Below are positions 1-58,809 of a DNA stretch of 58,809 nucleotides, piece after piece. The position numbers and the translations under genes were made by a program. The stretch comes from Nemertoderma westbladi (Eukaryota; Animalia; Xenacoelomorpha). The DNA lies in NCBI GenBank assembly GCA_032718475.1, contig JAUCBJ010005410.1:1-58809 (forward strand). The letters run 5' to 3'. The stretch's first letter is position 1. Each line of letters begins with the position of its first letter. The notes below the pieces were generated by a model. That model was not told the DNA's origin. It did no database searches and saw only the letters and a program-made list of their open reading frames with translations.

Positions 1-1343
1 ACAAGTTTCAGTCTAAAAGGATTGTAAATAACAAAGTTGGAGGAGATGTTAACTTTCATACATTTCGCCCTCTAGCGGCAGACGCGGGTAATATAGACAA
101 CTCTGCGCGACTCAGTAAAGATATAGCCTATGCTGTAGTAGATGCACCAAGTTCAGTCTAAATGGATTATAAATAACAAAGTTGGAGATGTTAACTTTCA
201 GACATTTCGCCTTCTAGCGGTAGACTGGGGAATTGTAGACGACTCTGCGACTCAGTAAAGATACAGCCTATGCTGTAGTAGATGCCTACCAAGTTTCAGT
301 CTAAACGGATTGTAAATAACAAAGTTGGAGAAGATGTTAACTCTCAGACATTTAGCCCTCTAACGGTAGACTGGGGAACTGTGGACAACTCAGTGACTCC
401 GGAAATATACAGCCTATGCTGCAGTATATAGCTACCAAGTTTCAGCTCAAAAGCATTAAAAACAACCCAATGAGATCAGGTTTTCACTATCGGACAATTC
501 GCCCTCTAGCGGCAGATGGGGGAACTTCAGACGGCTCTGATTATTACATTGCAACGAGTTAGGGCGAGACCTATCTAACGAGCTATAGTAAGCGAGATTT
601 CATCGAGATTAGATGTATAATATTAGATAAAATAATAATACAGTAAGTATAGGCCTACAGAAATAATTATTTTACTTTTAATATTCATAACAGTAAAACA
701 AAAATGTTATAAACCTCTCCTTCCATGCAGCCAATGATTGAGAAAGCAGAATTACACTTGAGCAGTTCGCAACAGACAACCCAAACCCACCCCACCACAA
801 TCAACAATACAACCTGGCTTGCTCCTTATCTGTGCCCAGCTAGCTGCGATTTCAATAATTACCTTAACGTTGCTATGATACAGAAAAAAATCCTTCCCTA
901 TTCACTACAGCACTAAGAATAGGCCAATTCGATCGTGCTTGGCGAATATGACAAATTTATACACTATTTGATTTTTAATCAATAAATAATCATACATATT
1001 TATATTAAACACTCGAATAAAATAAAAACTTTGTGAGAATGGGACACGGCGAATTTACCCATGTTAATTTTATACCAGGTGGGATAAATGTTAGCCCTCT
1101 AAATAATTAATTACCGATAGAAGAACCGAAATAATTAGATAAATTTCGCCCGAAAATCACGAAAATCGCCCTCTAGCGGCAGACGGGCGAACTTCAGACG
1201 ACTCTGAGTATTACGTTGCAACGAGTTAGAGCGAGACCTTTCTAACGAGCTATAGCAAGCGAGATTTCATCGAGATGGGTTCGATTGTATAGCCGATGAC
1301 AAACACACAGACAGACAGACAATCGATATTTATATATATTAGA
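1..1343 (-). mobile_element. Non-autonomous Helitron-like unit, type B (partial, runs off the window)
   Basis: Minus-strand 5' end TCTAATATATATAAA at 1343 followed by a (GTCT)n tract; near-identical to 4370-5697; internal ~146-bp subrepeats. Confidence 0.65.
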
Positions 1344-3504
1344 CTAGAAAGCCAGTGGCCCTTCGGGCCACGGCTTTCTAGTTCACAAGCCTATTCACCA
1401 TTCCAAACATTAATTAATTAATTAACTTAACAAAACTTCATATTATTGAGAGTGTTCTCTCAAACAAAAGGACTGATGCTGTTTTACTTTTCAGATATCT
1501 ACACTGGTCAACGTCCTTCGCATAGATGCAGCATGATGTAGTACAGTAGACCTCTGACAATTATCAGCGTAAAAGCATTTTTAATAAATAAATGTGAGAA
1601 TGTTTTTACTTTTCAGATTCAGATTTTTCGCACCCTAACAGTAGACTGGAAATCCGCAGACTGGTCCGTCCTCCCCATACAAACGGCCTATGGTCAAGCA
1701 TGCCTTTCCCAAGTATAAGCAAAAAAGCATTAGAAACAACGAAATGGGAGAAGGATTTCACTTGAGACATTTCACCCTCCAGCGGCAGACTGAGAAATTG
1801 CAGATTGGTCAGAGTTTTCCACAAACACGCAGTCTATGGTGTAGTAGACCTCTGACAAGTATCAGCCTAAAAGCAATAGAAACAACGAAACGGGATAAGG
1901 ATTTCACTTTCAGACATTTCGCCCCCTAGCGGCCGAATGGAGAACTGCAGTTTGTTCGGCGTCTTACCTAGACACACACCCTATGGTGACCCACATCTGG
2001 CAAGTGTCAGCCTGAAATCATATTAATAACGAAATGGGATAAGGTTTTCACTTTCAGACATTTGACCCCCAAGCGGTAGACTGGATAAATGCAGACTGGT
2101 TCTAGCTCCTCCCCAAACACAGTCTATGGTGTAGTAGACCTCTGCCAAGTATCAGCAAAAAAGCATTATAGACAATGAAATGCATAAAGGTTTTCACTTT
2201 CAGACATCGCGCCCCCTAGCGGCAGACAGAGCTATTGCAGATTGGTCTTAGTTCTCCACAAACACGCAGTCTTTGATGTAGTAGACCTCTGACAAGTATC
2301 AGCCTAAAAACATTATAAACATCAAAATGGGATAAGGTTTTCACGTTCAGACATTTCGCCCCCTAGCGGCCGAATAGAGAACTGCAGGTTGTTCGGCGTC
2401 CTCTCCAGACACACACCTTATAGTGTAATACACATCTGCCAAGTGTCAGCCTAAAAGCATTACTAATAACGAAATGGGATAAGGTTTTCACTTTCAGACA
2501 TTTGGCCCCCTAGCGGTAGACTGGAGAAATGCAGACTGGTTCTAGCTCCTCCCCAAACACGCAGTCTTGGTGTAGTAGACCTCTGCCAAGAATCAGCAAA
2601 AACGCAGTAAAAACAACGAAATGGGTGAAGGTTTTCACTTTCAGACATTGCGCCCCCTACCGGCAGACAGAGGAATTTCAGATTATTCAGAGTTGTCTAC
2701 AAACACGCAGTCTATGGTGTAGTCGACTTCTGCCAAGTATCAGCAAAAAAGCATTATAAACAACGAAATGGGATAAGGTTTTCACTTTCAGATATTTCTC
2801 CCCCTAGCGGCAGACTGGGGAATTGCAGATTAGTCGGCATCCTCCGAAAACACACAGCCTATGGTATAGTAGACCTCTGCCACGTATCAGCTAAAAGGCA
2901 TTAATAATAACGAAATGGGAGAAGGTTTTCAGTTTCTGACATTTCGCCCCCTAGCGGCAGACTGGAGAACTGCAGATTGTTCAGTGTCTTCCCAAACACA
3001 CAGTCTATGGTCAGGAACGTATCTGCAAAGTATCATTTAGAACAGATTGAGTCTGTTGGTGCAACCGCTGTTATAGAGTTTCCTGCTGGTTGACAAATTT
3101 GGCTGAAAATGGTTATGGAATAATAGCCCATTTTGACCACAAATACGCATTCACACATAAATAATGCAAAAAATTCGCCTCGATATAACGACGTTTCGCG
3201 TCCATATGCTCGGGGCAGTCTGCATCACGTAGATGCGCATCAAAAAGTAACATAATAGTCGGACCCAACGTGTAGAGTGACAGAATGAACTGCTAGGCCT
3301 ACTGCGCTACCGGTACCAAATTCACGAAATCTGCATTCACGCAAACAAACGCGTAAAGTAAGACTCGAGATAGCGACAGTGCACGTGCTCGTGACGAGAG
3401 CTTTCGTTCGATGTATCGCGAGCTCCGATTGGTGCTTGTGTGTAGAAACGTATAGCTTGGACAGACAGACAGACAGACAAACACATGATATTTATATATA
3501 TAGA
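1344..3504 (-). mobile_element. Non-autonomous Helitron-like unit, type A copy 1
   Basis: Minus strand starts TCTATATATATAAA...(GTCT)n and ends with the hairpin GTGGCCC-GAA-GGGCCAC then CTAG, the canonical Helitron 5'-TC / 3'-hairpin-CTRR termini; ten ~147-bp internal subrepeats. Confidence 0.75.
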
Positions 3505-5697
3505 CTAGAAAGCCTGTGGCCCTTCGGGCCACAGCTTTCTAGTGCACGTGCAGATGATATATGAATATGTGTGGGAGATTTGAGAACTGCATACGGAATA
3601 GACACCATCATTAAATAAAACACCACCCCCATAAGAGATAACTGTCAAGTTTCAACTTTAGTCAGATTGTAAATAACAAAATTTCCAGAAAATGATCACT
3701 TTCAGATCCACCCTCTACCTGCGGACTGGTGAAATGCAGACGGCGCTGCAGTTTGGTAAAGGTGGGGTTTATGGTGAAGTAAAATGCCTGCCTTTCAAGT
3801 TTCAGCTTAAACAGATTGTAAATAACAAAATTGGTGTAGATGTTCACATTCAGACTTCTAGCGGTAGACTGAAGAACTGTAGACGACTCTGGGACTCCGT
3901 AAAGATACAGAATATGCTGCAGTAGATTCCTGCCAAGTTTCAGCTCAAAGGGATTAAAGAGAACCAATTGGGATGAGGTGTTCACTATCAGACAATTCGC
4001 CCTCTAGCGGCAGATAGGGGAACTGTATACAACTCTGCGACTCCGTAAAGGTAGAGCCTATGCTGTAGTAGATGCCTACCAAGTTTCAGTCTAAACCGTT
4101 TGTAAATAACAAAGTTGGAGAAGATGTTAATTTTCAGACATTTCACCCTCTAGCGGTAGACTGGGGAAGTGTATAGGACTCTGCAACTCCGTAAAGATAG
4201 AGCCTAGGATGTAGTAGATACCTGCCAAGTTTCAGCTCAAAAGGATTAAAAAGAACCAAATGGGATGAGGTTTTCACTATCAGACAATTCGCCCTCTTGC
4301 GTCTGACTGTGGAACTGTAGACGACTCTACTACTCCGCAAAGATATAGCCTATGCTATAGTAGATGCCTACCAAGTTTCAGTCTAAAAGGATTGTAAATA
4401 ACAAAGTTGGAGAAGATGTTAACTTTCATACATTTCGCCCTCTAGCGGCAGACGCGGGTACTGTAGACAACTCTGCGCGACTCAGTAAAGATATAGCCTA
4501 TGCTGTAGTAGATGCCTACCAAGTTCAGTCTAAATGGATTATAAATAACAAAGTTGGAGAAGATGTTAACTTGCAGACATTTCGCCCTTTAGCGGTAGAC
4601 TGGGAAATTGTAGACGACTCTGCGACTCAGTAAAGATTCAGCCTATGCTGTAGTAGATGCCTACCAAGTTTCAGTCAAAACGGATTGTAAATAATAAAGT
4701 TGGAGAAGATGTTATCTCTCAGACATTTAGCACTCTAACGGTAGACTGGGGAACTGTAGACCACCCAGTGACTCCGGAAATATACAGCCTATGCTGCAGT
4801 ATATAGCTACCAAGTTTCAGCTCAAAAGCATTAAAAACAACCCAATAAGATCAGGTTTTCACTATCGGATAATTCGCCCTCTAGCGGCAGACGGGGGAAC
4901 TTCAGACGGCTCTGAGTATTACGTTGCAACGAGTTAGGGCGAGACCTATCTAACGAGCTATAGTAAGCGAGATTTCATCGAGATTAGATGTATAATATTA
5001 GATAACATAATAATACAGTAAGTATAGGCCTATAGAAATAATTATTTTTACTTTTAATATTCATAACAGTAAAACAAAAATGTTATAAACCTCTCCTTCC
5101 ATGCAGCCAATGATTGAGAAAGCAGAATTACTACAACCCAAACCCACCCCAATCAACACTCCAGCCTGCTTGCTCCTTATCTGTGCCCAGCCAGCTAGCT
5201 GCGAGTTCAATAATTACCTTAAGGTTGCTACAGAAAACAATCCTTCCCTATTCAATAACAATAGGCCAATTCGATCGTGCTTGGCGAATATGACATATTT
5301 ATACACTATTTGTTTTTTAATCAATAAATAATCATACATATTTATATTAAACACTCGAATAAAATAAATACTTTGTGAGAATGGGACACGGCGAATCTAC
5401 CCATGTTAATTTTATACCAGGTGGGATAAATGTTAGCCCTCTAAATCATTAATTACCGATAGAAGAACCGAAATAATTCGATAAATTTCGCCCGAAAATC
5501 ACGAAAATCGCCCTCTAGCGGCAGACGGGCGAACTTCAGACGACTCTGAGTATTACGTTGCAACGAGTTAGGGCGAGACCTTTCTAACGAGCTATAGCAA
5601 GCGAGATTTCATCGAGATGGGTTCGATTGTATAGCCGATGACAAACACACAGACAGACTGACTGACTGACAGACAATCGATATTTATATATATTAGA
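3505..5697 (-). mobile_element. Non-autonomous Helitron-like unit, type B (complete)
   Basis: Same terminal structure (CTAG plus hairpin at 3505-3545, TC end at 5697) but a different interior from type A; ~146-bp subrepeats containing cgccctctagcggcag. Confidence 0.7.
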
Positions 5698-5702
5698 TAA
5701 TA

Positions 5703-8700
5703 CTAGAAAGCCAGTGGCCCTTCGGGCCACGGCTTTCTAGTTCACAAGCCTATTCACCATTCCAAACATTAATTAATTAATTAACTTAACAAAACTTCAT
5801 ATGATTGAGAGTGTTCTCGCAAACAAAAGACTGATGCTGTTTTACTTTTTCAGATATCTACACTGGTCAACGTCTTTCACATAGATGCAGCCTTATGATG
5901 TAGTACAGTAGACCTCTGACAATTATAAGCGTAAAAGCATTTTTAATAAATAAATGTGAGAATGTTTTTACTTTTCAGATTCAGATATTTCGCACCCTAG
6001 CAGTAGACTGGAAATCCGTAGACTGGTTAGCGTTATCCCCATACAAACAGCCTATGGTCAAGCATGCCTTTCCCAAGTATAAGCAAAAAAGCATTAGAAA
6101 CAACGAAATGGGAGAAGGATTTCACTTGAGACATTTCACCCTCTAGCGGCAGACTGAGAAATCGCAGATTGGTGAGAGTTTTCCACAAACACGCAGTCTA
6201 TGGTGTAGTAGACCTCTGACAATTATCAGCCTAAAAGCATTAGAAACAACGAAACGGGATAAGGTTTTCACTTTCAGACATTTCGGCCCCTAGCGGCCGA
6301 ATGGAGAACTGCAGTTTGTTCGGCGTCTTACCTAGACACACACCCTATGGTGTATTACACATCTGGCAAGTGTCAGCCTGAAAGCATATTAATAACGAAA
6401 TGGGATAAGGTTTTCACTTTCAGAAATTTGGCCCCCTAGTGGTAGACTGGATAAATGCAGACTGGTTCTAACTCCTCGCCAAACACACAGTCTATGGTGT
6501 AGCAGACCTCTGTCGAGTATCAACAAAAAAGCATTATAAACAATGAAATGCATAAAGGTTTTCACTTTCAGACATTGCGCCCCCTAGCGGCAGACAAAGC
6601 TATTGCAAATTGGTCTTAGTTCTCCACAAACACGCAGTCTTTGATGTAGTAGACCTCTGACAAGTATCAGCCTAAAAACATTATAAACATCAAAATGGGA
6701 TAAGGTTTTCACGTTCAGACATTTCGCCCCCTAGCGGCCAAATGGAGAACTGCAGTTTGTTCGGCGTCTTACCTAGACACACACCCTATGGTGTAATACA
6801 AATCTGCCAAGTGTCAGCCTAAAAGCATTATTAATAACGAAATGGGATACGGTTTTCACTTTCAGACATTTGGCCCCCTAGCGGTAGACTGGAGAAATGC
6901 AGACTGGTTCTAGCTCCTCCACAAACACGTAGTCTTGGTGTAGTAGACCTCTGCCAAGTATCAGCAAAAAAGCAGTATAAACAACGAAATGGGTGAAGGT
7001 TTTCACTTTCAGACATTGCGCCCCCTACCGGCAGACAGAGGAATTTCAGATTATTCAGAGTTCTCTACAAACACGCAGTCTATGGTGTAGTTGACTTCTG
7101 CCAAGTATCAGCAAAAAAGCATTATAAACAACGAAATGGGATAAGGTTATCACTTTCAGATATTGCTCCCCCTAGCGGCAGACTGGGGAATTGCAGATTG
7201 GTCAGCATCCTCCGAAAACACACAGCCTATGGTGTAGTAGACCTCTGCCACGTATCAGCTAAAAGGCATTAATAATAACGAAATGGGAGAAGGTTTTCAG
7301 TTTCTGACATTTCGCCCCCTAGCGGCAGACTGGAAAACTGCAGATTGATCAGTGTCTTCCCAAACACACAGTCTATGGTCAGGAACGTATCTGCAAAGTA
7401 TCATTTAGAACAGATTTATTCTGATGGTGCAACCGCTGTTATAGAGTTTCCTACAGAATGAACTGCTAGGCCTACTGTGCTACCGGTACCAAATTCACGA
7501 AATCTGCATTCACGCAAACAAACGCGTAAAATAAGACTCGAGATAGCGACAGTGCACGTGCTCGTGACGAGAGCTTTCGTTCGATGTATCGCGAGCTCAG
7601 ATTGGTGCTTGTGTGTAGAAACGTATAGCTTGGACAGACAAACAGACAGACAGACACATGATATTTATATATATAGACTAGAAAGCCAGTGGCCCTTCGG
7701 GCCATGGCTTTCTAGTTCACAAGCCTATTCACCATTCCAAACATTAATTAATTAATTAACTTAACAAAACTTCATATGATTGAGAATGTTCTCTCAAACA
7801 AAAGACTGATGCTGTTTTACTTTTTCAGATATCTACACTGGTCAACATCCTTCACATAGATGCAGCCTTATGATGTAGTACTGTAGACCTCTGACAATTA
7901 TAAGCGTAAAAGCATTTTTAATAAATAAATGTGAGAATGTTTTTACTTTTCAGATTCAGATATTTCGCACCCTAGCAGTAGACTGGAAATCCGGAGACTG
8001 GTTAGCGTCCTCCCTATACAAACAGCCTATGGTCAAGCATACCTTTCCCAAGTATAAGCAAAAAAGCATTAGAAACAACGAAATGGGAGAAGGATTTCAC
8101 TTGAGACATTTCACCCTCTAGCGGCAGACTGAGAAATTGCAGATTGGTCAGAGTTTTCCACAAACACGCAGTCTATGGTGTAGTAGACCTCTGACAATTA
8201 TCAGCCTAAAAGCATTAGAAACAACGAAACGGGATAAGGTTTTCACTTTCAGACATTTCGGCCCCTAGCGGCCGAATGGAGAACTGCAGTTTGTTCGGCG
8301 TCTTACCTAGACACACACCCTATGGTGTATTACACATCTGGCAAGTGTCAGCCTGAAAGCATATTAATAACGAAATGGGATAAGGTTTTCACTTTCAGAC
8401 ATTTGGCCCCCTAGCGGTAGACTGGATAAATGCAGACTGGTTCTAACTCCTCCCCAAACACACAGTCTATGGTGTAGTAGACCTCTGTCGAGTATCAGCA
8501 AAAAAGCATTATAAACAATGAAATGCATAAAGGTTTTCACTTTCAGACATTGCGCCCCCTAGCGGCAGACAGAGCTATTGCAAATTGGTCTTAGTTCTCC
8601 ACAAACACGCAGTCTTTGATGTAGTAGACCTCTGACAAGTATCAGCCTAAAAACATTAGAAACAACGAAACGGGATAAGGTTTTCACGTTCAGACATTTC

Positions 8701-9620
8701 GCCCCCTAGCGACCAAATGGAGAACTGCAGTTTGTTCGGCGTCTTACCTAGACACACACCCTATGGTGTAATACAAATCTGCCAAGTGTCAGCCTAAAAG
8801 CATTATTAATAACGAAATGGGATAAGGTTTTCACTTTCAGACATTTGGCCCCCTAGCGGTAGACTGGAGAAATGCAGACTGGTTCTAGCTCCTCCCCAAA
8901 CACGCAGTCTTGGTGTAGTAGACCTCTGCCAAGTATCAGCAAAAATGCAGTATAAACAACGAAATGGGTGAAGGTTTTCACTTTCAGACATTGCGCCCCC
9001 TACCGGCAGACAGATGAATTTCAGATTATTCAGAGTTCTCTACAAACACGCAGTCTATGGTGTAGTCGACTTCTGCCAAGTATCAGCAAAAAAGCATTAT
9101 AAACAACGAAATGGGATAAGGTTTTCACTTTCAGATATTGCTCCCCCTAGCGGCTGACTGGGGAATTGCAGATTGGTCAGCATCCTCCGAAAACACACAG
9201 CCTATGGTGTAGTAGACCTCTGCCACGTATCAGCTAAAAGGCATTAATAATAACGAAATGGGAGAAGGTTTTCAGTTTCTGACATTTCGCCCCCTAGCGG
9301 CAGACTGGAGAACTGCAGATTGATCAGTGTCTTCCCAAACACACAGTCTATGGTCAGGAACTTATCTGCAAAGTATCATTTAGAACAGATTGAGTCTAAT
9401 GGTGCAACCGCTGTTATAGAGTTTCCTACAGAATGAACTGCTAGGCCTACTGCGCTACCGGTACCAAATTCACGAAATCTGCATTCACGCAAACAAACGC
9501 GTAAAATAAGACTCGAGATAGCGACAGTGCACGTGCTCGTGACGAGAGCTTTCGTTCGATGTATCGCGAGCTCAGATTGGTGCTTGTGTGTAGAAACGTA
9601 TAGCTTGGACAGACAAACAA

Positions 9621-9655
<35 letters not shown>

Positions 9656-11667
9656 CATGATATTTATATAAATAGACTAGAAAGCCAGTGGCCCTTCGGG
9701 CCACGGCTTTCTAGTTCACAAGCCTATTCACCATTCCAAACATTAATTAATTAATTAATTAATTAACTTAACAAAACTTCATTTGATTGAGAGTGTTCTC
9801 TCAAACAAAAGACTGATGCTGTTTTACTTTTTCAGATATCTACACTGGTCAACGTCCTTCACATGATGTAGTACAGTAGACCTCTGACAATTATAAGCGT
9901 AAAAGCATTTTTAATAAATAAATGTGAGAATGTTTTTACTTTTCAGATTCAGATATTTCGCACCCTAGCAGTAGACTGGAAATCCAGAGACTGGTTAGCG
10001 TCCTCCCCATACAAACAGCCTATGGTCAAGCATACCTTTCCCAAGTATAAGCAAAAAAGCATTAGAAACAAAGAAATGGGAGAGGGATTTCACTTGAGAC
10101 ATTTCACCCTCTAGCGGCAGACTGAGAAATTGCAGATTGGTCAGAGTTTTCCACAAACACGCAGTCTATGGTGTAGTAGACCTCTGACAATTATCAGCCT
10201 AAAAGCATTAGAAACAACGAAACGGGATAAGGTTTTTACTTTCAGACATTTCGCCCCCTAGCGGCCGAATGGAGAACTGCAATTTGTTTGGCGTCTTACC
10301 TAGACACACACCCTATGGTGTACTACACATCTGGCAAGTGTCAGCCTGAAAGCATATTAATAACGAAATGGGATAAGGTTTTCACTTTCAGACATTTGGC
10401 CCCCTAGCGGTAGACTGGATAAATGCAGACTGGTTCTAGCTCCTCCCCAAACACACAGTCTATGGTGTAGTAGACCTCTGTCGAGTATCAGCAAAAAAGA
10501 ATTATAAACAATGAAATGCATGAAGGTTTTCACTTTCAGACATTGCGCCCCCTAGCGGCAGAGAGAGCTATTGCAAATTGGTCTTAGTTCTCCACAAACA
10601 CGCAGTCTTTGATGTAGTAGACCTCTGACAAGTATGAGCCTAAAAACATTATAAACATAAAAATGGCATAAGGTTTTCACGTTCAGACATTTCGCCCCCT
10701 AGCGGCCAAATGGAGAACTGCAGTTTGTTCGGCGTCTTACCTAGACACACTCCCTATGGTGTAATACAAATCTGCCAAGTGTCAGCCTAAAAGCATTATT
10801 AATAACGAAATGGGATAAGGTTTTCACTTTCAGACATTTGGCCCCCTAGTGGTAGACTGGAGAAATGCAGACTGGTTCTAGCTCCTCCCCAAACACGCAG
10901 TCTTGGTGTAGTAGACCTCTGCCAAGTATCAGCAAAAAATCAGTATAAAGAACGAAATGGGTGAAGGTTTTCACTTTCAGACATTGCGCCCCCTACCGGC
11001 AGACAGAGGAATTTCAGATTATTCAGAGTTCTCTACAAACACGCAGTCTATGGTGTAGTCGACTTCTGCCAAGTATCAGCAAAAAAGCATTATAAACAAC
11101 GAAATGGGATAAGGTTTTCACTTTCAGATATTGCTCCCCCTAGCGGCAGACTGAGGAATTGCAGATTGGTCAGCATCCTCCGAAAACACACAGCCTATGG
11201 TGTAGTAGACCTCTGCCACGTATCAGCTAAAAGGCATTAATAATAACGAAATGGGAGAAGGTTTTCAGTTTCTGACATTTCGCCCCCTAGCGGCAGACTG
11301 GAGAACTGCAGATTGATCAGTGTCTTCCCAAACACACAGTCTATGGTCAGGAACGTATCTGCAAAGTATCATTTAGAACAGATTGAGTCTGATGGTGCAA
11401 CCGCTGTTATAGAGTTAGAGTTTCCTACAGAATGAACTGCTAGGCCTACTGCGCTACCGGTACCAAATTCACGAAATCTGCATTCACGCAAACAAACGCG
11501 TAAAATAAGACTCGAGATAGCGACAGTGCACGTGCTCGTGACGAGAGCTTTCGTTCGATGTATCGCGAGCTCAGATTGGTGCTTGTGTGTAGAAACGTAT
11601 AGCTTGGACAGACAAGCAGACAGACAGACAGACAGACAGACAGACACATGATATTTATATATATAGA
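5703..11667 (-). mobile_element. Three tandem type A Helitron-like units (5703-7677, 7678-9676, 9677-11667)
   Basis: Highly similar ~2.0-kb units; exact plus-strand junctions ...tataga|ctagaaagcc at 7677/7678 and ...aataga|ctagaaagcc at 9676/9677. Confidence 0.75.
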
Positions 11668-11670
11668 TAG

Positions 11671-14670
11671 ATAGAAAGCCAGTGGCCCTTCGGGCCACGG
11701 CTTTCTAGTTCACAAGCCTATTCACCATTCCAAACATTAATTAATTAATTTACTTAACAAAACTTCATATGATTGTGAGTGTTCTCTCAAACAAAAGGAC
11801 TGATGCTGTTTTACTTTTCAGATATCTACACTGGTCAACGTCCTTCACATAGATGTAGCCTTATGATGTAGTACAGTAGACCTCTGACAATTATCAGCGT
11901 AAAAGCATTTTTAATAAATAAATGTGAGAATGTTTTTACTTTTCAGATTCAGATTTTTCGCCCCCTAGCAGTAGACTGGAAATCCGCAGACTGGTTAGGG
12001 TCCTCCCCATACAAACAGCCTATGGTCAAGCATGCCTTTCCTAAGTATAAGCAAAAAAGCATTAGAAACAATGAAATTGGAGAAGGATTTCACTTGAGAC
12101 ATTTCACCCTCTAGCGGCAGACTGAGAAATTGTAGATTGGTCAGAGTTTTCCACAAACACGCAGTCTATGGTGTAGTAGACCTCTGACAAGTATCCGCCT
12201 AAAAGCATTATAAACAACGAAACGGGATAAGGTTTTCACTTTCAGACATTTCGCCCCCTAGCGGCCGAATGGAGAACTGCAGTTTGTTCGGCGTCTTACC
12301 TAGACACACACCCTATGGTGTACTACTACACATCTGGCAAGTGTCAGCCTGAAATCATATTAATAACGAATTGGGATAAGGTTTTCACTTTCAGACATTT
12401 GGCCCCCAAGCGGTAGACTGGATAAATGCAGACTGGTTCTAGCTTCTCCCCAAACACACAGTCTATGTTGTAGTAGACCTCTGCCAAGTATCAGCAAAAA
12501 AGCATTATAAACCATGAAATGCATAAAGGTTTTCACTTTCAGACATTGCGCCCCCTAGCGGCAGACAGAGCTATTGCAGATTGGTCTTAGTTCTCCACAA
12601 ACACGCAGTCTTTGATGTAGTAGACCTCTGACAAGTATCAGCCTAAAAACATTATAAACATCAAAATGGAATAATGTTTTCACGTTAAGACATTTCGCCC
12701 CCTAGCGGCCGAATAGATAACTGCAGGTTGTTCGGCGTCCTCTCCAGACACACACCCTATGGTGTAATACACATCTGACAAGTGTCAGACTAAAAGCATT
12801 ATTAATAACGAAATGGGATAAGGTTTTTACTTTCAGACATTTGGCCCCCTAGCGGCAGACTGGAGAAATGTAGACTGGTTCTAGCTCCTCCCCAAACACG
12901 CAGTCTTTGTGTAGTAGACCTCTGCAAAGTATCAGCAAAAAAGCAGTATAAACAACGAAATGGGTGAAGGTTTTCACTTTCAGACATTGCGCCCCCTACC
13001 GGCAGACAGAGGAATTTCAGATTATTCAGAGTTCTCTTCAAACACGCAGTCTATGGTGTAGTCGACTTCTGACAAGTATCAGCCAAAAACATTATAAACA
13101 TCAAAATGGGATAAGGTTTTCACGTTCAGACATTTCGCCCCCTAGCGGCCGAATAGAGAACTGCAGGTTGTTCGGCGTCCTCTCCAGACACAGACCCTAT
13201 GGTGTAATACACATCTGCCAAGTGTCAGCATAAAAGCATTATTAATAACGAAATGGGATAAGGTTTTCACTTTCAGACATTTGGCCCCCTAGCAGTAGAC
13301 TGGAGAAATGCAGACTGGTTCTAGCTCCTCCCCAAACACGCAGTCTTGGTGTAGTAGACCTCTGCCAAGTATCAGCAAAAAAGCAGTATAAACAACGAAA
13401 TGGGTGAAGGTTTTCACTTTCAGACATTGCGCCCCCTACCGGCAGACAGAGAAATTTCAGATTATTCAGAGTTCTCTACAAACACGCAGTCTATGGTGTA
13501 GTCGACTTCTGCCAAGTATCAGCAAAAAAGCATTATAAACAACGAAATGCGATAAGGTTTTCACTTTCAGATATTTATCCCCCTAGCGGCAGACTGGGGA
13601 ATTGCAGATTGGTCAGCATCCTCCGAAAACACACAGCCTATAGTGTAGTAGACCTCTGCCACGTATCAGTTTAAAGGCATTAATAATAACGAAATGGGAG
13701 CAGGTTTTCAGTTTCCCACATTTCGCCCCCTAGCGGCAGACTGGAGAAATGCAGACTGGTTCTAGCTCCTCCCCAAACACGCAGTCTTGGTGTAGTAGAC
13801 CTCTGCCAAGTATCAGCAAAAAAGCAGTATAAACAACGAAATGGGTGAAGGTTTTCACTTTCAGACATTGCGCCCCCTACCGGCAGACAGAGAAATTTCA
13901 GATTATTCAGAGTTCTCTACAAACACGCAGTCTATGGTGTAGTCGACTTCTGCCAAGTATCAGCAAAAAAGCATTATAAACAACGAAATGCGATAAGGTT
14001 TTCACTTTCAGAAATTTATCCCCCTAGCGGCAGACTGGGGAATTGCAGATTGGTCAGCATCCTCCGAAAACACACAGCCTATAGTGTAGTAGACCTCTGC
14101 CACGTATCAGTTTAAAGGCATTAATAATAACGAAATGGGAGCAGGTTTTCAGTTTCCCACATTTCGCCCCCTAGCGGCAGACTGGAGAACTGCAGATTGA
14201 TCAGTGTCGTCCCAAACACACAGTCTATGGTCAAGAACGTATCTGCAAAGTATCATTTAGAACAGATTGAGTCTGTTGGTGCAACCGCTGTTATAGAGTT
14301 TCCTGCTGGTTGACAAATTTGGCTGAAAATGGTTATGGAATAATAGCCCAATTTGACCACAAATACGCATTCACACATAAATGATGCATAAAATTCGCCT
14401 CGATATAACGACGTTTCGCGTCCATGTGCTCGGGGCAGTCTGCATCACGTAGATGCGCATCAAAATGTAGCATAATAGTCGAGACCCAACATGTAGAGTG
14501 ACAGAATGGACTGCTAGGCCTACTGCGCTACCGGTACCAAATTCACGAAATCTGCATTCACGCAAACAAACGCGTAAAATAAGACTCGAGATAGCGACAG
14601 TGCACGTGCTCGTGACGAGAGCTTTCGTTCGATGTATCGCGAGCTCAGATTGGTGCTTGTGTGTAGAAAC
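11671..14670 (-). mobile_element. Type A Helitron-like unit with expanded subrepeats (16), 5' end lost at the satellite boundary
   Basis: Same sequence as the other A units with extra 147-bp subunits; stops at gtgtagaaacg, before the (GACA)n tract and TC terminus, exactly where the satellite starts. Confidence 0.7.
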
Positions 14671-14674
14671 GATA

Positions 14675-17600
14675 TTACTCGGTAAGGGTGAGTAACTAAG
14701 GGTCGAGTAGTAAGTTCACGATACTATCACTACCTTACTCGGTAAGGGTGAGTAACTAAGGGTACGAGTAGTAAGTTCACGATACTATCACTACCTTACT
14801 CGGTAAGGGTGAGTAACTAATGGTGCGAGTATTAAGTTCACGATACTATCACTACCTTACTCGGTAAGGGTGAGTAACTAAGGTCGAGTAGTAAGTTCAC
14901 GATACTATCACCACCTTACTCGGTAAGGGTGAGTAACTAAGGGTCGAGTAGTAAGTTCACGATACTATCACTACCTTACTCGGTAAGGGTGAGTAACTAA
15001 GGGTCGAGTAGTAAGTTCACGATACTATCACCACCTTACTCGGTAAGGGTGAGTAACTAAGGGTCGAGTAGTAAGTTCACGATACTATCACTACCTTACT
15101 CGGTAAGGGTGAGTAACTAAGGGTACGAGTAGTAAGTTCACGATACTATCACCACCTTACTCGGTAAGGGTGAGTAACTAAGGGTCGAGTAGTAAGTTCA
15201 CGATACTATCACTACCTTACTCGGTAAGGGTGAGTAACTAAGGGTACGAGTAGTAAGTTCACGATACTATCACTACCTTACTCGGTAAGGGTGAGTAACT
15301 AAGGGTCGAGTAGTAAGTTCACGATACTATCACTACCTTACTCGGTAAGGGTGAGTAACTAATGGTACGAGTAGTAAGTTCACGATACTATCACTACCTT
15401 ACTCGGTAAGGGTGAGTAACTAAGGATCGAGTAGTAAGTTCACGATACTATCACTACCTTACTCGGTAAGGGTGAGTAACTAAGGATCGAGTAGTAAGTT
15501 CACGATACTATCACTACCTTACTCGGTAAGGGTGAGTAACTAATGGTACGAGTAGTAAGTTCACGATACTATCACTACCTTACTCGGTAAGGGTGAGCAA
15601 CTAATGGTACGAGTAGTAAGTTCACGATACTATCACTAGCTTAGTCGGTAAGGGTGAGTAACTAAGGATCGAGTAGTAAGTTCACGATACTAGCACTACC
15701 TTACTCGGTAAGGGTGAGTAACTAAGGGTCGAGTAGTAAGTTCACGATACTATCACTACCTTAGTCGGTAAGGGTGAGTAACTAATGGTGCGAGTAGTAA
15801 GTTCACGATACTATCACTACCTTACTCGGTAAGGGTGAGTACCTAAGGATCGAGTAGTAAGTTCACGATACTAGCACTACCTTACTCGGTACGGGTGAGT
15901 AACTAATGGTGCGAGTAGTAAGTTCACGATACTATCACTACCTTACTCGGTAAGGGTGAGTACCTAAGGATCGAGTAGTAAGTTCACGATACTAGCACTA
16001 CCTTACTCGGTAAGGGTGAGTAACTAAGGGTCGAGTAGTAAGTTCACGATACTATCACTACCTTACTCGGTAAGGGTGAGTAACTAAGGGTCGAGTAGTA
16101 AGTTCACGATACTATCACTACCTTACTCGGTAAGGGTGAGTAACTAAGGGTCGAGTAGTAAGTTCACGATACTAGCACTACCTTACTCGGTAAGGGTGAG
16201 TAACTAAGGGTACGAGTAGTAAGTTCACGAAACTATCACTACCTTAGTCGGTAAGGGTGAGTAACTAAGGATCGAGTAGTAGGTTCACGATACTATCACT
16301 ACCTTACTCGGTAAGGGTGAGTAACTAAGTTCACGATACTATCACTACCTTAGTCGGTAAGGGTGAGTAACTAAGGGTCGAGTAGTAAGTTCACGATACT
16401 ATCACTACCTTACTCGGTAAGGGTGAGTAACTAAGGGTCGAGTAGTAAGTTCACGATACTAGCACTACCTTACTCGGTAAGGGTGAGTAACTAAGGGTCG
16501 AGTAGTAAGTTCACGATACTATCACTACCTTACTCGGTAAGGGTGAGTAACTAAGGGTCGAGTAGTAAGTTCACGATACTATCACTACCTTACTCGGTAA
16601 GGGTGAGTACCTAAGGATCGAGTAGTAAGTTCACGATACTAGCACTACCTTACTCGGTAAGGGTGAGTAACTAAGGGTCGAGTAGTAAGTTCACGATACT
16701 ATCACTACCTTAGTCGGTAAGGGTGAGTAACTAATGGTGCGAGTAGTAAGTTCACGATACTATCACTACCTTACTCGGTAAGGGTGAGTACCTAAGGATC
16801 GAGTAGTAAGTTCACGATACTAGCACTACCTTACTCGGTACGGGTGAGTAACTAATGGTGCGAGTAGTAAGTTCACGATACTATCACTACCTTACTCGGT
16901 AAGGGTGAGTACCTAAGGATCGAGTAGTAAGTTCACGATACTAGCACTACCTTACTCGGTAAGGGTGAGTAACTAAGGGTCGAGTAGTAAGTTCACGATA
17001 CTATCACTACCTTACTCGGTAAGGGTGAGTACCTAAGGATCGAGTAGTAAGTTCACGATACTAGCACTACCTTACTCGGTAAGGGTGAGTAACTAAGGGT
17101 CGAGTAGTAAGTTCACGATACTATCACTACCTTACTCGGTAAGGGTGAGTACCTAAGGGTCGAGTAGTAAGTTCACGATACTATCACTACCTTAGTCGGT
17201 AAGGATGAGTATCTAAGGATCGAGTAGTAAGTTCACGATACTATCACTACCTTAGTCGGTAAGGGTGAGTAACTAAGGGTCGAGTAGTAAGTTCACGATA
17301 CTATCACTACCTTAGTCGGTAAGGGTGAGTAACTAATGGTGCGAGTAGTAAGTTCACGATACTATCACTACCTTAGTCGGTAAGGGTGAGTAACTAAGGG
17401 TCGAGTAGTAAGTTCACGATACTATCACTACCTTAGTCGGTAAGGGTGAGTAACTAAGGGTCGAGTAGTAAGTTCACGATACTATCACTACCTTAGTCGG
17501 TAAGGGTGAGTAACTAATGGTGCGAGTAGTAAGTTCACGATACTATCACTACCTTAGTCGGTAAGGGTGAGTAACTAAGGATCGAGTAGTAAGTTCACGA

Positions 17601-20600
17601 TACTAGCACTACCTTACTCGGTAAGGGTGAGTATCTAAGGATCGAGTAGTAAGTTCACGATACTATCACTACCTTACTCGGTAAGGGTGAGTAACTAATG
17701 GTACGAGTAGTAAGTTCACGATACTATCACTACCTTACTCGGTAAGGGTGAGTAACTAAGGGTACGAGTAGTAAGTTCACGATACTATCACTACCTTACT
17801 CGGTAAGGGTGAGTAACTAATGGTGCGAGTAGTAAGTTCACGATACTATCACTACCTTACTCGGTAAGGGTGAGTAACTAAGGGTCGAGTAGTAAGTTCA
17901 CGATACTATCACTACCTTACTCGGTAAGGGTGAGTAACTAATGGTGCGAGTAGTAAGTTCACGATACTATCACTACCTTACTCGGTAAGGGTGAGTAACT
18001 AAGGGTCGAGTAGTAAGTTCACGATACTATCACTACCTTACTCGGTAAGGGTGAGTAACTAAGGGTACGAGTAGTAAGTTCACGATACTATCACTACCTT
18101 ACTCGGTAAGGGTGAGTAACTAATGGTGCGAGTAGTAAGTTCACGATACTATCACTACCTTACTCGGTAAGGGTGAGTAACTAAGGGTCGAGTAGTAAGT
18201 TCACGATACTATCACTACCTTACTCGGTAAGGGTGAGTAACTAATGGTGCGAGTAGTAAGTTCACGATACTATCACTACCTTACTCGGTAAGGGTGAGTA
18301 ACTAAGGGTCGAGTAGTAAGTTCACGATACTATCACTACCTTACTCGGTAAGGGTGAGTAACTAATGGTGCGAGTAGTAAGTTCACGATACTATCACTAC
18401 CTTACTCGGTAAGGGTGAGTAACTAAGGGTCGAGTAGTAAGTTCACGATACTATCACTACCTTACTCGGTAAGGGTGAGTAACTAATGGTGCGAGTAGTA
18501 AGTTCACGATACTATCACTACCTTACTCGGTAAGGGTGAGTAACTAAGGGTCGAGTAGTAAGTTCACGATACTATCACTACCTTACTCGGTAAGGGTGAG
18601 TAACTAAGGGTACGAGTAGTAAGTTCACGATACTATCACTACCTTACTCGGTAAGGGTGAGTAACTAATGGTGCGAGTAGTAAGTTCACGATACTATCAC
18701 TACCTTACTCGGTAAGGGTGAGTAACTAAGGGTCGAGTAGTAAGTTCACGATACTATCACTACCTTACTCGGTAAGGGTGAGTAACTAATGGTACGAGTA
18801 GTAAGTTCACGATACTATCACTACCTTACTCGGTAAGGGTGAGTATCTAAGGATCGAGTAGTAAGTTCACGATACTAGCACTACCTTACTCGGTAAGGGT
18901 GAGTAACTAAGGGTCGAGTAGTAAGTTCACGATACTATCACTACCTTACTCGGTAAGGGTGAGTAACTAAGGGTCGAGTAGTAAGTTCACGATACTAGCA
19001 CTACCTTACTCGGTAAGGGTGAGTAACTAAGGGTCGAGTAGTAAGTTCACAATACTATCACTACCTTACTCGGTAAGGGTGAGTAACTAAGGGTCGAGTA
19101 TTAAGTTCACGATACTATCACTACCTTACTCGGTAAGGGTGAGTAACTAAGGGTCGAGTAGTAAGTTCACGATACTATCACTACCTTACTCGGTAAGGGT
19201 GAGTAACTAATGGTGCGAGTAGTAAGTTCACGATACTATCACTACCTTAGTCGGTAAGGGTGAGTAACTAAGGATCGAGTAGTAAGTTCACGATACTATC
19301 ACTACCTTACTCGGTAAGGGTGAGTAACTAATGGTGCGAGTAGTAAGTTCACGATACTATCACTACCTTAGTCGGTAAGGGTGAGTAACTAATGGTGCGA
19401 GTAGTAAGTTCACGATACTATCACTACCTTACTCGGTAAGGGTGAGTAACTAATGGTACGAGTAGTAAGTTCACGATACTATCACTACCTTACTCGGTAA
19501 GGGTGAGTAACTAATGGTGCGAGTAGTAAGTTCACGATACTATCACTACCTTACTCGGTAAGGGTGAGTAACTAATGGTGCGAGTAGTAAGTTCACGATA
19601 CTATCACTACCTTAGTCGGTAAGGGTGAGTAACTAATGGTGCGAGTAGTAAGTTCACGATACTATCACTACCTTACTCGGTAAGGGTGAGTATCTAAGGA
19701 TCGAGTAGTAAGTTCACGATACTATCACTACCTTACTCGGTAGGGGTGAGTAACTAAGGGTCGAGTAGTAAGTTCACGATACTATCACTACCTTACTCGG
19801 TAGGGGTGAGTAACTAAGGGTACGAGTAGTAAGTTCACGATACTATCACTACCTTACTCGGTAAGGGTGAGTAACTAAGGGTCGAGTAGTAAGTTCACGA
19901 TACTATCACTACCTTACTCGGTAAGGGTGAGTAACTAATGGTGCGAGTAGTAAGTTCACGATACTATCACTACCTTACTCGGTAAGGGTGAGTATCTAAG
20001 GATCGAGTAGTAAGTTCACGATACTATCACTACCTTACTCGGTAAGGGTGAGTAACTAAGGGTCGAGTAGTAAGTTCACGATACTATCACTACCTTAGTC
20101 GGTAAGGGTGAGTATCTAAGGATCGAGTAGTAAGTTCACGATACTATCACTACCTTACTCGGTAAGGGTGAGTAACTAAGGGTCGAGTAGTAAGTTCACG
20201 ATACTATCACTACCTTACTCGGTAAGGGTGAGTAACTAAGGGTCGAGTAGTAAGTTCACGATACTATCACTACCTTAGTCGGTAAGGGTGAGTATCTAAG
20301 GATCGAGTAGTAAGTTCACGATACTATCACTACCTTAGTCGGTAAGGGTGAGTAACTAATGGTGCGAGTAGTAAGTTCACGATACTATCACTACCTTAGT
20401 CGGTAAGGGTGAGTAACTAAGGATCGAGTAGTAAGTTCACGATACTATCACTACCTTAGTCGGTAAGGGTGAGTAACTAATGGTGCGAGTAGTAAGTTCA
20501 CGATACTATCACTACCTTACTCGGTAAGGGTGAGTAACTAATGGTGCGAGTATTAAGTTCACGATACTATCACTACCTTACTTGGCAAGGGTGAGTAACT

Positions 20601-23234
20601 AATGGTGCGAGTATTAAGTTCACGATACTATCACTACCTTAGTCGGTAAGGGTGAGTATCTAAGGATCGAGTAGTAAGTTCACGATACTATCACTACCTT
20701 AGTCGGTAAGGGTGAGTAACTAATGGTGCGAGTAGTAAGTTCACGATACTATCACTACCTTAGTCGGTAAGGGTGAGTAACTAAGGATCGAGTAGTAAGT
20801 TCACGATACTATCACTACCTTAGTCGGTAAGGGTGAGTAACTAATGGTGCGAGTAGTAAGTTCACGATACTATCACTACCTTAGTCGGTAAGGGTGAGTA
20901 ACTAAGGATCGAGTAGTAAGTTCACGATACTATCACTACCTTAGTCGGTAAGGGTGAGTAACTAATGGTGCGAGTAGTAAGTTCACGATACTATCACTAC
21001 CTTACTCGGTAAGGGTGAGTAACTAATGGTGCGAGTAGTAAGTTCACGATACTATCACTACCTTAGTCGGTAAGGGTGAGTAACTAAGGATCGAGTAGTA
21101 AGTTCACGATACTATCACTACCTTAGTCGGTAAGGGTGAGTAACTAAGGATCGAGTAGTAAGTTCACGATACTATCACTACCTTAGTCGGTAAGGGTGAG
21201 TAACTAAGGGTCGAGTATTAAGTTCACGATACTATCACTACCTTACTCGGTAAGGGTGAGTAACTAATGGTGCGAGTAGTAAGTTCACGATACTATCACT
21301 ACCTTACTCGGTAAGGGTGAGTAACTAAGGGTCGAGTATTAAGTTCACGATACTATCACTACCTTACTCGGTAGGGGTGAGTAACTAATGGTACGAGTAG
21401 TAAGTTCACGATACTATCACCACCTTACTCGGTAAGGGTGAGTAACTAAGGATCGAGTAGTAAGTTCACGATACTATCACTACCTTACTCGGTAAGGGTG
21501 AGTAACTAATGGTGCGAGTATTAAGTTCACGATACTATCACTACCTTACTCGGTAAGGGTGAGTAACTAATGGTGCGAGTATTAAGTTCACGATACTATC
21601 ACTACCTTACTCGGTAAGGGTGAGCAACTAATGGTGCGAGTATTAAGTTCACGATACTATCACCACCTTACTCGGTAAGGGTGAGTAACTAAGGGTCGAG
21701 TATTAAGTTCACGATACTATCACTACCTTACTCGGTAAGGGTGAGTAACTAATGGTGCGAGTATTAAGTTCACGATACTATCACTACCTTACTCGGTAAG
21801 GGTGAGTAACTAATGGTGCGAGTATTAAGTTCACGATACTATCACTACCTTACTCGGTAAGGGTGAGCAACTAATGGTGCGAGTATTAAGTTCACGATAC
21901 TATCACTACCTTACTCGGTAAGGGTGAGTAACTAAGGGTCGAGTATTAAGTTCACGATACTATCACTACCTTACTCGGTAAGGGTGAGTAACTAATGGTG
22001 CGAGTATTAAGTTCACGATACTATCACTACCTTACTCGGTAAGGGTGAGCAACTAATGGTGCGAGTATTAAGTTCACGATACTATCACTACCTTACTCGG
22101 TAAGGGTGAGTAACTAAGGGTCGAGTATTAAGTTCACGATACTATCACTACCTTACTCGGTAAGGGTGAGTAACTAATGGTGCGAGTTTTAAGTTCACGA
22201 TACTATCACTACCTTACTCGGTAAGGGTGAGTAACTAAGGGTCGAGTAGTAAGTTCACGATACTATCACTACCTTACTCGGTAAGGGTGAGTAACTAATG
22301 GTGCGAGTATTAAGTTCACGATACTATCACTACCTTACTCGGTAAGGGTGAGTAACTAATGGTGCGAGTATTAAGTTCACGATACTATCACTACCTTACT
22401 CGGTAAGGGTGAGTAACTAAGGGTCGAGTAGTAAGTTCACGATACTATCACTACCTTACTCGGTAAGGGTGAGTAACTAAGGGTCGAGTAGTAAGTTCAC
22501 GATACTATCACTACCTTACTCGGTAAGGGTGAGTAACTAAGGGTCGAGTAGTAAGTTCACGATACTCTCACTACCTTACTCGGTAAGGGTGAGTAACTAA
22601 GGGTCGAGTAGTAAGTTCACGATACTATCACTACCTTACTCGGTAAGGGTGAGTAACTAATGGTCGACTAGTAAGTTCACGATACTATCACTACCGTACT
22701 CGGTAAGGGTGAGTAACTAAGGGTCGACTAGTAAGTTCACGATACTATCACTACCTTACTCGGTAAGGGTGAGTAACTAAGGGTCGAGTAGTAAGTTCAC
22801 GATACTATCACTACCTTACTCGGTAAGGGTGAGTAACTAAGGGTCGAGTAGTAAGTTCACGATACTATCACTACCTTACTCGGTAAGGGTGAGTAACTAA
22901 GGGTCGAGTAGTAAGTTCACGATACTATCACTAGCTTACTCGGTAAGGGTGAGTAACTAATGGTGCGAGTAGTAAGTTCACGATACTATCACTAGCTTAC
23001 TCGGTAAGGGTGAGTAACTAAGGGTCGAGTAGTAAGTTCACGATACTATCACTAGCTTACTCGGTAAGGGTGAGTAACTAATGGTGCGAGTAGTAAGTTC
23101 ACGATACTATCACTAGCTTACTCGGTAAGGGTGAGTAACTAAGGGTCGAGTAGTAAGTTCACGATACTATCACTAGCTTACTCGGTAAGGGTGAGTAACT
23201 AATGGTGCGAGTAGTAAGTTCACGATACTATCAC
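14675..23234. repeat. Satellite DNA, 60/61-bp monomer, about 140 copies
   Basis: Monomer ttactcggtaagggtgagtaactaagggtcgagtagtaagttcacgatactatcactacc with variants aagggtc/aaggatc/aatggtgc/aatggtac; very homogeneous. Confidence 0.98.
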
Positions 23235-23740
23235 ATCCGAAACTCAAGGCAATATGTATTGATTCTGTACCGTGGCGTACGGCAATTCCACTCTAATACT
23301 CCAATAGCTTGAAATTTCTGCTTCTTATAATATTAACTCATCATTCTCTTACACACTTCTCAATTGTTACAAAAAGTGATAAAGTTATGTGAAGGTTTAC
23401 AATCCGAAAATACACTTTAATACAGCTATTAACAATAAATAGTAATATATATATAAAATAATTTATAATAAATTAATAAACATATTATATTATTTATAAT
23501 ACTGTTTCGTAAATTCTGTACAATAGATACAAATGTGGATTAATAGTTTTGCTTATAAACGTGCGGTATACGAAAATATTGAAAGAAAGTGTAAGGTTCC
23601 AACTCAGTGTCAAAGAAAATATAGATGGCATACTTATTGCAAGCTTGACATTCGAAATAACTTAACATATGAAATAAACTTATTACAAAACTTAAATATA
23701 TACAAAATAATTTGCTTGGAATTTCATGACACCAATTAAA

Positions 23741-26700
23741 TTAAATATGATCGCTATATTTCCACTGAATAGCCACACTTTCTTCCCCCTCACTATCAGA
23801 CGATGACATACCTTCCATAATCTCCTTACCCCGCAATCTTTCCATAAGTTTTTGGGTTATACTGGGGGATACGGGTGTATCGCTCGTCCTAGATGATATA
23901 TGCGGGTCTGAAAAATCGTTATTATCGTGAAGTGAGTTGGTAGAAATATCTATAAGTGGGGGAGAATTGGTAGAAATACCTACAAGTGGGGGAGTGATAG
24001 CTGCTAGCCCGACACTACTGGTGCGGGATGCAGTAGCTTGCGGAGACCCAATATTTGGAATAGATTGTCGTGTCAAGGAATCCGATAGGTTTATCGATCG
24101 ATTATTCGGCTTAAATCGACTCGGAGATCCGGATCCGCTAAGCTGAGAGAATCGAGAGCCGTTTGGGTTCCGGTAAAGGGCATCAACGTCGGACAGTGCG
24201 ACTGAGCTGTTTCTAGAGTAACTGGGGCTCTTGAGCGCTGGTAACTGGACCCCTTCGTCCCGTTTCCCGTCAGTCTGGTCGCGTCCCCGTCTACCCGACC
24301 CGGCCAGTCTGTCGTATCTGTTCGATAACGTTTCCGATTGGCTGTCTGAGTCGCTACTACTACTACTGCTGCTGCTCTCGAACCGCGTGTTTCGTAGCAA
24401 ATCGACCCCGGTGGACGAGCGTTGACTACGGGTATTATCTACTCGTAATTCTAATTCAGTTAAACGACGTTGAATGGAGTCTAACTGCTGCTTTGTCTTC
24501 AACGACTGGCGTCTGTCTCTTAACCCTTTGGCGCCGGATTGCTCCCGTTCGGACTCGGGTATGTGGGGCTGTGTAACAATCCTGAAAGTATCAATGGATG
24601 ATGTGACGTCACTCCTGTGTGTATCTGAAGGTTTCGTGACGTCACTCCGGTGTGTATCTGAAGGTGTAGTGACGTCACTCCTGTGTGTAGCTGACGGTGT
24701 TGTGACGTCACTCCTGTATGTATCTGTAGATGTAGTGACGTCACTCCTGTGTGTAGCTGACGGTGTTGTGACGTCACTCCTGTGTGTATCTGTAGATGTA
24801 GTGACGTCACTCATGTGTGCATCTGAAGGTTTCGTGACGTCACTCCTGTGTGTATGTGAAGGTTTCGTGACGTCACTCCTGTGTGTATCTGAAGGTTTTG
24901 TGACGTCAATCTTGTTTGTATCGGAAGGTGTTGTGACGTCATTTCCTTGTGTATCTAAAGATGTTATGACGTCATCTCTGTGTGCATCGGTAGGTATTGT
25001 GACGTCATATATGTGTGTAACTGAAGGTGTTATGACGTCATCTCTCTCTATATCTAGAGATCTTGTGACGTCAGCTCTTAGCGTATCTGTAGGTGTTGTG
25101 ACGTCACTCCTGAACGAATCTGAATGTGGTGCGACGTCATCTATGTGCGTTTCTCTAGGTGTTACATCATCCCTTTGTTCCTCTGCAGGTGTTGGACAAT
25201 CTGCATCATGTAGCGTGTCTCCTAGATTGGTACTCCCCAACATCTGACAGTCGGTACGATTATTGGGCCCCAGTCGGTGTGTAATAGTCTGTCTGGTATC
25301 GGTCAACCCATCCGACGGTCCCCCAACCCCCACCGAACTGGCCGGGCGACTCGAGTCAACCGATTCTACGACAATATCGTCCAACCTCGACTTCACGGGT
25401 TCGACCCCCGCTAGGAACCCCCGATCCACCAGTCTCTGTAGAGACTCGACCTCCCTCGGTTCGATGTACCTCCATTGGGTGACGTCATCGCCGCCGCCGC
25501 CGCTGGGTGGGGCAGCCGCGTCCAGCAGACGACGGAGGACCACGGGGTCTAACCGGGTGGGGGAGGTGCGTCCTGAACCACTAGAGGGGCCACACGATAT
25601 CATCGAGGCCGTCTCCTCCACCAGACCGCGCATCGTGGCATCCGATAGACTCTCGTTGTCATGGCAACTAGCCACGCTGAGGGCCGCCAGCCGCCGCTCT
25701 ATCTCCTCCAGACGACCGCAGTTAACCCGACTGTCGCGAATCTCCCGGATGACTCGGTCGCCGTGGGCGTCGTCGTTGCCTAGCAACGTCTCTACGTCAA
25801 GACAGAGGTCGCTAGGCAACGAATCGCGGTCCGTTACCCCGCAAATAGAAGCGAAATCGTCGGGCGGCATCAGCCGCTGTAGACGGACGTCGATGTGACG
25901 GAGGGATTGTTTGTCGTCGTCGGATGGGTTGAACCCGTCGATGTTCGGTGGATCCGAACCGGAACCGTCGACGGAACCCCGTTCCGAGAGCAACTCATCG
26001 ATTCGGTGTTTCTCCGCGGTTGTCAACGCCAGCACTCCTCCGGTCTCGCCGGCCAAGAGTTTATTGCGTTCGATAAAGTCGGTGCAGGGAGGATTCCGAG
26101 AGGGTTTACCCGTCGACGGTTTATCTTCCTCAACTCCTCTCGACTCCCGACTGGGTTCGTATTCTTCCTCATCTAGTTGAGTGGTAAAGACCGGTTCGGG
26201 TTCGCGAGTTATTTCTTCGTCGCCTTTGATTGCGTCCATCGTATCTTGGCGAGGAATTAAAGCGAGATATTTCGATGTGTTATCCGACTCTTCTCTTGTT
26301 TCGCTCCTCCCAGAATCACTCTTTAAATTTTCAAAATCTTCCCACAACTTTTTTACGAATTCTTTTCTTTTTTTCTTAACTTCTTTTTCCAGTGTAGTTT
26401 TTCTAATTAGAATAGAGTCCAGTCTCTTCATCTTCTTTAAGGCTTGGTTGATTTCTTTTTGCTCCGGTGATATTCCATCTCCATCATCAACTGTCTGTTC
26501 CTCCATATGGTCCTCATCAGTAGTCGACGTTTCCACCATCCGCTTAAGTTCCGCCGTCATATAACTGTATCTCTCTGGGATTCGGTCGCTTATAAGGTCG
26601 ATATCTGCGGAGACATCTTCGCTAATATTCACATCATCCTCCTCGTCACTATGATCAGCGTAACGATCATCAGCCGACGGTTCAACTTCCAAAGATCGCA

Positions 26701-26791
26701 GAAATGCCGGATCGTATTGTTTTGGAATTAAACTCAATTTGTAACTTTTGGAATCCATTGTGCACTGATTATGTAAATAATGTTTTTCCAT
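23741..26791 (-). CDS. FSIP1: Fibrous sheath-interacting protein 1-like, uninterrupted coding region (~1000 aa) with an 11-aa repeat insert
   Basis: Motifs ALKKMKRLDSILIRKTTLEKEVKK..LW, E..NT.KYLAL and DFIERNKLLA...LT.AEKHRIDELL resemble FSIP1-family blocks (from memory). The ORF-track start at 26836 is TTG; first ATGs are at 26791 and 26758, with a possible acceptor (ttacag) near 26810. Confidence 0.8.
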   Translation of the reverse strand: MEKHYLHNQCTMDSKSYKLSLIPKQYDPAFLRSLEVEPSADDRYADHSDEEDDVNISEDVSADIDLISDRIPERYSYMTAELKRMVETSTTDEDHMEEQTVDDGDGISPEQKEINQALKKMKRLDSILIRKTTLEKEVKKKRKEFVKKLWEDFENLKSDSGRSETREESDNTSKYLALIPRQDTMDAIKGDEEITREPEPVFTTQLDEEEYEPSRESRGVEEDKPSTGKPSRNPPCTDFIERNKLLAGETGGVLALTTAEKHRIDELLSERGSVDGSGSDPPNIDGFNPSDDDKQSLRHIDVRLQRLMPPDDFASICGVTDRDSLPSDLCLDVETLLGNDDAHGDRVIREIRDSRVNCGRLEEIERRLAALSVASCHDNESLSDATMRGLVEETASMISCGPSSGSGRTSPTRLDPVVLRRLLDAAAPPSGGGGDDVTQWRYIEPREVESLQRLVDRGFLAGVEPVKSRLDDIVVESVDSSRPASSVGVGGPSDGLTDTRQTITHRLGPNNRTDCQMLGSTNLGDTLHDADCPTPAEEQRDDVTPRETHIDDVAPHSDSFRSDVTTPTDTLRADVTRSLDIERDDVITPSVTHIYDVTIPTDAHRDDVITSLDTQGNDVTTPSDTNKIDVTKPSDTHRSDVTKPSHTHRSDVTKPSDAHMSDVTTSTDTHRSDVTTPSATHRSDVTTSTDTYRSDVTTPSATHRSDVTTPSDTHRSDVTKPSDTHRSDVTSSIDTFRIVTQPHIPESEREQSGAKGLRDRRQSLKTKQQLDSIQRRLTELELRVDNTRSQRSSTGVDLLRNTRFESSSSSSSSDSDSQSETLSNRYDRLAGSGRRGRDQTDGKRDEGVQLPALKSPSYSRNSSVALSDVDALYRNPNGSRFSQLSGSGSPSRFKPNNRSINLSDSLTRQSIPNIGSPQATASRTSSVGLAAITPPLVGISTNSPPLIDISTNSLHDNNDFSDPHISSRTSDTPVSPSITQKLMERLRGKEIMEGMSSSDSEGEESVAIQWKYSDHI
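24590..25170 (-). repeat. Coding 33-bp tandem repeat (SDVTTPSDTHR-like) inside the FSIP1-like ORF
   Basis: About 17 units, most centred on gtgacgtcac/tgacgtca. Confidence 0.9.
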
Positions 26792-26899
26792 TAAACATAA
26801 GTCTGTAACCTGTAAGTCATAAGTCTGATAATACAATTAGCTGATTAGGCATATCAGCCTTTGATAATAAATGATATTTTTTATAAAATTTCGTTCAGA

Positions 26900-27270
26900 A
26901 ATCGGAAAAATGAGGAAGCACATACGGCTATACGCGCATTTGGACTTATTTGGCCTCTCCCTCGTCGGCTCGTCCAGTCGTCAGTGAGTCAGTCGGTATA
27001 GCTATCTAGTTCATCCACTTCTGGTTTTGCAACATTTCGGTTGTTGGTCATTGTGCATTGGTTACCCTTCCGCTCCCGGTCCCTCTTCCCCAGGCTTGTT
27101 TAGCTTTAGCTTGTTTGTTAGGTATACGAACTATCAATCAGTAAATTAAAGTATTAGGCTGTTAGGATTAGGCCTAAATATTATGTGTAGGCCTACTACA
27201 GCCAGACAGAAGTACAGTACTACCGGTAACGGAACGCGCGCGGGTGCGGGAAGCGGAAGCCGTAGCCTGT
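26900..27270. promoter_or_regulatory. Probable bidirectional promoter between divergent genes
   Basis: CpG-containing island in AT-rich DNA between the minus-strand FSIP1-like ORF and a plus-strand gene; ETS-like CGGAAG/CTTCCG motifs near 27068 and 27250-27260; plus-strand donor TTG|gtgagt at 27650. Confidence 0.4.
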
Positions 27271-28611
27271 AGCAAATAAGTACTTAGGTTAGGTACTGCT
27301 GTACTGGTACCGGTACCAACGGGTAAACCTAATCAGCTATTGCGTATTGCCTGATAGTGATAGATAAATGGTTACTATGTTGTTATGGAAACTCACAGGG
27401 AAATTAATATTATTGGCTAAAACCCAGGAACTCATATTAGCATATAAAACAGGATCGCACGCAAAACGAAGCAACTTATCGTGCAGCAAATTATTTCATG
27501 ATGATGTTCCAGGCGGGGGGGGGGGGGGGGGGGGATCTCTCTTGTTGCAGCAATTGAATGCAACAATAATTGAATCGAGTGAGGTGGACCCAATAACGAA
27601 AGAAATTTATACAATACTGCAGTACTGCAGATAGATTGTTTGGCATCTTGGTGAGTTTGTTTTTCCTGGATACATTATATTCCAGAATTATAGAAATGAA
27701 CCAAATAATTTTTTTAATGTAAATTTGTAATGTAGGTAGGATTTGTTTTTAAATTCAGTACAAGTAAGTTTGTACAGTATTTTTCTGAAGAAGAATCCTA
27801 AATAAAGTAGCATATTTTATTGTGTTTTATCATTTTGCACTTATGAATTAAATAAAGTTTCAAAGGTGATACTTCAAACTAAAAATATTTTTAAATTTAG
27901 CAATAACAAACTTATTTGTTTAAATATTTAAGGGGAAAACATATAAATAAAAAGGTAAGTGGATGACGATTTTACGATTTTACATGTTGCACGATACAGA
28001 ATTTTGGTACGGCACTACTATTTTTTTTACCAGTCATTTTTTAGCGTTTTTAATGTTTTTTGGTGTAAATGTTCTAGAACATTTTTAGTAGATATGTTTT
28101 TTTTAAGGTGCTAGTGTTTTTTTTACTAGCTAGTATTTTTGGAATTTTTAAAATACCGGTAACTATTTTGGATTATTATTGTTGGTAAGGGTTCTCGAAC
28201 ATTAGTATAGATATTATTTATTAAAGCAGCTTGTGTTCTTTTTAATAGCTACAGTAGGCCTAGTATATTTTGAAATTATTTATTAATGTGAAAACATTGA
28301 TATTTCAGAATTAAACTGTTGCAAAATATATTAATGACCGAAAATAATTATGATACTAACAGTTTACAGCTTATATATTAAACATCGTTTGATATTATCT
28401 GAGTATCGTGTGGCGGCACAGTTTTCTGAATCTAAATTCAGCAAAGTGTCCCTCAATGAGAACTATTATATTTTAGGATAATAATTCCGGCTAGTTAACC
28501 CAGAGACCATAGGCATACAATAGACAATTGTTAAACAACCTACAACACAAATTAGCAAAATTAAAAGAAAACAGTTTTAATTTTTTAGAAATGTATTTCT
28601 AAAGTTATCAA

Positions 28612-29172
28612 AGCTAGTTCTTCTTACTTTTTTTTAAATGTTCTAGAACATATCGTCTATTTATTTTTATAAAAAGTAATGTTCTAGAACAAATATGTTT
28701 TGTTCTAGAACATAAAATATTTGTTATTTTGTGGTGTTTTTTATTTGATTACCGGTAGTAAGTGTTAATAACAATCACTAACAACTACAAATTTTCATTG
28801 TAGCTAATGATTTTTATTAATTATGTGATTCAAAGATAACATAGAATAAAAAGTTAACAAATTAGCTATTTTTTTTTGTTTTTTTTTGTTCTGGAACAAA
28901 TAATATTTGTTCTAGAACAAATTTTTTTATTAAATGAATTGATAAAATTCTCTAGAACATCTTTTTTAAAGAAAAGGAAACAAAAAGTAGCTTGTTTAAA
29001 AGATTTACACAAAGATAACATAAAGTAAAAAATGAAAAAGATAAACAAACTAGCTAGTTTTTTTTCTATTTTTTGTTCTAGAATAAAAAATATTTGTTCT
29101 AGAACAACATTTTTATATTAAATGAATAGATTATGTTCTAGAACATTTTAAAAAAAAGTAACAAAAACTAGC
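28612..29172. mobile_element. AT-rich foldback/MITE-like element with multiple TGTTCTAGAACA palindromes
   Basis: Left end gctagttc..tactttttttttaaatgttctagaacata is mirrored by tatgttctagaacattttaaaaaaaagtaacaaaaactagc at the right end. Confidence 0.5.
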
Positions 29173-29443
29173 TAGTATAAAATATTTGAGGGGGGGGGGG
29201 GGGGGGGGGTGGTGTGCACAAAACACACTAGTACCGGTTCTACATAGAAAATCTATCAATATCAAAAAGCACTCAAAATCACCAAAAAATGTATGGTTAC
29301 AAAAATGACAGTGGGTGTCGGCAGGGTGGAGTAGTACCCTTTGGTACTATACACATTTGATGCATTATTATTTCATTTCATAGTTTATGGCTAGATTGTG
29401 CATTGGTGCTGACAATCAACGTTACAAATCTTACCAATGAGAA

Positions 29444-31610
29444 ATGGAAAGGAATTCTAAGATAACTGACAGTTGGTTCCCAGAATACATTGAAAAGAAA
29501 GCCGACACTTCCATGTCTGAGAGCAGAATGTCAGACAAAACTCAATCGCAAGAGGAAACAATCGTCGAGACGCCATTCAAAGACTGGGGGTTACCCAGCA
29601 ACCAGTGGTTACCAGACGACCTGGGGGTTCCGTCAAGAGACCCGAATTTATTCGATACCAATTTCAAACGGAACGCGTCCGAGGGTTTTGGTTTCTACGC
29701 CGGCGATTCTAAACAAACGTTGCTAGAAACCGATGAACGCCATGGGATACGAGAAATTACGTCGTTGCAAGCGCGAACCGCAGCGCCTACGAAATGGCCC
29801 GATTCTCGAATTTATGAAAACTCATTTAATTTGAGTGAGTCTTCGTATAATACTAGTACTAGCAATGGAGTTTCTAGGAGTAATGCGTTTGACTTAAACG
29901 GTGAAAGTTCTGGGGAAATCACATTCATACACAGTAATATTTCATGTGGACGGATAAATGAACCTCATAGAAAAACATTTCGATGCAGGCCTAAGGATAA
30001 ATGGACTCGAGAATTAGATAAATTGGAGAAACATTCTAAAATGCGCGACGCGACGGCATGGAAACCCCAATCGATATCATTAAACGACGACCCTCTTCTA
30101 GAAGACAGCTATGTCAACGTGTTACAAGGAATCATAAAATCCAAAGAAAATTCCCCTCCGACAAGCTACGAATGTAATATGAAACCAGCATGTCTAAAAT
30201 CCAGCTTAACGATGCAGGAAAACACCAGAGTACAATATCAAAATGCGATTGCTAAGCAATATGAGAATGCAGAGTTCCCAATGTTATCAAAAGGTGATAA
30301 TATAAATGTTGATGAGACGAAGGAATTATGTTTTACTGAGGGAAATTATTCTCCTTCAATTGGAAATGTGTTAGAATACCGTGGTTTTGAATCGATTTCA
30401 AATACTAAAATAGGTGGCCAACTCTCGCAGGGGATTACGAAGGAACGCTGCGACATAAGGGCCGACTCCCGATTGTGTAATGCGAAACTTAGCAGTCCTG
30501 CCTGTGATTACATAAATAGTGCAAGAGGCGACATCGTCGAAAATTCTAGTGAATCAAAACCTCACGACTGCAAGGGAAACTTTCTTTCAAACGATGACAC
30601 ATGCAATTGCATGAGGTTTAACATTTTACAAAGTATGGAGGATATAAAATGCGCCATTTCCGAAGACTTGAGTGGAACAAATTCAGACATTTGTAAAAGT
30701 ATTAGTGGTGGAAAGGCTGACGTTTGTAAAAGCTTGAGTTGTGAAACAGTAGATATCTGTAGCAGGCTTACGAGGGATGATACTAAATGTAAAGTGGAAT
30801 TTGTCAAGGGTGTCGGCAAATCAAATTCTAACACTGATAATTGTCAACAATTGGCTGATGCAAAAGGTGATAATAACGATATTGAAAGTGCATCAAAAGT
30901 TGATTTTTCTTTAGACCAATATTCTGTTGGTAGTTTGTTGGATGCTGCTATAAAGATTATTGCAGCCACGAATAAACCTCCGGTTGTTGAGAATGCATTT
31001 ATGGTGACACAAAATGTGAATCATGATTCAAAAAAAGAGGATGATGTTGTCACACGTGAACAATATCAAACAACCACTTTAACCAATTTACCGTGTCAAT
31101 CAAATGACCTTCCGCCTAACCATACAGAAAACGAACCCACAGACGTGTGTGAGAAAAAGTCAGACAAAGATATTGAGAGTCACTGTCAGAACGAGAACAG
31201 CATAAACGGCGATAGTTTTAGAAATATAAACTTTTTAATGGAAGAATTGATACCATCTGACGACATATATAAACTAAGTCCTCATTCTGTAAGCACAAAT
31301 GATATCTTTAAATATTCTAATAAAAGCGGCAATATTCATAACATTGGCGACGATATATGTGAACACTATTTGTTCGATAACTGTGATAATGTTTGTTATT
31401 GCGAGGGCCATTCAGTACCTGTGTGCAACGGTTCTTATTCCATAAATCACGGAAAAAAGTATCCTAAAATATGTTCCGAATTGGAATTCGGCTGTTATCA
31501 CCATGATTGCCCTTATGAAGATGAATTATTGGGTAGAAACTCAAATGATTACCACGAGCATTGCTCCTGCCCATACACATACCCAAATCATAATTCCTTT
31601 TCTCATTTTG
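29444..31610 (+). CDS. Large coding exon of an uncharacterised protein (Ser/Asp-rich, Cys/His-rich towards the C-terminus)
   Basis: 750-codon ATG ORF; composition turns intron-like after TTT G|gttcgt (31610/31611, phase 1). No family recognised. Confidence 0.75.
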
Positions 31611-32001
31611 GTTCGTATAATTATTACATACATAATTACTATAGTGCTACTGTATTGTTAATACTAAAACAACTGGCAGGTGTATACAGTACTTAATAGA
31701 TGAAAGGGAGGGTGACTCCGTATATGTAGAGACTCCAGGCACTAATTTAATTTTCAAAAGTACTAGTTTTTATTTTGATGATTTTAATAGTTTTTAACAA
31801 TATGGAAAGTTAGTAACTATGAACGAAAAGTAAGTATTACGAAAGTATCTATATGATTTTAGTATGGTAGATGAATAAGGTTGTGTTCCGGTAGTGCAAT
31901 ATTATTGAAATTAAATGAATTTCAGTAACAGGATTTGAAGAAAATGGCGAGTTAGCGTCCTTGAGGATAATGTATCAATGTACATTACGTTTTTATTCCA
32001 G

Positions 32002-32192
32002 CTTCCAGGAAAAGGAAACACGTCACTTATCATAAAAGTTGGCAAGACGAATTTTACAACAGTGGAAACTCAACAACGGATAGTTCGATAAGCTCCCGAC
32101 ATGAGAGTCCCACCTCGGAAAGTTTCGATGGGTGCCGAAGCAAGGCATCGAGTTGTGGGTGTGAGTGTTTCTATCGGGATATGCGACTGTGA
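32002..32192 (+). CDS. Predicted last coding exon of the 29444 gene (ASRKRKHVTY...YRDMRL*)
   Basis: Acceptor ttttattccag|CT is phase 1, compatible with the 31610 donor; open for 62 codons to TGA; contains NLS-like RKRK. Confidence 0.55.
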
Positions 32193-32574
32193 CAAAACTA
32201 TTACAAGCTGTGGTATCGCAATGTTGATTAGTAATATGGGGTTGTTGTGGGAGATTTATCAAGAAGTACAACTACTCGGAACATCGGTACTCGGTACTCG
32301 GTTCATCCATTTTATTTATTTTTATTTTAATATTTTTATTTATTTCATTTTATTCATTTAACTTTAATAATATAATTTTGTAGTACAACAATAATTGTTA
32401 TACAAAATTTACCAAAAAATGTGCCAAATTTATAATGTCAGATTGTCACGATCAGGATATAGCTTTGCAGCAAACCAGAGTAGTAATAAATTGCTAGTTA
32501 ATTATTGGTATTATGGGTGAATGAGTGGTTTTGTGTTGTTTTAACTTTTGTTTGTTTGGCCTAGATATGCAATG

Positions 32575-33230
32575 TCGGCAAAGACATCTAGGTGGGATCG
32601 AACTGGTGACGTCCTTGTTGAAAGTAAGATATTTCCAGGTCTACCTTTAAGCTGAGCCGCTAGCTGAGTGGTTAGAGCGTCAGAATTCCAACTCTATCTG
32701 TGACTTCACTTGAGTCCATAGCTGTCCAGATCTCTTCTTGAACTGGGTTCCAGCAGAAAACAATCCATCTCTAGTCTGCCACCTCAGCGCTGTCACCTCG
32801 CCCTGTCGTATTGGGGACTCAAGTGCTAGTCTAGTGACTTGCCTCAGGTTCAGCAATGGCTGGGTTGGTTGTCGGGGTTGAACATGAGAGTAACCTCCAA
32901 CTCCAGAATCCCCCACCCCCCTCACAATCTTGCCTCCCGCGCTCCTGATGACCCTGTGTTTGGGCCAGAAAGGTCATCATAAAAGCGAGTCAAATAATTT
33001 TCGGTCACTCTCTCTCTCTCTCCAGAAGGGGGTAGGACAGGCTGCGGTCAGTTATTTCCTGTCTGGCTGCCTAGATAGGAAATATTTGACGCCTGTGATG
33101 CGTGTCGTGTATGCATGTCGTCGCAGTTTAGAGTGCACTCAAATGGGAAATAAGAGCTCTCTACTCCCGGCCAGCTATTGGTAGATTACCATCCGCCTGG
33201 CCAAGATGCCATATACCGCTGTCCACGTGA
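32575..33230. mobile_element. tRNA-derived SINE-like sequence(s), degenerate
   Basis: Plus-strand A-box-like TAGCTGAGTGGTTAGAGCG at ~32660 heads a ~580-bp GC-balanced block; minus-strand B-box GTTCGATCCC at ~32594-32603. Confidence 0.35.
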
Positions 33231-34190
33231 AATTTAAAATTTTAATAAATCCGCAAGGTGGTGTCACCATACAGTTAGTTTTGGAGAACTGCACATAGCT
33301 TATCTATTCAAATACCATGGAGGTGCAGCTTTGATTTGATTGGCTACATTTCGGTTGAGTATCACATTAGTTAGGAGATAGCTATTCCGTCCTCTGATAC
33401 TGGCTACATATTGCTGGGAGTAGCCGGTTGGTGCTTTATTGGTGTTGGCACTAGGCTAGTGTGTGTGAAACTGTAATGCCTAGGCAATGGCAGTGCAAGT
33501 GCGTGATTCCGTTCTGAGGTGGTTTAGTGAGTAGATATTCATCATTATCTCTATCAGTTAATGCAATGCGTTTGTTCATTGCTGCTATGGCTGCTATAGC
33601 AGTATAGTGCTATATGAGCTATGGACTTGACACTTACATGCTTACTGACTTACAGAGTGAGAAAGGCTTAGAAGGGAGTGTGTAAAGTTGTACGACTTAT
33701 AGCTATAGGCAGATAGGTTCATTGATCAGTTGATGGATGATTGTGGAATTACGGGACGTCTTGTATTTCATGGTGGGCAGTAGAGTGTAGCCCTATGCTG
33801 CTATGCCATATGCCCTAGCTGCATAGGGATGGTCGCGGCGGCGGGGGAGTGAGTTGTGCAGTTGTGAGTAGGCTACGACAGAATGGATTTGAAGTTTGAA
33901 CTACTGGTATTAATTGAGTGTATAGGGTAGTATAGGTACCGGTCTGCCGGTACTATCTAGGTACCGGTACTATCTGACTAAAATATATTTATAAATAAAA
34001 ACGCTTGCTGTCTGGCTGCATTAAAAACTACTGTTGTTCTGTATTACTACAATCACAATACCGTACTCCGTACTGCAATGCAGTAGTAGTTAGTACCCCT
34101 AGTGCTGTTGCTGTTCGCTGTTCTTTCAGTACAATCTGCAATCGGAGCCTCAACCTTTATTATTACCGTAAATAGATTTATATACCATTC

Positions 34191-34736
34191 TGCTAAGTAG
34201 GGCATGTACGCCGAACGCGTTCGGCGCACAATTTTTTCCATAATTTGGAGCAGGCGCAGAAAATTGAGAGCGCAGCGCCGCGCAGCGCGCAGGCGCAGAA
34301 AATTTAGAGCGCAGCGCCACAGGCGCAGAAAATTGATAGCACGGCTCAGACTTGCACTACAGCACTAAGTCAGTACCGGTAAGTAGACCTACCCGCTACC
34401 CCTGGCAGTCTGCTGACTACCGGTAACAGGGTAATGACAATACAGATAAGACTGTAAGAAATACTGAAATAATAAGCCTCCTACTTGCTACTTGGTGTGC
34501 TTTAGGCTGTTAGGCCAGTCTGCCAGTACAGCAGTAGGCAGGCAGGTACGTGGTAGGAGATTTCGCGCAGTATTTCTGCTGTGCGCGCCAATCTCGCGCA
34601 GAATTTCTGCTGCGCGCGCCAATCTCGCGCAGTTTTTTTTGCTGCGCATGCGGATTTTGCACTGTTTTCGACTGCGCAGGCGCACAATTTTTTCTGCGCC
34701 GCGTCGCATTCGGCGCACAAAAAAATCACTTAGCAT
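34191..34736. mobile_element. GC-rich foldback/MITE-like element with repeated GCGCAGAAA motifs
   Basis: Ends tgctaagt / acttagca; gcgcagaaaatt copies on the left are mirrored by ttttctgcgc on the right; ttcggcgcaca near both ends. Confidence 0.4.
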
Positions 34737-34906
34737 ACGGGTTTATATAGAGCTAATTTTATTTCATATGCCATAGGCCTATTCTAATATTGCTGATTGT
34801 TGATGTTGAATATTAATAGGCCTAATTTGAATCTGTGTTTATATATTCTTATTCTTAATAATCTTATTTAATCTGTGAATGCTTTTCGACAACGAACAAC
34901 TGAACA

Positions 34907-35147
34907 ATGCAATTAACGATAGACTCGGCAAGCGCTTTAGTTATAACCAAATCTGCCTTCCTCAATATCTGTCTGGAAAACGGGACATTTATTAAAACCT
35001 TCTTGGAGGACTATCTGGAAACGAACGCAAGTTTCTTGGACGAATACGTTGCTAGAAAATGTACTGCTGGGCAGATAACCAAGTGGTTACAGAATCTCTT
35101 GGGGACCGGGGAGATGGGCAGCGTCGCTAATAGTGTTCCCAATATAA
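34907..35147 (+). CDS. Multi-isoform putative transcription regulator, constant exon 1 (80-aa helical N-terminal domain)
   Basis: ATG ORF MQLTIDS...PNI with consensus donor A|gtaagt at 35147/35148, phase 1, matching the acceptor at 36170. Confidence 0.6.
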
Positions 35148-35653
35148 GTAAGTTTCTCTCCCAGTATTCCCCCCCCCCCCCCCCCCCCCACCCGACTGCG
35201 GTTAGGGTAGGGTAGGTAGACTAGGCCTATGTTTATTGTAGAGGCTGATGCTGATATGCCTAGCGTATTTTCTAATTTTAAGTTTTGTTTACCGGTAGGC
35301 CTACTAATAAATTTTACCGTAATATTCACTTACTATAAAACTGTAAAAGGGCGATAATGTAAAACTTTTTATCCGATTATCCATTTAGTATCGAATTGAC
35401 AGTCGTTTATTTTATGCAAAATGCATAGACTATATGGGGAGATAACAATACAGTGGGCAGGGAGGGGCACATGCTTTCAATGGTTTAATCATCAAGAATT
35501 TATTTTTTTGGCTATCAACTTCAAATTTAATAATCTAGCACTTGATAAGATTGCAGTGCGATTTTTAATTTTAATATTCTTCATTTTCGAATAAATAAAC
35601 CGTTGTTTAATGTTTATACCGGTACATTACTGCATTATTTCTTCCCGGATCAG

Positions 35654-35699
35654 ACAATAACACGTCCTTCACGTAAACGAAGACGAAAACGTAAACGAA
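35654..35699 (+). CDS. Possible optional 46-nt exon encoding an NLS-like peptide TITRPSRKRRRKRKR
   Basis: cag| acceptor and |gtaagc donor; ends in phase 1; needs a phase-0 upstream donor (35190 or 35196). Confidence 0.4.
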
Positions 35700-36169
35700 G
35701 TAAGCAAGCTCAGCATATACAGCCATACGGGTAATGTTATTTCAACCGATGCCTAGTTGCCCTCTAGCGGGAGACAAGAGAACTGCTGATAGTGCTCCCC
35801 ACAATTTATATTTCAGACTTTTGAGTTTTAACATAGACAAAATGTCTACCAACACTAAGTTTGTTATTCTAAGATTGACTTTAGATATTAGCCTTCAAAC
35901 ATTATGCGACAGACAGACAGACCGTCCGACAGAACAGACAGACAATGGCAGATACAGCGGTACCGGTACGTACCTGTATGCTAAGCACGCTTACTTGGTC
36001 GCATATCGAACACTTTTGCGTGTGGTCTAGTATAGTCGTATGTCTTCGGATGAATTTACTCCCCAACTCAGTAGAGGTGCTGCAGAGATATAATTACCGG
36101 TAATTATGTATTTATCTGATTAATTATAAATATTTCCGTTGATTATTAACACTTATTACTTTTCCTTAG

Positions 36170-36329
36170 ACATGCCCCCCTCCTCCCATTATCCCCCCAG
36201 CCACCATCCCCCACCAACGTACAACCAATCCAACCGACCAGCCACCGTATCCACCCCCTTTCGCTACCGACACAACCCGATCGGACTATCACGCCTCACT
36301 ACCTCCAGTCGTGGCTTCCCCAGATCGAG
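36170..36329 (+). CDS. Constant exon 2 (Pro/Ser-rich)
   Basis: ttttccttag|AC acceptor (phase 1), GAG|gtaatt donor (phase 2), open frame. Confidence 0.7.
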
Positions 36330-36930
36330 GTAATTTATTTAGTTGGACACTACTACGGCAAAATTCTGCCGTAATTTTATTACTTTTTTTCTGGCATAAT
36401 TTATGGACTTCCATAAATTAGTCATACTCTGATTGGTTTGTAGATGGTCTCATAGTCAGCTTATTTTCCAGTTGACCACCTATGCTGTACAGGTACATCA
36501 GATGATACTCAACAAACTGCAATACTGTACTACCTACCTGTACTTACTGCTACGGTCCTGTAACAAAAAGGTTTCAATTTTAACTATCAACCAATCAAAC
36601 TGATTTCGTAATGGCAGAATTCTGTCACATTAGACAGGTCTTTATTTTTTATACTGTCATAGATTTGGATTTGGTTTTACTTAATATAACTTTAGAATTA
36701 GATCATATTATAAAAAATGAAAATTTTTTTAAACATTATTTGAACTGTTAACCCCACCCCCCCCCCGTATCTCCCACCGCTCTACAAATTTAGTTGATAA
36801 TAAATTATGGAGCCCATCTTTCTAATCAACGAGCTACGGATTCGTTTAGTTTGTTAATTCGTACCTGTACCTATCCGATCTCGGTTGATCATTCTATTTT
36901 TACTCATTTATATAATATTTACTTCGACAG

Positions 36931-37550
36931 GTATTTCAACCGCAGGGTGGCTCCGACACCCAAACCATTCCCGGAACCCATTGTCTCCGCCCCTTTCCAC
37001 CCCCTCCGACCCGAGCTTCCGCCCACGCGGACGGACAGAACGATGTCCGACAATCTCTCACATTCGGTATTCATCCCAAACAACCCCCCTCCCCTCAACC
37101 CACAGACCCCGCTGTACCCCCAATCTACCACGCAGCTCCCACAGACCTCCAATTACAACCTGGTACCGGTGCCGATACAAATCAACACCTCGCAACCGCC
37201 GCTCGTCTCCACCGCCCAGACAGAAGTCATTCAACACTCCCCCCCAAAGTGTTCACCCCAGTCAGCAGTCACCGTAACTAATTCTATTCCTAAAACCCAA
37301 CCCACTATAGACTCAGTCGCAGTTAAAACTGAAACTAACGATATGGACTTTAGTTTATCCTGTATGAACAACGACAGTCACACTGGCCAATCAGATTCAC
37401 TGTCTGCGTTAGAGTTTGTTGCCATGGCTGCGTCTAGTTCCCAGCTGTTCGGGTCCGACCCCCCAGGGGCGGAGGACGCAGCGTACGACGGCACCCCCAA
37501 TGTGTGCAATCCTATGATAACGTCTGTGCCGTCCGGGCCAGGTGAACCAG
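36931..37550 (+). CDS. Constant exon 3 (Pro/Gln/Ser/Thr-rich, contains VKTE SUMO-consensus)
   Basis: gacag|G acceptor (phase 2), CCAG|gtgagt donor (phase 1); lies within the 254-aa ORF. Confidence 0.75.
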
Positions 37551-37564
37551 GTGAGTAAGGGATG

Positions 37565-40035
37565 TGTGGCGTAGTTTGAGGTGTAGTCTGTTTGTGGCGT
37601 AGTCTGTTTGTGGCGTAGTCTGTTTGTGGCGTAGTCTGTGTGTGGCGTAGTCTGTTTGTGGCGTAGTCCGTTTGTGGCGTAGTCTGTTTGTGGCGTAGGC
37701 CTGGTCTGTGTGTGGTGTAGTCTGTTTGTGGCGTAGTCTGTTTGTGGCGTAGTCTGTTTGTTGCGTAGTCTGTTTGTGGCGTAGTCTGTGTGTGGCGTAG
37801 TCTGTTTGTGGCGTAGTCCGTTTGTGGCGTAGTCTGTTTGTGGCGTAGGCCTGGTCTGTGTGTGGTGTAGTCTGTTTGTGGCGTAGTCTGTTTGTGGCGT
37901 AGTCTGTTTGTTGCGTAGTCTGTTTGTGGCGTAGTCTGTGTGTAGCGTAGAATGTTTGTAGCGTAGGCCTAGTCTGTGTGTGGCGTAGTCTGTTTGTGGC
38001 GTAGTCTGTTTGTGGCGTAGTCTGTTTGTGGCATAATCTGTTTGTGGCGTATGCCTAGTCTGTGTGTGGCGTAGGCCTAGTCTGTGTGTGGCGTAGGCCT
38101 AGTCTGTGCGTGGCGTAGGCCTAGTCTGTGTGTGGCGTAGGCCTAGTCTGTGTGTGGCGTAGTCTGTTTGTGGCGTAGTCTGTTTGTGGCGTAGTCTGTG
38201 TGTATCGTAGTCTTTTGTGGCGTAGTGTGTGTGGCGTAGTCTGTTTGTGGCGTAGTCTGTTTGTGGCGTAGTCTGTGTGTAGCGTAGGCCTAGTCTGTGT
38301 GTGGAGTAGGCCTAGTCTGTGTGTGGCGTAGGCCTTGTCTGTGTGTGGCGTAGTCTGTTTGTGGCGTAGTATGTGTGTGTCGTAGTCTTTTGTGGCGTAG
38401 TGTGTTTGGCGTAGTCTGTTTTTGGCGTCGTCTGTTTGTGGCGTAGTCTGTTTGTGGCGTAGTCTGTGTGTGGCGTAGTCTGTGTGTGGCGTAGTCGGTT
38501 GTGGCGTAGTCTGTGTGTGGTGTGGTCTGTTTGTGGTGTAGTCTGTTTATGGCGTAGGCGTAGTCTGTGTGTGGAGTAGTCTGTTTGTTGCGTAGTCTGT
38601 TTGTGGCGTAGTCTGTTTGTGGCGTAGGCCTAGTCTGTGTGTGGCGTAGGCCTAGTCTGTGTGTGGCGTAGGCCTTGTCTGTGTGTGGCGTAATCTGTTT
38701 GTGGCGTAGTATGTGTGTGTCGTAGTCTTTTGTGGCGTAGTGTGTTTGGCGTAGTCTGTTGTTGGCGTCGTCTGTTTGTGGCGTAGTCTGTGTGTGGCGT
38801 AGTCTGTGTGTGGCGTAGTCGGTTGTGGCGTAGTCTGTGTGTGGTGTGGTCTGTTTGTGGCGTAGTCTGTTTATGGCGTAGGCCTAGTCTACTAGTACTA
38901 GGATCGGCATGCTGCATTGCAGCTGCATTTTTAAGAATGCTGTGCCGGCTTGTCAACATAATTGCACCGCCACAACTCCCTATCACCCATGACATTTGCT
39001 AGATCATCCACATCTTTAAGGCCAGTGTCCTTTAAGATGCGTCTCAAGAAAGTCATGGGCTGTCCACCATGCTTATTCACTCCATGAGGCTGCCAAAGTA
39101 CAAGATTATGCACTGGCTGGTCCTCACGGCGAAAGCAATGTCCTGCAAAGCGGAGGCGATTTTGTTCTAGTGTCAAGCTTGGGGGAACCAATGAGACACC
39201 TCCAATGTTATATAGTGTCTGGTTGGAGATGTGTGCATTGTACTTGACACAATGAACCTGGCGTAGCATTCTTGTGAATGTGCCATCCAGAGATTTGGTG
39301 TCCTCAGCAGTTAGAGCCCAGCATGGACTCCCGTAGAGGAGTACTGGAACTACTGCTGCTCTAAATAAGCGGACTTTAAGTTTCCGATTAATTCTCGGTG
39401 ACTTCCAAATCCTGGAAAGCCTATTCAAGGCTGCCCATGCCTTTCCCTTACGTATTCGAAGGTCCTCACCTGACTTCCGGATCCATGATCCCAGGTAACA
39501 GAAGTCGTCCACATGCTCAAGCATACCATCCTTTGAGCTTAGGCCTAGTCAGTATGTGGCGTAGTCTGTTTGTGACGTAGTCTGTTTGTGGCGTAGTCTG
39601 TGTGTGGCGTGGTCTGTTTGTGGCGTAGTCTGTGTGTGGCGTAGTCGGTTGTGGCGTAGTCTGTGTGTGGTGTGGTCTGTTTGTGGTGTAGTCTGTTTGT
39701 GGCGTAGGCCTAGTCTGTTTGTGGCCTAATCTGTTTGTGGCCTAGTCTGTTTGTGGCGTAGTCTGTGTGTGGCGCGGTCTGTTTGTGGCGTAGTCTGTGT
39801 TTGGCCTAATCTGTTTGTGGCGTAGTCTGTTTGTGGCCTAGTCTGTTTGTGGCCTAATCTGTTTGTGGCGTAGTCTGTTTGTGGCCTAGTCTGTTTGTGG
39901 CGTAGTCTGTGTGTGGCGCGGTCTGTTTGTGGCGTAGTCTGTGTTTGGCGTAGTCTATTTGTGGCGTAGGCCTAGTCTGTTTGTGGCCTAGTCTGTTTGT
40001 GGCGTAATCTGTTTGTGGCGTAGTCTGTTTGTGAC
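37565..40035. repeat. Intronic 16-bp minisatellite (gtctgtttgtggcgta)n interrupted by a LINE fragment
   Basis: Direct tandem repetition with occasional taggccta-containing variants. Confidence 0.95.
38890..39539 (-). mobile_element. 5'-truncated non-LTR retrotransposon (RTE-like ORF2 C-terminus)
   Basis: VDDFCYLGS, RKGKAWAALNRLSRIW, LFRAAVVPVLLYGSPCW and RLRFAGH are typical RT thumb/C-terminal LINE motifs; flanked by taggcctagtc at 38879-38889 and 39540-39550. Confidence 0.85.
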
Positions 40036-40719
40036 GTGTTTTGCGTTGTATAGTCGGGTGTTTCCTTCTGTCTGACGTTGATTCCACATATCTGATGTAT
40101 CTCCTGGTATCTTTGGTTGCAAAAATATTGCTATTCCAAAAATCTTTAGCTTTTTTTACTTAATCTTGTTCTAATCCTATTTTATTGCCGGCATGTCCGA
40201 GTTTAATAAATATCGCCTTTCATAGCAGGTTAAACTCAAAATTTTGAAATCCAATTATAGAAATGTTGGCCTACTACATTACCGGTACTAATAAATAGAG
40301 AGCTATTAGTATTACCTTTTACCTATTACCTTTTTATAATCATGTTTGTTTGAGCCTAGTTCAGTTTCATAATTTAATATGCGTAGCAAATGGTGTAATA
40401 ACATTTTAAGTTCTGCGCTAGGTCTGTAATATATGACCTTCATTTAGTGTAGATAAGATAATATTGAATATAAGTCATTGATTGCTATTTTAATGTAGGC
40501 TTCAAACGTTCAACCAAAGAGCTAATAATACAATAAAAAAATATTATAATTTGGTGAATATTTTACTGGCACTGGCTTACCTCCTGATGAAATGTGTCCG
40601 TCCACCACCGCATTGGGCGCACCTGTCAATCACTACGTCATCACCTACCCAAATTAATTAAATTTACTTTATTAGCTTTTTGGCTTGTTTTTTATTGGCT
40701 CTTTGGTTGTCTGTTTCAG

Positions 40720-40916
40720 GATCCTATTTGGTCCGTCGTCGGTCGGTTTCTATAACAACGCCGGACGGCAGCAGGTTTCCTTGTCCGAGACAGCTGTGTT
40801 TCGGACAACTTAAATTTACGACCCGGAAAAATGTAGATGGGATTCACTACGAAACATTGCGCTGCCATAGATGTGGCACATATAGGTGGGTTCTGGATTT
40901 ATTTTTCGTATTCTAG
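40720..40916 (+). CDS. Alternative terminal exon V1: Cys4 zinc-ribbon-like (CPRQLC...CHRC)
   Basis: ctgtttcag|GA acceptor is phase 1, matching the exon 3 donor; open to TAG. Confidence 0.55.
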
Positions 40917-41835
40917 AACGGGTATGTTTGTCAATGTGTTTGAAGTAGGCCTATTTGTGGTAGCGCAGTTCTAGAGTGGTGCCGCAGTGTTCTAGAACGG
41001 AAGTGTTTTGTCTGCCGTACGATTTGATTTGGTTTTTGTTGTGTTATATTATTTGTGTTCAGTATTTTACAACTTTTGAAGGATTTAGGATTAATTAACG
41101 TTTCACTTTTTCTTAGTGGATACCGGTACACATTGTATAACAGTTGTTTACCCTTTGGGGGGATTCCGCTTGTCCGCCGTCAGTATTAATTTTGTAGCCG
41201 TAAAATTTTACGAAATTTCGGATGGATTTTGTGGAAACTGTCACGTAAAACATTGTTAAACACTGAATGAAGTTCACACTCTCTTTGGCAATTTAAGTAA
41301 CTTCGATTCGATGGTGAGGGTGAGGCTTCAACATTTTATAATGTTGATTATTTTCAAAATGATAACAAAATAGGAAACTATTTTCCTGTCCTCATCCTTC
41401 TCATTTCAATCGATTGTCCCAAAAAAAATAATCAGCGATAAATCCGCATAACGAATTAATTGAAATAAAAAAGAAATCATAACTGTTATGATGTTGTAAT
41501 TGTTGTAAAAATACCTGCCAAATGGATTATGGAGATAGTTTTCACTTTCAGACATTTAGCCCTCTAGCAGCAGACTGGGGACCTCCAGAGTGCAGACGGC
41601 TCTCTGCAGGCTGCAGTAGTAGATACCTCACAAATGTCAGCTCAAGAGGATAATGAACAAATGGGCTGACCAATATTGGAACTCATTATGTCCGCTGATT
41701 TTGTATTTTTTTGTACGTTTTCTGTCCGTTGATATTTTAGGTTCCATGCTACCGGCATCTCTACTGCTGTTCTCTTAGGCATCAGTATCAGTACCGGTAT
41801 CAGTATAGAGCAGTTTATTAAAACCGATAAAATCG

Positions 41836-42056
41836 CCCATGTGAAGAATACCAGGATTTCACTTTTCGGTCGACTTTTTATTGGAATTTTATATATGAAG
41901 ATTTTTTATTTTTTTTAATTTATCTTTATTAAGTGTTTTATAGCGCTTATTTCTGTATTATAACCTGTACATATACTAATTCGTTTATTGTTTTGGTTAG
42001 ATTCGGCCCTTCTGTAACCTGTGGTTTTGGTGAAAACCTGGTATTCTTCACATGGG
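41836..42056. mobile_element. MITE with ~20-bp TIR CCCATGTGAAGAATACCAGG, followed by tandem TIR-containing 63-bp units to ~42250
   Basis: Perfect inverted ends; further copies at 44636-44845 (tandem units to ~45020), 46900-47048 and ~49138-49260. Confidence 0.6.
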
Positions 42057-43811
42057 GGTAACTGCAAAGTGAAATATAACGGCAGAAAGTCTGATATTCT
42101 TCACATGGGCCGTATATTGTACTGGGGGGTAACTGCAAAGTGAAATATAACGGCAGAAAGTCTGGTATTCTTCACATGGGCCGTATATTGTACTGGGGGG
42201 TAACTGCAAAGTGAAATATAACGGCATAAAGTCTGGTATTCTTCGCCCATGTAAAGAATACCAGGATTTCACTTTTCGGTCGATTTTTTATTGGTCGATA
42301 TTTTTTATTAAATTTATCTTTATTACTGTAAGTGTTTTATGCGCATGCGCGATATCCGTTATTTTTTGAGGGGGATGATCTATTGATCAGTCGGTCGGAC
42401 GGTTAGTAAGAAGGTGACGGGTGTAACTGTGTAAACAAGCCGCCGCGGTAACATATTCTCCTTTCCCTCAATTGGTAGGTGTTTTTTTAGTGTTTTTTTT
42501 GTGTTTTTTTAGTGTTTTTTAACGAAATTGCACCCTCCGTATAGCGGCCATTCTTCACATTAGTCGTACCGGTATTTTTATTTTCTATAAAGCTTCACTG
42601 ATAAAACAAAACTGCGGTTTTGAAAATAAATTAACGGTGTTTGCAATTTTAACCGCCAGTTGTTGGGAATTAAAACTAGAGTTTTTTTTAAAAACCATAT
42701 AGTTTCATTATCGCCATCTTGCACCAGGATCCGTTGCACAAGGATTCGAAATATGTAACAATGTTTGAATTTAATTGAGAAACATCTATAATATATACCT
42801 TTCTTTCTAGACCCTCATTTAGGGCCCTTCAAATATTATACAATTGATTGGTTGTATATATAAACTAAAAATTCACTGTATAATGTGGCGGCTTTTATAG
42901 CAATTTAATTAAGATGTTATTGTAAGCCAGCAGTATATCAGTGAAATTTACGTAAAACTATAATAATGATGCTAAATTTTATACTAAGGCTAGATTAGTT
43001 ATAATAATTAGACTTTTCGTAAGTTTGTAGATCTCGTAAAAAAGTGATCTGGGCAAGTCTTACTGTTAAATATATCTGCACCATTTCCAATTTTATACAT
43101 AATGATAATATATATATATATTTTATATCACACGTTGCCCATTTTGCACAAATTTGGACTTGGTCTGGTCAAGTTATAAATGATTTAAAAATAAATAAAT
43201 TATATACTATGAAATTACACGGCATAGGGACTGTAATGCAGTTGGGCCTTCTTGAATTTTCAGCAGCCACAGTGCTGTAGTACCCGTACTAATTCGGTAC
43301 CTTACAGTGTCTAGTAGTTTAGCTCTTCTAATGGAAGTAATTAGTAATGTGACTGGCATTATTATCCCTGTAAAATTATAATTTATTCGTTCAGTGATAG
43401 GTGAACCTGTCAAACACGTAACACATGAGACAACCCAAAAGTCTCCACACTCTCTTGGCAGTTACCTATAAGGCAGGGAGGGCGCCACACTAACTCCCAA
43501 GTTTTAACACTCCATAACGACCCAACTCTTTATGCACTCGCCCAGCAGAACCCATGTTCCTATTGTATCGCTGGGTTTTACTGTACACTTGAGTGTCTGG
43601 CATATAAAAATGTGTTGGCAAGGTGTGTTTTCCGAGGTGTTTTTTTCGAGGTGTCTAGAGGTTAAGACCCCTAGATCCCTTCCTATAAATTGTCTATAAA
43701 GGGACACAACAGTGCGAAATTTTGAATAGAGTTGGTTCGTAGATAGTATGTAGGCCTAAATATCTCATCCAGAACCTTTTTGAGTAATTTGAGTAATTTT
43801 CTCAATTTTAG

Positions 43812-43959
43812 ATCAACAAAGACCGTCGGGGAGTGGAGGTTTGCCTCGGAATGATGACGCCTCTAGCGGCTCCGGGTTGAATCAATCATTCGATTCATTC
43901 GGTGTACCCGGTAGTTCCGCTGGTGACTTTAACCTCGCGTCCGACGGAGACACTCAGGG
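43812..43959 (+). CDS. Constant exon 4 (Gly/Ser/Asp-rich linker; shared donor for downstream variable exons)
   Basis: attttag|AT acceptor (phase 1), open frame DQQRPSGSGGLP...DGDTQG, donor GG|gtgagt (phase 2); too short for the ORF track. Confidence 0.7.
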
Positions 43960-44635
43960 GTGAGTCTATATACCGGTCCGTAGGGCAGCACTCTTGGAGT
44001 TCACTTGGCCAAAACCGAAAGCTGCAATCCCCTATGACATAATTCTTACGCATTTGTACTAGTTTTTAAAGCACCGTTCACACAGTATCGAAGCTAGCTA
44101 GCTTCAATATGTCAGCGTGAAGCAAGCATCACTTCGTTACCATTATTCATTCACGCTTCCTTCTTATGCCAGCTGGAAGCTAACTTAACACCGTTCGGAC
44201 TGCTTTCCAAAGCTAGCTTGAAATACTGATACCCCGCTCACAGGTTCGCAGCAAACTTCGCCCGCGTCCAATCTTCGCCCGGAGCAATCTTCGCCCTCAA
44301 AATGAGCAACTATCGCCCGGCGGATACCTCCGCCCGCAGGCAACCTTCGCCCAATAAACAATTATTGTTTTGGTTAGAAAAAGCCGCTTCTGTAACGTGC
44401 TCCTTTCTCTCAATTAGTAACAACATCTTTTATTGTTTTGGTTAGAAAAAGCCGTCTATGTTACCTGCTCCTTTCTCTCAATTAGTAACAACATCGTTTA
44501 TTGTTTTGGTTAGAAAAAGCCGTCTATGCAACCTGCTCCTTTCCCTCAGTTGGTAACTAAAATGGTTACTAACACAAATCTTATTGGGCGAAGGTTGCTC
44601 GCTGGTGAAGATTGCCTTCCGGGGGAAGGTTTTCA

Positions 44636-45020
44636 CCCATGTGAAGAATACCAGGATTTCACTTTTCGGTCGACTTTTTATATATGAATTATGCATTTTA
44701 TATATGAAGACTTTTTTTTAAGTGTTTTATAGCGCTTATTTCTGTCTTATAACCTGTACATATACTAATTCGTTTATTGTTTTGGTTAGATTCAGCCCTT
44801 CTGTAACCTGTATTTTTGGCGAAAACCTGATATTCTTCACATGGGGGTAACTGCAAAGTCAAATATAACGGCAGAAATTCTGGTATTCTTCACATGGGGG
44901 TAACTGCAAAGTGAAATATAACGGCAGAAATTCTGGTATTCTTCACATGGGGGGGGGGGGGGGGGGGGTAACTGCAAAGTGAAATATAACGGCAGAAATT
45001 CTGGTATTCTTCACATGGGC
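44636..45020. mobile_element. Second copy of the CCCATGTGAAGAATACCAGG MITE plus tandem units
   Basis: Near-identical to 41836-42250. Confidence 0.6.
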
Positions 45021-46654
45021 CAAGGTTTCCCCCGTGCGAAGGTAAGGTAGGAAGCGGGCGAAGGTTGGACGCGGGCAAAGACGCGCAAAGACGCGGGCAC
45101 CCAACCAATCCGAACTAGTTTGCGCCACGGCGCGCCTTTGTGAACAACAACGACTGTATTGTATAACTTGTATATTGTGTTCTGGGCCACTCAGAGAAGA
45201 CTCGTTACGTGTCCAGATGATCTATTGACGCAAATCTCCATCTCGGCAAGTTAATAGATTGTATCGGTAAATTAACAATGTTAAGGTAAAGGGGCAGGTT
45301 GCAGTGACATGTTGTTCTAACTAAAATAATAAACAAAGAGTCAAAAGCACAGGTATAATTTTGATTGCATTCAGCTGTTAATTGCGTCGATTTTTTAAAC
45401 AGCTTATCGTAATTATTACTTTTAGTACTTATTTCGAGCTTTCAACCTATTTAAGTACAATTATTCAGCCAGTAATCAATGTCGCTATAGGTAAAAATAA
45501 TCAAGTATTATTCTAACCAAAACAATAAACGAGACTCTATAGCACATGTTACAGATTAATTGTATACTAGTAATCATAGCAATTGTAACTAAGGATCTAT
45601 TGTGGCAGGACATTATGTCACAGAACCTACCGACCATAGGACCTATGACGCATTACCTGACATAATTACAGACATAATTAGCTATGGTCATAATGATGTC
45701 CTGCGTGTTTTGATGTCGGTAGAGTAGCACCCCCCACCCCCCCCCCCCCCCCCCCCCCCCAATATAGTTTTCTGACTTCGTAACAGATAGCCGTTGGCTT
45801 GGGTTATGTATCATTTTAAAGCAGCCATTATGTTTATCCATTAGAACTACAAAATATTTCGATAAGTGCGGCGGCGCAGTGACATAACGATGCAGTACTT
45901 CTGATACAGGACATAGTGCCATTTAGACATAATAACTGGGGGGGGGGGGGGGGGGGGGGGGGGGTGGGGGGGGGGGGATGAGTGTGAGCTGAAAAGTCTA
46001 AAACATATTTTATATATATTTCATAAACAGTATATTTTTGCCCAATGAACACCAGATTGGAGAGTCCTTTGGACGCAATCAAATGCATTCCCCTCCAGGA
46101 GAAAATCTACGTAAATAACAGCTGCTTACTCTGAAAATAAAACTGTAACCTGTTCTATTGAATATAGTTTATTGTTTTGATTAGAATAGCATGCGACTAT
46201 GTAAACTGCTCATTTCCCTTCATTGATAATTTAACATTGGGGCGAGATATTATTCACCGCGTAAGAATTTGCATCAACCCCCCCCCCCCCCCCACACACT
46301 GGAATTATCAATCAACTAACCACCGGCTCTGGCCGGAGCTCATATTGTAACCCGAGGAACCTCCGGGCTCCGGCTCCGGATGAAATTTTAGCTCTGTCGC
46401 ATCCCTAGTACCGGGGTAATAAAATATGTGAAACAATAGAAAGTAATTTGGTGAAACTAATTTGATAACACTGTGAAGTGCTATGAGAATATATTTCTAA
46501 CATTATTTGCACAAACACATCCTTAGAAATAGTCTGTAATGTATTCCCCATATCTGTTGTGTTTACAAAATTGATATTATAATTGAATGTTGGACTGTTA
46601 TAGAAAATTCAAAAAATAATGTAAACAGTGTAATAATGTACTGTAATAATTTAC

Positions 46655-48215
46655 ATCAACAGCACCAACAACCCACAGCACCAACAACCCTACAACCCAC
46701 ATCACCTACAGCCCTACAACCCACAGCAACTAAAACCCGCAGCACCTACAACCCACAGTACCTACAACCCACATTAACTACAACCCACAGCACCTACAAC
46801 CCGCAGCACCTACAACCCACAGCACCTACAACCCACAGTACCTACAACCCACATTAACTACAACCCATATTAACTACAACCCACAGCACCCACAGCACCT
46901 GCAGAAATTCTGGTATTCTTCACATGGGGGTAACTGCAAAGTGAAATATAACGGCAGAAATTCTGATATTCTTCACATGGGCCAAGGTTTCCCCCGTGCG
47001 AAGGTAAGGTAGGAAGCGGGCGAAGGTTGGACGCGGGCAAAGACGCGCAACCACAACACCTACAACCCACAGTACCTACAACCCACAGTACCTACAACCC
47101 ACATTAACTACAACCCACATTGACTACAACCCACAGCACCTACAATCCGTAGCACCTACAACCCGCAGCACCTACAACCCACAGCACCTACAACCCACAG
47201 TACCTACAACCCACATTAACTACAACCCACAGAACCTACAACCCGCAGCACCTACAACCCACAGCACCTACAACCCACAGTACCTACAACCCACAGTACC
47301 TACAACCCACAGTACCTACAACCCACAGTACCTACAACCCACATTAACTACAACCCACATTGACTACAACCCACAGCACCTACAGCCCTACAACCCACAT
47401 TAACCTCAACCCACAGCACGTACAAGCTACAACCCACATTGACTACAACCCACAGTACCTACAACCCACAGTACCTACAACCCACAGCACCTACAACCCA
47501 CAGTACCTACAACCCACATTAACTACAACCCACATTGACTACAACGCACAGCACCTACAGCCCTACAACCCACATTAACCTCAACCCACAGCACGTACAA
47601 GCTATAACCCACATTGACTACAACCCACAGCACCTACAATCCACAGTAACTCAACACACAACACATACAACCCACATTAACTGCAACCCACAGCACCTAT
47701 AACCCACAGCACCTTCAACCCACATTAACATCAACCTACATTAACTTCAACCCACATTAACTATAACCCACAGCACCTCCAACAACCCACAGCACCTCCA
47801 ACAACCCACAGCACCTCCAACAACCCACAGCACCTCCAACAACCTATAGCACCTCCAACAACCCACAGCACCTGCTACAACCCACATTTAACTACAATTC
47901 AAAACACCTACAACCCACATTATCTACAACCAACAGCACCTACAACCCACAGCACCCATTATAGCCCACAGCACATACAACCCACATTAACTACAACTCA
48001 CAACACCTACAACCCACACCACCTACATTAACTACAACCCACAGCACCTACATCCCACAGCACCTACAACAACCCACAGCACTTACAACCCATAGCACCT
48101 ACATTCCACAGCACCTACATCCCACAGCACCTACAACATACCACAGCACCTACAACATACCACAGCACCTACAACATACCACAGCACCTACAACCCACAT
48201 TAACTACAAACCAAC
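46655..48215. repeat. 16-bp minisatellite (cacagcacctacaacc / cacattaactacaacc)n
   Basis: Tandem repetition; interrupted at ~46900-47048 by a MITE-derived piece; inverted unit remnants at ~48231-48256. Confidence 0.92.
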
Positions 48216-49264
48216 AACGTAACCGATTAGAGGTTGTGGGTGTTCCGTGCTGTGGGTCTTAGAGTTCCACACGTTACACCCCACTTCATAATAGCTTCGC
48301 CATAGCTAACCCGCCATCTCTGTAATAGCCATCGTGTTCTTAATATTATATTTTATGCAAAAATTCGAGGAATTCGCTAGCCTGCCATTTATTTATTTAT
48401 TATCAACTGAACCGAAATGCAATAACCCGTTACTCAACTTAGGTTTGGCCTGCAAGCCATTTGATTGACTGCAGTTTGATATATTGCTTGTTCGTTCTCC
48501 TAGAAAGATCTTGCCTGAGACAAGACTTGATTGGGCCTGTAAGTTAATGAACCTTAAATACCACATGTTGTTAGTAGCTAAGTAACATTAGACCAACCAA
48601 CCTGCATTCTATTGCCTCCATATAACATACCAAAGGCTGACTGCTGATTCAACTATTTAGATTTTGTATGTGATTAGAGACTATCCTTGCAATGCTGTCA
48701 CACTGAGGTGGTCTGTCAAGATTTCACACAAGAATGTTGTGCCTAGGTAGGCCGCATATTGTATATATGGTAACAACTGTCAGTCCAGTTTAGTGAGATT
48801 CCTGGAAGACCACCAACGGCTACAGTTGAATGCAGACCTACTACTCTGTCTGCTGCAATACATCTCAAGGCTGCAAGACCAACCATATCCCTAATAATTA
48901 TTGCCTGGCACATAACAGATATATTTTATACGGTTTGAATGTGAATGATGTCTGTTATGAATTAGTATTAGGTTTGTTATTAAATTTATATACAACATGG
49001 TGCAATATCGATTATTAAATTCGTTAACAACCTGTCAAATGCTTAGGAGGAGTATCCTACCACATTCTAATTCATTTAAGAGTCATAACCAATTCATCGT
49101 AATATTTATAGTAATTAATATGAAGACCGCCAATGCAATGTGAAGAATATCATGTTTTCACTAAAAACCCAGGTTTCAGAAGGGCTGAATCTAACCAAAA
49201 CAATAAACGAATTTGAATTAGTATGTGTACAGTATAAGAAAAATATACGCTTTAAATCACTTAA

Positions 49265-49558
49265 CTAGAGAGCCAGCAAGCTGGCTATAAGAAGACCCCC
49301 AGGCCCTCAACAAGTAAGCCCTAACGGTCTTCTAATTAAATGTAATTTGATGATCTCGAGAACCGACATAGAATTTTTTTTTATGTGATTGTACAGTTTG
49401 GTAAACTGCATCCAACGATATAATATCACATTCCATATTTCGGATGACAGGTACCGGTGAAATCAGACTTTACCAAAAAAAATTTCAAGCCAATATCAAT
49501 GTGCACAATCATACAGACAAACAGCAATAAGCTCTAAGGGTCTTCTAATTAATATAGA
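49265..49558 (-). mobile_element. Possible short non-autonomous Helitron-like element
   Basis: Minus strand begins TCTATATTAATT and ends with hairpin AGCCAGC-TT-GCTGGCT then CTAG; only one flank fits the A|T target. Confidence 0.35.
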
Positions 49559-49938
49559 GAAATTAAGAAATTGTCCGTCAATGCTTCAATATAGTTTCTA
49601 GCCCGCTTGTCTTTGAGTCATGACGTATTCTACGATATGGGGCGAGCAGCGTCATTACGTAGCCACCACATACCGATCCGAAATGAGCCGGCCAATATTG
49701 GCTTTTCTGCTGCACCTTGTGTAAAAAATGTCTATATTAATTTTGTTATTGTGTGAAAGTTGGGATTTAGAAAGTTTATGTATTTGTTTATAATTATTTG
49801 AGTAATTGCTCGAGTTATTATTTTGTATTAGTATTATTTATTGATTGTTCGTGCTTATATAATACCAGCGGTGATAATTGGTAAATAACAAGTCAGAGAT
49901 GAGTCCGACGCTAACTCGAGTCTGTGTGTCTTCTACAG

Positions 49939-50200
49939 ACATGGGGTCTACCAGCAGGAATCGGTGAGGCCTGTCACCTTGAAACGACGATTCCAGAAGA
50001 TTTATCGTCCGGAGGAGTACGAGAGAATACTAGCTGCTCAACGCCGCTACCAACGCAAATACAGACTAAAATGCAAGTTCGCTAAGGCGCTCAACTTAGA
50101 TGTCAACCAATTAGATTCCGAGTACCTAACTCAGTTAGATACTGATATACTAAGCCAGTTTGACTCAACTGGGAATTCCTCGAATCTGGATTCGGAATAA
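49939..50200 (+). CDS. Alternative terminal exon V2: basic helix (YERILAAQRRYQRKYRLK)
   Basis: ttctacag|A acceptor is phase 2, matching the exon 4 donor; 87 codons to TAA; AATAAA at 50269. Confidence 0.65.
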
Positions 50201-51082
50201 TTTGATGTGTCTTTTTTTTTACCGAACTATGCATTTTTACTAAAGAAAACCAATTTGTATAAATTCGCAATAAAATCCCATACATCAAAAAAGGTAAATT
50301 TATAGTAATTTTGTTGGGCATTCTTAGGTAGATGGACTCCTTTCCTATAAAATTCTGAAACTGTTTTTAACTCCTTATATATTTGTAACGTTTGTCCATT
50401 ATTGGAACATAACGAGCATATTATAATGTTGAATTTAAATAAGCAATTAATGTTTTCGGATTTTAAATAAAATGTTCGCGGATTTTAAATAATATGCTCT
50501 GTTCATTGAGTTATTTGATTCCAAACTGAGGCCGAATTTGTATTCATTCCATGTATTATTATACTTTTGTTAGAAACAACAGTTTAATTTGTAAATTTAA
50601 TTGCAATAGTGCTGTATTTGGGATATTTTTGAATTTTAAGAGTCACTTGAGAGAAGATATATTAAGTACAACTGTACTAGTTTTAGGTAATGTTTTCTTC
50701 CAATTAATTCAATCGTTGAGACAGGGGGGGGGGGGGGGGGGGGACTGGACGGAAATCCCATCTTGGCTAATTAATATCCCGCCTCAATGTTAAATTCTCA
50801 ATTTAGGGAAAGGAGCAGGTTACAGTGGCACATTATTTTAATCAAAACAATAAACTAAACACAATAGAACAGGCTACTGTTTTATTTTTGAGAGTAATCA
50901 GCTGTTATTTGCGTCCAATTTCCCCTGGAGAGGGATGAATTGTTATTGCGTCCAGTTTTCCCCCCTATCTGTAACTAAACTTTATAGTTTGAGGTCTATT
51001 CTATTCCGTAATGTATATATTTACGCTTCAGGTTTTAATTATAGTGTTTCATAATGTTTCATAATTTAATATATACAGCTAA

Positions 51083-51629
51083 CCCTTTCCGTACCAACAC
51101 ATAAAAAAAGGCGGCACACTGCTGCCTTTTTTATTCTAAATAATTCTGGACCATGTTCATTAAGGCGGCCCAGTGCGTCGCCTTTAGCTTTTTATAACTT
51201 AACACCCAGGACGGCAGGGTGCCGCCTTTTTTTAAAAATCCGTTAAGTTCATAGTCGTGTTGGGCGGGAAAACTTGTCTAGATTAATTTAATATTGCTTG
51301 AAAGAAATCCTATTGGTTTGAGGTTTACTGTAAATTACATAATTCATGAAATCACATGATATTTAATTTCAATTTAGCCAATAATAATGTTACAAATGAT
51401 TAAGGCGGCAGTGTGCCGCCCATGGGGTTCAAAGGTGAAAGAAAATTTTGAAAATGGTTAAAGGCGGCAGTGTGCCGACTTTGGGGGGTAGGATAAGTAA
51501 TAATATAGTTAACCTCTTTATATAACAATCTCTGGTACTAGAATAAAATATACCTTGCTCCGATCAAGTATATTATTCTTAGTCCGTGGGAGGAAAAATT
51601 TATGTAATTTATGTTCGGTACGCAAAGGG
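51083..51629. mobile_element. piggyBac-like MITE
   Basis: TIR ccctttccgtacc / ggtacgcaaaggg with TTAA-like flanks (ctaa / ttta); internal inverted aaggcggca...tgccgcc motifs. Confidence 0.55.
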
Positions 51630-52229
51630 TTTAATGCTATTGCATAATACAATTAATACTGTTAAATATACATAATGTTATTAAATATACGGTTGATGCT
51701 ATTAAATATATATCTAATGATTTCAAATATATATGTAAAATGCTAATAAATATACAATAATTAAAATAAATCAAATATTCATTTAGGTAATATTTACCGG
51801 ACCACAAAACCAATAATTTTTTGTATTTGATAAAAAACAATTTTATTCGAAAATGAAAATATAGATATTACATAGGTATATAACGATGTACAGTATGTAG
51901 AACTTTATACGCCGGGTAACTTTTTACGGTCGCGATGCAGTAGCTACAATCAACTACAATAATTACAGAGTATTGGAATTTAGTGTTAATTTGACATTTT
52001 GTTATAAAAATAAATATTTCCATTTGGGAATTTAATTATATACTCTTAAGTCATATTCTAGCACATTATAAGCTTATAGTTCTCATCTCTTTTCAAACCC
52101 TTTCTAGTCTTGAAGTAAATAGTTATTACATTTAGTTTAATAGTTTACCGTTCGAGTGAGTTTACCAAGCTGAGTGACAGTAATAAATGAGATCAGGGGT
52201 GTAATATTTGCAAGTGCAATATTGATTGA

Positions 52230-52850
52230 CGATAGGTTTTTGGGAGTTTTGTAGATTGACGAGCAGTTTTAGGGAGTTTTGTAGATTGACGAGCAGTTTT
52301 AGGGAGTTTTGAGGTTTGATGAGCAGTTTTAGGGAGTTGTGAGGTTTGATGAGCAGTTTTAGGTAGTTTTGAGGTTTGATGAGCAGTTTTAGGGAGTTTT
52401 GAGGTTTGATGAGAAGTTTTAGGGAGTTTTGAGGTTTGATGAGCAGTTTTAGGGAGTTTTGAGGTTTGATGAGCAGTTTTAGGGAGTTTTGAGGTTTGAT
52501 GAGCAGTTTTAGGGAGTTTTGAGGTTTGATGAGCAGTCTTAGGGAGTTTTGAGGTTTGATGAGCAGTCTTAGGGAGTTTTGTAGATTGACGAGCAGTTTT
52601 AGGGAGTTGTGAGGTTTGATGAACAGTTTTAGGTAGTTTTGAGGTTTGATGAGCAGTTTTAGGGAGTTTTGAGGTTTGATGAGCAGTTTTAGGGAGTTTT
52701 GAGGTTTGATGAGCAGTTTTAGGGAGTTTTGGGGTTTGATGAGCAGTTTTAGGGAGTTTTGAGGTTTGATGAGCAGTCTTAGGGAGTTTTGAGGTTTGAT
52801 GAGCAGTTTTAGGGAGTTTTGAGGTTTGATGAGCAGTTTTAGGGAGTTTT
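52230..52850. repeat. 30-bp minisatellite gagcagttttagggagttttgaggtttgat
   Basis: About 20 tandem copies; accounts for the repetitive 221-aa minus-strand ORF. Confidence 0.95.
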
Positions 52851-53327
52851 ACAAGCAATTAATTTTTGTTTAGGACTCTGCCCCTGTGGTAGCTTTTCCC
52901 AAATATTATGTGGTGTTGTTTCTGCAGTATGATTCTCGGTTTCCCTATAGTATGCCGGGGGCTGGTTTGAAGTTTTAGTATTTGGTTGTCTCTTTCTACC
53001 GATACAGACAATACATCAATCGCCCGCCCTAAGGGATACCACCCACCCCCCGTATAAAATCGCTAGTAGTAGTATCAAATAATGGTTAATTCATTACATT
53101 AGCATGTCATTAGTCGTTGAACCGCAATTCAGATATTATTTTGTCCTCTTGTATTCAGTTTATATTCAAATGTAATTGGGTGAATTTTGGCCATATGGAA
53201 GTTGAAACTAGATAAAAAAAATGTGTTTCTTTCCAATTACTTTTCTTTAAAATTTATTTCATTTTTTACAATCTCTGGCGATTAGTTTGCACACCAAATT
53301 TTGGTTCAACCATTTTTTGTATTGTAG

Positions 53328-53574
53328 GTTTCCATTGGGTGTGTCGCATGCGAACGTTTCAGACTTTGATAATATTTCCTATGTTTATATGGATCGGGAA
53401 TCTAAAAGAGCTTATACCAAGAGATTGAAGAATCACCTCCGTTGGAAGCAAATGCAAACTGAAGAATCGATGAAATACGAACAGAGATTATTGAGAATGC
53501 GAGAGTATAGTCGGCAAAGACGCGCCCAAGAAAGGAGAGAACGTTCAAACCAGATGCCATCTAATGATTCTTAA
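53328..53574 (+). CDS. Alternative terminal exon V3: basic helix (YEQRLLRMREYSRQRRAQE; STPR/bZIP-basic-like)
   Basis: ttttttgtattgtag|G acceptor, phase 2; open to TAA. Confidence 0.65.
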
Positions 53575-54832
53575 ACATAAACTAACACCGTCGGTCTTTC
53601 TTAAACAGAAACATATATACAGGACGCGCCGGTCATTCTGAAAGATGATACCCCATCTCATTTTTAAAGAAAAACTTCAGATATCTTAAAGAAAGAAGAA
53701 CTGTTACACAGTTTCCATTCAACACTTGGGCGCGATTTTTTATAAACAAATACTGAACTAGGTCGCAGATTATAATTGCTTACATAGTTTCAGATACTCT
53801 CATTAATTTGTATTAGAAGTATCAAGTTAAAAAATGCGGGAAGTCAGCGCACACCCCATGTGAAATATATCTTACGTGCAAATGTTAGCTGGATCATGAC
53901 TTTTGAGAATTGACTCTTGTTTATTGTTTTGATAACAATAGCTCGCACGTGTAACCTGCTTAATTCCCTTAAATTATAACCCTGGAGCATGGCATGTTTA
54001 ACGGTGCGGTATGGCACTGAATATCTCCTGTATCACTAGATAAATTAACTACATGGTCTATTCACACCTAGCATTGGAATTGGTTGGCGATTGATTTTAA
54101 TATCATTTCAAGGTAAAATTTTTAATCAAAATCACATATTGTGGTCTTAACAAATTAAAAACAGCTTCGTAATTTCAATTGTGGCGCGTACTCACAATTT
54201 GTGTTTTTATTAAAAACATTTTTTTAATTTATTTTTCAATTCCATTTATCAGTTCAAATTTTGTTCACAAATACCAGGCTACTCATAAATATAATATTAT
54301 ATAATTTAGTATCAATATTCCGTTGTCATTGTATTCACATTATTGAATGTTTGATTAAATGTATTACATGTAAATTGACACATTAATATAATGATATTAT
54401 TTGCTTATCAATATATTTTGTTAATTAATTGGGTCGTGGGGACGCACGGTCGGTCGCCATAACTACGGTACCAGAAACGAAACTAAACCTACTTCCCCCT
54501 CAATTTCTCGACTGGTTTTGAAGCATTTCTCTAAATTTTCTTAATGTTTTTCCACTTCGAGTTTCAAACCCTGACTGTAAGATAAGTGAGAAAACCTGGA
54601 ATTGATTTATTTATAATTGTAATTTATTTATTTTTAACATTTAGAACATTGAACTGGAAGCCGAATACTGTATTGAAAACTGACTACTATACTAGTGTAT
54701 TACAATTACAACTCTTGTTATATTTTTATTGTATATTATCGCCGGGGACATCCATATCCTTGAGAAGAAATATTACAAAATAACGCCAATTCCACAGCTC
54801 CAAGCTCTGCTATACGTAATATTCTCCCTTAG

Positions 54833-55106
54833 GATGAGGTATGGGAAAACACGCCTGCATGATTGGACGAGACAGAAGTCGTACAGCGGAACCCCCTTGC
54901 CATGCGGAGTATGCGAGAAAGCCTTCAACCACACCTCCAGTCTGTATCGCCACCGTAAAACTCACAAACTAGACACCTGCGTGGTCTGTCATCTCTGTTC
55001 TAAAACATTCGTTACCTTAGAGAATTTAGACCGCCACATTCGACATGTTCACAACTGCGATGACAATAATTTCGATAACTCTTCGCATAACTTATTGCTA
55101 AACTAA
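54833..55106 (+). CDS. Alternative terminal exon V4: two C2H2 zinc fingers
   Basis: attctcccttag|G acceptor, phase 2; CGVCEKAFNHTSSLYRHRKTH and CHLCSKTFVTLENLDRHIRHVH. Confidence 0.8.
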
Positions 55107-56142
55107 AAACTCACTCTATCTTATCTACGTAGATTTTAATGCTCAACTCATATTTTGACCAGATTGAGGGGACTAATGGATGCAATCAAATTTATACTAT
55201 CTCCAATTGTAATATCGCCGCAAATAACAGCTGATTACCAGCAAAATGATATAAACTGTAACTATATTGACTTTAGTTTATTGTTTTGGTTAGAATAACG
55301 TACCACTGAAACCTGCCCCTTTGATAATTAACAATACTAATTCGCCGAGATGGGATTTGCGTCCATTTACCCCCTGTCTCATATTGCATATTAAACAAGC
55401 TCCATTTACTCTCGGTAGTTTATTGCTTAACTGAGACTACGATTATAACAAATTTTTCACACTTTTGGTGCGATTTTCTGTTATGAATAGAAAATCTCAT
55501 TGTTATAAATATCTGCAAAAATATCTACTTTCTTTAAAGATAAGATTTTCCGATCACAAAACAATCTGTAACTGAAATGTACACCAGTTTTTCTATTCAT
55601 AATAATTTATGTTCGTTTTCCCACCTCTAAATCCCACAAATGTCATTATTATTTTGCATTATTCATATAATAAACAAATGAATAGGTCTCTGAGGGTCTT
55701 ATCCTCGGCAACATTATATTTGTTGCCTAGTAGTATGTATTTTGTTGTATATTATATATTGTGATAATTTAATTATGCACGGTTTCATTAATGGATTAAA
55801 TGCTGGAATCCGAATTTCAATATTTTTGACAAATAAATACGGAGAAAAAAATACAAAGCATCCGAATATACATATTATACATATAAAATAAATTAATTTG
55901 GTAAATTTTTCCAAAATAAACGAACTGACCTAGTCTTAGGATAGTTGACTTTCATCCGAAAGGTCTGTAATAATAAAATAAATTGCAACTTAGAGAAAAT
56001 GTGGTCACATACTCTGCCGCGTATCAAGATAACAAACTAACAAAAGACCCGTAAACTCCAAAACATAAAGAGTTTTAATTGAAATTCTAGTTGTCTCCAT
56101 GGTAACCTGCGTTGTTTTTTCACGGCGTAATTTTATGTTTAG

Positions 56143-56449
56143 GTTTTCGCGGCTGACCTCTCTGATGAACAAACCCACAGCCGTGCTGCGGCGTATGACG
56201 GCCCAAAAACCCAAGACGAGATTATCGTTAGAACGCAAGATCGAGGTCATCCTTCGCATACAGAACGGAGAGGACAGAGAGGCGATAATACGCGAGTACT
56301 GTATATCGCGGAGGTGTTTCTATTATATTTTACAAAATAAGCGTCATTACCTAAATATGTATGTGAATATGAGGATGTTACCGAGTGGAGACAACAGCTC
56401 AACAGAGGAGAGATATCAACCAGAACCAATGAATCTATCAATCCTCTAA
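56143..56449 (+). CDS. Alternative terminal exon V5: psq/CENP-B N-terminal-type HTH plus PMNLS motif
   Basis: ttttatgtttag|G acceptor, phase 2; RLSLERKIEVILRIQNGEDREAIIREYCISRRCFYYILQNK fits the HTH_psq pattern; C-terminal PMNLS resembles the CtBP-binding PxDLS. Confidence 0.75.
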
Positions 56450-58402
56450 TCGCAATGAGTGTTATTGTAGCGGAATCAGTTGAAAAAATATATAGCTAAG
56501 CAAGTTATTATTGCGCTGAGTTGGTTTTAATAATTAATTGTTAATTATCGATATTAAAATACAACTGTTATATTAGATCATAACCGATAGTCGACAGTCA
56601 ATCAAGCAGAAAACCGATACGAAATTTGCATTCAATCCAAATAAAACCACATTTTTGGCATTCGAAAATACCTTATTATAGTTTGAGTATCATAATGCAG
56701 TCACGGAAATTCGTCGTAATCTTTCATAATACAAGCTTAATGAGTCAATAATTATAAGAGTCATAATAAGTCAATTAATTATGCACCAGAAAAATATGGT
56801 TGGGGTCAATTAATCAGTCTCTTTTGTCTATATTGACTGGACTGCAGTTTTATACAAAATATTACGTTTGTGTTTTAATATTTATGAAACAGAACACAGT
56901 TATATCACTGACCTTCTTAGCTACTTTTTTTTTAATTTCAATATAAAATGCATATTTCTACATTTCGTGGTGGACTTTATTTTACTGAAATGTGCTGTGC
57001 AGTGCAGTCACCACCATCATGCAGGTAGTAGGTTTATTTTACTTACTTAATTTAATTTTATTATAAAATTATGGTCTTTCTAAATCTTGAGTTGTTATAT
57101 GAAGAGCCTTAAACTACCATTTAACGTTAATCAATTATTATCAGTACGCTTACGAATAATACGAAGATTTGGAAAAATATAATAAATAGAGACGGTAATA
57201 AAAAGTTTGTATTTTAGTTAGTTATCTTATCTTGAGTATTTCGTATGCTGATATTTGTTTCATTACATATTTTGCATGCCGTCACTATAGATGGATATAC
57301 AAACTAGCTTATGTTATGTTGAAAGATACAAATTAGTGTAACATTTCTGATGATTTAATTGTGTTTTAGTAATAAGAAATAGCATTTAGTAAAATATAAA
57401 ATAAATATTTTTGAATTACAGAACTTATTAAAACCCTATTTTGCGGCGTTTATTTTAAATCTATTCAAAATAAATCAGTTCCTTAGTTTTTATTTTATCT
57501 TTATTGGGTTAAATCAATTTAATATCGCTTTTCTTACTGTGTCTAACTAATATTTACAGTAATTGCAACGTATTAATAATTGTTAATATTATTAGCTATA
57601 ATACGTCACTTAATAAGAAGTTTTAACACCCACTTTATTATTAGGAACTCCGTGCCGAAAATGTGCCTTCTCTTTATTTAATTTAACGTACTATAATAAT
57701 TGTGATTAAAATACAAAGTGGATAATATGTGATTATCATTTAAAATTGGCATCTATTTAGTGTCATAGTGATTTCGGTATATTTTTTAAAATAATTTTTG
57801 CGCTGATTATAATAAGTCTTCAGAAATCTATCGTAATGGCCAATTAGAACATATTAATTTTAATTAGTTTTGTATAATTTTTATTATTGTGGTGTTGTAG
57901 TATATAGCATTATATAAATTTACTTCCAATGGCTAACAAATATAGCATGTATTAATTATGTAATAATATATGCATTGTGTGTATATTTATTTATATTGTA
58001 TAATATTCATATATTATTTACCTATCGTACACAGTGTCTAATGATTTAAAGTAAATTTAAAAAATGTGAAGTTCGGTTTATTAAATAAATTTAAGTTTTT
58101 ATAATGTTTATTTTTTTGCACGTTTGAATTGCAATTAATTATTAAGATTTGTATATTATTATTGTTGTGTGTATACGTAGTATTTAGTAGCCTATATAGA
58201 ATGTTTTGTTTATAATGGTATCTAATTAATTGCAAATGATATCTGATACGGCATAAACTTAAATAAAATATAATTTCATCATTTAATAATATTTATTGTT
58301 TATAACCACCATGAGTTGATCCTGTCAGTATGTCATTAAGACCTATCAAGAAAATCATATGTTCGTTTGAAAACGAAATACAATAAGGGCCACCTTCTAT
58401 TT

Positions 58403-58809
58403 CTAAGGTAGGCCTAGTAGGGGGGATGTGGGTGTGCTTTAAGGTAGGCCCTAGTAGGGGGATGTGGGGGCTCTAAGGTAGGCCTACTAGGGGGGATGTG
58501 GGGGCTCTAAGGTAGGCCTACTAGGGGGGGATGTGGGGGCTCTAAGGTAGGCCTACTAGGGGGGATGTGGGGGCTCTAAGGTAGGCCTGCTAGGGGGGAT
58601 GTGGGGGCTCTAAGGTAGGCCTACTAGGGGGGATGTGGGGGCTCTAAGGTAGGCCTACTAAGGGGGGTGTGGGGGCTCTAAGGTAGGCCTACTAGGGGGG
58701 ATGTGGGGGCTCTAAGGTAGGCCTACTAGGGGGGATGTGGGGGCTCTAAGGTAGGCCTACTAGGGGGGATGTGGGGGCTCTAAGGTAGGCCTACTAGGGG
58801 GGATGTGGG
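58403..58809. repeat. 33-35-bp G-rich minisatellite ctctaaggtaggcctactag(g)natgtggggg, running off the window
   Basis: About 12 tandem copies, each with a TAGGCCTA palindrome and two G-runs. Confidence 0.95.

Follow-up and report, generated by a model that had tools for sequence, protein, structure and literature searches.

A candidate lola-like locus in Nemertoderma westbladi with frame-matched alternative endings and no detected BTB domain

The layout in which constant exons are followed by a choice of alternative 3' exons is already known from lola and mod(mdg4). In lola, 17 of the 20 isoforms differ in their C-terminal C2H2 fingers, according to a source that also describes mod(mdg4) as a BTB gene with at least 30 isoforms, mostly of the FLYWCH type, and reports the TTK-type BTB to be missing from annelids and molluscs (PMC11426971). 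The common exons of mod(mdg4) are combined with many alternative 3' exons, leading to distinct C-terminal domains, and the gene comprises five independently promoted clusters with obligatory trans-splicing, as stated in another report (PMC13490949). A further group of described cases are host-transposase fusions, represented in tetrapods by KRABINER and 105 others (Cosby et al., 2021, as summarized in PMC8616336).

The locus described here occupies positions 34907..56449 on the + strand of Nemertoderma westbladi contig JAUCBJ010005410.1, within a window of 58,809 nucleotides (the whole stretch of DNA that was analysed), and consists of four constant exons together with in-frame end segments, four or five in number (V0 to V4). 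Its best reading, which we consider likely, is that of a lola-like alternative-last-exon transcription factor gene whose scaffold would lack BTB. With splicing deduced from the DNA, this one gene would probably give rise to several transcription factors through the choice of a single ending; that the endings are mutually exclusive and DNA-binding is what we infer rather than observe. The locus shares with lola and mod(mdg4) a run of constant exons with several alternative 3' exons behind it that all use one splice phase (here at the DNA level), as well as the provision of distinct C-terminal ends known from mod(mdg4). The alternative 3' exons that follow the constant N-terminal region of Drosophila lola carry one or two C2H2 fingers, and V3 is such a two-finger ending. 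However, the N-terminal TTK-type BTB of lola was not found, a cassette of 4-5 exons in one DNA sequence compares with 20 endings, and these exons belong to types unrelated to one another (C2H2, HTH, STPR-like, basic helix and Cys4). The BTB, FLYWCH isoforms, promoter clusters and trans-splicing of mod(mdg4) are neither seen nor required at this locus. No BTB-less lola-like case was found in the open-access text of the literature, an exact look-up of the five predicted proteins in a protein collection gave no identical entry, and a scan of the region found no Rfam families or tRNAs. The relatives obtained for FSIP1, compared with a view to lineage, were four fish proteins and one bivalve protein with identities of 30-39%.

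The constant part starts with exon 1 (34907..35147), a candidate first coding exon of 80 codons with a phase-1 GTAAGT donor and a predicted 3-4 helix module that matches no known family. It is followed by the Pro/Ser/His-rich exon 2 (36170..36329; phase 1 in, phase 2 out), by exon 3 (36931..37550; phase 2 in, phase 1 out at a CAG/GTGAGT donor), which is Pro/Ser/Thr-rich and then acidic, and by exon 4 (43812..43959), a Gly/Ser/Asp linker whose phase-2 GTGAGT donor is common to V1-V4. A preliminary description of this DNA had placed constant exons and frame-matched terminal segments at one locus, and the phases, open frames and stops all check out: joining the frames confirmed that the four exons connect in phases 1, 2, 1, without stops, and that exon 4 exits in phase 2. 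Every intron of the model is of the GT-AG type, and no internal stop was met in any tested combination of constant exons and endings. Since the frame of exon 4 hits a stop immediately past its donor, splicing is the only exit from this exon. Exon 3 contains, at residue 265, a tetrapeptide that we take to be a SUMO consensus.

The proposed absence of a BTB domain stood as well, as neither the constant exons nor a set of 73 upstream frames from 26850-37550 gave a Pfam BTB match; the set comprised 72 of 91 listed frames and one extra, the other 19 being ORFs that lie off frame or on the minus strand within known exons. The same constant exons and frames gave no zf-AD match, and exon 1 holds two Cys where a ZAD needs four. 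The FxLRWN motif is absent from the joined translation. The lola-like reading of the preliminary description thus holds as a BTB-free layout at the DNA level, with curated DNA-binding domains in two endings.

Single-sequence models of exon 1 reached a mean pLDDT of 56 and 70, and three helices are predicted over residues 26-66. The spacing of hydrophobic and aromatic residues in this stretch may be reminiscent of the N-terminal dimer motif of PDE6 and of the pre-GAF region of PDE5/10/11, and we regard a PDE-like dimer motif in exon 1 as a lead, not a result. It was not supported by single-sequence searches or by fold searches of the low-confidence models, in which Foldseek gave no match and VIA reached best Z values of 4.1 and 3.8 with no phosphodiesterase among the listed matches, a VIA result that excludes nothing. 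In PDE6 this 'pony-tail' motif is built by both dimer subunits, as described in PMC11725853; in contrast to PDE6, no GAF or catalytic domain is present in the window. None of 17 candidates proved to be a homolog of exon 1, none was found in metagenome contigs, and the comparison with PDB sequences gave one row at E 0.86 and otherwise none. The best Atlas scores (0.87 and 0.77) are leads only. An ankyrin-repeat protein, the sole match among 1.84 billion representatives, was rejected as an artefact in which exon-1 residues 6-27 were matched five times.

The 5' end of the gene is uncertain, because two upstream exons on the + strand also splice in frame. Exon 1 has no good acceptor, and other first exons may be used. 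The larger upstream exon (29444..31610) has about 722 codons, no family match and a weak phase-1 donor, and may represent a separate gene or an alternative 5' arm. The second (32002..32160), overlooked in the preliminary description, has a strong phase-1 acceptor and either leaves through a GTGAGT donor in phase 1 or ends at a stop at 32192. It is possible, although doubtful, that these two exons form the true or an alternative start that is spliced to exon 2 or, in a variant, into exon 1 at 34923/34941, with the cassette being real; the products would then have about 1170 aa, and 'exon 1' would be optional. Both upstream donors are in phase 1 and fit the acceptor of exon 2, with which 32002-32160 is in frame, and all joins are open. 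The coding score per codon of this exon is high (0.41), compared with just 0.08 for exon 1, and an upstream ATG at 34879, in weak context, overlaps exon 1. However, the two upstream donors agree poorly with the consensus (at 5 and 6 of 9 positions), a phase match is expected by chance in 1 of 3 cases, and the 32002 exon may instead terminate at its stop, with AATAAA at 32485. A separate start would be in keeping with a GC/CpG-rich patch at 34200-34700, which has an 8-of-9 donor at 34379. No U12 donor was found near exon 1. A different front end would be compatible with the lola-like reading of the 3' end.

Among the endings, two carry domains that pass curated cut-offs. V3 (54833..55106, + strand, 90 codons, with an in-frame Met at its start) encodes two C2H2 zinc fingers, as had been claimed, and matches PF00096 with 40.6 bits (cut-off 25.2). 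V4 (56143..56449, + strand, 101 codons) had been labelled a psq-type HTH, a label that has to be replaced, as it scores as a single CENP-B-type HTH (PF04218, CENP-B_N; 27 bits, cut-off 21.2) and not as HTH_psq. Its C-terminal end presents a pentapeptide that presumably resembles a CtBP motif. Thirty longer candidates tried for V4 all failed to score, metagenome contigs gave no match, and no PDB row was significant. V2 (53328..53574, + strand, 81 codons) contains a pair of basic helical, STPR-like units at a distance of 21 residues. They agree with the STPR consensus at 6/8 and 4/8 positions, and a count of 6 was attained in 7 of 2000 shuffles. The STPR domain has 3-7 strict 23-residue repeats (Bombyx FMBP-1, PDB 5d23; PMC4856987). 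V2 has in register Glu1, Arg9, Leu10, Met13, Tyr16 and Arg20, and in its second unit Glu1, Ser2, Arg9 and Leu10, but it differs from FMBP-1 in having just two units at the 21-residue distance, no Pfam STPR match and only a weak FMBP-1 row among PDB sequences (E 2.8, fourth of 6 rows, not significant).

V1 (49939..50200, + strand, 86 codons) encodes a basic helix followed by an acidic tail. The helix stays unclassified, with no family match in Pfam and PDB sequence searches and 3/8 STPR positions, a value reached by 1701 of 2000 shuffles. Of the 'two basic helices' of the preliminary description, V1 keeps this label and V2 is STPR-like. A paralogous relationship of V1 and V2 was rejected as weak (27/1000 shuffles, one of 15 pairs). 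An alternative acceptor for V1, also in phase 2, lies at 49897, and the coding score of the V1 frame is already positive ahead of the acceptor at 49939. The weakest member of the cassette is V0 (40720..40916, + strand), a candidate early terminal exon of 64 codons inside the intron between exons 3 and 4, which, as proposed before, matches the phase-1 donor of exon 3. It has a strong acceptor and four Cys that look zinc-ribbon-like by eye, no Pfam or PDB match, and a coding score (-0.07) inside the intron range. Of the five modules previously called DNA-binding, two pass Pfam cut-offs (C2H2 and HTH), one is STPR-like and two (V0 and V1) are without a family match.

V1-V4 open at YAG acceptors, all in phase 2, and reach their stops at 50200, 53574, 55106 and 56449 after 86, 81, 90 and 101 codons, which agrees with the 80-100 codons given in the preliminary description. 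With a strict pyrimidine cut-off, three segments with a phase-2 acceptor and at least 80 codons were observed, where 200 local shuffles averaged 0.75 (P about 0.045); a looser cut-off gave four against 1.2 (P about 0.03), while phases 0 and 1 then also yield two each. The phase-2 segments exceed chance, modestly by any single test, and the shuffles would be weak evidence on their own. In all five segments, the YAG with the richest pyrimidine tract close to the start is in the matching phase. The best acceptors of V1-V4 are all in phase 2, which random and independent phases would give once in 81 cases, a figure that has to be read with the segments having been chosen partly by phase. A blind Pfam scan of 37551-58809 (ORFs of 50 aa or more, any phase) brought 2 of 109 ORFs above the curated cut-off, namely two of the phase-2 endings: the C2H2 pair and the CENP-B-type HTH. 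Coding scores per codon of V1-V4 are 0.14-0.25, compared with a mean of -0.27 (sd 0.19, maximum 0.18) in 88 intronic open stretches, although the score partly reflects base composition, other frames being equally high in V2, V3, V4 and exon 1. In V2, V3 and V4 it is negative ahead of the acceptor and becomes positive there. The GC content of V1-V4 is 0.40-0.46 against 0.28-0.35 in the flanks, no ending contains an 8-of-9 consensus donor, and net charge is positive in all segments (+3 to +8). Further candidate endings at 50574, 54645, 41741, 43462, 55294 and 44514 were rejected, with coding scores of -0.01 to -0.33.

It is unlikely that only one of these segments is a true last exon and that the others are tiny genes, orphaned exons or transposon leftovers (the CENP-B/pogo HTH, the STPR-like helix and the zinc ribbon being the candidates) that lie in phase 2 by accident. 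Tigger/pogo transposases carry CENP-B_N at their N-terminus, the region is rich in dispersed repeats with a LINE-like fragment, and the shuffle test reaches P 0.03-0.045. V3 starts with a Met and V2 and V4 have internal ones, so that V2-V4 can be read as tiny genes; V0 and V1, however, have no in-frame Met and are therefore not single-exon genes. V4 carries the N-terminal HTH of such a transposase, but its frame ends at 56449, and the 109 ORFs gave neither a second HTH nor a match to a DDE, helicase or other transposase domain. Each segment is short, intact and framed by an acceptor and a stop, and none has a second copy within 26900-58809. Host-transposase fusions share with the locus the splicing of transposase-type DNA-binding domains onto a host regulatory domain, a route that the HTH of V4 fits. 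They are, however, single captures onto KRAB, SCAN or SET, whereas here serial endings would follow an unnamed scaffold, and a transposon origin of the endings is conjecture.

In the lola-like reading, the exon-4 donor would pick one of the V1-V4 acceptors by ordinary cis-splicing, and the choice of V0 would fall one step before that, at the exon-3 donor. Each segment would end with its stop followed by a downstream poly(A) signal; cleavage past a near exon would remove the farther ones, and the choice would therefore be mutually exclusive. AATAAA lies 69 nt past the stop of V1, while for V2 the first AATAAA is 2095 nt off, past V3, with ATTAAA at +580; poly(A) signals count for little, because AATAAA is so common in the region (2.1 per kb). 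The predicted products of 405-491 aa would combine a short N-terminal helical module, which probably serves self-association (the role of BTB in lola), with a Pro/Ser/Thr-rich disordered effector region of about 310 residues and a swapped DNA-reading end, so that one promoter and effector region could serve several target-site repertoires. Joining of the endings by trans-splicing from their own promoters, for which there is precedent in PMC13490949 (mod(mdg4) trans-splices only, lola mixes cis and trans), or via RNA docking-site/selector pairing, is very improbable: all segments share the strand of the donor and follow it by no more than 12.5 kb, so that cis-splicing suffices. Among the five 400-nt regions ahead of the segments, no 9-mer is common to three, and no docking/selector pairing was found between the 500 nt past the donor and the 500 nt ahead of each acceptor (-23 to -28 kcal/mol for pairing with the initial 500 nt of intron 4, no better than -18.5 to -32.6 at 9 control sites).

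A bolder picture, which we think rather improbable, would make the locus an independently evolved, non-arthropod lola-like regulator, in which a dimerisation module taken from the N-terminal end of GAF-type PDEs replaces BTB and four or five unrelated folds (C2H2, CENP-B HTH, STPR-like helices, zinc ribbon), some of them transposon-captured, are swapped in the form of last exons, with isoforms that heterodimerise and read mixed sites. If RNA confirms the lola-like reading, the design of one scaffold with many DNA-binding ends would not be bound to arthropod BTB genes and could mix unrelated folds. Gene finders would retain one ending and drop the others, and gene counts would, if the reading is true, underestimate the transcription factor repertoires of little-studied animals. 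The locus would then offer a small and tractable place to study how DNA-binding ends get added, by exon capture in a fixed phase, and to ask what the unnamed N-terminal module does in place of BTB.

The locus is probably a lola-like, BTB-less transcription-factor gene with alternative last exons. Four constant exons on the forward strand (34907-35147, 36170-36329, 36931-37550 and 43812-43959) join without stops in phases 1, 2 and 1 in the window sequence, and the fourth exits through a GTGAGT donor in phase 2. Downstream on the same strand, four candidate last exons, V1 (49939-50200), V2 (53328-53574), V3 (54833-55106) and V4 (56143-56449), all follow YAG acceptors in phase 2 and remain open for 86, 81, 90 and 101 codons up to a stop. 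V0 (40720-40916), a candidate early terminal exon, reads on from exon 3 through 64 codons in phase 1. These results reproduce the frames, phases and 80-100-codon segments of the preliminary description, including the phase match of V0. The predicted products measure 476, 471, 480 and 491 aa with V1 to V4 and 405 aa with V0. An in-frame methionine is absent from V0 and V1, opens V3 and lies internally in V2 and V4; a further phase-2 acceptor for V1 lies at 49897. The GT-AG introns, the satellites and the FSIP1-family gene of the window identify the DNA as animal.

V3 encodes two C2H2 fingers (PF00096, 40.6 bits against a cut-off of 25.2), V4 a single CENP-B-type helix-turn-helix (HTH; PF04218, 27 bits against 21.2). 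Of the modules initially proposed (two basic helices, two C2H2 fingers, a psq-type HTH and a Cys4 unit), the fingers were thus recovered, but the HTH scores as another type. A second HTH or a DDE domain downstream of that of V4 was absent from the 109 ORFs of at least 50 aa in 37551-58809. Capture of transposase DNA-binding domains through splicing is described for tetrapods in the available part of PMC8616336, and by analogy V4 could have originated in this way. V2 agrees with six of the eight STPR positions listed in the accessible text of PMC4856987 (reached by 7 of 2000 shuffles); four of the eight also agree in another unit, 21 residues nearer the N-terminus. Since FMBP-1 was only the fourth of six rows among PDB sequences (E 2.8) and Pfam returned no STPR match, V2 appears by sequence to be STPR-like and not an STPR member. 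V1 consists of a basic helix followed by an acidic tail and V0 contains four cysteines; neither gave a family in Pfam or other sequence searches. The endings are mutually unrelated, except that V1 weakly resembles V2 (27 of 1000 shuffles; the top pair of 15).

Acceptors followed by at least 80 open codons were counted in 43960-58809 and in 200 local Markov shuffles of it: a strict pyrimidine cut-off gave three observed phase-2 cases against a shuffled mean of 0.75 (P ~0.045), with none in phases 0 and 1 or on the minus strand; a looser cut-off gave four against 1.2 (P ~0.03), and two each in phases 0 and 1. In all five segments the phase-matched YAG is the richest in pyrimidines near the segment start. 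Codon scoring, with two further genes of the window as the training set, gave 0.25, 0.16, 0.14 and 0.17 per codon for V1 to V4, compared with a mean of -0.27 (sd 0.19, maximum 0.18) for 88 intronic open stretches, -0.07 for V0 and 0.08 for exon 1; base composition accounts for part of it, since V2, V3, V4 and exon 1 reach equally high values in other frames. The score turns from negative to positive at the acceptors of V2, V3 and V4, is positive on either side of 49939 for V1, and climbs at the V0 acceptor while staying slightly below zero. A phase-blind Pfam scan of the 109 ORFs, excluding tandem arrays, found curated-level matches in two only, V3 and V4. The tests are modest singly and persuasive combined; among the five endings, the doubt falls on V0.

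Less certainty attaches to the 5' end than the first description suggested. The lack of a good acceptor before exon 1 would suit a first coding exon downstream of a GC/CpG-rich patch at 34200-34700 (to 34730), just upstream, with GCGCAG-type repeats, inverted halves and an 8-of-9 donor at 34379; the patch is either a promoter region or a small transposon. A start of the constant region at 34907 is consistent with these features, but upstream exons also join exon 2 in frame: a large exon (29444-31610) and a clearly coding one (32002-32160) both exit at phase-1 donors, and these arms joined to V1-V4 would give products of 1166-1186 aa. The underlying forward-strand orphan 750-aa ORF (29444-31696) and small coding exon (32002-32192), with no Pfam family and no match in the protein collection, form either a gene of their own or an alternative 5' arm for the cassette. 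Both exons have weak donors (5/9 and 6/9 consensus positions), and the one at 32002 may instead be the last of a separate gene (stop at 32192, AATAAA at 32485). A 38-codon upstream ORF (34879-34995, forward strand) runs into exon 1 in a different frame and has a comparable coding score; it is either a uORF or the sign of an assembly indel error near 34985.

No BTB or ZAD was detected by Pfam in the constant exons or in 73 frames of 26850-37550 (72 of 91 listed ORFs plus one added, the 19 others being off-frame or on the minus strand within known exons), in line with the BTB-less N-terminus claimed at the outset. Residues 81-389 are rich in Pro, Ser and Thr, then acidic, and may form a disordered effector region. 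Hydrophobicity is higher in residues 1-74, where helices are predicted at low confidence (15-25, 30-39, 41-49, 54-66; pLDDT 56, or 70 for residues 26-70 modelled alone). Sequence searches gave no relative of this module and the predicted models no fold match. Its hydrophobic and aromatic spacing may resemble that of the helices preceding the GAF domains of PDE5, 6, 10 and 11. The PDE6 'pony-tail' motif is built from both subunits, according to the accessible portion of PMC11725853. The likeness is only a lead, because no phosphodiesterase was among any search results and single-sequence queries this short (35-74 residues) are of low power.

In the proposed mechanism, the exon 4 donor would be joined by cis-splicing to one of the V1-V4 acceptors, and cleavage and polyadenylation past a near ending would shut out those farther away. 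No ending contains an 8-of-9 donor, so that all are read as terminal. A poly(A) hexamer lies 3' of every ending but against a background of 2.1 AATAAA per kb, and the first AATAAA after V2 lies beyond V3. All endings share one strand and lie no more than 12.5 kb from the donor, which makes trans-splicing unnecessary. The regions before the acceptors share no common motif, and their pairing with the start of intron 4 did not exceed that of nine control sites.

Two MITE-like families of short dispersed repeats, in both orientations, are located in introns 3 and 4 (41833-42291, 44633-45088, 46901-47050 and 49138-49264; 45227-45394, 46051-46293, 50728-50971 and 55158-55374). A 16-bp satellite in intron 3, enclosing a minus-strand LINE-like reverse-transcriptase C-terminal fragment (38931-39548; DUF6451, E 2e-5, below cut-off), recurs reversed in intron 4 (46659-48199); the arrays form a long imperfect inverted repeat flanking exon 4 and V0 and could affect splicing. 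Satellites cover most of the first 23.2 kb (1-23234: about 14 kb of a 146-147-bp satellite with a higher-order unit of about 2 kb, then an 8.5-kb array of 60/121 bp at 96% identity). The adjacent intronless FSIP1-family gene (23741-26791, minus strand; PF15554, 109 bits) has an ORF of about 1016 aa with 16 copies of a 33-bp tandem repeat (24602-25139); its relatives were found as pieces of 269-446 aa at 30-39% identity. It stands head-to-head with the forward-strand genes; the GC-richer patch near 27200 that lies between them is a possible bidirectional promoter.

In the parts available, PMC11426971 and PMC13490949 give 20 isoforms for lola and at least 30 for mod(mdg4), with mainly C2H2 and FLYWCH endings; the former found no TTK-type BTB in annelids and molluscs. 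Like these genes, the locus has constant exons followed by alternative 3' exons, here known from DNA only; unlike them it is without a BTB, and therefore is not a member of the lola/mod(mdg4) group. The layout is already known, and among the papers listed by searches of open-access text there was no BTB-less cassette. From the preliminary reading, the phases, open frames, stops, two curated DNA-binding domains and missing BTB stand, while the rest, and with it a small mixed-fold, BTB-less cassette, is drawn from a single sequence. Such a cassette, if true, would be surprising to specialists.
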